Source: Patescibacteria group bacterium | GTDB taxonomy: Bacteria > Patescibacteriota > Minisyncoccia > Portnoybacterales > UBA2143 | Direction: 5' to 3' | Length of the DNA stretch: 64,000 nucleotides | Assembly: GCA_018830295.1 (NCBI GenBank) | Contig: JAHJSM010000002.1 | Coordinates: 115,131 to 179,130 of the forward strand | Shown: positions 1-64,000 of the stretch, piece after piece | How positions within the stretch are numbered: the stretch's first letter is position 1 | Layout of the letters: every line of letters begins with the position of its first letter | Position numbers and translations under genes: made by a program | The notes under the pieces: generated by a model | What the model saw: the letters and a program-made list of their open reading frames with translations, nothing else | The model's database searches: none | What the model was told of the DNA's origin: nothing

Positions 1-4
1 TTTT

Positions 5-1102
5 ATGAAAAATCGACAACCTGACTATATTTTGATTTTAATTATTTTTGTGATTGTCTTTTTTGGTTTAGTGGTTCTTTTCAACGCTTCCATGGTTTTA
101 TCTCGAGATGTTTCGGGGCAAGGTTACCATTTTCTTAATCATCAATTGCTCTATGGCGTCATTCCCGGGCTGATTTTTTTTCTTATTTTCCAATGGTTGG
201 ATTATAAACGCTGGCAAAAAGCGGCTTTTCCTCTAATGATATTTGGACTGATTTTATTGTGCTTGGTTCTTATTCCGGGATTAGGATATAGCCACGGCGG
301 AGCGAAAAGATGGGTCGGATTTGGAGGATTTTCTTTTCAGCCATTTGAATTTGTCAAATTATTCTTTATAATATACCTATCAACGCTTTTGAGTAAAAAG
401 GGGAAAAGCAAACAAGTCATTAGGGAAAGTTTCATCCCTTTTTTAGTAGTCGGCGCGGCGATTGTGACGCTTGTTCTTTTTCAGCCCAATATGAGCGCTT
501 TGGTAATTTTTTTCCTCATCGCGGGCATTATCTATTTTTTGGCCGAAGTAAAAATATCATATCTTGTGGCTTTGGCTGGGCTAGGTTTGGCGACGCTCGC
601 GGCTTTTATTAAACTAACTGGCTATAACGCGAATCGGCTTATCGTTTACTTGCATCCAGAAATAGACCCACAGGGAATTGGTTATCAGATTGATCAAGCG
701 CTTTTAGCGATTGGTTCGGGTGGATTGTTTGGATTGGGTCTTGGCCAAAGCATTCAAAAATGGAAATATTTACCAGAAGTAGTTGGCGACTCGGTTTTCG
801 CCATCGCGGCCGAAGAATTGGGGCTGATTGGAGCGGGGGTTCTGGTTCTTCTTTTTGTTTGTCTGGCCTGGCGAGGGCTTAAGGCGGCCAAAAAATCGCC
901 TGACAAATTTGGATATTTGCTGGCGGGCGGCATTGTTGGATGGATCTCCCTTCAGGCGTTTATTAACATGGCTTCAATTTCCGGGTTAATCCCTTTAATG
1001 GGCGTCCCCTTGCCCTTTGTTAGTTACGGCGGTTCGGCAATGATTGTTTCCTTGGCGAGCATGGGGATTTTAGTTAATATTTCAAAATATAAAAAAAATT
1101 AA
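5..1102 (+). CDS. ftsW: FtsW/RodA/SpoVE-family peptidoglycan glycosyltransferase (lipid II flippase-like) membrane protein
   Basis: 365 aa multi-TM protein; gene order ftsW-murG; conserved SEDS-like C-terminal region (GLIPLMGVPLPFVSYGGS). Confidence 0.85.
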   Translation: MKNRQPDYILILIIFVIVFFGLVVLFNASMVLSRDVSGQGYHFLNHQLLYGVIPGLIFFLIFQWLDYKRWQKAAFPLMIFGLILLCLVLIPGLGYSHGGAKRWVGFGGFSFQPFEFVKLFFIIYLSTLLSKKGKSKQVIRESFIPFLVVGAAIVTLVLFQPNMSALVIFFLIAGIIYFLAEVKISYLVALAGLGLATLAAFIKLTGYNANRLIVYLHPEIDPQGIGYQIDQALLAIGSGGLFGLGLGQSIQKWKYLPEVVGDSVFAIAAEELGLIGAGVLVLLFVCLAWRGLKAAKKSPDKFGYLLAGGIVGWISLQAFINMASISGLIPLMGVPLPFVSYGGSAMIVSLASMGILVNISKYKKN

Positions 1103-1116
1103 ACAAAGATAAAACT

Positions 1117-2259
1117 ATGCGTATTTTATTCACAGGAGGAGGGAGTGGGGGTCATATTTTTCCTCTTATCGCCGTTGCCAAAGAATTAAAAAAAATTCAC
1201 AATCAATTGTCTCAACCGATTGGACCTGGTTCGGAGACGGATTTGGATTTGTTTTTTGTCGGCGCGGGCGGTTTTGCTGAAAATCTCTCGCGAGAAGGAA
1301 TTGAGGTCAAGACGATTTTAGCTGGGAAAATGAGGCGGTATTTTTCTTGGCTTAATCTGGTTGATTTGTTGAAATTACCAGTTGGCTTTTTTCAATCGCT
1401 TTGGTTGGTTTATCAAATAATGCCCGATGTCATTTTCAGCAAAGGCGGATATGACAGCGTTCCAGTCGCTTTGGCGGGCTGGATTTACGGAATTCCGATT
1501 CTTGTTCACGAGTCGGACGCGACGCCGGGGTTAGCCAATCGTTTTGTCGCTAAACTTTCAAAAAGAGTTGGCGTTTCTTTTGTTTCAGCAGAAAGCTATT
1601 TCTCTTCCAAAAAGACGGTCTTGCTCGGTAATCCGATTCGCGCGGATGTTATTCAACTTTGTTCTTCAAAGAGTGAAGAAGATAAGGAAAACGCCAGGAA
1701 AATTCTCGGGGCCGCGGGACAGAAGCCAATGCTTTTTGTTTTTGGCGGAAGCCAGGGCGCTCAAAAAATTAATGAGCTGGTTTTAGAGGTCTTGCCCCGT
1801 CTTTTAGGAAAGTATGAAGTTATTCATCAATGCGGGAATAAAAATTATCAATGGATCAAGGGAAAATTTGGAGAAAAAGCGCCCGGCGGGTATTATCTTT
1901 TTCCTTTTTTGGACGAGAAACAATTGTCGGCCGCTTATCTTTTGTCAGACCTGATTATCGCGCGCGCCGGGGCTTCTAATATTTTTGAAATCGCGGCTTG
2001 TGGACGGCCGAGTATTTTAATTCCCATACCCAAATCGGCCGCGGACCATCAAAGAGAAAACGCTTTTGCCTACGCTAAAGCAGGCGCGGCTTCGGTCTTA
2101 GAGCAAGATAATTTAACGCCCAATCTTTTTCTAACGGAGGTTAATAAGATTTTAAGCGATGAGGAGATGTCGCGAAAAATGGTTAAAAATGCTGGAAATT
2201 TTGCCCAACCGGAAGCGGCGAATAAGATAGCGCAAGGGTTGATTGATTTGGGGAGGTAA
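1117..2259 (+). CDS. murG: UDP-GlcNAc:undecaprenyl-PP-MurNAc-pentapeptide GlcNAc transferase MurG
   Basis: N-terminal ILFTGGGSGGHIFP glycine-rich motif typical of MurG; C-terminal GT-B region; follows ftsW. Confidence 0.9.
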   Translation: MRILFTGGGSGGHIFPLIAVAKELKKIHNQLSQPIGPGSETDLDLFFVGAGGFAENLSREGIEVKTILAGKMRRYFSWLNLVDLLKLPVGFFQSLWLVYQIMPDVIFSKGGYDSVPVALAGWIYGIPILVHESDATPGLANRFVAKLSKRVGVSFVSAESYFSSKKTVLLGNPIRADVIQLCSSKSEEDKENARKILGAAGQKPMLFVFGGSQGAQKINELVLEVLPRLLGKYEVIHQCGNKNYQWIKGKFGEKAPGGYYLFPFLDEKQLSAAYLLSDLIIARAGASNIFEIAACGRPSILIPIPKSAADHQRENAFAYAKAGAASVLEQDNLTPNLFLTEVNKILSDEEMSRKMVKNAGNFAQPEAANKIAQGLIDLGR

Positions 2260-2268
2260 ATAATTACT

Positions 2269-3690
2269 ATGCCACATAAACAAAAAATTAGGGTAAGAAT
2301 CGCGCCTAGTCCGACGGGGACTTTGCATCTTGGGACGGCGCGAACGGCGCTTTTTAATTATCTTTTCGCTAAAAAAAATGGCGGCGATTTTATTTTGCGG
2401 ATTGAAGATACTGATTTGGCGCGTTCGGACAGGAAATACGAAAAAGATATTTTGGAAAATTTAGAATGGCTTGGCTTAAAGTGGGATGAGGAACCTTGTC
2501 GGCAAAGCGAGCGGAAGGAAATTTATCAGAAATATATTAAAAAACTTTTTGATTCGGGCCAGGTGTTTTGGTGCGGTTGTAGCAAAGAGGAGTTAGAGGA
2601 AGAAAAGAAAGGGCAGATGGAGAGAAAAGAATCGCCACGGCATACCTGCCAGAAAAAAACAAAAGAGGGGGAGGGGATTATCAGATTTCATTGTCCAGAT
2701 AAGAAAATCTTTTTTGACGATATGATTAAGGGTCGGGTGGAGTTTGATTGCGGTTTGCTGGGAGATATCGGCATCGCGCGGGACGAGAAAACGCCCTTGT
2801 ATAATTTGGCGGTTGTGATTGATGATATTGAAATGAAGATTAGCCATGTTATCAGAGGCGAAGACCATATTTCCAATACCCCAAAACAGATGCTCCTTCT
2901 TGAAGCGTTCGGGGCTATTCCTCCGCGATACGCCCATATTCCTTTGACGATGGGACCGGACAAAGCCAAGTTGAGCAAGAGGCATGGCGCGACCGCAATT
3001 GAGGATTACAAAAAAATGGGATATTTGCCGAAAGCGCTCACGAATTTTATGGCTTTTCTTGGCTGGCATCCGGGAAGCGAAAAAGAGATTTTTTCTTTAG
3101 AAGAATTGGCGCGAGAATTTTCAATGGAGAAAATGAACAAATCAAACGCCATTTTTGATATTGAAAAATTGAATTGGTTCAACGGGCAATATATCCGCCA
3201 AATGGATTTGGATGAGTTGACTAAAAAATGCTTGCCGTATTTAAAAGAAGCGGGGTTAATTCGGGGGCTGCCCCCGTTGCGGGGGCAGCCCCCATCGTAT
3301 CTTAAAAAGGTGATTGCTTTGGAGCGCGAGCGGCTGAAGAAGTTATCGGAGATAGGGGAGTTGACGGAATTTTTCTTTTTGGACAAATTAGATTACGCGC
3401 CAGAATTGCTGATTTGGAAGAAATTGTCTTTAAAAGAGGTGAAAAATAATTTAGAAATTTTGGAAAAAGTTCTTTCAAAAACAGACAAATTTGACCAAAA
3501 ATCGCTCCAGGATACAATCACTCCCTTAACCGAAAAATACGGCGTAGGCGACCTCCTGTGGCCTCTGCGGGTGGCGATTACGGGCAGAAAAGCATCCCCA
3601 GGGCCTTATGAAGTAATGGAGGTTTTGGGGAAGGAGAGGGTGTTGGAAAGGATAAAAGAGGCGATTGAGAAGATAAAAGAATATGTCTAA
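2269..3690 (+). CDS. gltX: glutamyl-tRNA synthetase; contains an in-frame GC-rich palindromic repeat at 3263-3293
   Basis: HIGH-class motif PSPTGTLHLGTAR and KMSKS-like KLSKRHG; class I Glu/Gln-RS architecture. Confidence 0.9.
   Translation: MPHKQKIRVRIAPSPTGTLHLGTARTALFNYLFAKKNGGDFILRIEDTDLARSDRKYEKDILENLEWLGLKWDEEPCRQSERKEIYQKYIKKLFDSGQVFWCGCSKEELEEEKKGQMERKESPRHTCQKKTKEGEGIIRFHCPDKKIFFDDMIKGRVEFDCGLLGDIGIARDEKTPLYNLAVVIDDIEMKISHVIRGEDHISNTPKQMLLLEAFGAIPPRYAHIPLTMGPDKAKLSKRHGATAIEDYKKMGYLPKALTNFMAFLGWHPGSEKEIFSLEELAREFSMEKMNKSNAIFDIEKLNWFNGQYIRQMDLDELTKKCLPYLKEAGLIRGLPPLRGQPPSYLKKVIALERERLKKLSEIGELTEFFFLDKLDYAPELLIWKKLSLKEVKNNLEILEKVLSKTDKFDQKSLQDTITPLTEKYGVGDLLWPLRVAITGRKASPGPYEVMEVLGKERVLERIKEAIEKIKEYV
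3263..3293. repeat. GC-rich palindromic element GGGGGCTGCCCCC-GTTGC-GGGGGCAGCCCCC (inside gltX, in frame)
   Basis: 13-bp perfect inverted arms; same element, inverted loop, at 63238-63268. Confidence 0.8.
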
Positions 3691-4993
3691 AAACTCTTCG
3701 TTAAACTCGTTTTGTCAATATGCTTGGCTGGTTTTGCTTTTGGCTTTTTTTGTTTTCCCTTTGGCGGGGCGGGGGAGCGTGGTAGATGAGTTGAATCGAC
3801 AGATTTTGGAGCAGGAGAATAAGAGGGCGGAATTAGAAAAGAAGGCGGCAGAGTATCAGGCGGCGATTAACCAGAAGCAAGGGGAAATTAATAGTTTAAA
3901 AAATCAAATATATATTTTTAACGCGCGGATAGGGAAATTGGAAACAGAAATGGAAATAACAGAGGACGATATCAGCCAAACGGAACTGGAAATTTTGCGG
4001 CTAGAATACGGGATTGAGCAGACGACGGGGGATATCGCTTCACAGAAGGACAATATTGGGAAAATTATCCAATCAATTGCCGAACAGGATCAGGTGAGTC
4101 AGATGGAAATGATTTTGCAAAGCGATGATTTTTCCGATTTTTACAGCCAGATTGTTTATCTTGAAAATCTACAAAGCGGCGTTCAGGAAAAAGTTGACCG
4201 TCTTAAATTACTGAAATATAATTTAAATAGAGACAAAGAAGATAAAGAAGAAAAAAAAGAGCGGCTGGAAGGGCTTAAAAAGCAATTAACCGACCAAAAA
4301 TGGTCTTTAAGCAGCCAAAAGAAAAGTAGGGAAGCGCTTTTAACAAGCACGCGCGGCGAAGAAAGCAAATATCAGCAACTGCTTGCTAATATTGAAGCGC
4401 AAAAGAAATCATTGTTGGGCGACATTAATCTTTTGCGTCAGAAGAAGGCGGAAGAACTGGCGCGTCTGAAGGAACTGCAAGAAAAGCCACCCGCGCAATA
4501 TTGGGCCTCGTTGAATTGGTATTACAAACAAGATGACGCGAGATGGACGAATACAACGATCGGGATTAGCAATTCCACATTAGGTGATTATGGCTGCGCT
4601 ATTACTTCAGTCGCGATGGTTATGACCGAAAATGGCTCCGCTATTACGCCGAAACAATTAGCCAAAGAGTCAATTTTTGCTTGGGATTTAATTTATTGGC
4701 CTCAAAAGTGGGGGAGTATTACTTGCGTTAATTGTCCGCCGCCCCATACGAGTTCTTTTGATTGGTTTCGTTTAGACCGAGAATTGGGCGCCGGCAATCC
4801 TGTCATTATTTTTGTCAGGGCTGTCGACAGGCATGCGGGACACTATGTTGTTGTTCACCATAAAACAAATGATGGGCGATATGTTGTTCATGACCCGCTC
4901 TTTGGCGCTAATATTTATTTGGACTCAACAAGGGTCTATCTATCTGTTTTATATGGCGTAACAACCATTAGTCAGATGGTGATATATCATTAA
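3683..4993 (+). CDS. secreted coiled-coil protein with C-terminal papain-like (C39-like/CHAP-like) cysteine peptidase domain (PcsB-like architecture)
   Basis: N-terminal signal/TM, about 250 aa heptad-rich coiled coil, C-terminal GDYGCAITSVAMV ... HYVVVHH motif block. Confidence 0.55.
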   Translation: MSKNSSLNSFCQYAWLVLLLAFFVFPLAGRGSVVDELNRQILEQENKRAELEKKAAEYQAAINQKQGEINSLKNQIYIFNARIGKLETEMEITEDDISQTELEILRLEYGIEQTTGDIASQKDNIGKIIQSIAEQDQVSQMEMILQSDDFSDFYSQIVYLENLQSGVQEKVDRLKLLKYNLNRDKEDKEEKKERLEGLKKQLTDQKWSLSSQKKSREALLTSTRGEESKYQQLLANIEAQKKSLLGDINLLRQKKAEELARLKELQEKPPAQYWASLNWYYKQDDARWTNTTIGISNSTLGDYGCAITSVAMVMTENGSAITPKQLAKESIFAWDLIYWPQKWGSITCVNCPPPHTSSFDWFRLDRELGAGNPVIIFVRAVDRHAGHYVVVHHKTNDGRYVVHDPLFGANIYLDSTRVYLSVLYGVTTISQMVIYH

Positions 4994-5008
4994 TTAAAAT
5001 TCAAAATT

Positions 5009-5404
5009 ATGCGTTATTTTATTATTATTCTATTTATATTCATCTTTTCCTTTGGAACCGCTTCGGCGGGGGACAAGGAACTGTCGGGTTGGGCTGATTC
5101 AAATTACCAAAAAATAAGTAATTACGCGAAACATATTTTTGATTTTGTGAAACAGAAAACGGATAGCATTCCGCGCGAGATAGACACTAAAGCAGAGGAG
5201 GTTTTGGAAGACGCGCAAGAAAAAATAACTAAAAAGGCGGAGCAAGCGACAGAAGAGATAAAGGAAAAAATAAAAGAAAGAATTAAAAGCAAAATTATAA
5301 ACACCTTTAATCCCCTGAAAACTAAAATTCAGCAGGGGAGCGCTCTTATTAGAGAGCAAGTCGGCCAAGCAAAAGATTATTTATTTAATTGGCTTGAGAA
5401 ATAA
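5009..5404 (+). CDS. hypothetical secreted coiled-coil protein
   Basis: signal peptide-like N-terminus, charged helical remainder. Confidence 0.4.
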   Translation: MRYFIIILFIFIFSFGTASAGDKELSGWADSNYQKISNYAKHIFDFVKQKTDSIPREIDTKAEEVLEDAQEKITKKAEQATEEIKEKIKERIKSKIINTFNPLKTKIQQGSALIREQVGQAKDYLFNWLEK

Positions 5405-5462
5405 AAATATATTCGGTCTAAAAGTAATAGTAGGGGTAGGGGAGGTTATCCACAAAACGAAT

Positions 5463-5491
5463 TTGACGGCTTTAGAACTGTATATTATAAT
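5463..5491 (+). promoter_or_regulatory. sigma-70 consensus promoter (TTGACG-N17-TATAAT) upstream of xerC
   Basis: TTGACG at 5463-5468, TATAAT at 5486-5491, 17 bp spacer. Confidence 0.55.
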
Positions 5492-5497
5492 AGATAT

Positions 5498-5527
5498 ATG
5501 TATGGATAATATATCTTAACCATACAT
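5498..5527. repeat. inverted repeat ATGTATGG-N14-CCATACAT between promoter and xerC start (operator or dif-like candidate)
   Basis: perfect 8-bp arms with AT-rich 14-bp spacer, overlapping the predicted transcription start. Confidence 0.4.
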
Positions 5528-5542
5528 TAACATATTATAAAT

Positions 5543-6487
5543 ATGCAAGAAAGTGAAAAACCCATTCCTGACCACTTAACGGACTTTTTGGATTGGTTGG
5601 ACATTGAAAGAGGTCTATCTAATAAATCCCAAGAAAATTATTCCAAGTTTTTAAAAAAGTTTTTGGTTTGGTTAAAAGAAAACAAATTAGACGACTTAAA
5701 ACCTCACCAGATCTCCCCCGCTCATATTTGGGATTATAAAGTATATTTGTCGCGTCAGTCAAAAACGCCCCTTAAAAAATCAACCCAAAATTATTATCTA
5801 ATCGCTTTAAGGTCTTTTTTAAATTTTTTCGCTGACCGCGATATAATTACTCTGCCTGCTGAAAAAATTAAATTAGGGAAAAATAAAGGTGAAAAAACAG
5901 TTCATTTTTTAAATTTGGAACAGATAAAAAAACTACTCGCGGCGCCTAATACATCAAAACGCGCTGGATTGCGCGACCGAGCAATCCTTGAATCATTGTT
6001 TTCAACTGGTTTAAGAATAGCTGAATTGGTCTCGCTTAACAAAGAGCAAATTAGATTAAAAGCAATAACAAAGGATTTAGAAGTTGGTATTATCGGCAAA
6101 GGTAATTATCCGAGAACAGTTTATTTTTCCGAAAGATCAGTTAAGTGGTTAAAAAAATATCTTAAAACAAGGCAAGACAAAGAAAAGGCGCTATTTATTA
6201 ACTATCAAGGAAGAAAAGACGCTTCAAGGCGTCTTACTGCTTGCTATATAGAAAGAATCTTAAAAAGATACGCGTTATTGGCGGGATTGCCTGTTAATAC
6301 GACTCCACACACAATAAGACATTCTTTTGCCACAGACTTGTTAAGCAAAGGCGCTGATTTGCGACTGATTCAGGAATTCTTGGGGCATCGCAATATCGCC
6401 ACTACTCAAATTTATACTCATGTGACGAATAAGCGGCTGCGCGATGTTCACCGTCAATTTCACAGCGGCGGCGGGTTAGATGAATAA
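5543..6487 (+). CDS. xerC: tyrosine site-specific recombinase XerC/XerD family
   Basis: C-terminal catalytic block HTIRHSFAT...LGHRNIATTQIYTHV (R-H-R-Y signature). Confidence 0.85.
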   Translation: MQESEKPIPDHLTDFLDWLDIERGLSNKSQENYSKFLKKFLVWLKENKLDDLKPHQISPAHIWDYKVYLSRQSKTPLKKSTQNYYLIALRSFLNFFADRDIITLPAEKIKLGKNKGEKTVHFLNLEQIKKLLAAPNTSKRAGLRDRAILESLFSTGLRIAELVSLNKEQIRLKAITKDLEVGIIGKGNYPRTVYFSERSVKWLKKYLKTRQDKEKALFINYQGRKDASRRLTACYIERILKRYALLAGLPVNTTPHTIRHSFATDLLSKGADLRLIQEFLGHRNIATTQIYTHVTNKRLRDVHRQFHSGGGLDE

Positions 6488-6498
6488 TAAAAAACAAT

Positions 6499-7635
6499 AT
6501 GCGCATTTCCTACTCTGGGCTGGAAACATTTTCGTTGTGTCCGGCTAAATACAAATTTCAATATATTGAGAGAATTAGAACTCCTAAATCAAAGGACGCG
6601 TTTTTTGGCACCTTGATTCACGAATGTTTGAATGTGTTTCACAATCCCAGCCAGCCCACTCCCCCGCTTGAGGAAGATATTTTAAAATACTTTACGGAAA
6701 AATGGGATAGCGAAATTTACCAGGACGAACAAGAAGAGGCATTCGCGTTTCATCAAGGTGTTGAAATTTTAAAAAATTATTGCTCTCAAAATAGAAAAAC
6801 CGACTCCATTATCGTCAGTTTAGAAACGCTTTTCGCGGCGCCTCTTTTGGATGGCGAAGAAACACACTATATCACAGGACGAATTGACCGCGTTGATAAA
6901 TTGGCCGATGGCTCGTTTGAGGTGATTGATTACAAGACGACAAAAAAAATGCCATCCCAAGAATATGTAGACGGCAATCTTCAACTTTCAGTTTATCATC
7001 TCGGAGTCATTAGCCGCTGGCCTTCTTTTCAAAAAGAGAATCAGCCGATTAAATTATCGCTTCATTTTTTGAGGCATAATGAAAAACTTTCAACGCAAAG
7101 AAGCGATAAACAAGTTGGCGAGAGCAAAGAAAAAATTCTTTCTTTAATCAGTCAAATCAGAGAAAGCGCCTTTGAGCCGATCTCAAATCCTCTTTGCGAT
7201 TGGTGCGCTTTTCAACGATACTGTCCGCTCTTTAGGCATAAATTCATTAAAGAAGAGGAGACGATAGATAACGCGAAAATTAAAGAAGTGATCGCCGAAT
7301 ATTTTGACATTAAATTCAAACAAAACCAAAGTAATAGAAGATTGGGCGAACTTAAATTGGCGATTAACCAATACTGCGACGCTAATAAAATAGACCGCGT
7401 TTTTGGCGAGGACGGGCAAATTACCCGCTCAACGCAAAAAAGATTTAGTTATAGTTTTAGCAAAGTCCGAGAAATTCTTGAACCAATGAAAAAATGGAAC
7501 GAGATTTTAACAATTGACATGCCCAAATTCAGAAAATTAATTGAGACCCTCCCCTACCATTTGAAAAAAGAAATAGACCAAACAAAAACATTAGAAAGAG
7601 AATTTAAGGTGATTTCAGCGGTGAAGAAAAAATAA
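6499..7635 (+). CDS. PD-(D/E)XK nuclease superfamily protein (RecB/Cas4-like, C-terminal Cys cluster)
   Basis: N-terminal Cys (SLCP), IDYK core motif, C-terminal CDWCAFQRYC typical of Fe-S Cas4/AddB nuclease domains. Confidence 0.6.
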   Translation: MRISYSGLETFSLCPAKYKFQYIERIRTPKSKDAFFGTLIHECLNVFHNPSQPTPPLEEDILKYFTEKWDSEIYQDEQEEAFAFHQGVEILKNYCSQNRKTDSIIVSLETLFAAPLLDGEETHYITGRIDRVDKLADGSFEVIDYKTTKKMPSQEYVDGNLQLSVYHLGVISRWPSFQKENQPIKLSLHFLRHNEKLSTQRSDKQVGESKEKILSLISQIRESAFEPISNPLCDWCAFQRYCPLFRHKFIKEEETIDNAKIKEVIAEYFDIKFKQNQSNRRLGELKLAINQYCDANKIDRVFGEDGQITRSTQKRFSYSFSKVREILEPMKKWNEILTIDMPKFRKLIETLPYHLKKEIDQTKTLEREFKVISAVKKK

Positions 7636-7636
7636 A

Positions 7637-8017
7637 TTATTGGTTTGGTTTGTATTTCTCAAAATTGCCACAGGGTTTGTAGCCGGCTGCTTGGGCTTCT
7701 TTTTCGGATGAGAACCAGATTTGGTTTTCAGGGGATATTTTTTGGGCGTGCGGGCAATTGGGCCAATGGTATTTATCGCTGTTGACGCTTCCTATAATTT
7801 TTCCTTCAGCCATTTCTCGCGGTTCTGTTGTTTCGTTTACGGATTGCTGAATGGAGGCCGTTAAAGATGGCGTTTCAATCACAATTGGCTTGTCTTCAAC
7901 TGACGAAACGGACAATCGGCCAAATCCAAAACTAATTAAGGCGGTTAGGACAATTCCCGTGGTTAAGATAATTTCGGGCTCAAGTTTCTTGACGAATTTT
8001 TTAATTTGAGATAACAT
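7637..8017 (-). CDS. membrane-anchored protein with C-terminal Ada-like zinc-binding domain
   Basis: one N-terminal TM helix; C-terminal YHWPNCPHAQKISPENQIWFSSEKEAQAAGYKPC resembles the Ada N-terminal metal-binding fold. Confidence 0.35.
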   Translation of the reverse strand: MLSQIKKFVKKLEPEIILTTGIVLTALISFGFGRLSVSSVEDKPIVIETPSLTASIQQSVNETTEPREMAEGKIIGSVNSDKYHWPNCPHAQKISPENQIWFSSEKEAQAAGYKPCGNFEKYKPNQ

Positions 8018-8023
8018 AGGGGT

Positions 8024-8296
8024 ATGTCTAAAACAAAAGCGGCGGGGTCTACAAAGTTAGGCCGCGATTCGCAACCACAATATTTAGGAGTTAAATTATC
8101 TGGTGGCCAAAAAGCCAAGCCGGGCAGTATTATTATCCGTCAAAGAGGAACTAAATTTGTTCCCGGCAAGAATGTTCGTCTTGGGAGAGATGATACTATT
8201 TATTCCCTCGCGAAAGGAATTGTTGAGTTTGCCACTAAAAAAATAAAAAGATTTGACGGTTCTCGGAGAGTCGCTAAAGTAGTTAGCGTGAAATAA
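8024..8296 (+). CDS. rpmA: 50S ribosomal protein L27
   Basis: 90 aa; AAGSTKLGRDSQ...RQRGTKF signature. Confidence 0.95.
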   Translation: MSKTKAAGSTKLGRDSQPQYLGVKLSGGQKAKPGSIIIRQRGTKFVPGKNVRLGRDDTIYSLAKGIVEFATKKIKRFDGSRRVAKVVSVK

Positions 8297-9911
8297 GACC
8301 TGCCTTAATAAACTCCAGAAACAATGGATGAGGGCTTAATGGGCGGGATTTGAATTCAGGATGGAATTGAGTCGCCACGAAAAACGGGTGATTTTTTAAT
8401 TCAATAATTTCAACTAAATTTTTCTCCGGATTAACCCCGGCGATAATTAATCCTTTCTTTTCTAAAAGAGCCCTAAAATCATTATTAAACTCATAGCGGT
8501 GGCGATGCCTTTCGAAAATTTCCTTGCGTTTATACGCTTGCCGAGATCGCGTTCCCTTCGCCAATTCGCATTTGTAAGCGCCTAACCGCATTGAGCCTCC
8601 GTAATTCTTTTCCTTTATTTTAACTTTCTGCTCCGGCATAATATCAATCACTGGATACTTGGTTTTAGGATTGATTTCTATCGTGTTGGCGTCTTTTAAT
8701 CCGCAAACATTTCTGGCGAATTCAACGACGGCCAATTGCATGCCATAGCAGAGGCCTAAATAAGGAATTTTATTTTTTCGGCAAAACTCAATTGTTTTAA
8801 TTTTTCCCTCGGTTCCCCTATCGCCATATCCGCCCGGAACAATCACGCCGTCAAGATTTTTTAATTCCTTAATTTTTTGCGGCGATTTTTCGTATTCTTC
8901 CGAATTAAGCCAATGGATTTTCACTCCTCTTTTATGATGCCAAGCGCTATGCTTGACCGCTTCAATGACCGAAATATATGAATCGGATAAAACAAAATTT
9001 CCTGTACTAAAATATTTTCCGACGATGCCAATATTAACTCTTTTTTTAGAACTTTTAATTGTCTTAACTAAATTTTGCCAGTCCTCTAAATTTTTCTTTT
9101 TGGCTCTTAATTTGAATTTTTTTAAAATTCTTTGTCCTAATTTTTCTTTTTGAAAATTTAATGGAACTTCATAAATGTTTTGAATATCAGGCGCGGAAAT
9201 AACATCTTCTTTTTGAACATTGCAAAAGATGGAAATTTTCTTTTTTCTCGGTTCGTCTAATGGATATTCAGAGCGAGCAATAATAAAGTCCGGCTGGATG
9301 CCGACAGAATTGATGGCTTTAACGGCCGATTGAGTCGGCTTTGTTTTCATTTCGCCGATTTTTTTCGGCACGGGCAGATAACTCACCAAAACAAAAAGAA
9401 CATCCTTAGGATGTTTTAAATGCAGCATTCGCGCCGCTTCCAAAAATAAAATATTTTGATACTCCCCCACTGTGCCGCCCACTTCTATTAGAACAAAATC
9501 CGCGCTGTCTTTTTTGGCGACTTTTTTAATTCTGCGAATAACTTCTTCTGGAATATGAGGGACGACCTCCACGCATTTTCCGTGATAACCGAGGTTTCTT
9601 TCTTTTTGGATGACGGTTTGGTAGACCCGCCCAGTAGTCATGTAATTGTCGCTGTGCAAGTCCTGGTTTAAAAACCTTTCATAGTTTCCGAGATCTTGAT
9701 CGGACTCTAACCCGTCGTCTGTGACAAAAACCTCGCCATGTTCAATCGGGTTCATTGTTCCCGCGTCAACATTGATATAAGGGTCAATCTTTATCGCCGA
9801 GACCTTATATCCCTTGCTCTGAAGAATCTTTCCGATAGAAGCGGTCGCGATTCCTTTGCCAACTCCAGACATCACTCCCCCAATCACAAAAATATATCTT
9901 GTCTTTAGCAT
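8283..9911 (-). CDS. pyrG: CTP synthase
   Basis: N-terminal VIGGVMSGVGKGI motif; C-terminal glutamine amidotransferase GLCYGMQ...HPEF. Confidence 0.95.
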   Translation of the reverse strand: MLKTRYIFVIGGVMSGVGKGIATASIGKILQSKGYKVSAIKIDPYINVDAGTMNPIEHGEVFVTDDGLESDQDLGNYERFLNQDLHSDNYMTTGRVYQTVIQKERNLGYHGKCVEVVPHIPEEVIRRIKKVAKKDSADFVLIEVGGTVGEYQNILFLEAARMLHLKHPKDVLFVLVSYLPVPKKIGEMKTKPTQSAVKAINSVGIQPDFIIARSEYPLDEPRKKKISIFCNVQKEDVISAPDIQNIYEVPLNFQKEKLGQRILKKFKLRAKKKNLEDWQNLVKTIKSSKKRVNIGIVGKYFSTGNFVLSDSYISVIEAVKHSAWHHKRGVKIHWLNSEEYEKSPQKIKELKNLDGVIVPGGYGDRGTEGKIKTIEFCRKNKIPYLGLCYGMQLAVVEFARNVCGLKDANTIEINPKTKYPVIDIMPEQKVKIKEKNYGGSMRLGAYKCELAKGTRSRQAYKRKEIFERHRHRYEFNNDFRALLEKKGLIIAGVNPEKNLVEIIELKNHPFFVATQFHPEFKSRPLSPHPLFLEFIKAGLISR

Positions 9912-9935
9912 AAGATTCTTCGGCGCGGACAGGCG

Positions 9936-10385
9936 TTATTTTTTTTCCGCGACAACAATTGCTTTAATTTTAACTTCCAAATTATGGGGCAATTCAATTG
10001 TAATTTCGTATTCCCCTACTTCTTTAAGTGGCTTCTTTGTCTTAATTTGACTCTTGTCAATTTCAAGCCCTTGTTCTTTTAATTTTTCGGCGATATCAGC
10101 GGCGCCTACCGCTCCAAAAAGTTTGCCTTCATCATCCGCCTTGGAGACGATTTCTAATTCCACCCCGTCTAATTGGCTTGCCACTTCCTGAAAGCGCGCC
10201 AATTCTTCTTCGGCTTTTTGGGCTTTAATTCTGTTTTGCTCCTCTACTTTAGCGACTTCTGATTTGGTGGCTAAAACAGCCATTTTATTTGGAATTAAAA
10301 AATTGCGGGCATAACCATCGGCCACTTCTTTGATCTCGTTTTTCTTGCCTAACTTTTCCACATCTTGTAGTAATATTATTTTCAT
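9936..10385 (-). CDS. rplI: 50S ribosomal protein L9
   Basis: MKIILLQDVEKLGKKNEIKEVADGYARNFLIP signature. Confidence 0.95.
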   Translation of the reverse strand: MKIILLQDVEKLGKKNEIKEVADGYARNFLIPNKMAVLATKSEVAKVEEQNRIKAQKAEEELARFQEVASQLDGVELEIVSKADDEGKLFGAVGAADIAEKLKEQGLEIDKSQIKTKKPLKEVGEYEITIELPHNLEVKIKAIVVAEKK

Positions 10386-10410
10386 ATTTTTGTCATTAGT
10401 ATTTTATCTT

Positions 10411-10686
10411 TTAGTATTCTATCTCAAATTTATCAAATTTGCCAGTGGCCTCTCCCCACCCAACATCTATTTTATCAACCCTCGCCAAGACAGGTCCATT
10501 ATAACACCACTTAACCAATTCTTTCAACCCCTCTTCGTCTCCTTCGGCAAATATTTGAACTGTGTCGTCTGGTTCATTTTTAACCCAGCCCGTCAAACCC
10601 AATTTTTTCGCCTGCCGCCGGACTGAATCGCGAAACATAACCATCTGCACCTGCCCATAAACTTTAATTTTAATTTGTTTGATCAT
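10411..10686 (-). CDS. acyP: acylphosphatase (start trimmed to internal Met to remove overlap with ctpA)
   Basis: VYGQVQMVMFRDSV...TGWVKN...GEATGKFDKF acylphosphatase motifs; the ORF-track N-terminal extension overlaps ctpA. Confidence 0.75.
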   Translation of the reverse strand: MIKQIKIKVYGQVQMVMFRDSVRRQAKKLGLTGWVKNEPDDTVQIFAEGDEEGLKELVKWCYNGPVLARVDKIDVGWGEATGKFDKFEIEY

Positions 10687-10694
10687 CTTAACTA

Positions 10695-11900
10695 TTACCT
10701 CAACATCTCCAACGCTTTTTCTAATTGCGGGTCGCGCATTTCTTCCATATCTTCCAGTGTTAGTTCTACTTCCACATCGGGCGCGATGCCTTCTTTGTTG
10801 ATGTTTGTTCCAAGCGGCGTGAGCCATTTGGCGATTGTGATTTTAATGCTAGAACCGCCATCAAGTTTTTCCATTTGCTGAACCGAACCCTTGCCGAAAC
10901 TTTTTTCTCCGACAAGTTTAATTCCTTTAATATCGCGCAAAGCGCCTGCTAAAATTTCTGAAGCGGAAGCGGAACCTTCATTGATTAAAACAATTGTTGG
11001 AAGATTCTCCAAAGCGCCATATCCTCGGCTGCGGTATCTGATGTTTTCTTCCCCATTATCGCCAAAATCCTCAATTACGACTGTTTCTCCTTTTGGCAAA
11101 AACCAACTCGCGATATCAACGGAGACTTCTAAATAACCGCCCGGGTTATTGCGAACATCTAAAACGAGACCTTCGGGATTTAATTTAAGAACTTCTCTAA
11201 TTGTTTTTTCAAACTCGCGCGCTGAATTTTCGGTAAAGTGATAGAGTTGGATATAGGCGATGTCGCCGTCCTTGATCTCCCATTTAATAATGGGGATTTG
11301 AATTACATCTCGGATAATTTTTATTTCCTTCGTTTCGTCCAGCCCGTCCCTGGCGATGAGCAAAACCACTTCTGTTCCTCCTTCTCCTCTGATTAAATTG
11401 ACTGCTTCGTCAAGCGTTAAATCGGAAGTGATTGTTTCGTCCACCTTAAGAATTTTATCTCCCGCCATCAGCCCCGCCTTTTTCGCCGGATTGCCTTCTA
11501 ATGGGGAAATAACCGTCAAAATGCCTTTGCGAATGCCTATCTCCGCGCCAATGCCCTCGAAACTACCTTTAATGTCGTCCATAAACTTCTTGCTTTCTTG
11601 AGGCGGCATGAAGACGGAATATGGGTCGTCTAATGAACCCAAGAGGCCGGAAATCGCCCCATAGACCATATTTTGCTTGTCTAAATCAGAGCGGTCAACA
11701 TATTTTGTTTCAACCACGCGCCAAGCGTCCCAAAACAAATTAAAATCAACACTCATATCCATCGGCTGCCCAATGTCTTTATTCGCCAATCCTTCAATTT
11801 TATTAACCGAAGGAATGCTATCCTGCCCAACCCAAAACCCGCCTCCAAAAACAAGAGCCAAAAGCAAAACCCAAACTGGAATAGAAATATATTTTTTCAT
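10695..11900 (-). CDS. ctpA: carboxy-terminal processing peptidase (S41 family, PDZ-containing)
   Basis: signal/TM, PDZ segment, S41 serine motif INEGSASASEILAGAL. Confidence 0.9.
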   Translation of the reverse strand: MKKYISIPVWVLLLALVFGGGFWVGQDSIPSVNKIEGLANKDIGQPMDMSVDFNLFWDAWRVVETKYVDRSDLDKQNMVYGAISGLLGSLDDPYSVFMPPQESKKFMDDIKGSFEGIGAEIGIRKGILTVISPLEGNPAKKAGLMAGDKILKVDETITSDLTLDEAVNLIRGEGGTEVVLLIARDGLDETKEIKIIRDVIQIPIIKWEIKDGDIAYIQLYHFTENSAREFEKTIREVLKLNPEGLVLDVRNNPGGYLEVSVDIASWFLPKGETVVIEDFGDNGEENIRYRSRGYGALENLPTIVLINEGSASASEILAGALRDIKGIKLVGEKSFGKGSVQQMEKLDGGSSIKITIAKWLTPLGTNINKEGIAPDVEVELTLEDMEEMRDPQLEKALEMLR

Positions 11901-11914
11901 AATTTATCGTTCGG

Positions 11915-12718
11915 CTATCCGATAGCCGAATTGTTGTCTCGCCATTTCCAAAAATATTTGGTGGCGCTGATTAAGTGGAGGCGAGTGTATTTGTTAAAAA
12001 AAATGTCTAAGAGACCACCCCATTTTTTACTGACGCGATAATAATAATGGGACATTTGGGCGGTTGGCAGATAAACGACCTGATATCCGTTTTGCCAAAA
12101 CCGGCGGCACCAGTCGGTATCTTCAAAATACATAAAAAATCTCTCATCCAGCAGGCCGACTTTTTCAAGAGCAACGCGGCTGACCAAGATTGCTGAACCC
12201 TGAACCCAATCAACCATTCTTGGAACGGATAAATTTTCGTTCGCCATTAAGAAACGATTTAATTTTTCTTTCCCCCATTTGAGCCGACCGAAGAATGTTC
12301 GTCTCGCCAAAATCGCTCCAATGCTATGAAATCTAAAACAAGAACTTTGTGGTTGATTGCTAAAAGTCAGCAACCGCGGACCAACCGCGCCGACCTGAGG
12401 ATGGATTTCAATAAATTTAAGCATTTTTGAAACGGAATCTTTCAAAATTAAAATATCGGCGTTAAGGATTAAAATATAATCCCCCTTTGCCGCTTTAATG
12501 CCGGCGTTAACAATTTTAGCATATCCGACATTTTTTAGAAAATGAATTAATTTAACTGAGGGAAATTCTTCTTCAATTAAGTCGCGCGTCTTTTCTTCTG
12601 ATTGGCTATCAACGATAATGACTTCATAATCAAGAGCGCCAATATTTTCCTTAATTGACTTCAAGCAAAGTTTTAACAAAGCCAGCGTTTGGTGGTGTGT
12701 GATAATAATGGAAATCAT
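11915..12718 (-). CDS. family 2 glycosyltransferase (start at internal Met 12718, 1 nt after LCP stop)
   Basis: MISIIITHHQ...VIIVDSQS...ILNADI GT2 DXD-type motifs. Confidence 0.8.
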   Translation of the reverse strand: MISIIITHHQTLALLKLCLKSIKENIGALDYEVIIVDSQSEEKTRDLIEEEFPSVKLIHFLKNVGYAKIVNAGIKAAKGDYILILNADILILKDSVSKMLKFIEIHPQVGAVGPRLLTFSNQPQSSCFRFHSIGAILARRTFFGRLKWGKEKLNRFLMANENLSVPRMVDWVQGSAILVSRVALEKVGLLDERFFMYFEDTDWCRRFWQNGYQVVYLPTAQMSHYYYRVSKKWGGLLDIFFNKYTRLHLISATKYFWKWRDNNSAIG

Positions 12719-12719
12719 A

Positions 12720-13739
12720 TTAATCGTTAAAAATATTTTGGCAAACTTCTTTGATTCTATCAAAATTATCTCCGATTGGCAAAAGGACATATTCTTCTTC
12801 AATAAATGTTTGATAAAGCAGTCCATTCGGGCTGATGTCAATTACTTCTTTTTTAATATTATCTAAGTCCAAACCCGCCGCTAAACCGATTGTTTGTTTA
12901 ATGGCGGATAAGTTCATATCTGTTTTAACATTATTGCCAAGAACATCCATTAGATTATAGACCTTGACGGGGTTTGCTAAAACGCCCAGAGTAAGGGCTT
13001 TTTCTTTAATCGCCAAAATTATTTGCTGTTGGCGGCGCATTCGGTCAAAGTCATTCGTTGAATAGCGGGAACGGGCGTAATAAAGAGCCGTTTGGCTGTC
13101 CAATTCGCTTTCGCCTTCGGGCACATAAAAAACCCACTTTTCTTCGCCGTCAATTTCTTTAATAAACCAATGCTTGTCTTCTTCCCAACCCTCTTTCGCC
13201 CACTGGAAACTTTCTTCAAACGGCGTCTCTCTGTAAATCGTAATTCCGCCCAAGGCTTCAACTGTTTCTTGAAGCGCTCTAAAATCAACGCTTATGGCGT
13301 AGTCAACAAAAAGACCCGTCACTAAAGAGACAGTTTTTTTAGCGCAATCCAGCCCGCCGTAAGCATAGGCGAAGTTGATTTTTTTTGTTTCAGGAACGCA
13401 CCAAATTCTAACATAAAGGTCGCGCGGCAATGAAATCAAAGCCGTCTTGCCAGTATCCTTTTCAATGCTCGCCAAAATAATCGTATCAGAAAGAAATCTG
13501 CCATCGTTATCATTATCTTCCGCTCCTCTCATTCCTAAAAGCAAAATATTAAGACGATTCGGGTCATCTTCCGGTAATTGAGGTAAGTCAGCCGAAGAAG
13601 GCAAAACAGCTCCCGTCCAATCAATCACTTGGCTCACGGTAAATCCCGCTTTAAAAAAGAAAAGCGCCAAAAACCCCGCCAAAACAAAAAGAGGACCAAC
13701 AATCCAAATTAATTTTTTCTTCTTCTCCTGAATTTCCAT
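12720..13739 (-). CDS. LytR-CpsA-Psr (LCP) family cell-wall polymer transferase
   Basis: N-terminal TM; LNILLLGMRGAEDNDNDGRFLSDTIILASI...SLPRDLYV LCP core. Confidence 0.85.
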   Translation of the reverse strand: MEIQEKKKKLIWIVGPLFVLAGFLALFFFKAGFTVSQVIDWTGAVLPSSADLPQLPEDDPNRLNILLLGMRGAEDNDNDGRFLSDTIILASIEKDTGKTALISLPRDLYVRIWCVPETKKINFAYAYGGLDCAKKTVSLVTGLFVDYAISVDFRALQETVEALGGITIYRETPFEESFQWAKEGWEEDKHWFIKEIDGEEKWVFYVPEGESELDSQTALYYARSRYSTNDFDRMRRQQQIILAIKEKALTLGVLANPVKVYNLMDVLGNNVKTDMNLSAIKQTIGLAAGLDLDNIKKEVIDISPNGLLYQTFIEEEYVLLPIGDNFDRIKEVCQNIFND

Positions 13740-13776
13740 AATTTAATTAATACCAACACCAGAGACAGTTAACACC

Positions 13777-13811
13777 GGGGACAGTCCCCATTCAGAATGG
13801 GGACTGTCCCC
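13777..13811. repeat. GC-rich palindromic element GGGGACAGTCCCC-N9-GGGGACTGTCCCC (intergenic)
   Basis: member of a family with 10 or more copies. Confidence 0.8.
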
Positions 13812-13831
13812 TAATTTTGTCCCCTAATTTC

Positions 13832-14857
13832 TCATTCAAACCACTTCTCCATTTCCTTCGCGCTTGTTTTTTTCTTCTTCATAATAATTTTTCTTTTTCG
13901 CCAGGCGTTGGGGGTTAGTTTAAATAGTTCTTTCATCGCTTTCCATGTATATTTTTCAAAAAGCAGGACATAGACCCAGGAAATAATTTCTTTTGGCAAA
14001 AACCAGGGCAGATGTTTAATGAGCAATAACGGCTGTTCGTTTTTTAATTGCATTAATCGTTGATTTTTAAAAGCGTGGAATTTGCCAAACTTGTTGATTT
14101 TCAGCCGTTCTCTCACGATTGATAAATAACCTTTCGCCGCGCTATCGCCCGCTGTTCGCGCGTGCCAAGCGACTGACTTGGGCTGATAAATTGCTTTCCA
14201 TCCGCGCAATCGCAGCCGCCAGGCGAGATCAACATCCTCTTTATAACAAAAAAAATCTTCGTCAAAATATTCTTCTTTGATTTTAACATCCTCCAGCGCC
14301 TCTCTTCTGTAAACAGGCGCCGCTCCGTCCGCGCCGAATATTTCTTCACGATTCTCAAATTGCCCCTGGTCAATCTGTCCTTGTTCTCTGTTAATAATTC
14401 GCCTGTTTTTAAAAATGACCAAACCAGTCGTATCAATAATAGTCGACAGACCTAAATTCCAGCGCAAAAGTTTTCCCTGAACGGACGCTATTTTGCGGTC
14501 TTTCTTAAAAATTTCCACAGCCTCTCGAACGAATCCGTTCTCTAAAATAACATCTTGGTTGAGGCATAAAACAAATTCTCCTCCGCTCTTTCTTATACCT
14601 TGATTATGTCCAGCCGCGAAACCAACATTTTTTTTATTAAAAACAATTTTGAGGTTTTGCCTTTTTGGTAATTTCTTTAAATATTCAACCGTTCCGTCCG
14701 TTGAAGCGTTATCAATAATCAAAATTTCCAGTTCCGGGTAGGCCTGGCTAAAAACAGAATTCAAACAACTCTTAATATATTTTTCAGCGTTGTAAGTTAG
14801 AAGATTGATTGAGACCACCGGAAGATTTTTTTGCATAAGCCGCGTATAAAAGACCAA
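13832..14857 (-). CDS. family 2 glycosyltransferase (second copy; 5' end may start at an internal Met)
   Basis: VSINLLTYNAEKYI...ILIIDNASTDGT GT2 signature. Confidence 0.85.
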   Translation of the reverse strand: MVFYTRLMQKNLPVVSINLLTYNAEKYIKSCLNSVFSQAYPELEILIIDNASTDGTVEYLKKLPKRQNLKIVFNKKNVGFAAGHNQGIRKSGGEFVLCLNQDVILENGFVREAVEIFKKDRKIASVQGKLLRWNLGLSTIIDTTGLVIFKNRRIINREQGQIDQGQFENREEIFGADGAAPVYRREALEDVKIKEEYFDEDFFCYKEDVDLAWRLRLRGWKAIYQPKSVAWHARTAGDSAAKGYLSIVRERLKINKFGKFHAFKNQRLMQLKNEQPLLLIKHLPWFLPKEIISWVYVLLFEKYTWKAMKELFKLTPNAWRKRKIIMKKKKTSAKEMEKWFE

Positions 14858-16418
14858 GATTAGCCATAAAAAACAAAAGGACTTTATCGTTAAGGAGAAC
14901 TACATCAAATAAACTATATCCTAAAACCCAGATCAGAGCAAGAAAGAAAAAACTTGCCCAAGATTGCAAATAAGCGTCTTTTATTTCTTTTTTGTCCTGA
15001 AAAATGAGCCACAATTTTTTAATTATCTGCCAAAAAATCGCCAGTAAAACAAGAAGAGCAAAAATTCCCATTTCCGCAGCGACATCAAGATAAAGATTAT
15101 GCGCCGAGGCTCCTCTTTTAACCGACGACATCTCTTCGTTAAGGACTAAGGGATAGTTCCCTATTCCCACCCCTAAAACAGGGCGCGCCGCGATTGAATC
15201 AATCGTTCTTTGCCAAATTTCTAAACGACCTCTAACTGATGTTTCCGCGAAATCAGCGATACTCCTCGCTCTTTCAAAAAAAGAAATTGTTTCCATTTTT
15301 GGCGCCATTCCCGTTCGCGTTCTTTCAGAAAGCAAAAGGATGCCTGAAGCAATCGGAAACAAAAGAAAAAAGATAATCAAACACCCAAAAATAAGTTGTA
15401 TCTTTTTTTTCCAATTTCCAATAATTTTAGGAATAAAGAAATCCGTTTTTGAACGAATTGTTGGTGAATAAAAAAGCAGAATGCTAAATAAAAAAATCAG
15501 AAGCGCGCCTAAAGCGCTCACCCAGGCGCCTCTTGAGCCAGAAAAAATAATAGCCATTAAACATACGATTAAAAGAAAATAACCGAGATATAATTTTTTT
15601 TTAGCGTGTTTCGTGAAAATCATTGCTAATAAAAAAGGTAAAGAAAGAACGCAAAAAAGAGCGAAAGAATGAGAGTCGGGAAAGATAGAAAACATTCGCA
15701 AGGTTGGCGACTGGTAAGCGTAATAAGAAAACCATGTATTGCTGTAAGACAAAAGTTCGCTTAAATTTTGTCCGTAAAAAACGGAAATAACCTGCCTGTC
15801 CCAAAAATGCCAAAATGAATGCAGGGGAATAAAAAAAACAACGATTAATTGGGTAAAACCGATGGCCAGAGTCAAGCCAACTGCGACCTTGAGCGCGCTT
15901 AATATTTCGGAAACAGCTTCTTTGTTTTTATTAATCAAATTGCGAATAATTAAAAACAAAAGAAAAACATTAATTAGAAAAATAAATTTTTTGGCGCCGA
16001 TCCAAAGATCATCCGCGACAAAAAGAGAGAGAGCGCCAATGATTAAAAAGACGCCCACTAAATATTCAATCAAACCATGCTTTAGATTCTCTTTTAGACG
16101 CCACTTTCCTAAACTGTTTTTAACCAAATTAATTGATACGCCTTGTCTAAAAAACAAAACAAGAAATAAAACAACTAACAAAATCCGCCAGTTTGCCATA
16201 TAATCAAAATTTTCGGTTAATGGCAAGGCGACAAACAAAGGGATAGAAGCGATAAAAACCCAAAAAGAATCCTTTAAGGGAGCGAAAATGAAATAAAAAA
16301 TCATCAAGCCGGTCAAAAACAAACTTGCTTCTCGAGGGACGACGCCAAATACCATTAAAAAAATAACCGCCAATTCGGCTAAAAGAATAGTTATGTTTTT
16401 TGCCTTTGATGAATTCAT
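14784..16418 (-). CDS. O-antigen ligase/Wzy-like polytopic membrane protein
   Basis: more than 10 TM segments; Wzy_C-like GSRGAWVSALGALLIF loop. Confidence 0.7.
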   Translation of the reverse strand: MNSSKAKNITILLAELAVIFLMVFGVVPREASLFLTGLMIFYFIFAPLKDSFWVFIASIPLFVALPLTENFDYMANWRILLVVLFLVLFFRQGVSINLVKNSLGKWRLKENLKHGLIEYLVGVFLIIGALSLFVADDLWIGAKKFIFLINVFLLFLIIRNLINKNKEAVSEILSALKVAVGLTLAIGFTQLIVVFFIPLHSFWHFWDRQVISVFYGQNLSELLSYSNTWFSYYAYQSPTLRMFSIFPDSHSFALFCVLSLPFLLAMIFTKHAKKKLYLGYFLLIVCLMAIIFSGSRGAWVSALGALLIFLFSILLFYSPTIRSKTDFFIPKIIGNWKKKIQLIFGCLIIFFLLFPIASGILLLSERTRTGMAPKMETISFFERARSIADFAETSVRGRLEIWQRTIDSIAARPVLGVGIGNYPLVLNEEMSSVKRGASAHNLYLDVAAEMGIFALLVLLAIFWQIIKKLWLIFQDKKEIKDAYLQSWASFFFLALIWVLGYSLFDVVLLNDKVLLFFMANLGLLYAAYAKKSSGGLNQSSNLQR

Positions 16419-16424
16419 GTAAGT

Positions 16425-17564
16425 TTAGTATCCCTTCAACTTAACCGCGTTTTCGTGTTGGCGAATTCTTTCTAACGCTTTCGCTTCTATTTGCCTGATT
16501 CGCTCTCTTGTCACGCCAAATTCATGTCCGACTTCTTCTAATGTGTGGGTAATATTATCTTTTAGCCCAAAACGCATTTCTAAAATTTTCTGTTCTCGCA
16601 AAGACAAGTCAACTAAAATTTCTTTTAATCGTTTTTTAAGCATTTTTCTCGCCGCGACTTTGGCGGGAGAAATTGTTTTTTTATCTTCAACAAACGCCCC
16701 CAAATTACTGTCTTCTTCGTCGTCGCCTACGGGCGCTTCTAAAGAAATTGTCTCTTGGGAAATTTTCATAATTTGCCTAACTTTTTCGATGGTCTCTTCC
16801 ATTTCAACGGCGACTTCGTCAGGCAGGGGTTCTCTCCCTAAATCTTGAAGAAGTCGTCTTCTGATTTGAGTATATTTGCTAATCGTCTCAACCATATGAA
16901 CTGGAATTCTAATTGTTCGCGATTGGTCGGCAAGCGCGCGCGTCACCGCTTGGCGAATCCACCAGGTGGCGTAAGTGGAAAACTTATACCCCTTATGATA
17001 ATCAAATTTTTCAACTGCCTTAAAAAGACCAATATTGCCCTCTTGGATTAAATCAAGCAAACTTAAACTTCGGCTTCGTCCAGCGTATCTTTTGGCGATA
17101 CTCACGACCAGTCGCAAATTCGCTTGAGTTAAGTTTTGTCTTGATTCTTCATCTCCTCGTTCAATCCCTTTAGCGAGTTTGACTTCTTCTTGCGCGGTCA
17201 ACAGCGGAATCCGCCCAATTTCTCGCAAATACATTTGAACATTGTCAAACGATTCCATCCGAAGAGGGATTTTATCTTTGTCCACCTTTTTGACTTCATT
17301 GGACGCGTCCAAAAAATCAACTGATTCAACGACTTTTATACTTACATCCTTCAAGCGATCATAAACCCTTTCCAGTCCATCAATATCGTCCTCTACTTTG
17401 GGGATTATTCGCAACAATTCAGAGTTTGTGACAAACCCCTTTTCCTTGCCTTTCTGAATTAATTCTTCAATTTGCTTTTCGGTGATGAGCTCTTTTTTCG
17501 CCCGAGGTTTTCTTGGTTTTTTTCTAATAGCTTTTTTTTGAGCTGTCTTTTTTGTTTTGGTCAT
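16425..17564 (-). CDS. rpoD: RNA polymerase sigma-70 factor RpoD (short form)
   Basis: region 2 [19 protein letters not shown]...[12 protein letters not shown]; regions 3 and 4 present. Confidence 0.9.
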
Positions 17565-19300
17565 TGTATTTTATTAAATTTTTCAGTTAATTGTTTTAAT
17601 AATGACTGGTCTCCCCTATTCTCCGCTTCTTTAATATCCAGCGATAACTTATTTCTTTTTTTCCTTAAATATCGATCTTTTAATTGATCAAAACAAAACT
17701 CCATTTCTTTCTCTGGATTAAAGTCCTCCCGCATATCTTTTCGCGCTTCTATCATAAAAGTTAAATAATTTGTTTTTTCAAACAAATCCAGCGGCAAATT
17801 GTTTTTAAGATTTTTTAAGTCCTTTTTCCAACCAGCGTCTGTTTTTAGCGCTTCAAATATTTGTTTCAACTCCAAACGCGCGAATAAACCGTTCGCTTCG
17901 TCTTTGTACTTTTCAAAATGTTCGGGGTGAGACAAAACAAGGCCGATTGTGTATTCTTCAGAATCAAATAATGTCGGGTTCAGGTTGGTTTCTTCTTGAG
18001 AAAACTTTTTTTCTGTTTTAACCTTATCCATTTCTTCAATTAAAGCCGCTTCTTGAATTTTCAACCGCGCCGCCAATTCCTGAAGCCAATGCGCCTGTTC
18101 AACTTTATTAGAAATCTTTTTGAGAACCGGCAAAATAATTCCGCTAATTTCTTTTTTACCGTTCACTGTTTCTTTGTCGTTTTTTGAAAAAGCGCCGTCA
18201 AAATAAAACGCGACCAATTCCTCCGCTTCGCCAATCGCTTTTTCCCAGACATGAGCGTCTTTTCTGATGCAATCCGCTGGGTCTTGATTATCGGGCAAAA
18301 CAATGACTTTGGCGTTAAAACCAAATTGAAGAGCCAAGTCAACTCCTCTTTTTGTCGCCATCTCTCCAGCTGTGTCCATATCAAAAGCCGTTGTTAAATT
18401 TTCTGTATATCGCTTAATAATTCTCAATTGTTGTTCCGTGAGGGCGGTTCCAGAACTAGCGACCGCGTTCTTAACTCCCGCTTGATGCGACATAATTACA
18501 TCTGTTTGTCCTTCCACTAAAATACAAACATCTTTTTGCCGAATGTCAACTTTCGCCTTGTCTAATCCATATAAAATACAACTCTTATCGTAAATAAGCG
18601 TATTGGGAGTATTAATATATTTTCCCATGCGCGCGTCAGGATTTTTAGGATTTTCTCGCCCCGTAAATCCGACAACCGCACCATTAAGATCGTTAATAGG
18701 GAAAATAATTCTATCGCGAAAACGATCGTAATAATTTTTACCTTGGACGGCTAAGCCAGTTTTCAAAATACTATCATCAGCGTAGCCGCGACCGCTTAAA
18801 AAATCAAAGAGTGATTGCCAGCCCCTGGGCGCGTATCCGATTTGCCATTCTTTAATTGTGTCTAAATGGAGACCTCTCTCAACAAGATAATCCCTCATTT
18901 CCTTTCCTGTCTTGCTTTCTTCCAACTGCTTCACAAAAAAACGGTTGGCTAAATCGCAAATTTCATAAAGGAGTGTCTTTTCAGTTCTAAATTTTTCGGC
19001 AAATTTGGTATCTGTTTTTTTTAATTCCACTCCCGCTTTTTGAGCTAAAGTCCGCAAAGCGTCGCCAAATTCCAACCCCTCCATCTCCATGACAAAATCA
19101 AAAATACTCCCCCCTTTGCCGCATCCGAAACAGTGCCACATCTGCTTTTCGGGAGAAACCATAAAAGAAGGCGTTTTCTCCGCGTGAAAAGGGCAATTCG
19201 CGCGATAATTCCGCCCCGTCTTCTGCAGGCGGATATATCCCTGAATCACATCCACAATATCCAATCGGTTTTTAATTTCATCTATTGGAGAATCAATCAT
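17561..19300 (-). CDS. dnaG: DNA primase DnaG
   Basis: zinc-ribbon [11 protein letters not shown]...CFGCGKGG and TOPRIM region; rpoD-dnaG synteny. Confidence 0.95.
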
Positions 19301-19303
19301 AGG

Positions 19304-19999
19304 TTATTTTTTCAAATAAAACTTTCTTTTCTTCTCCTCAAACTTTTCAATCGCGTATCGCAGCATTGTTCTCGGCATTTTTCTGTAATGTTTTTTTAAA
19401 AACCGTTCTTCTGTTTTTTGGTCCCTGTTTCCAACTTCCCTCAACATCCAACCAACCGCTTTGTGAATTAAATCATGCTTATCCTCCAAAAGCGCTTCCG
19501 AAATTTTGAGCGTGTCTTCAAAGTCGTTGTTTTTAATAAAATGGTAAGTAGATAAAATAGAAATTCTTCTTTTCCACAAATTAGGCGACTTGGCTAATTT
19601 ATATAAAATTCTTCTGTTTTTGTTTAGTAAATAGTCCCCTACAATCTGCGGCGCGGACGAATCCACTAAATCCCAGTTATTGACATTCTCTATGTTTTTT
19701 AAGTAAAAGTCAAAAATCTTTTTTTGACCCTTCGCGTCCGATTTTTTGTATTGGAGAATTAAAATATATAAAGCGACTGACCGATGGTCGTGAATCTTGC
19801 TCAAAAGCAATTTCCGCAAATCCCCCATCCCTAAATCAGCGTATTTTTTCGCGCATAATCGTTGTTTCGGCGCGCCAACCCCCAAAAAAACATCGCCCTC
19901 CCCATACTCCCCCTTTCCTGTCTTAAAAAACCTCGCCGAAACCTCCGCCCGTCTTTTATCCCCCGCTTTTCGCAATTCGTTTTTTAATTGATTCAGCAT
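19304..19999 (-). CDS. DNA alkylation repair protein (AlkD/AlkC HEAT-like repeat family)
   Basis: size and helical-repeat pattern; NNWDLVDSSAPQIVGDYL block resembles DNA_alkylation family. Confidence 0.5.
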   Translation of the reverse strand: MLNQLKNELRKAGDKRRAEVSARFFKTGKGEYGEGDVFLGVGAPKQRLCAKKYADLGMGDLRKLLLSKIHDHRSVALYILILQYKKSDAKGQKKIFDFYLKNIENVNNWDLVDSSAPQIVGDYLLNKNRRILYKLAKSPNLWKRRISILSTYHFIKNNDFEDTLKISEALLEDKHDLIHKAVGWMLREVGNRDQKTEERFLKKHYRKMPRTMLRYAIEKFEEKKRKFYLKK

Positions 20000-20008
20000 T
20001 TTTTAGAG

Positions 20009-20093
20009 CGGAGAGAGCGGGAGTCGAACCCGCGATACCTTTCGGTATACGCGCTTTCCAAGCGCGCGCAATCGGCCACTATGCGACCTCTCC
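20009..20093 (-). tRNA. tRNA-Ser (anticodon GGA), type II with long variable arm, no encoded CCA
   Basis: Cloverleaf folded by hand: acceptor GGAGAGG/TCTCTCC, anticodon stem CGCGC/GCGCG with loop TTGGAAA (U33, GGA, A37), variable arm TATACC-GAAA-GGTATC, T-arm GCGGG-TTCGACT-CCCGC, discriminator G. Confidence 0.9.
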
Positions 20094-20111
20094 TTATATA
20101 AACAATAGCCG

Positions 20112-20360
20112 TTACAAATGTTCAACCAGTTTCTTTTTTAATTTTTCTAATTCCGAAGAGTCCAAAGGATCGCCTGAAACGCGCTTCAGGCGGCTAATTT
20201 CTTTTTCTAATTCACCCTTCGTCAAGCCGTCCTCTAAAGCTCTTTGGAAAGCGCCTTCGGTGTAGGCTCGCTCAGATTCAGACAATTCAGGAACGCTTCG
20301 CAATATCTTCTTAAATTCGTCCCGATATATTTTTTTACCGTCAGAAAAAAATAATCCCAT
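20112..20360 (-). CDS. hypothetical small charged protein
   Basis: ORF with no recognisable motif. Confidence 0.35.
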   Translation of the reverse strand: MGLFFSDGKKIYRDEFKKILRSVPELSESERAYTEGAFQRALEDGLTKGELEKEISRLKRVSGDPLDSSELEKLKKKLVEHL

Positions 20361-20364
20361 ATTA

Positions 20365-21258
20365 TTACACCTCCATTCCCCTTAAAATTTTAACTCTTTC
20401 TTCTATCGGGGGGTGGGTCATGAATAGTTTGCTTACTTTTTTGCCTTTGAAGGGATTGGCAATATACATATGAGCAGTTGCTTTGTTGGCTACTTTTAGA
20501 GGGGTCGCGTCTTTGGATATTTTTTCGAGCGCTTTTGCCAGCCCTTCGGGATAGCGCGTCAACAAAGCGCCATTGGCGTCGGCCAAAAATTCTCTTTTTC
20601 GGGAAATGGTCATTTGGATTAAGAGAGCGATGAGCGGCGATAAAATCGCGAGAATAATTCCAACGACCGCCATAATCGCGCCAAGTCGTCCGCCGCCATC
20701 ATTGCTCCTCCGTCTGCCGCCAAAAATACTCCAGCGCAGAAACCAATTAGAAAGTAAAGCGACCAATCCGACCAAAACAACGACAACCGTTTGCAAAAGA
20801 ATGTCCCTATTTCCGATGTGGCTCATTTCATGCGCCAAAACCCCTTCCAATTCTGATTTTTCCAATTTTTCCAAAAGCCCTCTCGTCACAGCGACAACGG
20901 CATGCTCCGGATCGCGTCCCGTCGCGAAAGCGTTCGGCGACGCCTCATCAATAATGTAAATTTTGGGCAAAGGCAATCCCGCCGTAATAGCGAGATTTTC
21001 AACCAAGCGATACAATTCCGGGCTGTCGCTCTTTTTAATTTCCCTCGCTTTGCTGATTTTCAAAACAATTTTGTCCGAATACCAATAAGACGAAAAACTC
21101 ATCGCTGAACTGAAAATAACCGCAGCGACCAAAATAACCGGACTCTCAAACTGATAACTAAAAATCCAGCCGAGCCCGATGATAAAAATCAAAAAAAGCG
21201 AAATCAAAACCCAGGTCTTCCGGATATTGCTGTCTTTTTGAGTGTAAAGAGTAGCCAT
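20365..21258 (-). CDS. htpX: HtpX-like M48 zinc metalloprotease
   Basis: HEMSH zinc motif, 4 TM helices; adjacent lemA as commonly seen. Confidence 0.85.
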   Translation of the reverse strand: MATLYTQKDSNIRKTWVLISLFLIFIIGLGWIFSYQFESPVILVAAVIFSSAMSFSSYWYSDKIVLKISKAREIKKSDSPELYRLVENLAITAGLPLPKIYIIDEASPNAFATGRDPEHAVVAVTRGLLEKLEKSELEGVLAHEMSHIGNRDILLQTVVVVLVGLVALLSNWFLRWSIFGGRRRSNDGGGRLGAIMAVVGIILAILSPLIALLIQMTISRKREFLADANGALLTRYPEGLAKALEKISKDATPLKVANKATAHMYIANPFKGKKVSKLFMTHPPIEERVKILRGMEV

Positions 21259-21261
21259 TTA

Positions 21262-21819
21262 TTAGAAACTGACTTTGACCGGCTCCCTTTCCGCTTCGTT
21301 TTCTGTCTCAAAGAAATCTCTTTTCTTAAAGCCGAGCGCCCCAGCGATTAAGTTGTTGGGGAATTGTTGAATTTTAATATTGATGTCGCGGACATTGCCG
21401 TTGTAAAATCGGCGCGACGCTTGGATTTTGTCTTCGGTGTCGGTCAATTCTCTTTGCAGTTCCAAAAAATTTTCGTTCGCTTTCAAATCGGGATAATTTT
21501 CTGACACGGCGAATAATGATTTCAAAGTTCCCGACAAAATGTTTTCTTTTTCCGCTTTTTCGTTTGGATTTTCCGCGCCCATCGCCGCCGTTCGGGCTTG
21601 TGTTACTTTCTCAAAAAGCGTTTTTTCATGCGCGGCGTATCCCTTAACCGTTTCAATCAAATTAGGAATTAAATCATATCTCCTTTTTAATTGAACATCT
21701 ATATCGGACCACGCTTCGTCTGTTCTGTTTCTCATCTTAATCAAGCCGTTATAGATGGCGATTAACCACAGAACAACAACAACCGCTAAAATAATTATAA
21801 CCCACAAAATTGTTGGCAT
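21262..21819 (-). CDS. lemA: LemA family protein
   Basis: N-terminal TM then conserved LemA block (IAIYNGLIKMRNRTDEAWSDIDVQLKRRYDLIPNL). Confidence 0.85.
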   Translation of the reverse strand: MPTILWVIIILAVVVVLWLIAIYNGLIKMRNRTDEAWSDIDVQLKRRYDLIPNLIETVKGYAAHEKTLFEKVTQARTAAMGAENPNEKAEKENILSGTLKSLFAVSENYPDLKANENFLELQRELTDTEDKIQASRRFYNGNVRDINIKIQQFPNNLIAGALGFKKRDFFETENEAEREPVKVSF

Positions 21820-21928
21820 ATTTTTTTATTCCCCAAAAACCAAATCTAACTTTTTTCAAAAAATTAAAGCCAATTTAAGAGGTGTTTTTATCGCTTCTTT
21901 TACCGCCATTATACTTCCAAAAACATAT

Positions 21929-21963
21929 TTTCGCAACTAAAAAGTGTTCAACGTTGAACGTTG
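21929..21963 (-). terminator. rho-independent terminator downstream of groEL (AAAAGTGTTCAAC-GTTGAAC-GTTGAACACTTTT)
   Basis: 9-13 bp perfect stem, 7-nt loop, flanking A/T runs; about 35 nt after the groEL stop. Confidence 0.6.
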
Positions 21964-21996
21964 AACACTTTTAGGTTTGACCTCAATTAAAGAAAA

Positions 21997-23649
<1,653 letters not shown>

Positions 23650-23928
23650 TTATTTCTCTAAAATCGCCAAAATATCTTCTTCTCTGGCTATTAAATATTC
23701 TTTTTTATCTATTTTAATTTCGCTCGGGCCATATTTGGCAAAAAGAACGATGTCGCCTTTCTTAACGCTCATTGGCTTTTTGGGTTTGCCTGGTCCAACC
23801 GCGACCACCTTGCCTTGCTCCGATTTTTCTTTATCGGCTGTGTCAGGCAAAATAATACCCGAAGCCGTTTTGTCCTCAACCGAAATTGGTTCAATGAGAA
23901 CTCTATCAGATAATGGTTTGATTTTCAT
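23650..23928 (-). CDS. groES: co-chaperonin GroES
   Basis: 92 aa GroES signature, directly upstream of groEL. Confidence 0.95.
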
Positions 23929-24008
23929 AAACTAATAAGCGAAAAACAACAAACGATAAATAAAACACAATTATTTGCCGCCCGTCATTCTCCGCTTCTT
24001 TAATATTT

Positions 24009-25010
24009 TTACACTGCCAATCCTGAATCCTTTTCCTCGCCTAATTCGCTCAATCTTAATTGACGTATTTTTTGATTATACTTTTCTAAAATTAATTTTT
24101 CGGGCGAGACCGGATGAAATTCCAACTGCTCATCATTAAAAAACACCCTGCCTCCTTTTTGATTAGTCAGGGGATCTTTTTTAATCCGCCCTTCTTGAAA
24201 TCTCTTCAAGAGTAATTCTAACTTATCACCTACCTTATTGTCAAGAATTGATTCAATCGCTTTTCTAAAAAAACCCAATAAATAACTCGTTTTTACGCTT
24301 CTTAAATATCCCTTCTTGGCAAGCGGATAAAAAAGTAAATAGTCCCCGACCCAAGAATTTTCTTCCTGAAACTTGCGATACAAGAAAGGCGGTTTTTCCT
24401 CCCAGATAGGCGTCAAGCGCGCGTAGGTCTGGGCATTATACAAACTTTGAAAAGGAATTTTGAGCGATTTATCGGTTAAGTAATGATTGAGGCAAAACCG
24501 ATTTTTGGTCAAATTATTATGCCGCCTCTGCCCGATTAAATGGATAAACAAAGTCGTCAGCCCTCGACAAGTCCAGATTCTGCCAAACTTGGAAACAATC
24601 AAAAGGTCTATATCTGATTTGTCTTTCGTATTGTTCATCGCCAAAGAGCCACTTACCATAATTAATTTAATAAAAGGAATTAATTGCAAGAAATAGATAA
24701 CGCGTCGCGCCTTCTTCCACTTCTTATCCGCTATTTTCTGCCTTTCAATTCTTTCCTCAACAATCCCCTCTCGCCCGCGGAGAAAATAAAGCCCGTTTTT
24801 CTCGCCAATCGCTTTTTTTAATTCTCGGCTATTTTCCAACGCATTACAAAACGGGGACAAAAAAGATGGGGACAGTCCCCCGTCTTCGGGGGCTGCCCCC
24901 ATCTTCTGACAATTTATCCCATATCTAAAAATCTCCCAACCATTAAGCGGTCTGTCTAAAACATCATAATAAACAAGAGTCGCCAAAACTGACTTTTCTA
25001 AATGGGTCAT
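24009..25010 (-). CDS. hypothetical protein with minimal nucleotidyltransferase (Pol-beta-like) motif; carries in-frame GC-palindrome at 24864-24903
   Basis: GS-X9-SDIDLLIV motif; otherwise unrecognised. Confidence 0.4.
   Translation of the reverse strand: MTHLEKSVLATLVYYDVLDRPLNGWEIFRYGINCQKMGAAPEDGGLSPSFLSPFCNALENSRELKKAIGEKNGLYFLRGREGIVEERIERQKIADKKWKKARRVIYFLQLIPFIKLIMVSGSLAMNNTKDKSDIDLLIVSKFGRIWTCRGLTTLFIHLIGQRRHNNLTKNRFCLNHYLTDKSLKIPFQSLYNAQTYARLTPIWEEKPPFLYRKFQEENSWVGDYLLFYPLAKKGYLRSVKTSYLLGFFRKAIESILDNKVGDKLELLLKRFQEGRIKKDPLTNQKGGRVFFNDEQLEFHPVSPEKLILEKYNQKIRQLRLSELGEEKDSGLAV
24864..24903. repeat. GC-rich palindromic element (GGGGACAGTCCCCC-GTCTTC-GGGGGCTGCCCCC) inside CDS 24009-25010, in frame
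   Basis: family member. Confidence 0.75.
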
Positions 25011-25077
25011 ATAATTATATTATACCTTATCCTGACCAAACAAAAAAGGCGCTCGGTTTTTTACCAAGCGCCCAGTT

Positions 25078-25794
25078 TTATTCCCAAAATCCCGAAAAAT
25101 CCATATCTTCAGGATAAGGATACGGCGGCTGTCCAAATATCGCCACCCATTCTCTGCCCTTCCCAAGATCGGTAGTAATAGGAACCCCCGCCCGACACAG
25201 TGGACATGGCGCTTCTCTTAAATCATATTGCTCCAACTTTTTAGCGAAATATGGATAGTATTGTTCTACTCCTAACGATTCAGCCGTCTGTCCGCCCCTG
25301 TCAACAAAACAAGTCGCCGCTATAATATTTCCATTAACCGCGTTTCGGAAAAGTTTAGCGACTTCCTTTATTGTCGCGCCGTTGTCAACAATATTGTCAT
25401 GGATGATAAAAGCGGTGTTTTGATAATATCCCAATAGTTTATCTGGAATTATATGATAATCTTGACCTTCATTATCCCTAACCAGTTGGGTTCGGGCAGG
25501 GAAAAATGGAATGCGGATGACCGATTCAAAGAACGCGGCCAATGACAAACTAAACGGAATTGCCCCGTAGGCCGGACCGATAATCCCAACTTTTTTTACC
25601 CCGTTAAATCCTAGACCTAAAGTTAAGGCATTAGCCCCGACCCGATCAATAAGACTTATCAGTTTTTTCGCTCCCATTTTCGGAAATTGCTCTTTGTTGA
25701 TATAAAGATTACCATGGGCATAACCCTCCTCATAAACAAAATGCCCTTCAGCAACCACACCCGTCTCTTTAATAAACTCACCTGTTCCAGTCAT
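25078..25794 (-). CDS. type I phosphoribosyltransferase-domain protein (PyrE-like paralog 2)
   Basis: PRTase PRPP-binding motif AFIIHDNIVDNGATIKEVA; C-terminal CPLCRAG. Confidence 0.5.
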   Translation of the reverse strand: MTGTGEFIKETGVVAEGHFVYEEGYAHGNLYINKEQFPKMGAKKLISLIDRVGANALTLGLGFNGVKKVGIIGPAYGAIPFSLSLAAFFESVIRIPFFPARTQLVRDNEGQDYHIIPDKLLGYYQNTAFIIHDNIVDNGATIKEVAKLFRNAVNGNIIAATCFVDRGGQTAESLGVEQYYPYFAKKLEQYDLREAPCPLCRAGVPITTDLGKGREWVAIFGQPPYPYPEDMDFSGFWE

Positions 25795-25813
25795 AATTTC
25801 TCACTTCCCCTTT

Positions 25814-26698
25814 CTACAAAAACTCATTAATCTGATCTCTCAATTCTTTGGCTTTTTGCGCGGCCGCGGCGGCGAAGTCGTCTCCTTGGCTGGCAAAAGT
25901 AATGCCTGATGAAGAATTAATAGCAATAGAGCCGGGACCCATATAAGCAGCTCTAACGGTTTCTTCAATAAATCCGCCCTGGGTTCCAATTCCCGGAATT
26001 AGGAACCATAATCTATTGCCGACAACTACCCTGGCGCGGGATAAATGCTCTGAAAAAATCTTTCCAGAGCCCTTCGGATATTCGTGAGCTGCCGCCATAA
26101 CTAATCCTGCGTTTTCCACAATCCCCAAACCTTCAGCCCATTCTAATATACGACGGGCCATAAAAAGCCAATACGGCCACTCTTGTTCAGTCATTATATC
26201 CTGAACTTCTCTCGCGGAAGGATTACTGGTATAACACAGGCCCACAATCGCCCTTCCAAGATGTTCTTTATCAACAAGATACTCCATACAATCTTTCCCC
26301 ATATACGGAGAAAAATTCATCCCATCAACACCATCAATCTCAAAATGAGCAATCTTGTATCGCTGTTGCGTCCGACCAATATCGCCTCGTTTGCAGTCCA
26401 AAAAAACAGGAATGTCGGGATATTTGTGATGAATATAATCCACTATAAATCGCAAAATATTATGACCATCTGGTAATGCTTCGTAGTGCGCCTTTTGCGG
26501 TTTGAACATTGAAGCAAATGGAGCAGTAGCATCAACTATATCTCTTAACCACAACTCAACGGCGCTATTCAGATACCTTCTATCAATCCTTTTAGCATAA
26601 AGATTAGGAAGTTTCTCTACTAACGGGTCAAGTCCCACGCAAACCAAAGAACTAATTTTTTCTTGGCGTTCTGCCAACATTTCTCTGAAATTTCGCAT
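25814..26698 (-). CDS. pyrF: orotidine-5'-phosphate decarboxylase (type 2)
   Basis: LVCVGLDP and FLDCKRGDIGRTQ motifs of the OMP decarboxylase family. Confidence 0.75.
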   Translation of the reverse strand: MRNFREMLAERQEKISSLVCVGLDPLVEKLPNLYAKRIDRRYLNSAVELWLRDIVDATAPFASMFKPQKAHYEALPDGHNILRFIVDYIHHKYPDIPVFLDCKRGDIGRTQQRYKIAHFEIDGVDGMNFSPYMGKDCMEYLVDKEHLGRAIVGLCYTSNPSAREVQDIMTEQEWPYWLFMARRILEWAEGLGIVENAGLVMAAAHEYPKGSGKIFSEHLSRARVVVGNRLWFLIPGIGTQGGFIEETVRAAYMGPGSIAINSSSGITFASQGDDFAAAAAQKAKELRDQINEFL

Positions 26699-26717
26699 AA
26701 CACTCCTCCTTTATTTA

Positions 26718-26774
26718 AAAGTTAAGGAACTATTTATTTGCGATTATTCTACCAATATTGATGAATTAGTCAAT
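26718..26774 (-). promoter_or_regulatory. promoter plus 5' leader copy 1 (TTGACT-N16-TAGAAT plus about 40 nt leader with AAGGAGG) upstream of pyrF
   Basis: near-identical 57-bp sequence repeated at 28409-28465 upstream of pyrD. Confidence 0.55.
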
Positions 26775-26855
26775 GTTTTACCTTATTTTTGCCTTTAATC
26801 CTAAAACAAAAAGGCGTCCAGTTTTATTTTTTAAAACCGAACGCCTGCGCTGAAA

Positions 26856-27521
26856 TTAATTTTTTCCAGTTAGTTCCCTCCAGTGACTTTTGGGCCGATA
26901 TCTTAGAGATCCTGCTTTACATAACGGGCAATTTTCTGGACTAACTGTCCAAACTTCTTTTTCAATCAAAGCTATCGCTTTCTGTTCTCCATAATCAACT
27001 GGCAGTTTTGATGGTCTGTGAATTAGGATACCAATTTCTGGCAAAAAATTCACCGGTTCAGTATTGCCTTCCTCTACTGCTCGCCGCACTTCCTTAAATG
27101 TTCCACTAGTGGTAACAAGTTCTTCTATTTGAAGAATAGTTGCTCCAGCTGGAATAGTCATTCGCCGCCAAATCATTCTTTTGCCCTTCTGGTCAGTCGG
27201 ATCTTTTTCAGTAAAGGCATGGACAGCGCCAATGGCCTTGGCTACTTCATAAGAAAAAGTAATAGCCGAATAAGGGGAACCAATAGTCCAGTCCACCTTA
27301 TTTACTCCGTTCTGTTTTAGTTTCCGAACAAGTTCCTGAGCTAAATTTTCGTTTAGATATGGATATTTTAGAACTTCAGAGCAATTAAAATATCCATTAC
27401 TACATAGACCCGAAGTTAATTCCGCATGCGGTTTTTTGGAATTGCCATCGTGAATCCATACTGCGTTGCATTTATCAAACCAACCAAGGATCATCTCTGG
27501 ATCCATAGTGCCTTCATCCAT
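26856..27521 (-). CDS. pyrE: orotate phosphoribosyltransferase-like protein
   Basis: PRTase fold motifs (ELVTTSGTFKEV); positioned between pyrD and pyrF; C-terminal CPLCKAG. Confidence 0.5.
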   Translation of the reverse strand: MDEGTMDPEMILGWFDKCNAVWIHDGNSKKPHAELTSGLCSNGYFNCSEVLKYPYLNENLAQELVRKLKQNGVNKVDWTIGSPYSAITFSYEVAKAIGAVHAFTEKDPTDQKGKRMIWRRMTIPAGATILQIEELVTTSGTFKEVRRAVEEGNTEPVNFLPEIGILIHRPSKLPVDYGEQKAIALIEKEVWTVSPENCPLCKAGSLRYRPKSHWRELTGKN

Positions 27522-27525
27522 AATT

Positions 27526-28383
27526 CTACCTCCCCATATCTCTTCTTACAAACATTGTTGGTCGCCATGGATATTGAATAAAAACAGAGCCAAAACTAAT
27601 TGCCTTCGCGCCAATTTGCCTTAATCTTTCAATGTCCTGAAATTCCCATACACTCGGTCCAATTACCGGAATTGAAGTTAGTTCAATAATTTCCCTAAGA
27701 AATTTCCACGTAAACGGTTGAGCTACTCTCCCTGAAACGCCGCCATCGCTCAAACGAAATAACGGACTTTTTTGGTTAGGAAAAGCAGTTTTCCAAGGAA
27801 CGCTGTTAATATCAATAGCTTCAACTAATCCTTTTATCCGAGGAAGAATTGCTTTAATATTATGAACAACTGAAAGTTTAAGAAAAATTGGAAATCGGCT
27901 TACTTCTTTTACTGCTTGGCATCCTTTAATAATTTTTCTAGTATTTTTCAACCAATCACTTTCGGTGTTGGGGCAAGAAGCGTTAATTTCCAAACCAACC
28001 AAGTCAAAATCATTTAATATAATGGCCATTTCGGCAAGCTCTTGAATGTTATCCGAAAGAATAGAGCCAACTATAGGAATTTTCTTCCTATCAACTTTTG
28101 GACCAATTTTTTGACGCCACCATTTAATCCCTGGATTAGTCAGTCCTGCGGCATTCACAACGCCGCCCGGCAAAAAACGAATACACCTAAACGGATTATG
28201 CCAGCGTAAATTTCCTTTTTTAGGTTTATAAGTAAGAGTTTTGATAACAACCGTGAAAAGAGACGGATCAAACAACTCAACCCATTTCAAAGACCATTCC
28301 CATGGCCATCCGGCCCCATCAAAACCTAATGCCCCGCTCGCCGCGACATACTCAAACCGATGACCATTGGAAAGTTGTATCAT
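27526..28383 (-). CDS. pyrD: dihydroorotate dehydrogenase-family protein (class 1-like)
   Basis: NAAGLTNPG and NASCPNT motifs of the DHOD/DHPD family. Confidence 0.65.
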   Translation of the reverse strand: MIQLSNGHRFEYVAASGALGFDGAGWPWEWSLKWVELFDPSLFTVVIKTLTYKPKKGNLRWHNPFRCIRFLPGGVVNAAGLTNPGIKWWRQKIGPKVDRKKIPIVGSILSDNIQELAEMAIILNDFDLVGLEINASCPNTESDWLKNTRKIIKGCQAVKEVSRFPIFLKLSVVHNIKAILPRIKGLVEAIDINSVPWKTAFPNQKSPLFRLSDGGVSGRVAQPFTWKFLREIIELTSIPVIGPSVWEFQDIERLRQIGAKAISFGSVFIQYPWRPTMFVRRDMGR

Positions 28384-28408
28384 TTCTTCACCTCCTTTTC
28401 AATATTCA

Positions 28409-28465
28409 AAAGTTAAGGAACTATTTATTTGCGATTATTCTACCAACATTGACGAATTAGTCAAT
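28409..28465 (-). promoter_or_regulatory. promoter plus 5' leader copy 2 upstream of pyrD
   Basis: duplicate of 26718-26774 (2 mismatches). Confidence 0.55.
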
Positions 28466-28704
28466 CCCAAAACAACCGCTTGGGCGATTCTATCGCTGAT
28501 AATTGATTTTTCGCTTGGGATGACTTTAAATTTTTTAATATCAGACAAGTTGATTTTATTTTTCTTCAAAAATTTATCCAATTCAACCAAAAGCGTTTCG
28601 CTTAATTGATAAAGGCCGTCCCATTTATGGACGGCGATTTGCTTTTTACCCAGTTTAAGAACCAAGCAAAGTTTTTCTCCTGACAAATCAATAATTAAAG
28701 TCAT
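28435..28704 (-). CDS. hypothetical protein, weak resemblance to TsaB/YeaZ N-terminal region
   Basis: MTLIIDLSGEKLCLVL...IISDRIAQAVVLGL pattern; low confidence; 3' end overlaps the pyrD promoter repeat. Confidence 0.3.
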   Translation of the reverse strand: MTLIIDLSGEKLCLVLKLGKKQIAVHKWDGLYQLSETLLVELDKFLKKNKINLSDIKKFKVIPSEKSIISDRIAQAVVLGLTNSSMLVE

Positions 28705-29081
28705 TTCTCTTTTCTTTTTTTTTCTAATTCCCTAATACCATTTTCGCTAAAGCCAAAATGATGAGCGATTTCGTGCCAGACAGTATTTTTTACTAAATCA
28801 ATTATTTCTTTTTCGGACTTGGCCGATTTTTCTATTGGTTTCTGAAAAATACTGATTTTATCTGGCAAAATATTGCCAAAACCCCTGCCCCATGCTGTCT
28901 GCGGCACTCCGTGATATAATCCAAAAAGAGAGTTTGCGGATTTAAGTCCAAGATCTCGCATTTGCTCTGGAGACGCGCTTGGCTCCACAACAATCTCCAC
29001 ATTATCCATTTTTTGACGGATATGCTCTGGTATTTCCAAAATCGCTTTTTCGACTAATTTATTAAAATCATCTGTTCGCAT
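28701..29081 (-). CDS. metallopeptidase-family protein (DUF1025-like, HExxH)
   Basis: VEIVVEPSASPEQMRDLGL...WHEIAHHFGFSE characteristic block. Confidence 0.7.
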   Translation of the reverse strand: MRTDDFNKLVEKAILEIPEHIRQKMDNVEIVVEPSASPEQMRDLGLKSANSLFGLYHGVPQTAWGRGFGNILPDKISIFQKPIEKSAKSEKEIIDLVKNTVWHEIAHHFGFSENGIRELEKKRKEK

Positions 29082-29098
29082 ACTATTAGGAAAAAATC

Positions 29099-29320
29099 TT
29101 AAACTTTGATCTTAAAAACCTTATTCCTTCGCTGAAAACCGCTTATCATTTTAACATCATCGCGCGAAACACCAAAATACTCCGCTAAAGCGTTCGCGAC
29201 CGCCCGATTTGCCATCCCCTTAATCGGTTTCTCCTTAACCCAAATCTCAAAACTATCTTCAGATTTTTTAATAATTTCCTTCTTCCCCGCCGAAGGAAAA
29301 ACCTTAACTTTAATAAGCAT
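29099..29320 (-). CDS. DUF167/YggU family protein
   Basis: 73 aa; KVFPSAGK...PIKGMANRAVANALAEYFGVSRDDVKMISG pattern. Confidence 0.65.
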   Translation of the reverse strand: MLIKVKVFPSAGKKEIIKKSEDSFEIWVKEKPIKGMANRAVANALAEYFGVSRDDVKMISGFQRRNKVFKIKV

Positions 29321-29446
29321 ATAAATTTTCTATTTTTTGTGTATTATACACCGATACTTAATGAGCGCGCAATCTTGACAATTTATATAATATATACTAT
29401 CATACCATTAGCACTTTAAAATATTAAACAAAAGGAGGAGGAAGAA

Positions 29447-30484
29447 ATGAAAAAATCAATCGGTATCGCGGCAATGATGGTTGTGGTTTTGTTGTTTATC
29501 GCTCAAACGGCGCAAGCAATTCAACCTAATAACCTGCAAAACGCGGTCTTATCTTATCTTGACCAACCAGATTTTGCTGGAAAGGAGTTTTGGCAAAAAC
29601 TAAGCAACACTAAAACAGAGATTGAAATGATAGATTTTTCTGAAGGAAATATTTATCTTTCAATTGACACTAATGATTACAGCAAAAAAATACTTGATTT
29701 AATCTGTATAAACCCTAAACAGATTGAATTCGGCAAAACAGAACAGGCCGACAGATATTTTTTCCGTTTGCCGATTGATAATCTTAAAATAGATTTATCA
29801 AAAAAGGTAAGATATCAATTTGGCAAAATCACTTATGATATTTCTATCCCTGAACTTTACGCCTTCATTTCCAACAGAAGCGTTTATGGCGGATACCTGA
29901 ATGTTTTAAGAAGTATTGAAAATAACACTATTGCTATCTTTTTTAATCATGGCGCTTTTGTCGCTAAAAAAGGAGAAGTGTCATTGGAAAAACTGGCTTC
30001 CCGCATTACAGCTGGCGCAACCAGCAAAGAAGCCAAGGCCCAAAAACTGCTTGATTTTGTCACTGCGGAAATTGAATACGATTACGCGGAGGCATTGTCT
30101 AGCGCGGAAACGCTTAAAAGACCGAATGAAACTCTGATGACTAAACGGTCTGATTGTAGCGGCAAGGTTATTCTATACGCTTCATTATTAGAGCAAGCGG
30201 ATATTGATTATCGATTGCTCTACATAGGCGACTCGTCGGTTGATCACATATCTGTGGCTGTTGAAGGCAGTTATCCTAATTCAAACAACCTTGAGTTTGA
30301 ATTAGGAACAAAGAAATATAGTGTCGCCGAAACCACCATTGAAGAATTTAAAATCGGCAGAAGTATACCAGCGACCGTATTTGGTCATAAAATACGCCTA
30401 TCTTATATTAAGTATATCCAAAAGCCGGGAAAGGATTCTAAAATCCTTGATGTAAAAACCGGCGAACCGTTGGAGTTCTATTAA
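29447..30484 (+). CDS. secreted transglutaminase-like (papain-fold) domain protein
   Basis: signal peptide; RSDCSGKVILYASLLEQADIDYRLLY ... DHISVAV Cys/His core. Confidence 0.45.
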   Translation: MKKSIGIAAMMVVVLLFIAQTAQAIQPNNLQNAVLSYLDQPDFAGKEFWQKLSNTKTEIEMIDFSEGNIYLSIDTNDYSKKILDLICINPKQIEFGKTEQADRYFFRLPIDNLKIDLSKKVRYQFGKITYDISIPELYAFISNRSVYGGYLNVLRSIENNTIAIFFNHGAFVAKKGEVSLEKLASRITAGATSKEAKAQKLLDFVTAEIEYDYAEALSSAETLKRPNETLMTKRSDCSGKVILYASLLEQADIDYRLLYIGDSSVDHISVAVEGSYPNSNNLEFELGTKKYSVAETTIEEFKIGRSIPATVFGHKIRLSYIKYIQKPGKDSKILDVKTGEPLEFY

Positions 30485-30492
30485 CAAAAACA

Positions 30493-30519
30493 AAGAGAGC
30501 TTAACCAGCTCTCTTTTTC
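30493..30519. terminator. bidirectional rho-independent terminator (AAAGAGAGCT-TAACC-AGCTCTCTTTTT)
   Basis: 10-bp perfect stem flanked by A and T runs between convergent genes. Confidence 0.7.
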
Positions 30520-30844
30520 ATTTAAAATTATCCGCGTCAATTTCAATCCAATCGCGCGCATTCATATCCCATTTGAAGGCCGTCATCCTGCTTGTTTTTT
30601 CGTCCTTACTATAAACATATTCTTCCCCTGAACCTGAACCGATGCGGCGAGAAAAAAATGTTTTTTTATCAAGCACAACTGGTTTTGTCGTAAACTCTAA
30701 CTTAACCCTGCCGATCGGGCTTTTAAAGGTAATATGTTCAACATCCACTCCCCCGCGTTCGTCCAAATGCTCGTTCCCAAAATCTTCCACCTCAAACTTA
30801 TCCTTAATATCACCCACTAAATTTTCCCATTTTTCAGGCAACAT
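30518..30844 (-). CDS. hypothetical protein
   Basis: ORF only. Confidence 0.35.
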   Translation of the reverse strand: MLPEKWENLVGDIKDKFEVEDFGNEHLDERGGVDVEHITFKSPIGRVKLEFTTKPVVLDKKTFFSRRIGSGSGEEYVYSKDEKTSRMTAFKWDMNARDWIEIDADNFK

Positions 30845-30848
30845 ATTT

Positions 30849-31607
30849 TTATTTTGATAATTCTTCTTTCGCCGCTTCCTCTCGATAGGCGCAATAATCG
30901 CATTCGCTGTTTGCCAAAGGAATTTTATTATTCATCATACACTTATGGGCGTCAACAATCGCTTTTTCCACCCAAAAATCATCACCCTTATACGGAATAA
31001 TTTTCACATCAAATTCTAATTTCCCATCAAACGCTTTTACATCTTTTTTACCATTACAATAAACAAAATATCCCGTGTCTGAAATTTTCAAATCGTTTCG
31101 CCGTAAAAGCCATTGATAAATTTCCATCTGCCTCTTATATCCGTCCTGCCATTCCGCGTCTAAATTAACATCGCCATCCTTACTCGTCGCCTTATAGTCC
31201 ACAACATAAACAATTTTTTCTTTATCAACCCATAAATCATCAACCGCTCCGGTAATAATTAAATTGGTCGGTTCATGAAAATATTGAACGCCCTTAAAAT
31301 TTTCTCTCCATTCATTCAATTTTGGATGACTAAAAGGAATTAAATTCAAACAATATTCCTCCATAAAAGGATGCGCTTTATTCTCCGCCCGATGAATATC
31401 AAATTCTTTTTTAAGCAAAAAGTCCACCGCCGAGTTTAAACTAAAAGGATAACCGGGCGGCCTGCCGACGCCCAATCGCCGGTCAAGATAAAAACAGCGC
31501 GGACAAGACAAAAACAAGTCAATCTTTGAACGGCTTAATTTGAAAATATCCTTTGATTCCGGGTCAAAAAGATTATATTTTCTCTTTGGGTTATAGTATT
31601 GCGACAT
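30849..31607 (-). CDS. PD-(D/E)XK nuclease (Cas4/DUF83-like, Fe-S cysteine cluster)
   Basis: N-terminal SCPRCFY, central VDYK, C-terminal CDYCAY cysteines. Confidence 0.6.
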   Translation of the reverse strand: MSQYYNPKRKYNLFDPESKDIFKLSRSKIDLFLSCPRCFYLDRRLGVGRPPGYPFSLNSAVDFLLKKEFDIHRAENKAHPFMEEYCLNLIPFSHPKLNEWRENFKGVQYFHEPTNLIITGAVDDLWVDKEKIVYVVDYKATSKDGDVNLDAEWQDGYKRQMEIYQWLLRRNDLKISDTGYFVYCNGKKDVKAFDGKLEFDVKIIPYKGDDFWVEKAIVDAHKCMMNNKIPLANSECDYCAYREEAAKEELSK

Positions 31608-31609
31608 AA

Positions 31610-40651: not shown

Positions 40652-41338
40652 TATTTCACGCTTGATAATTTCTTTAAAAGATTCCTTGGAAAATCTTTTT
40701 ACCAAACCCTTGCTTTCCTCCGCCAAATTTTCTGGAATAACCAAGGGAATTTTGGTTTTTAATTTTAACAACGGATAATTAACCATTACTTCAGACAACC
40801 GCCATAAGAAATCTTTATTCTTTTGTATAAAACTTTGAGGATAAGATTCTGAAACAAATTCCCAATACATCAAATGGCTCAATTCGTGAAAAACCACATA
40901 TAGAGGGTCTCCGTATTCAAGCAAGGGATTGATATAGATATTAGGCGCGCCAATATCATAATCGCCGCCCCACAAGCAAGAGAATAAAAGATAAATATTA
41001 TATTCTTTATATTTCCACTTTATTTCTGTCGCTTCCTCCATCTGCCGAAAAAAAGCATCTTCAATTTTCCGCCACTTTTTTTCTAATTCATTCCCCTTTT
41101 CATCGATTAAACGAACAATCTCGTCTTTGTTTGATTTAATATGCTCTTTAACTTTATCGCGCAAGCCGGAAAAACTTTCGTCCGAACAATTTGGGATATT
41201 ATGATTCACAATGTAAAGAAAGCGGTCTTTGCCTATCACCTTCCTTGCCCCGCTATAGTTATTATCAACAAACCAAAACTCCTTTTCAAAGGATTTGATA
41301 AATTTTAATTTTACATTATTTTTAATCGTCATAATCAT
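40634..41338 (-). CDS. putative HExxH zinc metallopeptidase (leaderless start MIMTIKN after TGGTATAAT)
   Basis: VVFHELSHLMYWEF HExxH motif; ORF-track N-terminus (AIFWYNG) is the translated promoter module. Confidence 0.45.
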   Translation of the reverse strand: MIMTIKNNVKLKFIKSFEKEFWFVDNNYSGARKVIGKDRFLYIVNHNIPNCSDESFSGLRDKVKEHIKSNKDEIVRLIDEKGNELEKKWRKIEDAFFRQMEEATEIKWKYKEYNIYLLFSCLWGGDYDIGAPNIYINPLLEYGDPLYVVFHELSHLMYWEFVSESYPQSFIQKNKDFLWRLSEVMVNYPLLKLKTKIPLVIPENLAEESKGLVKRFSKESFKEIIKREIEKGIK

Positions 41339-41394
41339 ACACCCATTATACCAAAAAATCGCCAAAAAGGCGATTCTTAAATTTGATTTTTATA

Positions 41395-42361
41395 TCACAA
41401 AACAATATCCTCAAGCCCGTCTTTGATTAATTTAACAAGTTTACGAATTTGCTTCTCGTTTTTTACAGTTTTAGGAAAATCTTTCAATCGCTTAATAATC
41501 TCTGTTGACGATAACAATTTGGCCCAACCTTCCATTCCGAAAGCGATCCAACCACCCGACGGGTTAATCTCTACTAATCCTATTAACTTTGGTCTTGGAC
41601 CAGTTGAATGTAAATATTCCAACCCGATTGACTTGCTTCTATACCTAATCCTGACATTATTATTCCCCTGCGATATTTTATAAAATTCATCTTTAGCCAA
41701 CATCAAAGCGTTATAAACTTCCTCCGGATAATTATTTGCCAATTCCGTAAAATCATCATCCGTGATTTTAACCGTTTTAATACTTGTCTTAAAATCTTCG
41801 CATTTCTTTAAAAACTCCTTTCGCGCTTCTTTTATATTCTTATTCTTAGACAATAACGCCATAACGGCCTTATTCAATTCTCCAGCGCCGCTCGATAAAC
41901 TATCCTTGCTGACTAATAAATATAATTTAGATAAAATATTTTTGCCGTTTTTGCCCAACAAATCATTCAAATTAAATTCCATTATCGGCTCAACTTCATT
42001 CAGATTATCTAAATTCCCCAAAGAAGAATACAAAGCCGTATGCTGTCCTGATGTGATTATTATAAAGGGCGTTTTAATCTTAAAAGTATACTCCAAGCAT
42101 TGGTTTAGATGTCTTTTGATTTGTTCTTCCCACGCTTTAGTTTCCACGATCAAGATTGGTTTGAATTTCTCATCAATGACCACTATATCAGCGCTAAGCC
42201 GCTCAAAATCTAAATGCCGAACAATGTCATATCCCAAAAATTGAAGCAAGGGCAATACTATCTTAATCTTTACATTCTCCTCCGACCCCCTCCTCCCGGC
42301 AACAATATCCCTACTCGGCTCAATTGATTTTATGATTTTAAGAAATTCAGATTTTTTCATT
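41395..42361 (-). CDS. HsdR_N-like PD-(D/E)XK restriction-endonuclease-fold protein
   Basis: DIVVIDEKFKPILIVETKAWEE...QCLEY motif typical of type I R-subunit N-terminal nuclease domain; possible N-terminal extension to 42444 through a hairpin element. Confidence 0.5.
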
Positions 42362-42408
42362 TTTTGTATTATACCAAAAAACCACCCTCTTGGCGATTCC
42401 TCCCCTAA

Positions 42409-42444
42409 GGGGACAGTCCCCGCGGCAGGGACTGTCCCCGTCAT
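42409..42444. repeat. GC-rich palindromic element with embedded ATG (minus strand ACTATGACGGGGACAGTCCC...)
   Basis: family member; encodes MTGTVPAAGTVP when read on minus strand. Confidence 0.75.
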
Positions 42445-42465
42445 AGTAAATCCCCTCCAAATCTT

Positions 42466-42699
42466 TTACTCCCCCTTATCCTCCCTAAACCTATTCCTAA
42501 GATATTCCTTTTCTAATTTCAAAGATTTGATTTTAATCTCAAATAACTCTTTTTCCTTCTTAATCTCATCATCTATTAAACTCAATCTACCCATAGTTTC
42601 TAAAAACTCATCCTGCTTCATAGGCCTTATCCCCCTCGGTCTCATTCTCTTAACCCTCTTTTGAACTTCTTTTTTATTTGTTTTTTTATTTTTTGTCAT
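42466..42699 (-). CDS. small basic coiled-coil protein, full-length member of the repeated 3'-fragment family
   Basis: 77 aa ending …IKSLKLEKEYLRNRFREDKGE as in repeat copies. Confidence 0.4.
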   Translation of the reverse strand: MTKNKKTNKKEVQKRVKRMRPRGIRPMKQDEFLETMGRLSLIDDEIKKEKELFEIKIKSLKLEKEYLRNRFREDKGE

Positions 42700-42775
42700 G
42701 GTTTTGTTTATTAATCAATTTCTTTAATTCTTCAAATTGCTTATCCCCTTTTATGGTCTTCTGTCAAAAAAATAT

Positions 42776-43327
42776 TTAATCATAACAAACACCAGGATTT
42801 CTTTCTGCCGGCGTTTTCCAATCTATCCCATATTTATCTTTTAAGATTCGTTTTTGTTCATCCCAAAACAGATGACAATATCCTAATGTCTTTCGCGTGA
42901 AAATAAGATTTCTTTCTGCTTCTTTAGCCGCCTTTTTAATAATAATTTTTATTTCTGGGTCATTTTCTTGAGGGTTATAACTCTGTAAAATTTCCATATA
43001 AAAATGCTCTGCCCATTCTTTGGCTGTTTTAAAATCAGACGCCCTTACGCTGTTTTTATAAACATCGTTATTGTATTTTAATTTATAATTTATTTTGACC
43101 CATTTATCCGCATTCACGCTCATATCTGTAATTTCCACGCCCTCAACTCGCTTTAGGCATTCCTTATCCATCCTGCCAAGATTTTCTTTCAGGACAATAT
43201 CAAACTCTCTGTAAATTTCTTCTTTAGCAAAAGGCCATTCAGCGCTAAAAATCCCCGATTGTCCATCCTCGGCAATTTCCCGCTCGCCCGCCTTAAAAAA
43301 GTTTTTAATAAATTTTACAAATTTCAT
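42776..43327 (-). CDS. hypothetical protein
   Basis: ORF only. Confidence 0.35.
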   Translation of the reverse strand: MKFVKFIKNFFKAGEREIAEDGQSGIFSAEWPFAKEEIYREFDIVLKENLGRMDKECLKRVEGVEITDMSVNADKWVKINYKLKYNNDVYKNSVRASDFKTAKEWAEHFYMEILQSYNPQENDPEIKIIIKKAAKEAERNLIFTRKTLGYCHLFWDEQKRILKDKYGIDWKTPAERNPGVCYD

Positions 43328-43415
43328 AATTACTCATCAAAAATTAAACTTTTAATATATTTATCCCAACCGCCGCCTCCGTATAGATTTTAGCGCCTTT
43401 CCTCCTTTTTCTTAA

Positions 43416-43898
43416 CTAAGGCATAAAGTCGCGAAACCATTTCCTGATTCTTTCGCTCCTAGACGGAATTATTTTCTCAATAGACGCGAAATTTTCTTTT
43501 TCGTAAATGTCAAAAACCTTAAAAGCAATTTTTTTTAAATAGTTCTTAAAATATTCTCTGTCATTCTCGCATTTCATTTTGTTAATAAGATTTGATAAAT
43601 ATTCTTTCTCCTTGCCATGCTCTGAATCACACTCCATAGAATCAAATGTTTGAAAAATAAGGGATTGAATATGATCGCTCATTGAGCCCACATACCAAGC
43701 GCCCGGAAAATATCTCCCAAATTGCATTTTATGCACTTTCATTGACCCTGCAAGCATATCTATAAAATTAAGATGTTCGCTAATGTCTTCTTTAATCTCT
43801 ATACCACACTTAGGACATTTTATCCCTTTTTTATAGGGAACAAAGATAGCCCCGCATTGAGAACACTTAAAATTAGGTTTTTTAATATGGAGAGTCAT
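43416..43898 (-). CDS. hypothetical protein with N-terminal zinc ribbon (CSQCG...CPKCG)
   Basis: two CxxC pairs. Confidence 0.35.
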   Translation of the reverse strand: MTLHIKKPNFKCSQCGAIFVPYKKGIKCPKCGIEIKEDISEHLNFIDMLAGSMKVHKMQFGRYFPGAWYVGSMSDHIQSLIFQTFDSMECDSEHGKEKEYLSNLINKMKCENDREYFKNYLKKIAFKVFDIYEKENFASIEKIIPSRSERIRKWFRDFMP

Positions 43899-43935
43899 GT
43901 TTTATAAAATACCTTCTGGCGGCATATGTTTTAAA

Positions 43936-44562
43936 TTATTTCAATCTTTTTACTATCCCCTCAAATTGCTCATCCCATTTTACGGTCGCGTGGGGACTTC
44001 TACCCAAATAAGAAGGATGATAAAATGAAATATCACGAAGCGAAGAATAATATATTTTAGACAATTCAACATTTAATTCCTTAAGATTTTTTCTGAAAAG
44101 CGTTTCAACATTACCACCCATTAAAACAACAATCTGTGGATTATAACATTCTATTTCTTCTTTTAAACATTTTCTAAAATTGTCGTTAGAATACCATTCT
44201 TCTTTAAATTTTTTAGGTTTAACCTTTGCTTTCCCTTCTCTTTTGACCATATCGGTTACATAAACTTTTCCCAAATTATGTTTCTTCAAAAAACACTGAA
44301 AACCAACATCAATAAATGTTGCGTTGTAATTCCCTAAATATCTCAAATGTTTTGATTGTGGTTTTAAAAAATAATCTGACGGCTTTTGCCCAATAAACAT
44401 TATCTTATATTTCTCCTTCTCTTCCGGTGGAATAAAATTTCCCGCCAGCCAATTGCCGCCATTTTTTTTGTTATATCTATCAAAAATCTCTTGTAATTTT
44501 TTGTCTAACATAAATTTTATCCCCAAATCCCCTACCCCACAAACCAACAACCTTCTATGCAT
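43936..44562 (-). CDS. possible uracil-DNA glycosylase superfamily protein
   Basis: IMFIGQKPS near N-terminus and FYHPSYLGRSP near C-terminus resemble UDG family 4/5 motifs; weak. Confidence 0.3.
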   Translation of the reverse strand: MHRRLLVCGVGDLGIKFMLDKKLQEIFDRYNKKNGGNWLAGNFIPPEEKEKYKIMFIGQKPSDYFLKPQSKHLRYLGNYNATFIDVGFQCFLKKHNLGKVYVTDMVKREGKAKVKPKKFKEEWYSNDNFRKCLKEEIECYNPQIVVLMGGNVETLFRKNLKELNVELSKIYYSSLRDISFYHPSYLGRSPHATVKWDEQFEGIVKRLK

Positions 44563-44700
44563 CCCTCTATCGGAAATATTATTTCTTCATCCAATTCTTC
44601 CAAAAACTTATCAAAACTTTCTCCCGACAATAGGAACGAACCCCAAAATAGAATCAAAACCGAGCAAAACACAACCAACAAAGACAAGGCGGCTATTCTT

Positions 44701-44991
44701 CTAATCGCTCCCAATGTTTGTTTGATTTTTTCTTTCATATTCTTTTCTAATTTCTTTTTCAAATTCATCTTTATCTTCATAATCAAGATTTACTTTAAGT
44801 TCAAATATTTTATACACAAACAAAATAATCCCAATTATCCCAGATAAATCTATTAAAAAATTTAAACTTATATTGTCCGTATAATGGAAGTTTCCGATCA
44901 GATTTAAGCGAGAAAAAGTAAATAAACCAAAAATAATTCCCCAAACCACAAATAAACTTTCAATAAATTTTTTAAAGTCTTTCATATTCAA
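44701..44991 (-). CDS. hypothetical small membrane protein
   Basis: two TM helices. Confidence 0.3.
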   Translation of the reverse strand: MNMKDFKKFIESLFVVWGIIFGLFTFSRLNLIGNFHYTDNISLNFLIDLSGIIGIILFVYKIFELKVNLDYEDKDEFEKEIRKEYERKNQTNIGSD

Positions 44992-45071
44992 ATTTCTTTT
45001 AAATCTTTTATTTATTCTACCAAAAAGGTTCCTCTCTTAGGGACAGTCCCTGCCATAGTTTTGTTTTTTAA

Positions 45072-46880
45072 TTAATAAACTGTCACTTTTTGGGTGCATT
45101 GATTATCATAATAATATTCATAATCCAAACCGCTAAAAAAATACCCGGGATAATAAGTCGCCTTAACACACCAAGACACCACTTTTTGAGTACAACTACT
45201 ATCCCAATAATTATCATAACCATCCCAATATCTGTCCGAATAATATGTGGAAAATCTGCACACTTTTGCCGTTTGAGAACATTGAGAATCATAATAATAT
45301 TCACCCCCGCTAATAAAATATCCCGAAGGGCTTGTAGATTTAGAACATCCCCTTACCATCAATTGAGAACAACTACTATCCCAATAAAAATCTGTTCCTG
45401 GGGGTTTAACATAGTATTGTTGAAAAGATAAACAGTAAATCTGATTATTGCATTGACTATCCGTATAAAAATTGACACCATCAGAATAGGCAGAAAAATC
45501 AGAAGAATATTCGCAAGGTTTTTCATATTGGGGATAAACATCAATAGTTTTGCCAGAAGGAATTCTTATTATAGTTGCGCGAGTATTGCGATAACTGTCA
45601 GGAATTTCGCCTCCAACAAAATCTTTGTTCGTGGTTTCAATATAATAATAACATCTACCATCAACTTCATAATATGTCCCCGAAACATCACAATTCATAT
45701 AGACACCCACCGCCATATGCCCTGGCAACAAAATAAGAACAGAACCATATCCCATTGCGTCAATAATAGAAGCTGTTAAATAACTGGTATCTTCGCAATC
45801 TCCATTTTTTTCAAAAAATGTCTCAATGGGATATTTAGGATATTCATCATAACCGGTAAAAATATCTTTTACATACGGCAAGTTTTGCACAAAAGATACG
45901 GCCAACCAAACCTCACTGATATTGCTCTTATCATTAGCGCCTTTTGAAATTTTCTCACTTATCTTTTTGATAAAGGGATCATCACTGGTAATATATTCTA
46001 AACTTTCAGGAGAGCTTCTTGGCTTTGCTTTATAATAATCATACCAATCTTCTTGAATTGACTCTATCCAATTCCAATCATAACCACCATAGTTCCAAGT
46101 GAATGTTTGAGGCATATTCCGCCCTCCGCCCGCAGGATGGGTGTCTTTATTGTCAACTATCCCATCACCATCAGAATCCGAATTTAAATCAGAGGTTCCT
46201 AATTTTAACTCTTCTCTGTATGTTAAACTGTCGCCATCTATGTCGGCATTCATTCTTTCTTCTTCAGCTTCGTTTTCTGATAATTCTTGTTCTTTTAATT
46301 TTCTCTCAAACTCTTCCTGTTTTGCTTTTACTTCGGCTCGACTCCTTTTAATTGCTTCCTGCCGAGTTTTTTCTTCTGCCTCATCTTTTGCTACTTCAGC
46401 TTCTCTTTTTGCCACTTCTGCTTCATCTCTTTTAGTAGTTTCTTCTTGAGCCACTTTATTCGCTCTCCCTTCTTTAATCTTACTTAAATCGGCTTCTTGG
46501 CTCAATTCTTCCATCTTAAAATTCTTCTCCCAAGAAATTTTATAAATTAAATTAGAAATATTATTGAAAACGGGCTTATCGGATAAATAACCAGCGAATT
46601 CTTTGCCAAGAGCGTAATCATAGAAAATAAAATTTAAAGCAACAACCCCGACAATAGACCAAATAACTATTTCTTTGGGAATATTCTTTTTAAATAATAA
46701 AAAAGACGCAGTTAAACTGCGCTTCCAATTAAACACTATCCCCTCTAAAACTTTTTTCTGTTTTTCGAGATATTTTTTCATGATAATTGATATCAACTCT
46801 ATTTTACATTTGGCTATTCTTGCTCTAAAAAATAAAGCCCGCTTTGAAAGCGGGCAAAAAAATATTTTCAATTTTACCAA
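45072..46880 (-). CDS. large surface protein: N-terminal TM, Glu/Ala/Lys coiled coil, Asp-rich Ca-binding-like repeats, transglutaminase-like core, C-terminal Cys-rich about 35-aa repeats
   Basis: NGDCEDTSYLTASIIDAMGYGSVLILLPGHMAVGV papain-fold core; repeated YYDSQC/YWDSSC modules. Confidence 0.5.
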   Translation of the reverse strand: MVKLKIFFCPLSKRALFFRARIAKCKIELISIIMKKYLEKQKKVLEGIVFNWKRSLTASFLLFKKNIPKEIVIWSIVGVVALNFIFYDYALGKEFAGYLSDKPVFNNISNLIYKISWEKNFKMEELSQEADLSKIKEGRANKVAQEETTKRDEAEVAKREAEVAKDEAEEKTRQEAIKRSRAEVKAKQEEFERKLKEQELSENEAEEERMNADIDGDSLTYREELKLGTSDLNSDSDGDGIVDNKDTHPAGGGRNMPQTFTWNYGGYDWNWIESIQEDWYDYYKAKPRSSPESLEYITSDDPFIKKISEKISKGANDKSNISEVWLAVSFVQNLPYVKDIFTGYDEYPKYPIETFFEKNGDCEDTSYLTASIIDAMGYGSVLILLPGHMAVGVYMNCDVSGTYYEVDGRCYYYIETTNKDFVGGEIPDSYRNTRATIIRIPSGKTIDVYPQYEKPCEYSSDFSAYSDGVNFYTDSQCNNQIYCLSFQQYYVKPPGTDFYWDSSCSQLMVRGCSKSTSPSGYFISGGEYYYDSQCSQTAKVCRFSTYYSDRYWDGYDNYWDSSCTQKVVSWCVKATYYPGYFFSGLDYEYYYDNQCTQKVTVY

Positions 46881-47218
46881 CCATATAAGCTTTTTCTATT
46901 GTTCCAAGTATATCCGTCCGAATAAGTCTTAAAATGACCCTGAACATATGTCCCCGTGCTTGGTTTATAGTAACTACTTTGCCATTTTAGCCCGCTGTTG
47001 TATGAAGGGTAACTTCTTGTAGAGTAAGAATTGCTATAAGAGGGAGTATAACTGTTATAACTTGAGTATGAAGGCGAACTCCGATAATAACTGCTGACAT
47101 ATGTCCCGTTGCTCTTATAATATCCGCTAACCCACCCGGCATGAGCAGGTGTAGAAAATAAAAATCCCAAGATCATAAAAAAGGCTACCGCTAACGCAAA
47201 TGATAATAATTTTTTCAT
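46874..47218 (-). CDS. secreted Ser/Tyr-rich low-complexity protein
   Basis: signal peptide then SY-rich repeats; TTGACA-N17-TAGCAT promoter upstream. Confidence 0.4.
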   Translation of the reverse strand: MKKLLSFALAVAFFMILGFLFSTPAHAGWVSGYYKSNGTYVSSYYRSSPSYSSYNSYTPSYSNSYSTRSYPSYNSGLKWQSSYYKPSTGTYVQGHFKTYSDGYTWNNRKSLYGW

Positions 47219-47307
47219 AAAGTTATAATTTACTTTTTACAATTTAATGCTAACAAAAACAATAATCTTTGTCAAAGCGAAAAAGATTCCTGACGGCTTT
47301 TTTCCAA

Positions 47308-47342
47308 GGGAACAGTCCCCCGTCCGCGGGGGCTGCCCCCGT
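47308..47342. repeat. GC-rich palindromic element (GGGAACAGTCCCCC-GTCCGC-GGGGGCTGCCCCC)
   Basis: family member. Confidence 0.75.
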
Positions 47343-47415
47343 CATCTCTTTCTTTGAAATATTATTTTAGTTTAAAAAAAATTCCCGACATCTTCAATTA
47401 AATTTAGTTTGTTGA

Positions 47416-47847
47416 TTATTTAATTCCCAAAAGAAAATAAAGAAGATAATTATATCCCGAATGGATAGCGATAGCCGTTAGAAGTCCTAAAACAGGTTTC
47501 TTTTTGTTAATGAAATAACAAAGAATTATAGCCGCTATTACATGGATTAGTATTGGATAAACCGAAACAGAAATTCCTTTGTTGATATATCGGACAATGG
47601 CTTCTAACACTCCCCAGCCAAGACCAAAGAAAAAACTATAAGAAACTTTTATTTTCCAAATTAAAATTGAAAAATATCTGCCTAATTCTTCATAGAGAGG
47701 AGAAAAAATGACAGGAAGCGCCAAAATAAAAAAATTATTTTCTATGCTGTTAAGTTTAATTGTAATTAAAACAAGAATTAAAAACAACAATCCGAAGCCG
47801 ATTATGCCCGCAAAAAAAGTGACTAAAATATTAATTAGGCGGATCAT
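47416..47847 (-). CDS. CPBP/Abi-like intramembrane protease-family membrane protein (start at Met 47847)
   Basis: 4-5 TM; PLYEELGRYF, ILIHVIAA, AIHSGYN motifs resemble the CPBP motif set. Confidence 0.4.
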   Translation of the reverse strand: MIRLINILVTFFAGIIGFGLLFLILVLITIKLNSIENNFFILALPVIFSPLYEELGRYFSILIWKIKVSYSFFFGLGWGVLEAIVRYINKGISVSVYPILIHVIAAIILCYFINKKKPVLGLLTAIAIHSGYNYLLYFLLGIK

Positions 47848-47850
47848 TGT

Positions 47851-47995
47851 GTCGCAGTGGTTTTTTACTGGCAAGCGGACAAACAAAAAAGGGCACCCGC
47901 TTACCGACAGCCCTTTCGGAACTGTCTACTGCCTTTCGGCAGCAACCACTGCGACATGATGATAAGACGGATGCCCGTCTTTATATCGCAGTGGA
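47851..47995 (-). ncRNA. structured 5' leader RNA (three-way junction with two GNRA hairpins, mutually exclusive closing helices) upstream of the CPBP gene
   Basis: 12-bp helix GTCGCAGTGGTT/AACCACTGCGAC; hairpins CUGCC-GAAA-GGCAG and GACAGUUCC-GAAA-GGGCUGUC (minus strand); third copy of TCGCAGTGG at 47987 allows alternative pairing. Confidence 0.45.
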
Positions 47996-48149
47996 TTTTT
48001 TACCATACCTTATAGACCAAACTATAAGGGTTAGGCAATCAAATTGTTATTTGTAGATTAGCATAAATCAGAAATTTTTGGAAGCATGCGAAAAGATTAA
48101 ATTAATTTGAAAAAGGTCATCAGGAACTTTTTTATCGTTAAAGCGGAAA

Positions 48150-48449
48150 TTATCCAATAAGTTTCTGAATGTCTTCTTGGCTAAACTCTTTTTTGTAATC
48201 AATTAATTTGGGATGACTAATGCTTCGCAATTCCGCGTCGTAGGTTGCCATGATGCTCCTTGCTCTTTTTTGGTAAACCATCCAGTTCCTCTGCGAGGCA
48301 AATTCATCAAACTTATTTAAGCCATCAAATCCATCGCCAAATTTGGCGAAGGCTATAAAAAAATCGAGATTTTCTGTAAAATCATATTTATCAATCCTGT
48401 CTTTTATCCAATTTGAAAAATCCCTGCCAACGCCGAGCCATTGATACAA
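48150..48449 (-). CDS. AntA/AntB-like antirepressor domain protein (phage-type)
   Basis: WLGVGRDFSNWIKDRIDKYDFTENLDF matches the AntA-domain pattern. Confidence 0.5.
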   Translation of the reverse strand: MYQWLGVGRDFSNWIKDRIDKYDFTENLDFFIAFAKFGDGFDGLNKFDEFASQRNWMVYQKRARSIMATYDAELRSISHPKLIDYKKEFSQEDIQKLIG

Positions 48450-48589
48450 TTCTCTGGCGTTAACAAATTTTTTTTCTCGCCATTAAAATCTTTTTGAATT
48501 ACTTTGATATTTATAAGGTCGTTCATTGTTTTGAATTATTTTTTTACATTATATCAAAAAACCGCCCAAAAGGCGATTTTTATATTTCC

Positions 48590-48750
48590 TAAAAAAGGTC
48601 AGGCCTTTCGAGTAGAGACATTTCTTAAGGTCTCGCTCAGAAGGTCTGACCTTTTTTCACCCCCTGTATTTCTCCCCAAACCCCCTCTAAATCTTTTATT
48701 CCCCCTTATCCTCCCTAAACCTATTCTTAAGATATTCCTTCTCTAATGCG
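48590..48750 (-). repeat. about 170 bp repeat copy 2 (3' ORF fragment plus terminator), interrupted by GC-rich palindrome at 48752-48790
   Basis: near-identical to 38815-38995. Confidence 0.7.
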
Positions 48751-48939
48751 CGCGCCCGAAGCCTGGCTTCGGGAGTGGGCTTCGAGAGTAAAAATATTTT
48801 GCATTTTATAATTTTATTTTCAAATCCCCTCCAAATCTTTTATTTATTTCCTAAAAAGGCTCCTGACGACTTTCTCTGATATTTCTCCACAAAAATAAGG
48901 ACAGAAGTTTATTTTCTGTCCTTAAATGATTGAATTTGT

Positions 48940-49380
48940 TCAAATCGTAATATCAGTCACATCGCCGTAAAGCAATAACAAATCTTTTGGATTGAATTTC
49001 ATCCCAGTAAATTCATCGCCACCTGCTCCTATAACATAAGGTTTTTCCATTAAATTAGCATCAATCACAACCTTGCACTTGTCAAAAAACGCGTATGGCG
49101 GAAGTCCTCCAATTTTAAAACCCGTTAGTTTTTCCACTTCTTCTGGTTTCGCGAAAGAAATTTTTGAGACATCAAAATATTTCTTTATCTTTTTAGTATC
49201 AATTTTTTTATCACCGCTAATTATTGCTGCCAAAAATTGATTTCCAGATTTTAATAAAATACTTTTAATTATAGAGGATGACTTTTCGGAAAGCGCCAAA
49301 GCGGCATTTTCGGTTTGAGCGCCGCTTTTTTTATGTCTTAATATTTTACATTTAGATTTGAATTTTTCTATATTGTTCAT
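48940..49380 (-). CDS. YbaK/ProX-like aminoacyl-tRNA deacylase-domain protein
   Basis: ILLKSGNQFLAAIISGDKKIDTKKIKK...PEEVEKLTGFKIGGLPPYAF pattern of the YbaK editing domain. Confidence 0.5.
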   Translation of the reverse strand: MNNIEKFKSKCKILRHKKSGAQTENAALALSEKSSSIIKSILLKSGNQFLAAIISGDKKIDTKKIKKYFDVSKISFAKPEEVEKLTGFKIGGLPPYAFFDKCKVVIDANLMEKPYVIGAGGDEFTGMKFNPKDLLLLYGDVTDITI

Positions 49381-49402
49381 AATACGCCCCTGTCGCGTTA
49401 AT

Positions 49403-49948
49403 TTACTTCTGATTATACCAACAAGTCGGATCGCTGTTAAGATAATCGCCTGTGTGATGCAATGCTGTCCCTCTACAACCATAGCATATTTGGCTATGTT
49501 TGCATATTTTACATTGCCCTTTTATCATATCCCGAATATTTCGTACATTCTGGAAAATAGATGAACCCTTGATAATTTCAGCAATCTTTTCTCTCGAAAT
49601 TATTCGCACTTGAACTTTTTGTTCTCCTAAAATTACAGATTTTACTAAACGGTGAAGACCATCAAGAATCAACCATCTTCCTTTATTCTTCATAATATCA
49701 ATAGGATGAGATAAATCAGCTTTCATTGTTCTTTTGTATTCTATTTTATATTTTTCAGGATGATTAATTACATCTTTTGGCTTTAATATATACCAAATAT
49801 TATTCTCATTCCAAAATGGAATATCAAAATGCCATTCCAACTCTTTAATATCCATTCGAGCAATAGGCACATCAAGCGCCCAAACCCTTCTTTCATCCCA
49901 ATCAAAATCAAAACCAACTTCTTCTATAATTTTTGGTATTTTTTCCAT
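49403..49948 (-). CDS. ParB/Srx-like nuclease domain protein with C-terminal Cys-rich tail
   Basis: WLILDGLHRL (DGxHR) motif; C-terminal CKICKH...CYGC. Confidence 0.45.
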   Translation of the reverse strand: MEKIPKIIEEVGFDFDWDERRVWALDVPIARMDIKELEWHFDIPFWNENNIWYILKPKDVINHPEKYKIEYKRTMKADLSHPIDIMKNKGRWLILDGLHRLVKSVILGEQKVQVRIISREKIAEIIKGSSIFQNVRNIRDMIKGQCKICKHSQICYGCRGTALHHTGDYLNSDPTCWYNQK

Positions 49949-50182
49949 ATCTCCAATCCCCCTCCAAATCTTTTATTTATTTTCTTAAAAGATTCCTGAC
50001 TATTTATATTATTATTTACAAGATTAAAAGATAATATAGCATATTATATTATTATTTATAACTCCCCCTCAAACGCCTTTTTCGGAACCGATTTTTTCAA
50101 TTTTTTTTTATTCCCCCTTATCCTCCTTAAACCTATTCTTAAGATATTCCTTCTCTAATTTCAAAGATTTTATTTCTATTTT

Positions 50183-50740
50183 TTATATATTTTTGGCTTT
50201 ATTCAATATATTACCGATCATCCAATACTTAAAACAACCAATATTCAAATAATCATATTTTTCCGAATTAAATAAATCAGAATAACCATTCTTTTTTATA
50301 TATTTACCAAAATCATCAAATGTTTTTTTATCATCATTAGATAAATTATCTCTTATAATATAATAATGTGGCACTTGCGGCATTGTTTTTGCAAATGTCC
50401 AAGCGCATCGATCTATAAAGTTTTCAATATATCTGATATATTCTTTAACTGATTTTGCCACCGTCTTTTCGTTTATGTTCCTTTCTTTACAATATGACAT
50501 TTTAAACCAATCTAATAATTTTTTATTACCGCGACTTGAATTACAACTTCCACAACAAATAACTACAGTAGAAGAATTATTCCAAGGAGGTAAATAGTTT
50601 AAATGTTCTATTGTTGCCCAATCCTTTCGACAACTATCATTACTGGGTTTAACCATTCTTTTATGACAATAAACACAAGTTTTGTCTCTTGATTTAATTT
50701 TATCTAATTCTGCATCTGGTATTCCGTATTTATTTTTCAT
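50183..50740 (-). CDS. HNH endonuclease
   Basis: CVYCHKRM...EHLNYLPPWNN...CCGSCNSSRGNK H-N-H zinc-finger motif. Confidence 0.6.
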   Translation of the reverse strand: MKNKYGIPDAELDKIKSRDKTCVYCHKRMVKPSNDSCRKDWATIEHLNYLPPWNNSSTVVICCGSCNSSRGNKKLLDWFKMSYCKERNINEKTVAKSVKEYIRYIENFIDRCAWTFAKTMPQVPHYYIIRDNLSNDDKKTFDDFGKYIKKNGYSDLFNSEKYDYLNIGCFKYWMIGNILNKAKNI

Positions 50741-50771
50741 AAATTATTTAAAATTCCTTTCAAATCTTTTT

Positions 50772-50816
50772 TTATCCCCAAGGGGACAGTCCCTGCGGCG
50801 GGGACTGTCCCCGTCA
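50772..50816. repeat. GC-rich palindromic element with embedded ATG (same MTGTVPAAGTVP reading)
   Basis: family member. Confidence 0.75.
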
Positions 50817-50863
50817 TAGTTCTGGTCGGCTTTCGGATAGCCGAATGGGTTTTTATTTATTCC

Positions 50864-51826
50864 CTAAAAAGATTCTTGATACCTTTCCTTTCGTCCTTGC
50901 CGATTAAGAACATTGACTATTTCTAGTATTTTACCAAACTGCTCTTCTTCATCCGAGTAGCAATAATTTAAAGAATATTCTGGTCTAATAAAATTATATT
51001 CAAGAACTTCTTTGTCGTTTAATCTTTTTCTCCTTAGATTTTTACCAGAAATAGGATAAACTGCTTCAATTAATACTTCGGGTGTTATTGGAAAATAATG
51101 TTTTCTCTCTAAAAAACTTACTCCATAAAAACTCTTTTTTTCTGGAAACCACTCAATTACTGGAGTGTCAGAAGTTATGAACCTGTATTTTCCTGTAACG
51201 ATGTAAACTCGCCAATTTTTGGCATAAATTAAATTAGCAAATCCCTCAACATCTTCAAAAAAATGTAGATGTTGAGCATTATTAAAGGTTAAACTATATT
51301 TTCCATCAATTATCATTTTTCTCATCTTCTTAATCTCTTTATCGCTTAAATTAATATTTTGTTTTTTAGCTAATTCTTTTGCCTTTTTAATGTAAATATC
51401 CTTATGCCCAGCATTTAAACCGTATAATTTCTTGGTCATATCTTCACTCATTCTATTCATTTGCTGTCTAAAATAATCGGTACGAATCCACATAATACTC
51501 ATTAAATAAGAGATATCATAACGTATATTATTACTAATATACTTATTGTCTTTTACTTGTTTACAAAAATAAGCAATAGCATTTACTGCTTTGTCTTCAA
51601 TGTTTTGCAAATAATCCTCTACTGCCTGACTCACATCATCTTGCTCTCCTGTTTTAACTCCATAAAAAAATTTCTCATAACAAACGCCACTATATGCTCT
51701 TTTTCTGCCTATCTTTTTATTTCTAATATCTAAAACAGACAATTTGCCATTATTGTCTGCAAACTGTTTTAAATAAAAACGAGGAACATAGTGCTGTTTT
51801 TTTGTAATCTGTTGTCTGTCTGGCAT
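50864..51826 (-). CDS. DUF4238 family protein
   Basis: N-terminal HYVPRFYLKQF signature. Confidence 0.55.
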   Translation of the reverse strand: MPDRQQITKKQHYVPRFYLKQFADNNGKLSVLDIRNKKIGRKRAYSGVCYEKFFYGVKTGEQDDVSQAVEDYLQNIEDKAVNAIAYFCKQVKDNKYISNNIRYDISYLMSIMWIRTDYFRQQMNRMSEDMTKKLYGLNAGHKDIYIKKAKELAKKQNINLSDKEIKKMRKMIIDGKYSLTFNNAQHLHFFEDVEGFANLIYAKNWRVYIVTGKYRFITSDTPVIEWFPEKKSFYGVSFLERKHYFPITPEVLIEAVYPISGKNLRRKRLNDKEVLEYNFIRPEYSLNYCYSDEEEQFGKILEIVNVLNRQGRKERYQESF

Positions 51827-51968
51827 ATACGACTTATTATGATTTTAATTTTTTATTTGTGTGTAAAAAGGCACCAAAGACAGATTAATTTTTTGTAATC
51901 CTCTTTTATTTTTAAAAAAGTTCCTGACGGCTTTTTACCTATTATATATGTCGCTCTAAAAAAATTTG

Positions 51969-52433
51969 CTAAAATTCTTTGTCAAATTGATTTTCCTTAC
52001 AATTAGTATACTCTCTATAAAAATAAGAGTATAATCCTGGAAAATCTTTGTTATATTCAGGTTTTAGCTCTTCACAATCAGTATCCTTCCATTCGCCCTT
52101 TGACGCTTTGTAGGTAATTCTACAAACATCATCTTTCTCAATATAGTTTTGGTGTAATACATTATTATAAGCCTCTCTTTCTTTTTCATATATTTCATAA
52201 CAATCTTTTTTTCTTTTAGCTATATACTCTTTATGTTCTTGTTCTGCCTTCACCTCTGATTCTTCCCTTTCTAATTCTAGCTCCTTCCTTTTTTCCTCTA
52301 ATTCTAATCTTTGTTGTCTTTCAATGGATTGTTGTTTATTATGCTGAACCCACACAAAACTTCCGCCTATTATCATTGCGGAAACTATAATTACAGCGGG
52401 ATAAACAAATTTATTTATATTTTTTATCTTCAT
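51969..52433 (-). CDS. hypothetical secreted coiled-coil protein
   Basis: signal/TM then charged repeats. Confidence 0.35.
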   Translation of the reverse strand: MKIKNINKFVYPAVIIVSAMIIGGSFVWVQHNKQQSIERQQRLELEEKRKELELEREESEVKAEQEHKEYIAKRKKDCYEIYEKEREAYNNVLHQNYIEKDDVCRITYKASKGEWKDTDCEELKPEYNKDFPGLYSYFYREYTNCKENQFDKEF

Positions 52434-52445
52434 ATTTAATTTTAA

Positions 52446-53825
52446 TCAAACAGCCACAACTTTTTCGATAATCTCGTCTATTTTATTTCTTTCTGTTTCT
52501 ATTTTTTGATTCATTTTTTCTTGTTTATCGAGTTCGGTCTTTATTTCGTCAACGATTTTTTGTTGATTTTTTAGGGGAATGTTTGGAATTTTAATATTTC
52601 CTAATGTTGTTGAATTTATTACAGGTTGACCTTTGGTTTTAACTACTTTTCTAATTTGTTTATTCCCAAAAACAGATTTCAAAAAATACATAACAAAATC
52701 ATTATTAAATCGGCTTAATCTAATAATTAAAATATTATCACTAGCAAATTTTTGAAAATCGTTTTTAATAATTCCAATTGGAATATCGGCGCTATCTAAT
52801 TTTGACCCAACACGACTAAATAAAATATCTCTAATCTTAAGGATAGCATTCTTGGAATTCGAAAATTTATAAGACATAATGCCACCATCAGAATTCAAAT
52901 CTTCAACTGAAATATAATTTCCTTCTTCTGCCACCTCTTTGTATTTCTCGGCATTACCCGCTTTTATAAAATCACTTATTTTCTTTAATTTTATAGTTTT
53001 TATTTTTTCTAAAAAATCTATATTATATTTGTGGTATTTAACTTTAAAAATTAGTAGTGGATCATTATTAATTTCACTAAACCCCGCCTCAAAAAAATTT
53101 TCTTTTTCTAATTCTTCAAATTTTTCTAAATCAAATCCAAACTCTCTCGCAAAAACTTTGTTGATAATTTTCTGAGCCGGAATAATTTGGTTTTTCATCT
53201 CTTTAATTTTTCTTTCGATTGGTTCAATTTTGACAACAATTTGGTCTTGAATATGTTTAGAAATTAAAGGTATTTTAATTTTCTTTAAATCGCTGTCCTT
53301 ATATGCAGATATTCCGATTCCTCGATAAATATGTTTATCTAAAATATTTCTTAATCTTTTTGTTCTTAAAATATACAAGATAAATTTTATATTCCATCCT
53401 TTTTTAATTTTGTAAATATAAAAGCCATTCGAAAAAACATAATTAGATAAATCTTTATTTTTAAAATATAAAGTTGGCGATTTCGCCAATCTTAAACTTG
53501 AAATTAAAATATTATCGTTTGAAGCTTTATGTTTTAATCTATTTGGATGATCTTCTGCAGTTACAGACTGATGCCCTTTAATTTCACCATCTTTATCCAA
53601 ATATGTTTGCCCCGTAGGAATTCCCTTATATTCTTCGCCTTCCTCATAATTAAATAAATTATAATCGTCCACAAGAATGTCTTTTAATGAAACTAAATTT
53701 TTATTTTTTGATTCAAATAAATTCCAATTTAAAAAATTTAAAAAGATATGATATTTCTCATCATTTCTTAGGAAAGAATCTTTTCTTAATTCCTGAAAAT
53801 CAATTGTAAATTGTTTTAGCGACAT
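52446..53825 (-). CDS. restriction-modification specificity subunit (HsdS-like, two target-recognition domains)
   Basis: two TRD-plus-conserved-helix units (IKIPLISKHIQDQIVVKI... and IKIPNIPLKNQQKIVDEIKTEL...). Confidence 0.65.
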   Translation of the reverse strand: MSLKQFTIDFQELRKDSFLRNDEKYHIFLNFLNWNLFESKNKNLVSLKDILVDDYNLFNYEEGEEYKGIPTGQTYLDKDGEIKGHQSVTAEDHPNRLKHKASNDNILISSLRLAKSPTLYFKNKDLSNYVFSNGFYIYKIKKGWNIKFILYILRTKRLRNILDKHIYRGIGISAYKDSDLKKIKIPLISKHIQDQIVVKIEPIERKIKEMKNQIIPAQKIINKVFAREFGFDLEKFEELEKENFFEAGFSEINNDPLLIFKVKYHKYNIDFLEKIKTIKLKKISDFIKAGNAEKYKEVAEEGNYISVEDLNSDGGIMSYKFSNSKNAILKIRDILFSRVGSKLDSADIPIGIIKNDFQKFASDNILIIRLSRFNNDFVMYFLKSVFGNKQIRKVVKTKGQPVINSTTLGNIKIPNIPLKNQQKIVDEIKTELDKQEKMNQKIETERNKIDEIIEKVVAV

Positions 53826-53830
53826 AAAGA

Positions 53831-54790
53831 TTAACCAATTCTTGTTTGATTTGGATTAAAATTTTCATCTTCGTTTATCCAGTCAATCTTAATTTTATCA
53901 ACTTTCCTTTCCCAGTCTCTTGTAGCTTTTCCAGAAATACAAACATTTTTAGTATTTTCAGGCTTTAGATAATCTAATATCTCAGATATTTTTTCTTTAT
54001 CTACGATACAAAGTATTTTTCTTTTGCCAATATCATCCTGCCTCCTTCTTGCTTGAAAAGCAAAATGATATTTATGTGCAAGCCCATAAAAATCGACAAA
54101 TTGACCTATAATCTTTATCTCTTCCGCATTTTCTTCGTCAAAAGGTTCTCGGATTCTTTCGTCAATTGAAAAAGTATCATAATCATCAAAATATTTCTTT
54201 TCGCTAAATCGTATTTTGGCAACTTCATTTTCTACATTATTCTGTTTGTATCCAATTTTCATTTCTTCTTCTTTTCCTTTTTCTAACTGAACAATACCAG
54301 AAATATAAGGGGCTAACTTTTTATAATTTTCCCAGTATTTTTCTAGTATAGTTTTTTCCTCGCCTTTATGATTTTTTAAAATTACAAATATTTTACCTTT
54401 ATTAATTTTTCTTTTTCCTTCTATTATGTTTTTACCTTTAGAAAAAATCTTGAGAGCAAATTGTTCTCCAAGTGTTCCAAAAAACTTTTTACCAAATTCA
54501 CCAACTCCTATAGCTTTTAATCCCAACCCTATTAAGGCTATATTAACTGGCAGTGAGGTAGCCGCATTAACTAATAAAAAAATTAATTCTGAACAATTTT
54601 TATTTACACTTGATATCTTTAAAACAAACTGATCGTTCTTGTCTAATTTCAAAACTTCTTTTTGATATTTTTTAAAAACTTTATCTAAAGCCACCAAACT
54701 TCTTCCCGCTTTAGCAATATCAACACTTCCATCCTCTAAAAATGGACCGAAATACTTAATATAACCAATAAATTCTTCTTGACTAGACAT
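53831..54790 (-). CDS. hypothetical protein embedded in the R-M locus
   Basis: ORF only; sits between S and R-M genes. Confidence 0.35.
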   Translation of the reverse strand: MSSQEEFIGYIKYFGPFLEDGSVDIAKAGRSLVALDKVFKKYQKEVLKLDKNDQFVLKISSVNKNCSELIFLLVNAATSLPVNIALIGLGLKAIGVGEFGKKFFGTLGEQFALKIFSKGKNIIEGKRKINKGKIFVILKNHKGEEKTILEKYWENYKKLAPYISGIVQLEKGKEEEMKIGYKQNNVENEVAKIRFSEKKYFDDYDTFSIDERIREPFDEENAEEIKIIGQFVDFYGLAHKYHFAFQARRRQDDIGKRKILCIVDKEKISEILDYLKPENTKNVCISGKATRDWERKVDKIKIDWINEDENFNPNQTRIG

Positions 54791-54802
54791 AAATTATTAA
54801 AT

Positions 54803-57172
54803 TTACTCCCACTCAATATTCCTCATATAATCCAAAGCTGTTTTTTCTATATTATCATCAACCAAGATCTCCCCCTTATTATTTGTCCTGAAAAGTTCGT
54901 TTGGCATTGGTTTTTCGCCTCTTTTTGTTCTTTTGTATCCTACATTTTCTACTTCTGCCATAAAAATTTTGTAATTCAATTCTTTGGCAACCTCGCCGAA
55001 TACCCACCACGAATTTACAAATCCAAAAGTATCTTTTGTATCATTATTGTATTTACACAAATCCCCTAATTCGTTTTGATATTTTTCCACCAATTCTTTA
55101 ACGGAAAGTTTTTTATCGTCTTGTTCAAAATAATCTTTTAGCATTCTTGTTAAAATTGTTTTTTCTTCCGTCTCTTTCAGATTTTTAATAGAGGGCAATT
55201 TTTTTCTGTCTTTTCCTTCAAGATATACTGCCGTTAAATTTTCGCATCTGGTTTTTAGATTATTCCATTCGTTAGAGTATTGACTCCAAAGATTATTCCA
55301 TTCTTCAATTTCCGATTTTGTTTTCTTTTGCGCGAAAAGCAAACTGGTTTTTGTTGAAGTGAACGGCTCAAAAGCCAACTGGGGCAAAGAAACAACCGCT
55401 TTAACTTTAAAATATTTGTAAATAAACAAGCGGATATATTTATTCTCTGTCGTGTCAAAAACGCTTTCCGGCAAAACAGCGCCAAAGCGACCATTCGGTT
55501 TTAGCAATTGATACCATCTTTCTATGAAAAGATTTTCTGAATTCTTTTTTTCACCAAAAGCAAACCCCTCCTTAACATTCTTTTGAGTATCATCATCCAA
55601 ATTAACGCTAAAGGGCGGATTCGTAATAATCACATCAAATTGTTCGTTAATTTCTTTGTTAAAATAAGTTTTATCTGTCTTTGATTTTTCTAATTTATTA
55701 GAATAAAAAGAAAAAGGGAGAAGACCGTCTTTTACATAAATATTAGCTGAACCGTCGCCGTGTAAAATCATATTAACCTTGGCGGCTGTACCTAAATTAA
55801 AATTAATGTCAGTTCCATAAATAAACTCCTCCGCCCATTTATTTTCAAGATTGTCGGGATAAAACCAATTTTGTATTTTATTTTCTACATTTTGGGAAGT
55901 TTCAATTTTGCTTCTAAATCTTCTTTTAACATTTTCGGTAATAAACTTCATATATTCAATCAAAAAAGTTCCGCTGCCCGCGCTTGGGTCTATTAAATAA
56001 GGAATTTCCAAATCTTTATTAATTCTATCTATCGCAAGTTTATCAAGTTGTAGTCCCCAAAGCAGAAATCTTACGATGTTGATGTGAGTAAAAAATTGAC
56101 CTTTCGTCTGTTTGAATCCTTCTCTGATAATCCCTTCAAAAAAATCTCCCAAAATATCTTTTCCATCAAAACTATTTTTCCCATCTACGAAAGAATAGCC
56201 TTCTAATTGGGTTATTGTATATTTAAGTTTGGCAAGAGAAAACTTATTTTCGTCAATGACAAAAGATTTTTTTAATTTTGTTTTATCTGTGATATTTAGC
56301 CGTTGCTTTAATGCCCTTTTATATAGTTCGTTTATTCTTTCAAAAAGTTGTTCGTTGGATTCAAAACTTTCTCCGTCCTTAAAGGAAAAAATTTGAAAAT
56401 CATATTTCTCGTCTTTCTTCTTCTCGCTCTCATCTTGAATTTTTGCCAAGATAATATTTACCAGCGAAGAAAAAATATCATTATCATCCATTCCTCCGCC
56501 GCCCCATAAAACATTGTGTAGATTTTTCCTAAGACCATCTAGCTGCTGATGGGTAAAACTTGCTTCTAAATCTTTTTTACCACCTTTTATGTATGGTTCT
56601 TTTTGCGCTTTTCCGTATCTTTCGGGTAGTTCATTAGCAAAATCCCTCGCTTCTTTCCATAAACTAAAAGAAGAAAATTTTTCATAATCAATAATAATAC
56701 ATTTGTCCTTTATCTCGTTTTCTACTATTTCAACTGTATATAAAACAAGATATTTAACTTTCTTGCCCTGCCCTTGCTCCTGCGAAGCAAGATTGAAAAG
56801 TTGTTTTTCTATAGTCTCGTCTTTGTCTTTTTCGTAATCCTGCGGACTTTTAAGTTCTATGTATAAAAAAGCGTTTCCGTCGTTATCTCGCACAATTATA
56901 TCTATCCTCGGTTTATTGACTTTTGGTCTGCCGATATCATATTCTTTTTCAATCTCAATATTTTTAGGATTATAACCTAATTCGTTGACTAATTTTGCGA
57001 GGATATACGCCCTAACAATTTCTTCATCTCCAGCTATTTTGTTTATTTTCCTATGCTGTATAATTGGTGCGTCGTATTTTATTTTGGACTGATCCAAAAG
57101 AGGAAAACTCGCAATTTGAATTTTGTTGCTTTTTAGGTAGTCTATAATTGGCGTTTGAATTTCTTTATTCAT
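54803..57172 (-). CDS. fused restriction endonuclease / N6-adenine DNA methyltransferase (Type IIB BcgI-A-like or Type IIG)
   Basis: N-terminal HsdR_N-like PD-(D/E)XK (IDIIVRDNDGNAFLYIELKSP); methyltransferase motif I DPSAGSGTF and motif IV ITNPPF; 789 aa. Confidence 0.7.
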   Translation of the reverse strand: MNKEIQTPIIDYLKSNKIQIASFPLLDQSKIKYDAPIIQHRKINKIAGDEEIVRAYILAKLVNELGYNPKNIEIEKEYDIGRPKVNKPRIDIIVRDNDGNAFLYIELKSPQDYEKDKDETIEKQLFNLASQEQGQGKKVKYLVLYTVEIVENEIKDKCIIIDYEKFSSFSLWKEARDFANELPERYGKAQKEPYIKGGKKDLEASFTHQQLDGLRKNLHNVLWGGGGMDDNDIFSSLVNIILAKIQDESEKKKDEKYDFQIFSFKDGESFESNEQLFERINELYKRALKQRLNITDKTKLKKSFVIDENKFSLAKLKYTITQLEGYSFVDGKNSFDGKDILGDFFEGIIREGFKQTKGQFFTHINIVRFLLWGLQLDKLAIDRINKDLEIPYLIDPSAGSGTFLIEYMKFITENVKRRFRSKIETSQNVENKIQNWFYPDNLENKWAEEFIYGTDINFNLGTAAKVNMILHGDGSANIYVKDGLLPFSFYSNKLEKSKTDKTYFNKEINEQFDVIITNPPFSVNLDDDTQKNVKEGFAFGEKKNSENLFIERWYQLLKPNGRFGAVLPESVFDTTENKYIRLFIYKYFKVKAVVSLPQLAFEPFTSTKTSLLFAQKKTKSEIEEWNNLWSQYSNEWNNLKTRCENLTAVYLEGKDRKKLPSIKNLKETEEKTILTRMLKDYFEQDDKKLSVKELVEKYQNELGDLCKYNNDTKDTFGFVNSWWVFGEVAKELNYKIFMAEVENVGYKRTKRGEKPMPNELFRTNNKGEILVDDNIEKTALDYMRNIEWE

Positions 57173-57510
57173 AAAAGTTTTAGTTATATTTTTTTATTAT
57201 ATTTAAAGTTCCTCCCCCTCATATTACCCCAACCAAAAAAACAAATCAAACGAAAACCCGCTTGGGGGCGGGGTTATAACTCTTACCATTCGCAGACTCT
57301 TTTGTCGTTGTCTCCGTCTAAATGATGAATGTCATCGCCGGTTTTCTCTTAACGAGGTTCGACCTACGAGCGCGACCTTAAGAAATGTCGCTACTCTTAA
57401 TGTCAAACCTCTTTGCTTACCATCCTATCCCTCTCATTTTACAAACCTAACTGTCGGATATGTATCTGAACCTATACACCAAAAAACTGGCTGTTTCAAC
57501 GGAAAAATCT

Positions 57511-57541
57511 GGGGACAGTCCCCGCAGCAGGGACTGTCCCC
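57511..57541. repeat. GC-rich palindromic element GGGGACAGTCCCC-GCAGCA-GGGACTGTCCCC
   Basis: family member; about 65 bp including flanks duplicated at 59582-59646. Confidence 0.8.
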
Positions 57542-57709
57542 AGATTAAAATCAATAGCCACTTGACAAGGTTTCTATATTTGATATTCTATTATTAGGGC
57601 TGGCAATAATACCTTTTGAAGCGCTCGGGTGTTCTCTCCGCAGATGCGGAGATCATAAAGCTCGAGAGTCCGTTTCAAAAGACGCCGCTCTACAAAAGAT
57701 TCCGATAAT

Positions 57710-58412
57710 TTATCGGGATTTTTTGTTTGCCCAATAATCCTTAAAAAGTTCGTTAGACGCGATGATGCTGTTTCTAAGCATTGCGAAAAAATGCTCGCCG
57801 TTTTTTCTTTCATTGTGGTATCTAAAAAGAGCCCCGCAAATCCAATCTGCTATTTGTATATTAGGACTAGCGGAAGAATTTAACGCTTCAATTTGAATAA
57901 CCGCTTTTGCTGGCAATTTTGGCAACAAATCTAATTTTGTAATTTCATTAAATTTTGTTTGAGAAATTTTTTTCAGATGCCTTTCGTCTCGGAATACTCT
58001 GAATTCTAAGTCAGTAGTAGGCAAAAGAAGATGAAGGGTTTGAACAATAACTTCGGCATATAAATAGCCGCTATCCAAACTTTTCTTTTTTCGATATTCC
58101 AAGGGGATGTTGGACTTATTAAAAAAGGCGTAAAATACCCTGATGTCTTGTTCAGTAAAATATTCAAGCGTTTTTACGGAGGTTTTCATCTAATCCTGTG
58201 TCTGAAAACTTAACTTCTGTTTTATAGCGAAGTTTCTTTGGAAATTTTGTATGTTGCCATTTGCGAAAGGCCTTGGATGTTCTTTTGTGATTGTTTGTGA
58301 TAAATCCGCCCACGACAAAATTACGCTCTTTGTTCCCTGTAAAATTACCTGATTCATCAAGAAAGATAAACATATTCCCCCTAATTTTACCCCAACCAAC
58401 AAGACAAATCAA
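57710..58412 (-). pseudogene. DUF3800 family gene split by a frameshift (N-terminal piece 58164-58373, C-terminal piece 57710-58189)
   Basis: N-terminal FIFLDESGNF and C-terminal QIADWICGAL in separate overlapping frames; combined length about 229 aa. Confidence 0.5.
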
Positions 58413-58462
58413 TCAAAAAAACCCGCTTGGGGGGCGGGGTTAACCGAGTTTCCTAATTATAA

Positions 58463-64000: not shown

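Follow-up and report, generated by a model that had tools for sequence, protein, structure and literature searches.

A dispersed double palindrome with a copy in frame in the glutamyl-tRNA synthetase gene of a Patescibacteria bacterium

Palindromic repeats inside protein-coding genes are known from several systems. Rickettsia palindromic elements (RPE) were reportedly described by Ogata and co-workers in 2000; those of the RPE-1 type are about 100–150 bp long. The GC clusters of yeast mitochondria are short GC-rich palindromes spread through a very AT-rich genome, with an optional cluster in VAR1, and Lang and co-workers are said to have reported in 2014 that mobile GC-rich hairpins of AT-rich genomes undergo bypass in yeast mitochondria. 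Bypass elements have matched take-off and landing codons, usually a stop codon after the take-off, and a length unconstrained to multiples of three. The GTAG superfamily of REP has an unpaired GTAG tetranucleotide at one end of the stem-loop and is mobilised by RAYT, an IS200/IS605-like Y1 transposase whose gene is flanked by REPs. Many RPE copies lie in frame in functional, often housekeeping, genes of a small AT-rich genome (PMC3733652). The GTAG and CGTC superfamilies of REP are 20–40 bp palindromes, often dimers, located mainly between unidirectional or convergent ORFs near their 3′ ends (Di Nocera et al. 2013, PMC3733652). Intragenic REPs are a minority, contributing 20–30 aa as dimers, and have been described in, among other genes, those for tRNA synthetases in X. 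oryzae, E. litoralis, and S. alaskensis; the CGTC type has no dedicated transposase and consists of an 8–9 bp stem starting with A/T pairs, a 4–5 nt loop, a CGTC tag at one end, and a short CCA-like tail (PMC3733652). The small mobile sequences and MITEs that occur within enterobacterial genes (Delihas, PMC2759123, PMC2229807) are 100–170 bp with terminal inverted repeats. In-frame palindromic repeats, tRNA synthetase genes included, are already known; what is new here is the family.

The DNA analysed (the window) is a stretch of 64 kb from an AT-rich Patescibacteria genome (37% GC). The gene and insert from which the analysis starts are as follows.

2269..3690, plus strand: gltX, glutamyl-tRNA synthetase (GluRS), 473 aa, Pfam tRNA-synt_1c and Anticodon_2
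3262..3294, plus strand: copy 1, a 33-nt in-frame insert cGGGGGCTGCCCCC-GTTGC-GGGGGCAGCCCCCa encoding RGLPPLRGQPP, aa 332-342 of GluRS

The HIGH-type (HLGT) and KMSKS-type (KLSKR) motifs of GluRS are intact, and Pfam coverage is full. The 31-nt core of the insert (3263-3293) reads GGGGGCTGCCCCC GTTGC GGGGGCAGCCCCC; the inverted-repeat search of the window gave arms of 14 nt, 100% complementary, separated by a 3-nt gap. The gltX DNA reads ...GGGTTAATT on the 5′ side and TCGTATCTT... on the 3′ side, the bordering codons being ATT before and TCG after, and the protein runs ...LKEAGLI-RGLPPLRGQPP-SYLKKVIAL... across the insert. The predicted peptides covering it are LIRGLPPLRGQPPSY and LIRGLPPLRGQPPSYLK. 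Folded as RNA, a 55-nt segment gives a very stable hairpin (−36.9 kcal/mol, z = −4.5), with no U-run 3′ of it. An earlier reading of the DNA (the sequence-only reading) had described a GC palindrome inserted in frame within gltX, and both the sequence and ORF 2269..3690 bear this out. When mapped onto a structure, as that reading had proposed, the insert falls between helices 314-327 and 342-355, in a loop of the anticodon-binding domain. The AlphaFold2 model has a mean pLDDT of 91.4, and aa 334-339 are the only segment below 50. The insert is thus predicted to be a floppy 11-residue Gly/Pro/Arg/Leu/Gln loop, the first inter-helix loop of the domain.

In most close GluRS orthologs among the 120 homologs compared, the loop is short (LPYL-EKKVDFDY-AKK; extended, LPYL-EKK-V-DFDY-AKKIV). 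The 11 residues are an insertion relative to most orthologs, as the alignment suggested by the sequence-only reading makes clear. At the DNA level, the gltX site is empty in a relative of 80% amino acid identity (L002), while relatives of 97% (L004 and L005) carry the identical 33 nt. A relative of 82% (L001) has a GGGGACTGTCCCC variant of the element with the same boundaries, and one of 79% (L003) has a rearranged variant in the same loop. Other palindromic repeats fill the same two GluRS loops in relatives. The elements of L001 and L004 are separated by four coordinated changes, all of which preserve every palindrome. Such a pattern requires gene conversion, more than one insertion at the same site, or selection acting on the hairpin, and selection of that kind would speak for some function. 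When the window is compared with L004, differences cluster at the insert edges and include a 9-nt in-frame indel at the 3′ edge; the insert has no substitution, which over only 33 nt is not significant alone. A neighbour-joining tree of the GluRS clade has one empty allele (P0003) nested among filled ones; despite this nesting, the filled alleles share local flanks (LPYL...Y-LKK), a point that bears on single versus multiple insertions. The filled allele is present in four datasets (the window, GCA_018899715.1, ERZ27247113, and JGI contig Ga0180732) that represent at least two populations 3% apart in nucleotide sequence. The insert is therefore not an assembly artefact, and the earlier worry about a chimeric assembly is answered by the same junction in the other datasets. 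A metagenome scan with near-identical anchors gave no near-identical empty allele, a weak negative because the control recovered one filled contig only, the lineage being rare in that collection.

The sequence-only reading treated only two coding cases, but the element is not peculiar to those genes. Nine copies of the double palindrome are found in the 64 kb, two in frame in genes and seven intergenic. The remaining copies, the second host gene, and an isolated arm are listed below (unstranded, no strand assigned).

13777..13811, unstranded: copy 2, intergenic, GGGGACAGTCCCC-ATTCAGAAT-GGGGACTGTCCCC
24009..25010, minus strand: host gene of copy 3, wHTH N-terminus and nucleotidyltransferase fold
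24868..24900, minus strand: copy 3, hybrid of the A/T and G/C arm variants, in frame (GAAPEDGGLSP)
42409..42439, unstranded: copy 4, intergenic, about 50 nt upstream of the likely true start (MKKSEF, 42360) of an HSDR_N gene
45038..45052, unstranded: single 13-mer-like arm TAGGGACAGTCCCTG, 20 nt beyond the stop of ORF 45072..46880 (minus strand)
47308..47340, unstranded: copy 5, intergenic, hybrid arms
50782..50812, unstranded: copy 6, intergenic, 51 nt past the stop of a DUF4238 gene
57506..57546, minus strand: copy 7, intergenic, 19-bp stem then U-run, downstream of a DUF3800 gene
59616..59656, minus strand: copy 8, intergenic, 19-bp stem and U-run, beginning 6 nt past the stop of the RadC gene
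63238..63268, unstranded: copy 9, between convergent genes

The family unit is a pair of self-complementary 13-mers, GGGG[G/A]C[A/T]G[C/T]CCCC, 5-9 nt apart, at a density of about one copy per 7 kb. With up to two mismatches, the 13-mer matches 19 times on both strands against 0.34 expected, and 0 of 100 dinucleotide shuffles reach 19. Copy 9, 60 kb from gltX, repeats the 31 nt of the gltX copy exactly in reverse complement, so that its loop reads GCAAC instead of GTTGC. The intergenic copies, seven in all, are each flanked by ORFs that are co-directional or convergent, are found 6-340 nt past a stop codon, and form predicted hairpins of −27 to −39 kcal/mol, some followed by a U-run. Only two of the nine copies are in ORFs, though ORFs make up 84% of the window (P = 8e-5 under random placement), which fits selection against insertion into coding DNA. 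Copy 2 begins 20 nt past the stop of a GT2 gene (13832..14857, minus strand) and is followed by a 13-nt tandem duplication (TGTCCCCTAATTT x2). Copy 5 recurs as two copies in another Patescibacteria genome (L087), flanks CCAA...GTCAT included and bar one base in the first arm; flanks are common to copies 4, 5, 6, and the two L087 copies, and about 35 nt of flank is common to copies 7 and 8. The stem plus U-run of an intrinsic terminator is present in copies 7 and 8, both top matches of the terminator scan (copy 7 being the top site on the minus strand), and in copy 3; it is absent in the gltX copy and in copies 2, 4, 5, 6, and 9. Separate canonical terminators occur nearby in the window. Copy 3, the second example of the sequence-only reading, holds up as well: the element is in frame between conserved segments of ORF 24009..25010, encodes MGAAPEDGGLSPSFLSP, and occupies a loop hypervariable across the 120 homologs compared. 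Its coding-strand form is a 21-bp stem followed by UUUUUU.

The family resembles RPE in its dispersed palindromes, its in-frame peptides at permissive sites, and the absence of an associated transposase (for the family here, from the window); in both gltX and the nucleotidyltransferase gene, the insertion is in frame, the product is intact, and orthologs lack the segment. It is set apart by description, being 31-35 bp long, built of two self-complementary 13-mers, and found in Patescibacteria rather than Rickettsia. In the broad sense it is also REP-like, with nine dispersed copies of 31-35 bp and the intergenic ones after the stops of co-directional or convergent ORFs. Neither superfamily tag is consistently present. 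None of the 18 window arms is preceded by GTA or followed by TAC; in Planctomycetota and Actinomycetes some copies do have GTAG or CTAC alongside, but the frequent flanks do not include these; CGTC follows 4 of 18 window arms and, among the matches listed, 12 of 354 across phyla. Unlike CGTC REPs, the stems are 13-19 bp, start with GGGG, lack the CCA tail, and are built of arms that are themselves palindromic. As in the yeast GC clusters, short GC-rich palindromes in an AT-rich genome can sit inside protein-coding genes; those clusters and the Magnusiomyces byps are organellar, and byps are skipped by the ribosome and need no frame, whereas the coding copies here are in frame and stop-free. 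The enterobacterial small mobile sequences and MITEs are likewise small non-autonomous repeats between and within genes that add peptide segments, whereas the element here is a bare hairpin of about 31 bp. No Rfam family matches any copy, whether the whole window is searched at gathering thresholds or 38-51 kb in E-value mode, and a literature search on the exact 11-mers and on in-frame palindromes of Patescibacteria/CPR returned only primers and unrelated papers.

We conclude, with a probability of roughly 0.8, that the 33 bp in gltX are a copy of a REP/RPE-like selfish palindromic repeat, a dispersed family able to survive in coding DNA. The normal home of the family would be the space between co-directional or convergent genes, where its members would fold into hairpins that resemble terminators; two copies would have landed in coding DNA and persisted. 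They could persist because none of the six frames meets a stop codon in the 13-mer arms and GC-rich loops, because the gltX insert, at 33 nt, is divisible by three, and because the loops that were hit vary freely in length. The gltX copy would simply be translated into the 11-residue loop, most likely a neutral or nearly neutral passenger. Copies probably arise by transposition or by recombination-mediated copying. When the 61 ORFs of 110 aa or more in this 64 kb of the genome were scanned against Pfam, no transposase, RAYT, or IS200-like/Y1_Tnp gene emerged; the only related match was a Xer-like integrase, which relatives have in syntenic position. The copies also show no evident target-site duplication, and we therefore infer mobility from dispersal only. 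The sequence-only reading had suggested a mobile element tolerated in surface loops. The repeat character (nine copies, copy 9 above all), the lack of the element in most orthologs, and the loop with pLDDT below 50 agree with this, the mobility itself being the conjectural part.

The same doublet recurs in other phyla, where the numbers of genome contigs are at least those counted. Housekeeping genes of Omnitrophota, Planctomycetia, and Saccharibacteria contain GGGGACWGTCCCC doublets in frame. Genes that carry the 13-mer doublet in this way encode MiaB-like, CobQ, class-I aaRS, and PKD-domain proteins, one MiaB-like gene holding three copies with A-run and T-run flanks. The host ORF is open across the element in every coding copy examined (gltX at five loci, the nucleotidyltransferase gene, the three MiaB-like copies, CobQ, aaRS, and PKD), partly by construction, as the detection method required an open frame. 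Among the matches listed, 97 of 133 doublets across phyla have the same centre base in both arms, so a long hairpin would carry a central mismatch, and the inter-arm spacing is 3-10 nt. Tentatively, the gltX insert may represent a larger and hitherto undescribed class of mini-palindromes spanning several phyla, consisting of doublets of the 13-mer GGGGAC[A/T]GTCCCC and its G/C variant, that serves as a portable 3′-UTR/terminator hairpin and repeatedly invades housekeeping ORFs in frame (Patescibacteria, Saccharibacteria, Omnitrophota, Planctomycetota), with neither a GTAG/CGTC tag nor a known transposase. Were this so, spread could use a trans-acting factor or templated copying acting on the single 13-mer, and, if the recurrence is not convergence, this would suggest that bacteria have an unrecognised and very widespread way of making or moving hairpins. 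In control scans of viral contigs, the AC/GT core was found at 1 locus and TC/GA at 13, with none for CA/TG or GC/GC; other palindromic cores exist, so we make no claim that AC/GT is unique. Several of the 13 TC/GA loci come from one giant-virus bin.

An unlikely alternative is that the hairpin is a functional cis-element of gltX kept by selection, for pausing of transcription or translation, attenuation, or as an aid to domain-wise folding, with the peptide as by-product. The stability of the hairpin, the palindromy kept between the 82% and 97% relatives through coordinated changes, and the unchanged insert beside clustered substitutions in the comparison with L004 would fit such a role, and copy 3, in another gene, even has a stem followed by U6. 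Gene conversion from other family members explains the coordinated changes equally well, because both arm variants coexist in this genome. The gltX sequence is moreover that of a generic intergenic repeat, identical at 63238, lacks a U-run after the stem, and is absent from most orthologs, the 80% relative included; the unrelated palindromes that occupy the same loop elsewhere fit tolerance rather than a specific function. A dedicated pause site, in line with the transcriptional pausing raised by the sequence-only reading, or a regulatory site finds no support in an element that is absent or different in close orthologs.

Less probable still is a role of the 13-bp palindromes as paired operators, spaced by about two turns of the helix, to which a dimeric protein would bind on double-stranded DNA; the coding copies would then be accidental or regulatory. 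Each arm is a 6-1-6 palindrome, the arm centres are about 18-22 bp apart in the window, in hybrid copies the arms pair imperfectly with each other yet each remains self-complementary, and the shared centre base of the cross-phylum doublets points the same way. Against this, the spacing in that set is variable, the copies lie mostly at gene 3′ ends, three of them with A-run/T-run flanks are inside one MiaB-like gene, and no candidate binding protein was identified.

Omission of the insert from the protein, by ribosome bypass as in Magnusiomyces mitochondria (byp) and T4 gene 60 or by removal from the mRNA, is very improbable. The strong hairpin recalls the GC-rich mobile hairpins reportedly bypassed in yeast mitochondria, but the insert is in frame and stop-free, host ORFs stay open across the coding copies, and ATT and TCG do not match as take-off and landing codons; with no slippery site either, the recoding once suggested for this site is unsupported. 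Already largely refuted is the view that no repeat DNA was inserted, the residues being either long-standing and specific to this lineage's GluRS loop or the product of a faulty or chimeric assembly: loop length does vary across GluRS (that of T. maritima, 3AFH, is only about 5 residues shorter) and the P0010 assembly of the same organism ends exactly in the element, but identical DNA lies 60 kb away, close relatives are empty, and the junction recurs in populations 3% apart.

On the selfish-repeat reading, reduced AT-rich genomes of Patescibacteria (CPR) would carry a REP/RPE-like repeat able to remodel surface loops of essential enzymes such as GluRS. Added Gly/Pro-rich low-complexity segments can mislead alignments and structure predictions, and the repeats can break assemblies; the P0010 break leaves a 337-aa partial protein. 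Gene calls can acquire false N-terminal extensions, for example MTGTVPAAGTVP.... A possible third coding case, ORF 41395..42444, was set aside because the element is upstream of the likely true start; the mechanical start of this HSDR_N gene, 42444, falls within the flank of copy 4.

The palindrome in gltX lies in an ORF (2269..3690, 473 aa) that carries the Pfam domains tRNA-synt_1c and Anticodon_2 and matches solved glutamyl-tRNA synthetase (GluRS) structures with E = 1e-104; the top matches to the protein are from Patescibacteria, Portnoybacteria among them. The HIGH-type and KMSKS-type motifs are both intact. The core of the element (3263-3293) is GGGGGCTGCCCCC-GTTGC-GGGGGCAGCCCCC, in which an inverted-repeat search finds two fully complementary arms of 14 nt each with a gap of 3 nt. 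With one base on either side, the core makes an insert of 33 nt, which is read in frame and adds RGLPPLRGQPP (aa 332-342), as the sequence-only reading had claimed. The RNA hairpin has a predicted folding energy of -36.9 kcal/mol; the window has a GC content of 37%. In the AlphaFold2 model of GluRS (61 sequences, mean pLDDT 91.4), the insert is predicted to lie in the first of the inter-helix loops of the anticodon-binding domain, which joins helix 314-327 to helix 342-355, and aa 334-339 are the sole stretch below 50. A loop is present at this point in T. maritima GluRS too, and in other relatives the homolog alignment shows inserts of up to ~90 residues.

In an alignment of 120 homologs, the loop reads LPYL-EKK-V-DFDY-AKKIV in most close relatives, relative to which the added residues are an insertion; other relatives have peptides of the SLRGAEGDEAI and VIAS...PRNDK types here. 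At the DNA level, the gltX loci L004 and L005 (97% amino acid identity) contain an identical 33-nt insert at the same codon. In L001 (82%) the element is GGGGACTGTCCCC-GCGACA-GGGACAGTCCCC, with boundaries shared with the window copy (ATC|CGG...CCA|AAATC). L003 (79%) has GGACAGTCC-TTAAAATCTTTA-GGGACTGTCCC, which has one arm and the subsequent AAATCT in common with L001, the partner arm being on the opposite side. L002 (80%) is an empty allele, without insert. The filled allele is also present on a JGI metagenome contig (L140); no near-identical empty allele was found in the metagenome scan. The window and L004 genes are 97.0% identical, with zero differences within the 33-nt insert. Between 3249 and 3315, their differences cluster at the insert borders, with three substitutions directly 5', a 9-nt in-frame indel exactly at the 3' edge and 7 further differences within ~20 nt. 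One assembly of the same organism, the source of the GluRS fragment P0010, breaks off inside the element. Taken together, these alleles exclude a chimera or other assembly artefact and rule out an ancient conserved loop.

In a neighbour-joining (NJ) tree, the filled alleles group in one clade, which also takes in one empty allele (P0003). The filled alleles may derive from a single insertion that later underwent conversion or loss, or from multiple insertions at a hot spot. Between the elements of L001 and L004 there are four coordinated differences that leave all palindromes preserved; these require gene conversion by other copies of the family, a renewed insertion or selection acting on the hairpin. 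GluRS has a second insertion hot spot after PRH[TI]C, aligned to window aa ~128, where the window has no insert and three relatives have the following.

L001:581-2041, GAGATTGC...CTCGCAATGAC-type repeat, peptide LPCRSAPRNDG
L003:65-1495, double palindrome GGAAACCAAGTTTCC-ATT-GGAAACTCGGTTTCC
L002:3865-5325, 25-residue low-complexity insert

Other palindromes in the same loops agree with permissive loops and plentiful stop-free hairpin repeats.

The gltX copy belongs to a family. Allowing up to two mismatches, the 13-mer has 19 matches on the two strands of the window (0.34 expected), and these make up nine elements.

Copy 1, 3262..3294, in gltX
Copy 2, 13777..13811, intergenic
Copy 3, 24868..24900, in a nucleotidyltransferase gene
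Copy 4, 42409..42439, intergenic
Copy 5, 47308..47340, intergenic
Copy 6, 50782..50812, intergenic
Copy 7, 57506..57546, intergenic
Copy 8, 59616..59656, intergenic
Copy 9, 63238..63268, intergenic, exact reverse complement of the gltX copy

Each element consists of two 13-mers, GGGG[G/A]C[A/T]G[C/T]CCCC, spaced 5-9 nt, and every 13-mer is palindromic about its centre base. The two arms have complementary centre bases in all nine copies (seven with A before T, two with T before A), which makes the element as a whole a hairpin too, with folding energies of -27 to -39 kcal/mol across the copies. G..C and A..T arm variants both occur, copies 3 and 5 being hybrids. The flanks CCAA...GTCAT are common to copies 4, 5 and 6 and two copies in another Patescibacteria genome (L087), and copies 7 and 8 have ~35 nt of flank in common. 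The 13-mer arms and GC-rich loops contain zero stop codons in all six frames.

The seven intergenic copies separate ORFs that run in the same direction or converge, and lie 6-340 nt past a stop codon. Copies 7 and 8 rank first among the terminator-like sites of their region, with a 19-bp stem and then a U-run; other copies lack the U-run and lie just upstream of separate canonical terminators. ORFs make up 84% of the window yet contain two of the nine copies (P = 8e-5 under random placement), which indicates that coding insertions are selected against or avoided.

The second in-frame case that had been proposed, ORF 24009..25010(-), holds up. Its product has wHTH and nucleotidyltransferase domains (Pfam), and its N-terminal ILATLVYYDVLDRPLTGWEVFKYL, conserved in 120 homologs, is upstream of copy 3, which is therefore truly in frame (GAAPEDGGLSP). 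The loop in which it sits is missing or different in relatives. On the coding strand, copy 3 forms a 21-bp stem followed by UUUUUU. ORF 41395..42444 was rejected as a third coding case, being a false N-terminal extension with the likely true start MKKSEF at 42360. The ATG comes from the repeat flank ...CTATGAC (window 42409-42444; L087:2715-2752 and L087:633-667), so mechanical ORFs, and probably gene callers too, place the start within the repeat, which yields erroneous N-termini such as MTGTVPAAGTVP and MTGAAPADGGLSP.

A selfish palindromic repeat, similar to the short dispersed bacterial palindromic repeats (REPs) or the Rickettsia palindromic elements (RPEs), is the best-supported explanation of the gltX insert. 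Coding copies would be those that passed selection, being in frame, free of stop codons and placed in a tolerant loop, and would be translated into disordered loops. The earlier suggestion of a mobile repeat tolerated in a surface loop is thus supported by the nine-copy family, the absence from most orthologs and the low-pLDDT inter-helix loop, with mobility itself presumed. A Pfam scan of the ORFs found no transposase in the window, and no target-site duplication is visible. The 9-nt indel, a 13-nt tandem duplication (TGTCCCCTAATTT x2, 13806-13831, the end of copy 2 and its flank) and the swapped partner arm of L001 and L003 suggest hairpin-associated slippage and recombination beside the copies. 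An extra TGTCCCC adjoins copy 3 (24853-24858 region) and resembles the copy 2 duplication; both suggest slippage at hairpin edges. A dedicated regulatory role of the hairpin in gltX, translational bypass of the insert and use of the 13-mers as protein-binding operators are each possible but poorly supported. Recoding or transcriptional pausing at the gltX site, also raised from the sequence, found no support.

In-frame palindromic repeats are already known from the Rickettsia RPEs (PMC3733652), and REPs of the GTAG and CGTC superfamilies occur inside genes, tRNA synthetase genes included (Di Nocera et al. 2013, PMC3733652). The window family is similar to REPs in size and dispersal, in its location at gene ends and in having a minority of copies inside genes, but a flank count shows no consistent GTAG or CGTC tag, and its stem design, with nested palindromes, is unlike that of described families. 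Our literature search found no paper on this repeat family or on in-frame palindromes in Patescibacteria. The kind of repeat is known; the family is new.

A doublet scan for GGGGRCWGYCCCC with one genome per species gave at least 120 loci (L006-L125), those listed being spread over many phyla (Actinomycetes, Planctomycetota, Omnitrophota, Myxococcota, Coriobacteriia, Kuenenia and others). Among the matches listed, both arms are built on the AC...GT core in 116 of 133 doublets, where the pattern permitted 16 combinations, and share their centre base in 97 (73%), which suggests that the 13-mer is the unit. Doublets listed from low-GC genomes are often bordered by an A-run and a T-run. Other cores (TC/GA) occur too, as seen in control scans of viral contigs. 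The recurrence across phyla may reflect convergence or common origin. In one locus (L120), at least 8 units follow one another in tandem with a period of 18 nt. The matches listed also include GGGGACWGTCCCC doublets in frame within real genes of other phyla.

L014:4037-5377, Omnitrophota, MiaB-like gene (UPF0004 and Radical_SAM), three copies, peptide KKMGTVPKRRGQSPFF, all with A-run and T-run flanks read as KK...FF
L028:5116-7839, Planctomycetia, CobQ fusion, one copy in the linker between the CbiA and GATase_3 domains
L059:2559-5225 and L069:2-5896, Saccharibacteria, class-I aminoacyl-tRNA synthetase and giant PKD-domain protein, one copy each

Five of the nine window copies lie in 41395-60382, which has the look of a defence or accessory island. 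It encodes an HSDR_N protein, DUF4238, a type I specificity subunit (Methylase_S), DUF3800, RhuM, RadC, an N6_Mtase/Eco57I-type methylase with an HSDR_N domain and several ORFs without Pfam match. A 190-nt intergenic module is present at 38780-38975 and 48551-48745 (93% identity) and also at 42380-42500, and has no match in Rfam. It runs from a minus-strand terminator with TATAA through a hairpin slot to a C-rich tract, CCCCAAATCTTTTACTCCCCCTTATCCTCCCTAAACC; at 42.4 kb the GGGGAC doublet fills the slot, and at 38.8 and 48.6 kb a different 67-nt hairpin (AAAAAAGGTYAGRCC...GGTCTGACCTTTTTT) does. Two Rfam matches exceed their gathering scores, a LOOT RNA at 47906-48037 (-) with 70.9 bits and a DUF3800-V RNA at 57595-57692 (+) with 66.9 bits, the latter just past the stop of the DUF3800 gene 57710..58189(-) and on the opposite strand.

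Follow-up and report, generated by a model that had tools for sequence, protein, structure and literature searches.

Why do two neighbouring pyrimidine operons on the minus strand of the window (the whole stretch of 64,000 nucleotides analysed here) carry the same promoter and leader? A repeat search of the window confirmed that the shared sequence exists, with a length of 63 nt instead of the 57 given in the preliminary description. The two copies, at positions 26,712–26,774 (copy A) and 28,403–28,465 (copy B), formed a direct repeat on the minus strand with 60 of 63 positions identical (95%) and a start-to-start distance of 1691 nt, the chance expectation for such a repeat being 0. An exact 35-nt core, TAGAATAATCGCAAATAAATAGTTCCTTAACTTTT, was common to both copies; no other match was present in the 64 kb even with three mismatches, and none was found in 100 shuffles. 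Copy B sits in the 3' end of an 89-aa open reading frame, orf89 (28,435–28,704, minus strand), over its last 11 codons (stop codon at 28,437–28,435). Copy A is non-coding and differs from copy B by three G-to-A changes.

A promoter consensus scan recovered in both copies the TTGACT-N16-TAGAAT arrangement initially described, with a TG before the -10 hexamer (TGgTAGAAT) and 10 of 12 consensus matches. The hexamers and their spacing are those of sigma-70-type promoters (16–18 nt), and both copies are predicted to be active. The -35 and -10 boxes were located at positions 28,464–28,459 and 28,442–28,437 in copy B, and at 26,773–26,768 and 26,751–26,746 in copy A. In relatives, the -35 sequence TTGACTAAT, the 16-nt spacer and a TGn-TAnnAT -10 region were retained even where they are non-coding. 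The promoter is followed by an A+T-rich leader of about 45 nt, which holds a UUCCUU box (28,420–28,415 in copy B, 26,729–26,724 in copy A), and then by AAGGAGG and the start codon. Beyond the repeat the two leaders are unit-specific: the part before the pyrD-like gene covers 28,384–28,402 with the Shine-Dalgarno (SD) sequence at 28,397–28,391 and the start codon at 28,383, and that before pyrF covers 26,699–26,711 with the SD at 26,711–26,705 and the start codon at 26,698. The pyrD-specific segment GGAGGTGAAGAAATG was common to the window and the related locus L019; L017 has GGAGGTGAGGAAATG instead.

In the order of transcription, the minus strand reads copy B, the pyrD-like gene (27,526–28,383), PRT-A (26,856–27,521), terminator T1 (26,812–26,846), copy A, pyrF (25,814–26,698), PRT-B (25,078–25,794) and terminator T2 (25,047–25,073). 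Both terminators have the structure of intrinsic terminators, with stems of 15 and 11 bp, respectively, each followed by a T run (TTTTTGTTTT in T1 and TTTTTTGTTT in T2). T1 and T2 are homologous and align with the terminator kept after whichever gene comes last in seven related loci; T1 is orthologous to the terminator 3' of PRT-A in L024. With a homologous intrinsic terminator closing both units, the locus amounts to two tandem frames, each complete from promoter to terminator. Their join is marked by the spacer between T1 and copy A (26,775–26,811, minus strand). This spacer holds AATAAGGTAAAAC, which looks like a remnant of the -10 box (GATAAGGTATAAT) of the nucleotidyltransferase-like gene (NTase, 333 aa, 24,009–25,010, minus strand), a box that follows T2. 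The NTase gene, followed by groES and groEL, is the conserved right boundary of a variable site whose conserved left boundary is orf89.

The two units encode proteins with unequal support for their enzymatic roles. The 294-aa pyrF product scored 150.5 bits against TIGR02127 (cutoff 110.6) and is a type-2 orotidine-5'-phosphate (OMP) decarboxylase by this measure. The DHOD-like protein (285 aa), the product of the pyrD-like gene, matched PF01180 with 68.9 bits against a threshold of 27 and belongs to a large CPR-specific family labelled hypothetical at NCBI, its score of 97 bits being under the 269 bits of the NCBIfam equivalog. It is of the class 1 type: the alignment with PDB 1ep1, the catalytic subunit of Lactococcus PyrDB, showed the same PF01180 domain with the active-site SCPN cysteine and the NAxGLxNxG (or NAxGLxNPG), KLS and GG(V/L)SG motifs. 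It differs from 1ep1 in being shorter and in having GPS in place of GxGG near the FMN phosphate site, and its gene, unlike that of the Lactococcus system, has no adjacent PyrK partner.

For both phosphoribosyltransferases, PRT-A (221 aa) and PRT-B (238 aa), the best NCBIfam match was TIGR01367 (pyrE_Therm), with scores of 64.3 and 35.2 bits, respectively, against an orotate phosphoribosyltransferase (OPRT) equivalog cutoff of 150.25 (TIGR01367/TIGR00336). As PRT-A, PRT-B and the DHOD-like protein lie far under the equivalog cutoffs, their substrates were deduced from context and motifs, and the roles given here are those that the sequences suggest. The C-terminal CPLC(K/R)AG motif reported for both PRTases is present but is not unusual: the SCPLC of the solved OPRT 4paw, of the TIGR01367 (Thermus-type pyrE) lineage, aligns with the NCPLC of PRT-A, the motif being characteristic of Thermus/Helicobacter-type OPRTs. 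Both proteins share with this type a type I PRTase core; the acidic pair ahead of the (T/S)TSGT loop is kept in PRT-A and altered in the PRT-B of the window. PRT-A, from a widespread CPR family, has its CPLCKAG and its EE pair intact, the latter invariant in the family. PRT-B, from a second and clade-restricted family, has only 22% identity with the PRT-A family and ends in a C-terminal tail of 35 residues (GKG..W..FGQPPYP..DFS.FW) not seen in the Thermus/Helicobacter type. A sequence search of the PDB with PRT-B gave no match; the top seven PDB matches of its AlphaFold model were all OPRTs. The acidic pair of the PRT-B family is ED, and the window allele is derived, with DN at this place (D134N against 23 of 23 relatives) and a PRPP loop changed from EDIVNNGTT to DNIVDNGAT; the allele of the related locus L001 has DD. 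Every PRT-B homologue examined lies after an OMP decarboxylase gene, and the PRT-A homologues examined lie after an OMP decarboxylase or a DHOD-like gene, a neighbourhood that fits an OPRT. The 211-aa protein found after pyrF in L027 and L028 was rejected as a third PRTase, having no Pfam match and no profile similarity to PRT-A (probability 1.8%).

Relatives of the locus were collected by a profile search of genome contigs with the PRT-B alignment, which gave at least nine loci and was dominated by the generic PRPP-loop pattern, and by a metagenome search with the zincin gene as synteny anchor. In syntenic relatives the site between orf89 and NTase-groES-groEL is hypervariable. There was no cargo between orf89 and NTase in L037–L039, and in the partial contig L036 the NTase gene starts about 60 nt after orf89. 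The cargo was OMP decarboxylase-PRT-B in L001 and L020, SLOG-OMP decarboxylase-PRT-B in L019, OMP decarboxylase-PRT-A in L031, and purH-purB-purE-purC-OMP decarboxylase in L032. Two contigs with a single boundary showed OMP decarboxylase-DHOD-PRT-A directly before the NTase gene (L024) and a rearranged DHOD-OMP decarboxylase-PRT-B (L017). In L001, orf89 and pyrF are 99.6–99.9% identical in DNA sequence to those of the window. L001 has a single promoter-leader and is devoid of exactly the 1691 bp between the repeats of the window, that is, module A. The flanks of the indel differ from L001 by only about 0.1–0.4%, against 3 differences in 63 positions between the two copies, so that the duplication predates the split between the window and L001. 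By the three copy-specific SNPs, module A may have been either gained or lost, as both courses would require a junction at the extreme 3' border of the repeat.

We propose that this hypervariable nucleotide-metabolism site probably carries a tandem stack of two autonomous transcription units. Both have the same frame: an extended -10, sigma-70-type promoter, a short leader whose anti-SD box (GUUCCUUAA) is predicted to pair with the SD, a set of two genes and, last, an intrinsic terminator. Module A consists of the DHOD-like gene and the widespread CPR OPRT-like gene PRT-A, and module B of the type-2 OMP decarboxylase and the second OPRT-like gene, PRT-B; together they would encode the conversion of dihydroorotate to orotate, OMP and UMP. 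The 63-nt repeat would be the island's own promoter-leader, one per module. On this view, both operons carry a copy because two exchangeable modules were stacked at a variable site, and the identity of the copies comes from the way in which the modules were joined and not from a special sensor. The model implies that equivalent promoters transcribe both modules despite the terminator ending module A, that the ribosome-binding sites of both first genes are partly occluded, and that module A lies between direct repeats formed by the copies; a near-identical strain (L001) is without exactly the intervening DNA. Two separate units under one kind of promoter and leader may reasonably be taken as co-expressed. 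The identity of the copies is best explained by stacking, and not by selection for a shared sensor.

A conserved feature of the leader is the pairing of UUCCUU with AAGGAG, present in the minimum free energy structures of both copies. Among related leaders, this pairing was recognised in 9 of 11 by our own reading of the predicted structures; across 12 of them, in an alignment fitted to the model, 97.7% of the cells of this helix were paired, and two pairs showed double changes. Covariation is limited because the helix has only four pairs and the partner sequence, the SD, is not free to vary. Among the 18 SD-bearing genes of the window, the highest and the third-highest predicted SD occlusion fell on the first genes of the two units. 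The SD-sequestering hairpin suspected from the CCUU/AAGG complementarity is thus borne out as a prediction, with an upstream pairing that is conserved but short (a single helix of 4–6 bp in the window) and weak in copy B, which at -4.9 kcal/mol folds no better than shuffles (z = +0.4). The SD of both first genes may be occluded in vivo.

This conservation bears on a second explanation, according to which a one-off duplication or insertion left the repeat as a neutral scar, and recent ancestry alone kept the leader box, which would have no role in controlling translation. The 95% identity of the copies, the drift-like G-to-A changes in the non-coding copy and the coexistence of strains with and without module A are in line with it. 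We consider it unlikely, as the box GT(T/A)CCTTAA still occurs, and still pairs with the SD, in relatives in which PRT-B is only 50–66% identical and the surrounding leader has diverged. In addition, islands of relatives sometimes have two or three promoter-leader copies, and multi-copy elements occur independently in L032 (about 137 nt, 84–92% identical piecewise, at a distance of 3136 nt) and in L026 (promoter-leader or leader motif).

The initial suggestion that the leader is a nucleotide-responsive cis-regulator (a riboswitch, a PyrR-type element or a UTP/CTP-sensitive attenuator) co-regulating both units also appears quite unlikely. It would account for two pyrimidine units under the same leader and for an SD occlusion unusually high for the window. 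The relatives lend it further weight: their leader is longer, with a conserved 9-bp hairpin and a U-rich run separating the promoter from the anti-SD box, compensatory changes in 6 of the 9 pairs, and a position before pyr, pur and SLOG genes that resembles an attenuator attached to nucleotide genes. However, this terminator-like hairpin has been lost from the window, in which a single short helix within some 45 nt leaves no room for a ligand pocket, and in the relatives its loops vary, as expected of a plain terminator or stabiliser and not of a binding site. A cmscan search of Rfam, PyrR site included, at gathering and permissive thresholds gave no match to the leaders of the window (E up to 10) or of eight related loci (E up to 5); the weak matches in the region lay over terminators and were attributed to chance. 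Neither a PyrR-like gene nor a leader peptide was found. With no Rfam family matched, nucleotide sensing is unproven, and the duplicated leader is best read as orderly evolution by modules and not as an established sensor of nucleotides. In the relatives, the conserved leader motif is a candidate for a so far undescribed cis-regulatory RNA.

The third possibility concerns the palindrome ATTGAC-N6-GTCAAT over the -35 box, which could be the operator of a dimeric repressor acting on both units. It is perfect in copy B with one arm mismatch in copy A, and matches with up to three mismatches were rarer in shuffles. In relatives, however, only TTGACTAAT is kept and the second half-site is lost in all; moreover, the palindrome is coding (orf89) in copy B and no regulator gene is adjacent to the locus. 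This very improbable reading was dropped for lack of conservation of the half-site. An assembly chimera across the repeat, which the many short contigs breaking within the exact 35-nt core (L002–L005, L007) might evoke, was ruled out with near certainty by a single contig from another MAG (L006, GCA_018819865.1) running from orf89 through copy B, pyrD, PRT-A and T1 and reaching 27 nt into copy A, by the same junction in Logan contig L007, and by copy-specific SNPs consistent across assemblies.

The proposed tandem of modules has partial counterparts among known systems. The enterobacterial pyrC and pyrD genes have SD-sequestering leaders with start-site switching. The resemblance lies in a short pyrimidine-gene leader with an upstream pyrimidine-rich stretch pairing with the ribosome-binding site; the window leader is unrelated in sequence and shows no sign of alternative starts or of a C/G run at the start, and in relatives it also precedes pur and SLOG genes. 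PyrR-dependent pyr attenuators (the Rfam PyrR binding site) are likewise a known kind, and the relatives' terminator-like hairpin lies, like theirs, downstream of the promoter and ahead of the first pyr gene, but it differs in its unconserved loop, in the absence of an Rfam match and of a visible PyrR gene, and in being missing from the window. More speculatively, the promoter-leader might, in this Patescibacteria clade, be a portable element for expression and recombination that is specific to modules of nucleotide metabolism. Complete with promoter, terminator-like hairpin, anti-SD box and SD, it would then be an undescribed attenuator tuning pyr and pur modules to the nucleotide supply of the host, and the window would hold a derepressed, hairpin-less derivative on both modules; we regard this as unlikely. 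Cassette arrays and repeat-flanked genomic islets, such as integron cassettes and promoter-bearing intergenic repeats, are similar in having exchangeable modules at one site, bounded by a recurring short element and present or absent among close strains. The locus differs from them in having no integrase, attC-like site or transposase, and no recombinase or mobile-element gene was found next to it. As the recurring element is an ordinary promoter-leader and terminator, general homologous recombination is the likelier driver, and it was presumably the means by which modules were gained and lost.

Only the last three steps of UMP synthesis are represented in the window, which also has pyrG. The term de novo synthesis, used for these genes at the outset, is overstated: pyrB, pyrC and carAB were not recognised among the window ORFs of at least 280 aa, read by eye, and no ORF was long enough for carB. 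The assignment to the CPR held, identical proteins being named "Patescibacteria group bacterium" at NCBI. Patescibacteria are generally described as being without nucleotide biosynthesis (PMC11809585), and a search of the full-text literature on CPR pyrimidine genes returned nothing specific. In one Patescibacteria clade, the last steps of UMP synthesis appear as an accessory, swappable trait, with zero, one or two modules at the same site in close relatives, and with members of two or more OPRT-like families that look unrelated, as well as several types of OMP decarboxylase, substituting for one another. The locus offers a concrete system for asking how metabolic capacity is acquired and shed by reduced symbionts, and bears on the question of whether they use host-derived orotate or dihydroorotate. 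It also provides working names (DHOD-like, PRT-A and PRT-B) for three large CPR families now called hypothetical.

The pyrimidine locus is a pair of stacked, exchangeable modules, and both carry the promoter-leader and terminator that belong to the island. All its features are on the minus strand. After orf89 (89 aa, 28704–28435) come the DHOD-like gene (28383–27526) and PRT-A, encoding a 221-aa phosphoribosyltransferase (27521–26856), which together form module A and end with a strong terminator, T1 (26846–26812). Module B is composed of a type-2 OMP decarboxylase gene (pyrF, 26698–25814) and PRT-B, encoding a 238-aa phosphoribosyltransferase (25794–25078), and is closed by a second terminator, T2 (25073–25047). 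A nucleotidyltransferase-like (NTase) gene, groES and groEL are located 3' of T2. The preliminary description had reported the same promoter and leader before both units, and this was confirmed: the segments 28465–28403, 5' of the DHOD-like gene (copy B), and 26774–26712, 5' of pyrF (copy A), are identical at 60 of 63 positions, with an exact 35-nt core. No third copy of this core was present in the window at up to three mismatches, and none appeared in shuffled sequences. Each copy carries ATTGACT-N16-TAGAAT with a TG preceding the -10 box, followed by a leader of approximately 45 nt leading to AAGGAGG and the ATG. Past the end of the repeat the two leaders differ, forming unit-specific ribosome-binding regions. 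Copy B doubles as the final 11 codons of orf89, and these codons are the next unit's promoter; copy A, which has no coding role, shows three G-to-A changes relative to copy B. A weak match (E = 0.0046) to the N-terminal region of TsaB/YeaZ was found for the orf89 product (28435–28704, minus strand).

In seven related contigs the last gene of the locus is followed by a terminator, to which T1 and T2 can both be aligned. There the next element is in every case the -10 of the NTase gene, a G..GATAAGGTATAAT box. The window has AATAAGGTAAAAC after T1 and then, directly, ATTGACT, whose first base starts copy A. We read AATAAGGTAAAAC as a remnant of the NTase -10 box. Given the homology of T1 and T2 and this remnant, the locus is made of two complete frames placed head to tail, each with promoter, leader, two genes, terminator and NTase box. 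The tandem arrangement is genuine: in another MAG, one contig (L006, GCA_018819865.1) continuously covers orf89, module A and the start of copy A, and the copy-specific SNPs are consistent across assemblies.

In L001, a sibling-strain contig from another sample, there is a single promoter-leader, and exactly the 1691 bp between the window's repeats, corresponding to module A, are absent. The DNA identity with the window is 99.6% in orf89 and 99.9% in pyrF. Gene by gene, dS in the region 20365–29081 ranged from 0.005 to 0.46, with low values (approximately 0.005–0.02) for orf89, pyrF, groES and groEL and high values (0.2–0.46) for the zincin, PRT-B, LemA and M48 peptidase genes. Apart from the absence of module A, the two genomes are thus a recombination mosaic, the signature of a recombining population. 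Copies A and B differ by 4.8% and the flanks of the window and L001 by only about 0.1–0.4%, so the duplication predates the split between them. Module A may have been either lost by L001 or gained in the window's lineage, and the repeats would be the substrates for such loss or gain via homologous recombination. Genes for RecA and for a DNA-uptake machinery are found in Patescibacteria (PMC11809585).

Eighty metagenome loci were fetched with the conserved zincin gene as an anchor, and the window's proteins were then mapped onto them. Between its conserved boundaries, orf89 and the NTase gene, the site is hypervariable. Loci L037–L039 have no cargo, and in L036 (a partial contig) the NTase gene starts approximately 60 nt past orf89. 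The cargo is OMPdecase-PRT-B in L001 and L020, SLOG-OMPdecase-PRT-B in L019, OMPdecase-PRT-A in L031, purH-purB-purE-purC-OMPdecase in L032, OMPdecase with an unassigned 211-aa gene in L027 and L028, and an uncharacterised gene with pyrF in L026 and L030. Two contigs show one boundary only: L024, with OMPdecase-DHOD-PRT-A directly 5' of the NTase gene, and L017, with DHOD-OMPdecase-PRT-B in a rearranged context. The 211-aa protein (L027 4686–5321, also in L028) is encoded 3' of the OMPdecase gene and 5' of the terminator, where other relatives have the PRTase, and had no Pfam match and no profile similarity to PRT-A. This variable island is new, as are the alternative families of OPRT-like proteins and types of OMP decarboxylase that take one another's place and, in relatives, a structured leader undescribed so far. 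In several relatives OMPdecase-PRT-B shares its operon with a SLOG cluster-4 (LOG-like) gene (L019 3504–4067; L012 4514–5074; L009 335–904). In L032, two copies of a 69-nt near-perfect palindrome (6781–6849 and 11633–11701, 99% identical) flank the purH-purB-purE-purC block inserted at the variable site, and GGTCTGACCT-type repeats lie 5' of each promoter copy.

The pyrF product scored above the NCBIfam equivalog cutoff (TIGR02127, 150.5 bits vs 110.6). A PF01180 domain is present in the DHOD-like protein, and alignment to the class-1B catalytic subunit of Lactococcus shows that the SCPN cysteine is retained along with several further motifs of class 1; the protein reached only 97 bits against the 269-bit NCBIfam cutoff. 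Its family comprises more than 1000 clusters with 60–79% identity across Patescibacteria, labelled hypothetical at NCBI. The PRT-A family holds at least 591 clusters with 60–78% identity across CPR lineages (Pacebacteria, Nealsonbacteria, Berkelbacteria, Portnoybacteria), and the window's PRT-A is intact at all its invariant columns. The best solved relative of PRT-A is the OPRT 4paw (E = 1.3e-10), which has the same CPLC motif; this motif, previously considered unusual, is a lineage trait. The PRT-B family is smaller (about 100 clusters) and is homologous to that of PRT-A along the entire core with its CPLC motif (hhalign probability 96%, 22% identity). An AlphaFold model of PRT-B (pLDDT 89) retrieved OPRTs as PDB matches 1–7, followed closely by adenine PRTases. 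For every PRT-B homologue examined, the gene directly 5' encodes an OMP decarboxylase, whose type varies, and PRT-A homologues lie 3' of an OMP decarboxylase gene (L022, L023, L031) or of the DHOD-like gene (L024, L106). Although both PRTs fall below the curated sequence cutoffs for OPRT, we read them as orotate phosphoribosyltransferases by context and fold. The locus shows the last three steps of the pathway, from dihydroorotate to UMP. The proposed de novo synthesis stands for this terminal part and not as a complete pathway, with no pyrB, pyrC or carAB recognised among the window's large ORFs; a CTP synthase gene is present at 8283–9911. In Uhrbacteria, one contig encodes an amidohydrolase weakly matching dihydroorotase (L107 8319–8897, minus strand) near the DHOD-like gene; an earlier step of the pathway may therefore exist in some CPR. 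The OMP decarboxylases of L019 (4064–4924), L020 (4260–4982), L024 (1–801) and L031 (7353–8087) are of types different from, and barely related to, that of the window (25814–26698). Beside conserved PRT-B or PRT-A in close relatives, decarboxylase identity is 35% or undetectable, with PRT-B 63–66% identical; this suggests repeated replacement of pyrF by non-orthologous types.

The window's PRT-B differs from that of L001 at 21 of 238 residues (dS 0.30, dN/dS 0.17), next to an identical pyrF. P0001 is the cluster representative closest to the L001 allele; its 23 differences from the window's PRT-B were polarised against 23 other family members, and in 12 of them the window has the derived state. 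Among these 12 are K22E, D134N and N137D (each against 23/23 relatives) and T140A (against 20/23), which together change the PRPP loop from EDIVNNGTT to DNIVDNGAT; L001, the sibling without PRT-A, keeps DD and NNGTT. Sequencing error is excluded, since the window's allele is identical in the independent assemblies L002 and L003. We hypothesize that constraint on PRT-B was relaxed in this one lineage with an intact PRT-A, and decay of PRT-B after gain of a second OPRT-like gene is possible.

In relatives, the -35 TTGACTAAT, a 16-nt spacer and a TGn-TAnnAT -10 are kept 3' of orf89, also where this segment is non-coding. The leader then shows a hairpin of 9 bp (GCCAAACC-loop-GGTTTGGC) with a U-rich run after it, and a conserved box, TAATTTGT(A/T)CCTTAA.TTTT.AATA, just 5' of the SD; the order is promoter, hairpin with its U-rich tail, box TAATTTGTWCCTTAA and SD. 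RNAalifold predicted the hairpin as well as a CCUU:SD helix of 4 bp. Seven leaders served to build a covariance model, and with it further full copies were found in the islands: in L032 before purB and before pyrF (8614–8690 and 11747–11826), in L031 before pyrF (7202–7280), in L009 before the SLOG gene (254–337) and in L026 before pyrF, as a second copy there (the two copies of L026 lie at 1549–1634 and 2364–2449). Other copies are at L019 3417–3506, L033 2068–2149 and L027 3689–3770. The leader stands 5' of pyrF, purB, SLOG and uncharacterised genes, sometimes with two or more copies per island. In a 12-sequence alignment, 98.7% of cells pair, compared to 26–65% in slid controls, and double changes occur at eight pairs against 1.8 in shuffles; the count is flattered by the fitting of this alignment to the model. 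In L032 a promoter-leader of approximately 137 nt is repeated 3136 nt apart (aligned pieces 84–92% identical), so one promoter-leader per module is a recurring architecture in the clade and is not specific to the window. The hairpin has been lost, through a gap of approximately 40 nt, from the window, L001 and probably L017, where the box and SD pairing alone are kept; their low model scores, 30 and 19 bits, reflect this.

With its terminator-like hairpin 3' of the promoter, the longer leader of the relatives looks like an attenuator, but the hairpin loops are not conserved and the leader of eight related loci matched no Rfam family. Just as well, the hairpin may simply terminate read-through from upstream or stabilise the 5' end, and we consider the leader a candidate attenuator or stabiliser. 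Nucleotide sensing, suggested for the window's own leaders, found no support, these being very short, with one small helix and no Rfam match.

The SD-occluding pairing anticipated in the preliminary description, UUCCUU:AAGGAG, is predicted in both copies. The predicted fold is -11.8 kcal/mol (z = -3.0) for the pyrF leader and only -4.9 kcal/mol (z = +0.4) for the weaker pyrD one. Among 18 SD-bearing genes of the window, pyrF ranked first (0.86) and pyrD third (0.62) for SD occlusion by upstream sequence. With two frames, near-identical promoters and leaders and a terminator after each, the locus agrees with the two co-expressed units put forward earlier; the modules would be transcribed independently at comparable rates, and partial SD occlusion would damp the translation of the first gene in each, which is preceded by the conserved anti-SD box. 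The terminator of module A would silence module B if copy A did not supply a promoter; copy A would exist because module A ends in this terminator.

Elsewhere in the window, five inverted pairs of the type GGGACAGTCCC-N7..11-GGGACTGTCCC were observed, with 0 expected (13778–13810, 42410–42438, 50783–50811, 57512–57540 and 59622–59650), plus two single copies (24869 and 45040), one of them inside the NTase-like ORF. The motif GGGACAGTCCC/GGGACTGTCCC is also present in intergenic DNA of L027, L029 and L032. A LOOT RNA (RF03000) was detected at 47906–48037 on the minus strand (70.9 bits, gathering score 46.4) and a DUF3800-V RNA (RF02964) at 57595–57692 on the plus strand (66.9 bits vs 37.4). The latter adjoins one GGGAC inverted pair and lies upstream of the gene for a 789-aa protein with an NPPF motif, which we read as a methyltransferase signature.

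Follow-up and report, generated by a model that had tools for sequence, protein, structure and literature searches.

The described systems closest to the element reported here are three-strand expression platforms, such as anti-Shine-Dalgarno (SD)/anti-anti-SD designs and the 1:2 / 2:3 pairing of the trp type, and pseudoknot riboswitches such as ZTP (pfl), whose 3′ pseudoknot strand also takes part in a terminator or another helix. The mRNAs of hok-type and other type I toxins pass through metastable co-transcriptional folds and sequester their start regions by long-range pairing. Among catalogued RNAs, LOOT is a motif of candidate phyla radiation bacteria, which stems from Weinberg et al. 2017 (PMC5737381) and is also included in the Rfam 14 (PMC7779021) and Rfam 15 (PMC11701678) papers, the former of which treats it as a metagenome-based motif. 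LOOT is absent from the riboswitch candidates discussed in the main text of the discovery paper (PMC5737381), and its Rfam entry (RF03000) carries the type "Gene; sRNA". Our literature search encountered LOOT only as a catalogued, metagenome-derived motif and found no paper assigning a function to it.

The structure flagged in the window, i.e., in the whole 64-kb stretch of DNA analysed, is a copy of LOOT. An Rfam scan places RF03000 at 48037-47906 on the minus strand with a score of 70.9 bits, compared to a gathering score of 46.4, and an E-value of 2.5e-11, the match extending over the full length of the model (positions 1-121 of 121). The original prediction, which had itself asked for such a scan, considered the architecture not attributable to a known class; this is refuted because the element belongs to a known family, with LOOT forming its 5′ two-thirds at a score well over the threshold. 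The P1 hairpin of the family (CCUAA ... (G)YAUGG, then an AAAA linker) lies at 48037-47995, the long P2 is paired at 11 of 11 positions, and the two GNRA-capped hairpins that had already been predicted are P3 and P4 of LOOT, both with GAAA loops. The taxonomic range is likewise that of LOOT, in that matches in a genome collection are almost all from Patescibacteria metagenome-assembled genomes (MAGs) and the homologues of the window protein belong to named Patescibacteria. The receptor-bearing P1, AAAA linker, 11-bp P2, two GNRA hairpins, and closest relatives in Patescibacteria are the same in the window element and catalogued LOOT, whereas a tail pseudoknot, a U-tract, a hairpin P5, and a start-region copy with an alternative helix go beyond the Rfam model and the accessible papers (Table 1). 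With a probability of roughly 60%, we interpret the window element as a cis-acting, promoter-proximal, bistable 5′ leader of a gene for a 143-aa membrane protein, which would either expose or sequester the start site of that gene.

Table 1. Positions of the LOOT leader, its competing strands, and the adjoining gene in the window.
Feature	Position	Strand	Basis or remark
Promoter-like extended -10 box TGcTAATCT	48055..48063	-	Sequence reading; predicted transcript start ~48047
Conserved 5′ motif ACAAUUU between -10 box and P1	48041..48047	-	A13 and A15 at least 90% conserved, alignment A1
P1 hairpin with 11-nt GAAA-tetraloop receptor motif (CCUAA ... UAUGG)	48001..48037	-	Rfam alignment
A-rich linker J1/2, AAAAAU	47995..48000	-	AAAA invariant in the LOOT family
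P2 5′ strand = copy 1, CCACUGCGAUA	47984..47994	-	11/11 pairs with 47956-47946
P2 apex	47961..47980	-	Local hairpin (AGACGG/CCGUCU, 47980-47965) or pseudoknot strand Y (GGGCAUCCGUCUUAUC, 47976-47961)
Shared strand	47944..47956	-	UGUCGCAGUGG (47956-47946) = P2 3′ strand; GUCGCAGUGGUU (47955-47944) pairs alternatively with the 3′ copy
P3 hairpin, invariant GAAA loop	47927..47943	-	Rfam alignment; compensatory changes in 8/8 pairs
P4 hairpin, GNRA (GAAA) loop	47906..47926	-	End of the Rfam model
Strand X, GGUAAGCGGGUGCCC	47891..47905	-	Pseudoknot 3′ strand or P5 5′ strand; outside the Rfam model
U-tract, UUUUUUGUUU	47881..47890	-	Directly 3′ of X; loop of P5; TTT.TG pattern nearly invariant
Strand Z, CCGCUUGCC	47870..47878	-	3′ strand of hairpin P5
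3′ copy of (AA)+P2 5′ strand, AACCACUGCGAC	47851..47862	-	Over the SD position; ends 4 nt before AUG
Downstream ORF, 143-aa small membrane protein	47416..47847	-	ATG at 47847
Portable block: promoter + LOOT leader + ORF	47384..48094	-	Shared with two other contigs

All the helices of the original prediction were located on the minus strand by sequence inspection. Its 12-bp closing helix pairs GUCGCAGUGGUU (47955-47944) with AACCACUGCGAC (47862-47851), its two GAAA hairpins occupy 47944-47927 and 47926-47906, and its third stem joins GGUAAGCGG (47905-47897) to CCGCUUGCC (47878-47870). A further copy of the repeat, UCCACUGCGA, is found at 47995-47986, and AGACGG/CCGUCU at 47980-47965. The hairpin that had been described as short and alternative (47994-47984 / 47956-47946) is correct as a pairing but not as an alternative, since it is the LOOT consensus helix P2. 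The Rfam model stops at P4 and covers neither the third stem nor the U-run nor the third copy of the repeat, which are all 3′ of it. The 64-kb window contains just three occurrences of the 9-mer CCACUGCGA / CCACTGCGA or its complement, all of them inside the element, at 47994-47986, 47954-47946 (complement), and 47860-47852. The segment 47995-47851 folds at -67.8 kcal/mol (z = -7.2 against shuffles), and the longer segment 48040-47848 at -84.2 kcal/mol (z = -8.4), which was equalled by 0/200 shuffles; the minimum-energy folds of both segments use the closing helix around a three-way junction. What had been missed are the 5′ hairpin at 48037-48001, which is part of the element, the long-range pairing between GGGCAUCCGUCUUAUC (47976-47961) and GGUAAGCGGGUGCCC (47905-47891), and the capacity of the alternative fold to pair AUCAU (47963-47959) with AUGAU (47847-47843) over the start codon.

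Relatives were collected from a species-representative genome collection by a pattern of invariant LOOT nucleotides, which yielded 120 loci. Ninety-nine of these, almost all from Patescibacteria MAGs, have a properly paired P2 and were used in the comparisons; a further 87 independent LOOT loci from metagenomes bring the total to ~185 relatives, nearly all of them from Patescibacteria. Rfam re-scanning of 18 genome loci gave scores over the LOOT threshold in 18/18 (62.6-94.7 bits). P2 always comprises 11 bp directly after the invariant AAAA, with 9-11 of the 11 paired in 99/99 loci, and its sequence is hypervariable. Across 97 sequences, CCUAA and AUGG of P1 are invariant and the flanking pairs covary; CCUAA...UAUGG is presumably the classical 11-nt GAAA-tetraloop receptor known from textbooks. 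The invariant nucleotides of LOOT are architectural (receptor, AAAA, and GAAA) and form no obvious ligand pocket.

Every locus also has a conserved tail beyond P4, typically GCUGGCGGCGAGC followed by a U-tract. From a 97-sequence alignment, RNAalifold selects a long-range helix between this tail (strand X) and the P2 apex (strand Y). Its 10 pairs show double-sided changes at 10/10 positions and are 94-96% paired across the 97 sequences, which equals P3, and because the helix crosses P2 it constitutes a pseudoknot. For the structure as a whole, pairing amounts to 94.4%, compared to 71% in shuffled sequences and 36-47% when the partners are slid. A 10-bp covarying pseudoknot and a U-tract are missing from the Rfam model. 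The local apical hairpin that Rfam draws gave no clean covarying diagonal in a MAFFT alignment, which is possibly an alignment problem. In addition, folding predicts a closing helix between a 5′ ACAA and the UUGU of the U-tract, for which the alignment columns are conserved or of low complexity; the ACAAUUU motif may be this partner of UUGU or, instead, the initial transcribed sequence. Neither the pseudoknot nor the leader position, the alternative fold of a subset, and the methyltransferase association discussed below was found in the accessible literature.

The position of LOOT relative to genes is that of a leader. The longest ORF covering the downstream region is on the same strand in 82/90 loci, with predicted start codons at a median of 95 nt after P2, and the upstream gene is divergent, i.e., on the opposite strand, in 59/85. 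A TATAAT-like box starts 18-40 nt 5′ of the CCUAA of P1 in 57 of 92 loci, compared to 15 of 92 in a control window, and a conserved ACAAUU motif is located between this box and P1. Grouped by sequence, the 95 proteins encoded downstream form 80 clusters, among which Pfam recognizes methylases, nucleases, and small or unknown membrane proteins. Taken together, the leader position, the promoter box, and the 80 clusters argue for a general leader and against a metabolite riboswitch, and LOOT appears to be a general promoter-proximal leader rather than a free sRNA. An SD sequence is absent from the start region of the window gene, whereas other genes of the same island have a repeated GGAGGGG leader. 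The idea that the 5′ strand of P2 mimics an SD sequence is met by only a weak purine bias, AGG, GGA, or GAG being found in 32% of these strands and in 19% of random 9-mers.

The type given to the Rfam entry corresponds to a different explanation, in which LOOT would be a free-standing sRNA of ~165 nt that ends at the pseudoknot stem and U-tract, and the start-region copy would be its antisense-like target on a separate or read-through mRNA. This explanation draws on the GC-rich long-range stem, on the A-rich stretch 5′ of Y, and on the nearly invariant U-tract after X, which together resemble an intrinsic terminator whose "loop" would be very large; the U-tract looks like the tail of such a terminator, and termination at this site is putative. 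However, a local terminator hairpin was not detected on the minus strand, the U-tract following a 10-15-bp covarying long-range stem. Most loci have complementarity to X in strand Z, on the 3′ side of the U-tract (X:Z duplex at or below -10 kcal/mol in 65%), which implies that the RNA runs past the U-tract. Furthermore, the ATG often comes 0-30 nt after the U-tract, and only 20-30 nt after it in several loci, a distance too short to hold a second promoter. A nearby trans target was also sought and rejected, as a locus's own P2 has no surplus of matches elsewhere on either strand of the 8-kb loci (0.04 per locus; null, 0.05). A free-standing sRNA is unlikely on these grounds.

One line of evidence for a bistable leader is the copy of P2 at the start region. 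The 300 nt downstream of each LOOT were searched for its own P2 5′ strand, with the P2 strands of other loci serving as the null. In the genome set, an identity of 10/10 was reached by 10.3% of own P2 strands compared to 0.01% of the null, and an identity of at least 9/10 by 17.5% compared to 0.55%; the latter figures were 12.6% and 0.57% in the 87 new metagenome loci. Pairing with the start region (-30..+6) reached -16 kcal/mol or better for 16.8% of own strands and 0.03% of the null, and the energies of start-region duplexes are clearly bimodal across loci. All positive loci have a copy whose end is 0-7 nt 5′ of an ATG and which follows UAAAA(N)C, as in the linker of LOOT. The copy thus repeats the A-rich linker too, which pairing alone does not explain. 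Copy and P2 vary together from locus to locus: the mutually exclusive helices beside an SD-less start codon, proposed from the window sequence, are real and, as judged by permutation tests, co-vary in a subset of the related RNAs. Covariation or conservation in related upstream regions had been named as the test of that proposal, and it is seen for a subset of LOOT loci.

The same repeat could be a passive one. In a second alternative, LOOT would be a constitutive structural leader, acting as an mRNA stabiliser or insulator on portable modules, and the copy would be a remnant of DNA-level assembly. This is in line with the extreme diversity of downstream genes, with the movement of the promoter, LOOT, and ORF as a block between genomic contexts, and with the architectural nature of the invariant nucleotides; moreover, the copy includes the A-rich linker, and two loci (L099 and L106) share P2, copy, and first codons while their proteins differ. 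On the other hand, where a copy differs from its P2 5′ strand, the substitutions are biased to keep pairing with the shared strand, as in 12 of 19 differences compared to 6 expected by chance, with 3 of the 19 representing one change shared by close relatives. The shared strand fits the 3′ copy better than copy 1 in four loci (L062, L138, L146, and L203), in which P2 is mismatched at a position that is Watson-Crick in the alternative helix. These two observations point to selection on an RNA helix rather than passive DNA duplication. The copy is also always placed over the start region, and the variant shows a strong association with a single gene class. A purely constitutive leader is decidedly unlikely in view of these findings.

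In the bistable leader that we favour, two folds would compete for the same strands. Fold 1 would be the conserved LOOT fold, consisting of P1 with its receptor, the 11-bp P2 made of copy 1 and the shared strand, the Y:X pseudoknot, P3, and P4; the start region would then be single-stranded and translation possible. Fold 2 would be nested: the shared strand would leave copy 1 and pair with the 3′ copy over positions -15 to -4, the pairing reaching the AUG in the window, X and Z would form P5, and Y would fold into a local hairpin. The alternative helix would enclose P3, P4, and P5, P1 would be kept, and the start region would be sequestered, so that translation would be blocked. Z and the 3′ copy are the last strands to be transcribed, and fold 1 therefore probably forms first. 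Since the U-tract follows the pseudoknot, the pseudoknot stem and U-tract may additionally attenuate transcription in fold 1. The balance could be set by the kinetics of folding, by temperature, by a cellular factor binding fold 1, or by docking of the P3 GAAA loop into its P1 receptor in an Mg2+-dependent manner; both this balance and the control of translation are deduced from sequence and predicted folding.

The predicted energies of P2 and the alternative helix are similar in the copy-bearing loci and favour fold 2 in the window. Among the copy-bearing loci, the mean stability is -19.5 kcal/mol for P2 and -20.7 kcal/mol for the alternative helix, and, of 20 such loci, 12 use P2 in the nested minimum-energy fold and 7 use the alternative helix. 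In the window, the 3′ copy differs from copy 1 by a U-to-C change that faces a G, which makes the alternative helix stronger than P2 (-24.0 vs -20.4 kcal/mol). Folding of 48047-47830 gives -89.3 kcal/mol with an alternative-helix probability of ~1, and P2 re-forms at -79.6 kcal/mol when the 3′ copy is kept unpaired, so that the alternative fold, with its AUG covered, leads by 9.7 kcal/mol in a nested model that leaves the pseudoknot and tertiary contacts such as tetraloop docking out of its energies. For the strands concerned, the Y:X duplex is predicted at -27.3 kcal/mol, the local apical hairpin at -9.7, and P5 at -16.0 in the window.

This arrangement is similar, but not identical, to the systems mentioned at the outset. 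As in three-strand platforms, one strand has two near-identical partners of similar stability, one of which is over the ribosome-binding region; in contrast to them, the downstream genes are incoherent and the exchanged helix is inside a conserved tertiary fold instead of forming a platform of its own, and we know of no ligand, leader peptide, or tRNA input for LOOT. As in ZTP (pfl) riboswitches, the pseudoknot strand X is used alternatively in a downstream hairpin, P5, and a U-tract follows, but in LOOT the U-tract comes directly after the pseudoknot strand and is in the loop of the competing hairpin. The variant is like hok-type mRNAs in that the first-made leader fold would differ from a stabler full-length fold that hides the start, and in that the controlled genes often encode small membrane proteins or potentially harmful enzymes; however, we identified neither an antisense RNA nor a 3′ processing signal for LOOT, the fold of which is far more elaborate and conserved.

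Mutually exclusive structures at the start site, as expected of an expression platform, are found in the window and in 13-17% of the family but not in the rest. Since ~83-87% of LOOT RNAs have no start-region copy, switching by the alternative helix is not the general function of the family. Hidden start-site pairing in these copy-less LOOTs was considered and rejected: the start region pairs with its own LOOT at -13.1 kcal/mol and with that of another locus at -12.0 kcal/mol, which amounts to no specific complementarity. The exceptions are 7 loci in which the ATG comes directly after the U-tract, so that the start region coincides with the pseudoknot strand; this strand contains GGGAG and would there be the ribosome-binding site. 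Because sequestration is not evident in most LOOTs, the core function would be something on which the switch builds. A broader and more tentative proposal is that LOOT represents a new class of cis-acting RNA switch in candidate phyla radiation bacteria, in which a receptor-docked and pseudoknotted fold that senses a cellular signal would gate translation of horizontally acquired genes, especially restriction-modification methyltransferases, through a double strand exchange, with the pseudoknot opposing P5 and P2 opposing the start-region helix.

A small-molecule riboswitch would explain part of the same architecture, with the P1/P2/P3 junction and the pseudoknot as the aptamer and the exchange between P2 and the start region as one expression platform of several. 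The complex pseudoknotted fold, the tetraloop-receptor docking, the conserved junction nucleotides (AAAA, C-G, and U), the 5′ UTR location, and the alternative, platform-like arrangements would suit such a function. Against it stand the functionally disparate downstream genes, the 80 clusters formed by 95 proteins having no shared metabolic or transport theme, and the absence of LOOT from the riboswitch candidates that the discovery paper treats in its main text. We consider a metabolite sensor very improbable.

The gene next to the window element and its surroundings were examined in addition to the RNA. The 143-aa protein, which the original prediction took to be CPBP-like, is an orphan with 7 homologues, all of which are from Patescibacteria or metagenomes. 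It has no Pfam match at E <= 10, hence none to PF02517 (CPBP/CAAX-protease), and no PDB profile match, and its AlphaFold model (pLDDT 48) is too poor for a fold search. The CPBP family is characterized by EExxxR, FxxxH, and HxxxN motifs on transmembrane helices; EE, H, and HxxxN are invariant in the 7 homologues, which is compatible with CPBP, and the first motif reads EELG(R/K), one residue short. The N-terminal extension MFVRLPVKNHCDT is absent from the divergent homologues, which start at MIR, and is therefore probably an ORF-calling artefact, as had been supposed; the same verdict on the plus-strand ORF 47708-47959 is supported by its antisense orientation relative to the RNA as well as the gene. 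A gene-family-specific leader was rejected, since the more divergent homologues sit in operons without LOOT, and LOOT is thus not tied to the family of the window gene.

The block 48094-47384 is 92-96% identical over 705-711 bp to two other Patescibacteria contigs with different neighbouring genes. In the window, its neighbours encode an AntA fragment, a tRNA-editing domain protein, DUF4238, a transglutaminase-like protein, and UDG, within a low-GC island of restriction-modification and defence genes with many short repeats. The short repeats flanking the block look like reused leader or ribosome-binding-site modules and GC-rich terminator hairpins, integron-like attC sites having also been considered. 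A phage element was rejected as the source of LOOT, as 2.9 million viral contigs gave 8 pattern matches, one of which is a real LOOT (L121). Direct repeats ~134 nt apart in a repeat-rich restriction-modification/defence island could suggest DNA-level features of a mobile element, be it a target-site duplication, an attachment site, or an IS110-like guide RNA, and LOOT does share with the IS110 bridge RNA a structured fold and a hypervariable segment that matches nearby DNA, but this explanation can be set aside as hardly credible: no recombinase or transposase adjoins, the repeats enclose the conserved 3′ half of the RNA rather than cargo, the ends of the 711-bp block (48094, 47384) do not match the repeats, viral contigs contain a single real LOOT, and the segment matches the start region of the adjacent gene in the same transcript, not the flanks of an element.

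The copy-bearing variant is enriched next to one gene class. DNA methyltransferase genes are downstream of 11/31 copy-bearing LOOTs and 0/150 others (Fisher p = 7e-10, with kinship ignored). They were called by a (D/N/S)PP(F/Y/W) motif or a shared N-terminus, Pfam confirming 8 of the eleven scanned, and they represent at least five lineages with differing P2 sequences; the window gene itself is not a methyltransferase. Restriction-modification genes are normally controlled by C proteins or by autoregulation of the methylase, and the link between the copy-bearing subset and methyltransferases suggests an RNA-based control of such genes.

LOOT belongs to the numerous structured RNAs that are well supported yet orphan, and it comes from a huge and largely uncultured bacterial radiation, in which almost nothing is known about gene regulation. 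The present analysis provides a testable model for it, with a leader position, a pseudoknot beyond the catalogued model, and a subset in which a second fold would hide the start site. If the two-fold model proves wrong, the extended structure and the leader position would still correct the annotation of LOOT.

The promoter, the LOOT RNA (Rfam RF03000) and the membrane-protein ORF that it leads form a block of ~710 bp, which is found with 92-96% identity in three Patescibacteria contigs, namely the window and two other LOOT loci, L009 and L132, and the genes neighbouring the block differ among the three. On its upstream side, the LOOT promoter in the window is adjoined by a 99-aa ORF of the AntA/AntB antirepressor type, which is probably a gene fragment. 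The block in L009 adjoins a repeat whose counterpart in the window is ~490 bp farther upstream, and an AntA-like fragment intervenes there. Downstream of the LOOT-led gene, the GC-rich hairpin GCGGGGGCTGCCCCCGT is probably a bidirectional terminator and belongs to a repeat family that also adjoins the block in L009 and L132.

Positions of the modules and genes discussed (window coordinates unless a locus is named)
Feature	Position	Strand	Remark
Promoter+LOOT+ORF block	48094-47384		window
Promoter+LOOT+ORF block	1087-1790		L009
Promoter+LOOT+ORF block	2803-3482		L132
99-aa ORF	48150-48449	-	first half only of AntA/AntB antirepressor domain matched
GC-rich hairpin GCGGGGGCTGCCCCCGT	47326-47342 (+) / 47297-47345		~75 nt past stop codon of LOOT-led gene
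DUF3800-V RNA (RF02964)	57595-57692	+	Rfam score 66.9 bits, cut-off 37.4
159-aa ORF	57710-58189	-	matches C-terminal part of DUF3800 domain
MADS-like genes	52446-57172	-	
Low-GC island	~42400-60000		26-38% GC
GGAGGGG leader copies	42448-42561; 48678-48747; 48815-48872; 49948-50005; 50090-50203		
GC-rich hairpins GGGGACAGTCCCC...GGGACTGTCCCC	42403; 50776; 57505; 59615		

A further observation concerns L099, L106 and L032, and also L199 and L242. L099 and L106 have an identical P2, the hypervariable LOOT helix, an identical start-region copy of its 5′ strand, and similar first codons (MSKK.xLxS), whereas past these codons the former encodes a type I/IIG-like restriction-modification fusion and the latter an N6_N4 methylase. 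Since the protein is not shared, the leader and first codons may recombine together as a unit.

Four LOOT loci from Saccharibacteria (L005, L007, L008, and L114) were also compared. In the last three, the ATG after the start-region copy begins a short ORF only, which could be a leader peptide or a means of translational coupling, and a longer ORF begins ~70-90 nt beyond that ATG. The longer ORF in L005, L008, and L114 belongs to a common family with the N-terminus MHGL(R/F)VE, but in L005 the start-region copy is degraded.

The window also contains DUF3800-V, like LOOT an orphan RNA out of the survey by Weinberg et al. 2017 (PMC5737381). It is separated by 18 nt from a DUF3800-type ORF on the opposite strand, an arrangement that, by domain match, fits the published association. 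Other genes of the window weakly resemble components of methylation-associated defence (MADS), including a specificity-subunit-like protein and a 789-aa methyltransferase, of which the match to MAD2 (E = 4e-53) is well under the curated cut-off; a LAPAL-family-like ORF sits between these two genes.

Short intergenic modules are repeated inside the low-GC island, among them GC-rich hairpins and a leader of 70-100 nt that carries GGAGGGG as a strong ribosome-binding site and is reused 5′ of several genes. This repeat pattern suggests that cassettes are shuffled through recombination between reused regulatory modules.

What the first reader, a model, noticed from the sequence alone, without database searches (positions are those of the whole stretch)
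52446..57172. AT-rich BcgI-like Type IIB or Type IIG restriction-modification locus with an embedded unknown gene
A 789-aa protein fuses an HsdR_N-like PD-(D/E)XK endonuclease domain to a gamma-class N6-adenine methyltransferase (DPSAGSGTF; ITNPPF). It lies 1 kb from an HsdS-like two-TRD specificity subunit, with a 319-aa uncharacterised gene between them. The region is markedly more AT-rich than the rest of the window, suggesting horizontal acquisition. Its upstream region carries the TTGATT…TAATAT promoter module shared with three other island genes.
Basis: partly seen in the sequence, partly recalled or inferred. Interest (0 to 1): 0.55.

Follow-up and report, generated by a model that had tools for sequence, protein, structure and literature searches.

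The report
BsaXI-type restriction system carrying a cargo gene
This is an ordinary, horizontally spread BsaXI-type (Type IIB) restriction-modification operon in a Patescibacteria genome; the uncharacterised gene wedged between its two subunits sits in a slot that holds swappable anti-phage genes in related genomes, so it is a candidate new defence gene, not a part of the enzyme.

Summary
**Observation:** confirmed. Three co-directional, tightly spaced minus-strand genes lie at the stated coordinates. They sit in a 29% GC island; the rest of the window is 38.5% GC.

**The R-M enzyme:**
- The 789-aa protein is 56.5% identical to the solved Type IIB enzyme RM.BsaXI (PDB 8w0p, E 4e-275).
- All four nuclease catalytic residues and the methyltransferase motifs are intact.
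- It lacks BsaXI's C-terminal 'paddle', which puts it in the already described short, knob-only clade.
- The 459-aa protein is a two-TRD S subunit.
- So this is Type IIB, not IIG, and a new member of a known kind.

**The 319-aa gene (X)** is not an enzyme subunit.
- None of 46 species-representative BsaXI-like loci carries it.
- In 19 of those loci RM and S overlap directly. In 16 the same junction holds other cargo, such as OLD/GajA-like, SoFic, KAP NTPase, Bro-N and Mrr-like genes.
- An RM gene 96.5% identical in DNA carries a SMODS/AGS-C cassette in place of X.
- X belongs to a small family seen so far only in Patescibacteria. It is usually embedded in R-M operons of four kinds: Type I, IIB, III and ISP-like.
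- Its model shows nucleic-acid-type OB folds and no recognisable enzyme domain.

X is most likely an embedded accessory defence gene. Its mechanism is unknown.

The parts
57204..57256 (-). Promoter/5' module (TTGATT -35, TAATAT -10, GAGGGGGA Shine-Dalgarno-like) preceded by a small GC hairpin at 57257-57272
   Evidence: A 3-copy, 53-nt repeat family lies upstream of RM, DUF3800 and RhuM. The hexamer pattern occurs 3 times against 0.31 expected. Promoter function is inferred from the consensus only.
54803..57172 (-). RM subunit, 789 aa: PD-(D/E)XK endonuclease, helical connector, gamma-class N6-adenine methyltransferase and knob; no paddle
   Evidence: PDB 8w0p_A RM.BsaXI: E 4e-275, query 13-763 aligned to target 12-773; 56.5% identity. 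Pfam HSDR_N_2, N6_Mtase, Eco57I.
56594..57172 (-). Endonuclease domain (about aa 1-193) with E75, D91, E106, K108
   Evidence: These residues align with BsaXI E73, D90, E105 and K107, the four REase residues whose alanine mutants abolish cleavage (PMC11997821).
55313..56161 (-). Methyltransferase core (aa 338-620), motif I DPSAGSGTF (aa 395), motif IV NPPF (aa 518)
   Evidence: Pfam N6_Mtase, residues 338-620; motif positions.
54977..55312 (-). Knob insertion (about aa 621-732), aligned to BsaXI 626-742. Only about 26 residues follow the aligned region, so no paddle can be present
   Evidence: Continuous alignment through the knob. Domain limits and the known short knob-only clade are from PMC11997821. 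Boundaries are inferred from the alignment.
53831..54790 (-). Embedded cargo gene X, 319 aa: DUF7946/LAPAL-like N-terminal part plus OB-fold(s); candidate accessory defence gene
52446..53825 (-). S subunit, 459 aa. Layout: TRD1 (about aa 13-181), central conserved region (aa 182-246), TRD2 (about aa 247-411), C-terminal conserved region (aa 412-459)
   Evidence: S.BsaXI 8w0p_C: E 1.3e-11 over residues 103-456. Methylase_S and Specificity_I models. DNA identity to L058/L059 survives only at the start, at 53282-53089 and at 52591-52446; the TRDs differ.
51969..52433 (-). ORF154, possible fourth operon gene: hydrophobic N-terminal stretch and charged, Glu/Lys-rich, coiled-coil-like region by inspection of the translation, then a Cys-containing tail. 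Membership is uncertain
   Evidence: It starts 12 nt after the S stop. Its 5' end is conserved at 98.7% downstream of S in L059, but L058 has a DUF4268 gene there instead. No informative family hit.

Best explanation
The locus is a BsaXI-family Type IIB restriction-modification operon of the short, paddle-less clade. It was acquired horizontally by a Patescibacteria genome.

Inferred from the BsaXI structure: two RM subunits bind one S subunit. The two TRDs of S read a bipartite asymmetric site. The methyltransferase domains methylate one adenine in each strand of host DNA. The N-terminal PD-(D/E)XK domains cut unmethylated incoming DNA on both sides of the site.

Shown by comparison: the 319-aa gene X is not a subunit. 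It occupies the RM-S junction, which acts as a cargo slot in this family. Unrelated defence or candidate-defence genes are exchanged there, with the breakpoints at the RM stop codon and the S start codon. X is transcribed with the operon.

Inferred, and weakest: X acts as an independent accessory or second-line anti-phage factor that binds nucleic acid through one or two OB folds. Its effector step is unknown.
For: RM and S:
- E 4e-275 and 56.5% identity to RM.BsaXI.
- Catalytic E75, D91, E106 and K108 and the methyltransferase motifs are intact.
- S resembles S.BsaXI and has a conserved-region/variable-TRD pattern.
- The short knob-only clade is already described.

Horizontal transfer:
- 29.4% against 38.5% GC.
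- More than 2214 clusters at E<=1e-50; the 120 best-scoring clusters listed are 76-100% identical and come from several bacterial phyla and Nanoarchaeota.

Cargo slot:
- Among 46 species-representative loci, 19 have RM and S adjacent or overlapping by about 10 nt.
- 14 have inserts of 0.8 kb or more, and 2 have inserts of about 300 nt.
- The inserts encode Old/GajA-like, AriA-like, SoFic, KAP NTPase/PDC-S20, Bro-N/PDC-S13, Mrr_cat, trypsin-like and PDC-S32-like proteins.
- L058/L059 are 96.5% identical in DNA from 57214 to 54792. Identity then breaks exactly before the X start codon and resumes at the S start codon. Those loci carry a 178-aa gene plus a SMODS/AGS_C gene instead of X.

X itself:
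- 0 of 46 BsaXI-like loci carry it.
- It is embedded co-directionally in Type I operons (L001, L009, L068, L077), other IIB loci (L005, L065) and Type III mod-273aa-X-res operons (L069, L072).
- It follows a Type ISP-like enzyme in L064 and sits beside an OLD nuclease in L067.
- Structure matches are to nucleic-acid-binding OB folds only.
- A distant relative lies in the lysogeny module of a Listeria phage, next to a superinfection-immunity gene.
- Guilt-by-embedding has experimental precedent.
Against: - No enzyme of the short, paddle-less clade is reported as biochemically characterised in the papers read. In BsaXI, paddle residues D816 and E823 are needed for cleavage, so this enzyme could cut differently, or act mainly as a methyltransferase.
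- X has no recognisable effector domain and no hit in PADLOC.
- Three to five of about 14 distinct X contexts are not in R-M loci: next to GlyRS, after a reverse transcriptase, or near housekeeping genes.
- Embedding is only correlative evidence of defence.
- NCBIfam labels the related LAPAL family 'putative phage structural protein'.
Confidence: 0.7

Rival explanations
1. X is a third, obligatory component of this enzyme, for example a trans-acting replacement for the missing paddle or a regulator needed for cleavage.
For: X sits in tight operon coupling between RM and S. The RM protein lacks the paddle that BsaXI needs for cleavage.
Against: - 19 short-clade loci have RM and S directly overlapping with no extra gene, and 0 of 46 loci carry X.
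- A 99%-identical RM protein is paired with different cargo.
- X also occurs in Type I and Type III operons and outside R-M loci.
- X has no sequence similarity to RM.BsaXI.
Confidence: 0.05
2. X is a hitch-hiking gene of phage or mobile-element origin with no host-defence role, for example an anti-defence or DNA-binding phage protein. It is simply tolerated in recombination-prone R-M junctions.
For: - The three significant full-length Foldseek matches (E <= 0.001) are to uncharacterised phage proteins.
- The N-terminal part is related to NCBIfam LAPAL 'putative phage structural protein'.
- A relative is encoded in a Listeria phage.
- Some copies lie outside defence loci.
Against: - No recombinase, transposase or homing-nuclease domain was found.
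- X is always co-directional and tightly spaced within its host operons.
- Other occupants of the same slot are mostly known or candidate defence genes.
- The phage relative lies in the lysogeny module, not among structural genes.
Confidence: 0.2
3. The RM protein is effectively a solitary S-dependent methyltransferase whose nuclease no longer cuts, because the paddle is missing.
For: Paddle mutants D816A and E823A inactivate BsaXI cleavage. The window protein ends about 26 residues after the knob.
Against: - All four REase catalytic residues are conserved.
- Among the 120 best-scoring clusters listed, most are full-length (about 785-820 aa) and 76-81% identical to the window protein, and they span several phyla. 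This argues for selection on the whole protein, including the nuclease.
- The single-chain RMS Type IIB enzymes modelled in that paper are predicted to have a knob but no paddle.
Confidence: 0.12
4. The locus is a reduced MADS (methylation-associated defence system).
For: Best NCBIfam hits are MAD2 (E 4.2e-53) and MAD5 (E 4.1e-11). PADLOC mad2 and mad5 also hit.
Against: Scores are far below the family cut-offs: 180.6 against 720 bits, and 42.4 against 400 bits. No other mad gene hit appears among the 9 neighbouring proteins scanned. The match to BsaXI is far stronger.
Confidence: 0.02

Closest known systems
BsaXI (Type IIB R-M enzyme of Geobacillus stearothermophilus; PDB 8w0p, 8w2p, 8w2q; PMC11997821)
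   Same: RM fusion with the same domain order: PD-(D/E)XK, helical connector, N6-adenine methyltransferase, knob. It is 56.5% identical with identical catalytic residues. It has a separate two-TRD S subunit of similar length (459 against 476 aa).
   Different: The C-terminal paddle is absent (789 against 916 aa). The S TRDs are only weakly similar (E 1e-11), so a different recognition sequence is expected. A foreign gene separates RM from S.
Short (<800 aa) knob-only BsaXI homologues described in PMC11997821 (Fig. 9)
   Same: Same length class and the same predicted architecture. The window protein is a typical member: the 120 best-scoring clusters listed are 76-100% identical to it.
   Different: Nothing significant in the RM protein itself. 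The paper does not discuss gene neighbourhoods or cargo between RM and S.
Genes embedded in Hma, BREX, DISARM and Type I R-M loci ('guilt-by-embedding', Payne et al., bioRxiv 10.1101/2024.01.29.577857), with PrrC in Type I operons as the classic case
   Same: A co-directional gene is nested inside a multi-gene defence operon. The slot is shared with known and candidate defence genes (Old/GajA-like, SoFic, PDC-S05, S13, S20, S32).
   Different: The host system here is Type IIB, which that survey did not cover. The X family is absent from PADLOC-DB v2.0.0.
NCBIfam NF053583 LAPAL-motif family and Pfam DUF7946
   Same: The N-terminal 200 or so residues of X and its relatives match both, including the G-x-hydrophobic-x5-(K/L)A(G/P)x(S)LxAL motif.
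   Different: Matches are sub-threshold: 27.9 against 60 bits, and 22.5 against 27 bits. The conserved C-terminal OB domain of X is not part of those families. Neither family has a known function.

Membership tests
Type IIB R-M, BsaXI family | RM fusion polypeptide with an N-terminal PD-(D/E)XK endonuclease carrying the catalytic E...D...ExK residues | tested here: met
   E75, D91, E106 and K108 align with BsaXI E73, D90, E105 and K107. Pfam HSDR_N_2, E 5.7e-10.
Type IIB R-M, BsaXI family | Gamma-class N6-adenine methyltransferase domain with SAM motif I and catalytic NPPF | tested here: met
   N6_Mtase, E 3.6e-28. DPSAGSGTF at aa 395 and NPPF at aa 518.
Type IIB R-M, BsaXI family | Knob insertion in the methyltransferase domain | tested here: met
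   Uninterrupted alignment across BsaXI residues 626-742. Based on sequence only; no structure of this protein was predicted.
Type IIB R-M, BsaXI family | C-terminal paddle (two long antiparallel helices; D816 and E823 needed for cleavage) | tested here: not met
   The alignment ends at BsaXI residue 773, and the window protein has only about 26 more residues. This places it in the known short, paddle-less clade. It does not place it outside the family.
Type IIB R-M, BsaXI family | Separate S subunit with TRD1-CR1-TRD2-CR2 layout | tested here: met
   S.BsaXI E 1.3e-11 over residues 103-456. Two-stretch Specificity_I hits. Conserved-region/variable-TRD pattern in the DNA comparison.
Type IIB R-M, BsaXI family | Cleavage on both sides of a bipartite site; adenine methylation on both strands; (RM)2S stoichiometry | not testable with these tools
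   Needs a methylome, or purified enzyme.
Type IIG R-M | Nuclease, methyltransferase and specificity domain in a single chain | tested here: not met
   Specificity is encoded by a separate gene.
MADS (methylation-associated defence system) | MAD2 and MAD5 scoring above the NCBIfam cut-offs, plus the other mad genes | tested here: not met
   180.6 against 720 bits and 42.4 against 400 bits. No other mad hits among the neighbours.
Known or candidate defence families in PADLOC-DB v2.0.0 (for gene X) | Match to any PADLOC model | tested here: not met
   0 families at E<=0.01.
NCBIfam NF053583 LAPAL family (for gene X) | Whole-protein score of at least 60 bits | tested here: not met
   27.9 bits, N-terminal 200 residues only. 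More distant relatives of X do pass (P0086: 162.9 bits), so the two are related superfamily members.
Embedded defence gene (guilt-by-embedding criterion of Payne et al.) | Found nested co-directionally inside known defence operons, with no mobilome or housekeeping annotation | tested here: met
   Embedded in Type I, IIB and III operons in at least 8 distinct contexts. No mobilome domain found. Anti-phage activity itself was not tested.

The most novel reading that the evidence does not exclude
X founds a new family of R-M-embedded immune proteins, so far seen here's searches only in Patescibacteria. It would be a tandem-OB nucleic-acid sensor or binder that works alongside any restriction system (Type I, IIB, III or ISP). 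It might recognise phage DNA intermediates, restriction products or anti-restriction activity. In addition, the RM-S junction of BsaXI-type operons would be a dedicated, rapidly exchanging defence-cassette slot shared between ultra-small bacteria and DPANN archaea.
Probability: 0.3. Interest if true: 0.6.

Novelty: new member of a known kind. Interest (0 to 1): 0.4.

Why it matters
The restriction enzyme adds little. It is one more member of a very common, already described clade, although that clade's paddle-less cleavage mechanism remains untested.

Two things are worth following up.

- **A cassette slot.** About 46% of BsaXI-type loci examined (16 of 35 with both genes visible) carry exchangeable cargo exactly between the RM stop and the S start. 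This extends the 'embedded defence gene' principle to Type IIB systems and gives a simple way to harvest new defence candidates.
- **Gene X.** It is an uncharacterised family that recurs inside four different kinds of restriction operon in Patescibacteria, organisms whose antiviral repertoire is poorly known. It is short and single-gene, so it is cheap to test.

Tried and rejected
- **X as a split-off C-terminus or paddle of RM.** There is no sequence similarity to 8w0p_A, and a profile search of the PDB found nothing. X is absent from all other BsaXI-like loci.
- **X as a membrane protein.** The hydrophobic segment at aa 69-100 reaches a Kyte-Doolittle value of 2.05 here, but the family median peak is 1.36, so it is not a conserved transmembrane helix.
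- **MADS.** The hits are far below the family cut-offs.
- **X in phage genomes.** tblastn against 50,697 phage records found nothing. A LAPAL-family relative gave only one weak hit, to a Listeria phage.
- **The DUF6575 lead.** The top Foldseek viral hit is a DUF6575 protein (E 7e-8, TM only 0.29-0.33). DUF6575 occurs in one experimentally validated E. coli defence system (PMC9519451). No sequence-level DUF6575 match appeared among the 25 families shown for the 40 family members. I could not identify which PD system carries the domain. This remains a lead only.
- **AFDB Foldseek.** The library was unavailable.
- **Promoter site at 62370-62397.** It shares only the two hexamers, not the module.
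- **The 250-nt spacer upstream of the promoter (57260-57500).** No tRNA and no Rfam family was found.
Full report
**1. What is in the sequence**

Three minus-strand ORFs occupy exactly the stated coordinates:
- 54803-57172, 789 aa, called RM here
- 53831-54790, 319 aa, called X here
- 52446-53825, 459 aa, called S here

The spacers are 12 nt between RM and X and 5 nt between X and S. A fourth ORF (51969-52433, 154 aa) starts 12 nt after S.

The finding is 29.4% GC and the 50.0-57.2 kb island is 29.2% GC. The rest of the window is 38.5% GC.

The window comes from a Patescibacteria genome. Identical X and RM proteins are on record from a 744,622-bp contig of a 'Patescibacteria group bacterium'.

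**2. The restriction-modification enzyme**

RM matches Pfam HSDR_N_2, N6_Mtase and Eco57I. Against solved structures it hits RM.BsaXI (8w0p_A) at E 4e-275 over residues 13-763, with 56.5% identity.

The BsaXI cryo-EM paper (PMC11997821) divides that enzyme into these parts:
- endonuclease
- helical connector, residues 193-348
- methyltransferase, residues 363-625
- knob, residues 626-742
- C-terminal paddle

The same paper shows that E73, D90, E105 and K107 in the nuclease domain are needed for cleavage. So are D816 and E823 in the paddle. In the window protein the four nuclease residues are conserved as E75, D91, E106 and K108. Motif I (DPSAGSGTF, aa 395) and motif IV (NPPF, aa 518) are also present.

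The alignment stops at BsaXI residue 773, and only about 26 residues follow in the window protein. The paddle is therefore absent. This is not new: the same paper describes a clade of homologues under 800 aa that are predicted to have the knob but no paddle.

S matches Methylase_S and many two-stretch Type I specificity models. It also matches S.BsaXI (8w0p_C, E 1.3e-11, residues 103-456).

The locus is therefore Type IIB of the BsaXI family, not Type IIG. The hits to MADS components MAD2 and MAD5 are far below their cut-offs, and no other mad genes are present.

**3. How common it is**

More than 2214 protein clusters match RM at E<=1e-50. The 120 best-scoring clusters listed are about 785-820 aa long. 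All but the three nearest relatives are 76-81% identical to it.

A scan of one genome per species found 46 loci. They come from Patescibacteria, Saccharibacteria, Bdellovibrionales, Rickettsiales, Bacteroidota, Nitrospirae, Spirochaetota, Nanoarchaeota and Methanoperedens. Together with the low GC, this supports horizontal acquisition.

**4. The embedded gene is cargo, not a subunit**

I called ORFs in the 46 loci and searched them with RM, S and a profile of X. The results were:

| RM-S junction | Loci |
|---|---|
| RM and S adjacent, usually overlapping by about 10 nt | 19 |
| Insert of about 300 nt | 2 |
| Insert of 0.8-2.2 kb | 14 |
| Contains X | 0 |

The inserts are co-directional genes of these kinds:
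- Old/GajA-like OLD nuclease
- AriA-like ATPase
- SoFic
- KAP NTPase (PDC-S20)
- Bro-N (PDC-S13)
- an Mrr_cat protein
- a trypsin-like protease
- a PDC-S32-like protein
- PDDEXK_3 and GIY-YIG proteins
- an unknown 104-aa family

The closest relatives make the point most clearly. L058 and L059 (RM 99% identical in protein) are 96.5% identical in DNA from 57214 to 54792. Identity then stops 2 nt before the X start codon. It resumes at three places:
- the S start codon (53825-53788)
- the central conserved region of S (53282-53089)
- the 3' end of S and the start of ORF154 (52591-52293; 98.7%, in L059 only)

Between RM and S those loci carry a 178-aa gene plus a SMODS/AGS_C gene. The same is true of L060 and L061, whose RM is 87% identical in protein and about 84% in DNA.

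The same comparison shows that both TRDs of S have been swapped while the conserved regions are kept.

In L005 and L062 the order is RM-RhuM-X-S, with a relic of the RM 3' end (ATTGAGTGAGAGTAA) just upstream of X. The RM-S junction is therefore a recombination slot for cassettes. It is probably served by homologous recombination in the conserved RM 3' and S 5' ends, but that mechanism is inferred.

**5. What X is**

*Family.* X has no Pfam, PADLOC or PHROG match. It belongs to a small family of 43 clusters at 90% identity, all about 320 aa long. Every member that carries an organism name is from Patescibacteria. An exhaustive profile search of 1.84 billion representatives found only 32 proteins at E<1e-30 and 100 at E<1e-3.

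*N-terminal part.* The weaker hits share only the N-terminal 200 or so residues. That part corresponds to NCBIfam NF053583 ('LAPAL motif-containing putative phage structural protein') and, below threshold, to Pfam DUF7946.

*Conserved residues.* The invariant residues cluster in the C-terminal domain: F231, D233, Y241, F245, Q246, R248, K256, K258, K276 and K299. No catalytic domain is recognisable.

*Hydrophobic segment.* The segment at aa 69-100 is not a conserved transmembrane helix.

*Phage relatives.* Foldseek against viral models gives three full-length but loose matches to uncharacterised phage proteins. One of them is annotated DUF6575. DUF6575 occurs in one experimentally validated E. 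coli defence system (PMC9519451), but I could not confirm any sequence link. A LAPAL-like relative in Listeria phage vB_LmoS_188 lies in the lysogeny module, between a 'superinfection immunity' gene and the integrase, not among structural genes.

**6. Where X lives**

| Context | Loci |
|---|---|
| BsaXI-type RM-X-S | window |
| RM-RhuM-X-S | L005, L062 |
| A different HSDR_N_2-methyltransferase (713 aa)-X-S | L065 |
| Type I hsdM…hsdS-X-hsdR | L001, L009, L068/L075, L077/L078 |
| hsdS-X | L066 |
| Type III mod-273aa-X-res | L069, L072 |
| Directly after a Type ISP-like methyltransferase/specificity protein | L064 |
| Next to an OLD nuclease | L067 |
| Next to an N6_N4 methyltransferase | L010 |
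| After a reverse transcriptase | L007 |
| Next to GlyRS or housekeeping genes | L003, L070 |

About 9-11 of 14 contexts are inside or touching R-M genes of four different types. X is always co-directional with its host operon and usually separated by only a few nucleotides.

This meets the 'guilt-by-embedding' criterion of Payne et al. They validated seven such systems, but surveyed only Hma, BREX, DISARM and Type I loci.

**7. Regulation**

A module of about 53 nt precedes RM, DUF3800 and RhuM. It has a TTGATT -35 element, a TAATAT -10 element and a GAGGGGGA Shine-Dalgarno-like sequence. The fourth site shares only the hexamers.

The pattern scan lists no strong promoter or terminator match at either junction, so RM, X and S (and perhaps ORF154) are probably one transcript. 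This is inferred.

**8. Verdict**

The R-M system is an ordinary member of a known and very widespread clade. The one open biochemical question is how, or whether, paddle-less BsaXI homologues cleave.

The embedded gene is the more interesting part. It is an uncharacterised OB-fold family that travels inside restriction operons of several types. It sits in a junction that behaves as a defence-cassette slot. Its anti-phage role and its mechanism are inferred, not shown.

Noticed in passing
window 57355-57413 (-), 48597-48655 (+), 38827-38885 (+); also L058 1293-1375 (+) and 9100-9158 (-): A conserved motif of about 55 nt, AGGTywGrCmTT..GAGTAG[C/A]GACATTTCTTAAGGTC[G/T]CGCTC..AGGTCkrACCT. Both the inner hairpin (GCGAC/GTCGC against GAGAC/GTCTC) and the outer stem show compensatory changes, which suggests a structured RNA or a terminator-like element. 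Rfam does not call it. In L058 two inverted copies flank the R-M island. In the window the copies at 48.6 kb and 57.4 kb bracket the AT-rich island.
   Followed up: partly
window 57595-57692 (+) and 57710-58412 (-): An Rfam DUF3800-V RNA (66.9 bits, E 7.5e-13) lies next to a DUF3800 gene, on the opposite strand. The gene appears split into two overlapping ORFs (57710-58189 and 58164-58412), which may be a frameshift.
   Followed up: no
window 47906-48037 (-): Rfam LOOT RNA, 70.9 bits against a gathering score of 46.4.
   Followed up: no
window 57480-57551 and 59590-59661: A 72-nt repeat, 96% identical, containing a 19-bp-stem GC-rich terminator hairpin followed by a T run. Related hairpins lie at 50782-50812 and 47308-47338. 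Together with the promoter module, these form reusable terminator-promoter units between the island genes.
   Followed up: partly
window 51969-52433 (-): ORF154 has a hydrophobic N-terminal stretch, a highly charged coiled-coil-like region and a Cys-containing tail (by inspection of the translation). It starts 12 nt after S. Its 5' end is conserved downstream of S in L059 but is replaced by a DUF4268 gene in L058. Possibly another swappable cargo position.
   Followed up: partly
window 49403-51826 and 58463-60382: The surrounding genes look like a defence island: DUF4238 (50864-51826, weak PADLOC DUF4238-Pers hit), an HNH-like protein (50183-50740), RhuM/PDC-S05 (58463-59524) and RadC (59663-60382). 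The RadC-RM adjacency recurs in L005 and L061.
   Followed up: partly
L058-L061, between RM and S: The nearest RM relatives carry a two-gene cargo (a 178-aa unknown plus a SMODS/AGS_C nucleotidyltransferase of about 421-446 aa). L060 and L061 also have GmrSD_N-HNH directly after S. These loci are assigned to both Parcubacteria and Nanoarchaeota MAGs.
   Followed up: partly
L069 5156-5977 and L072 5109-5930: A 273-aa protein with no Pfam hit precedes X inside the Type III mod-res operons. It may be a partner of X, or separate cargo.
   Followed up: no
L007 5247-6803: A 518-aa RVT_1 reverse transcriptase lies about 200 nt upstream of an X homologue, outside any R-M locus. I did not test whether it is a defence-associated RT or a group II intron RT.
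   Followed up: no
L011, L029, L034, L041 (RM-S slot): An unannotated family of about 104 aa recurs as the first gene of the cargo in four otherwise different BsaXI-type loci. It has no Pfam or PADLOC hit.
   Followed up: no
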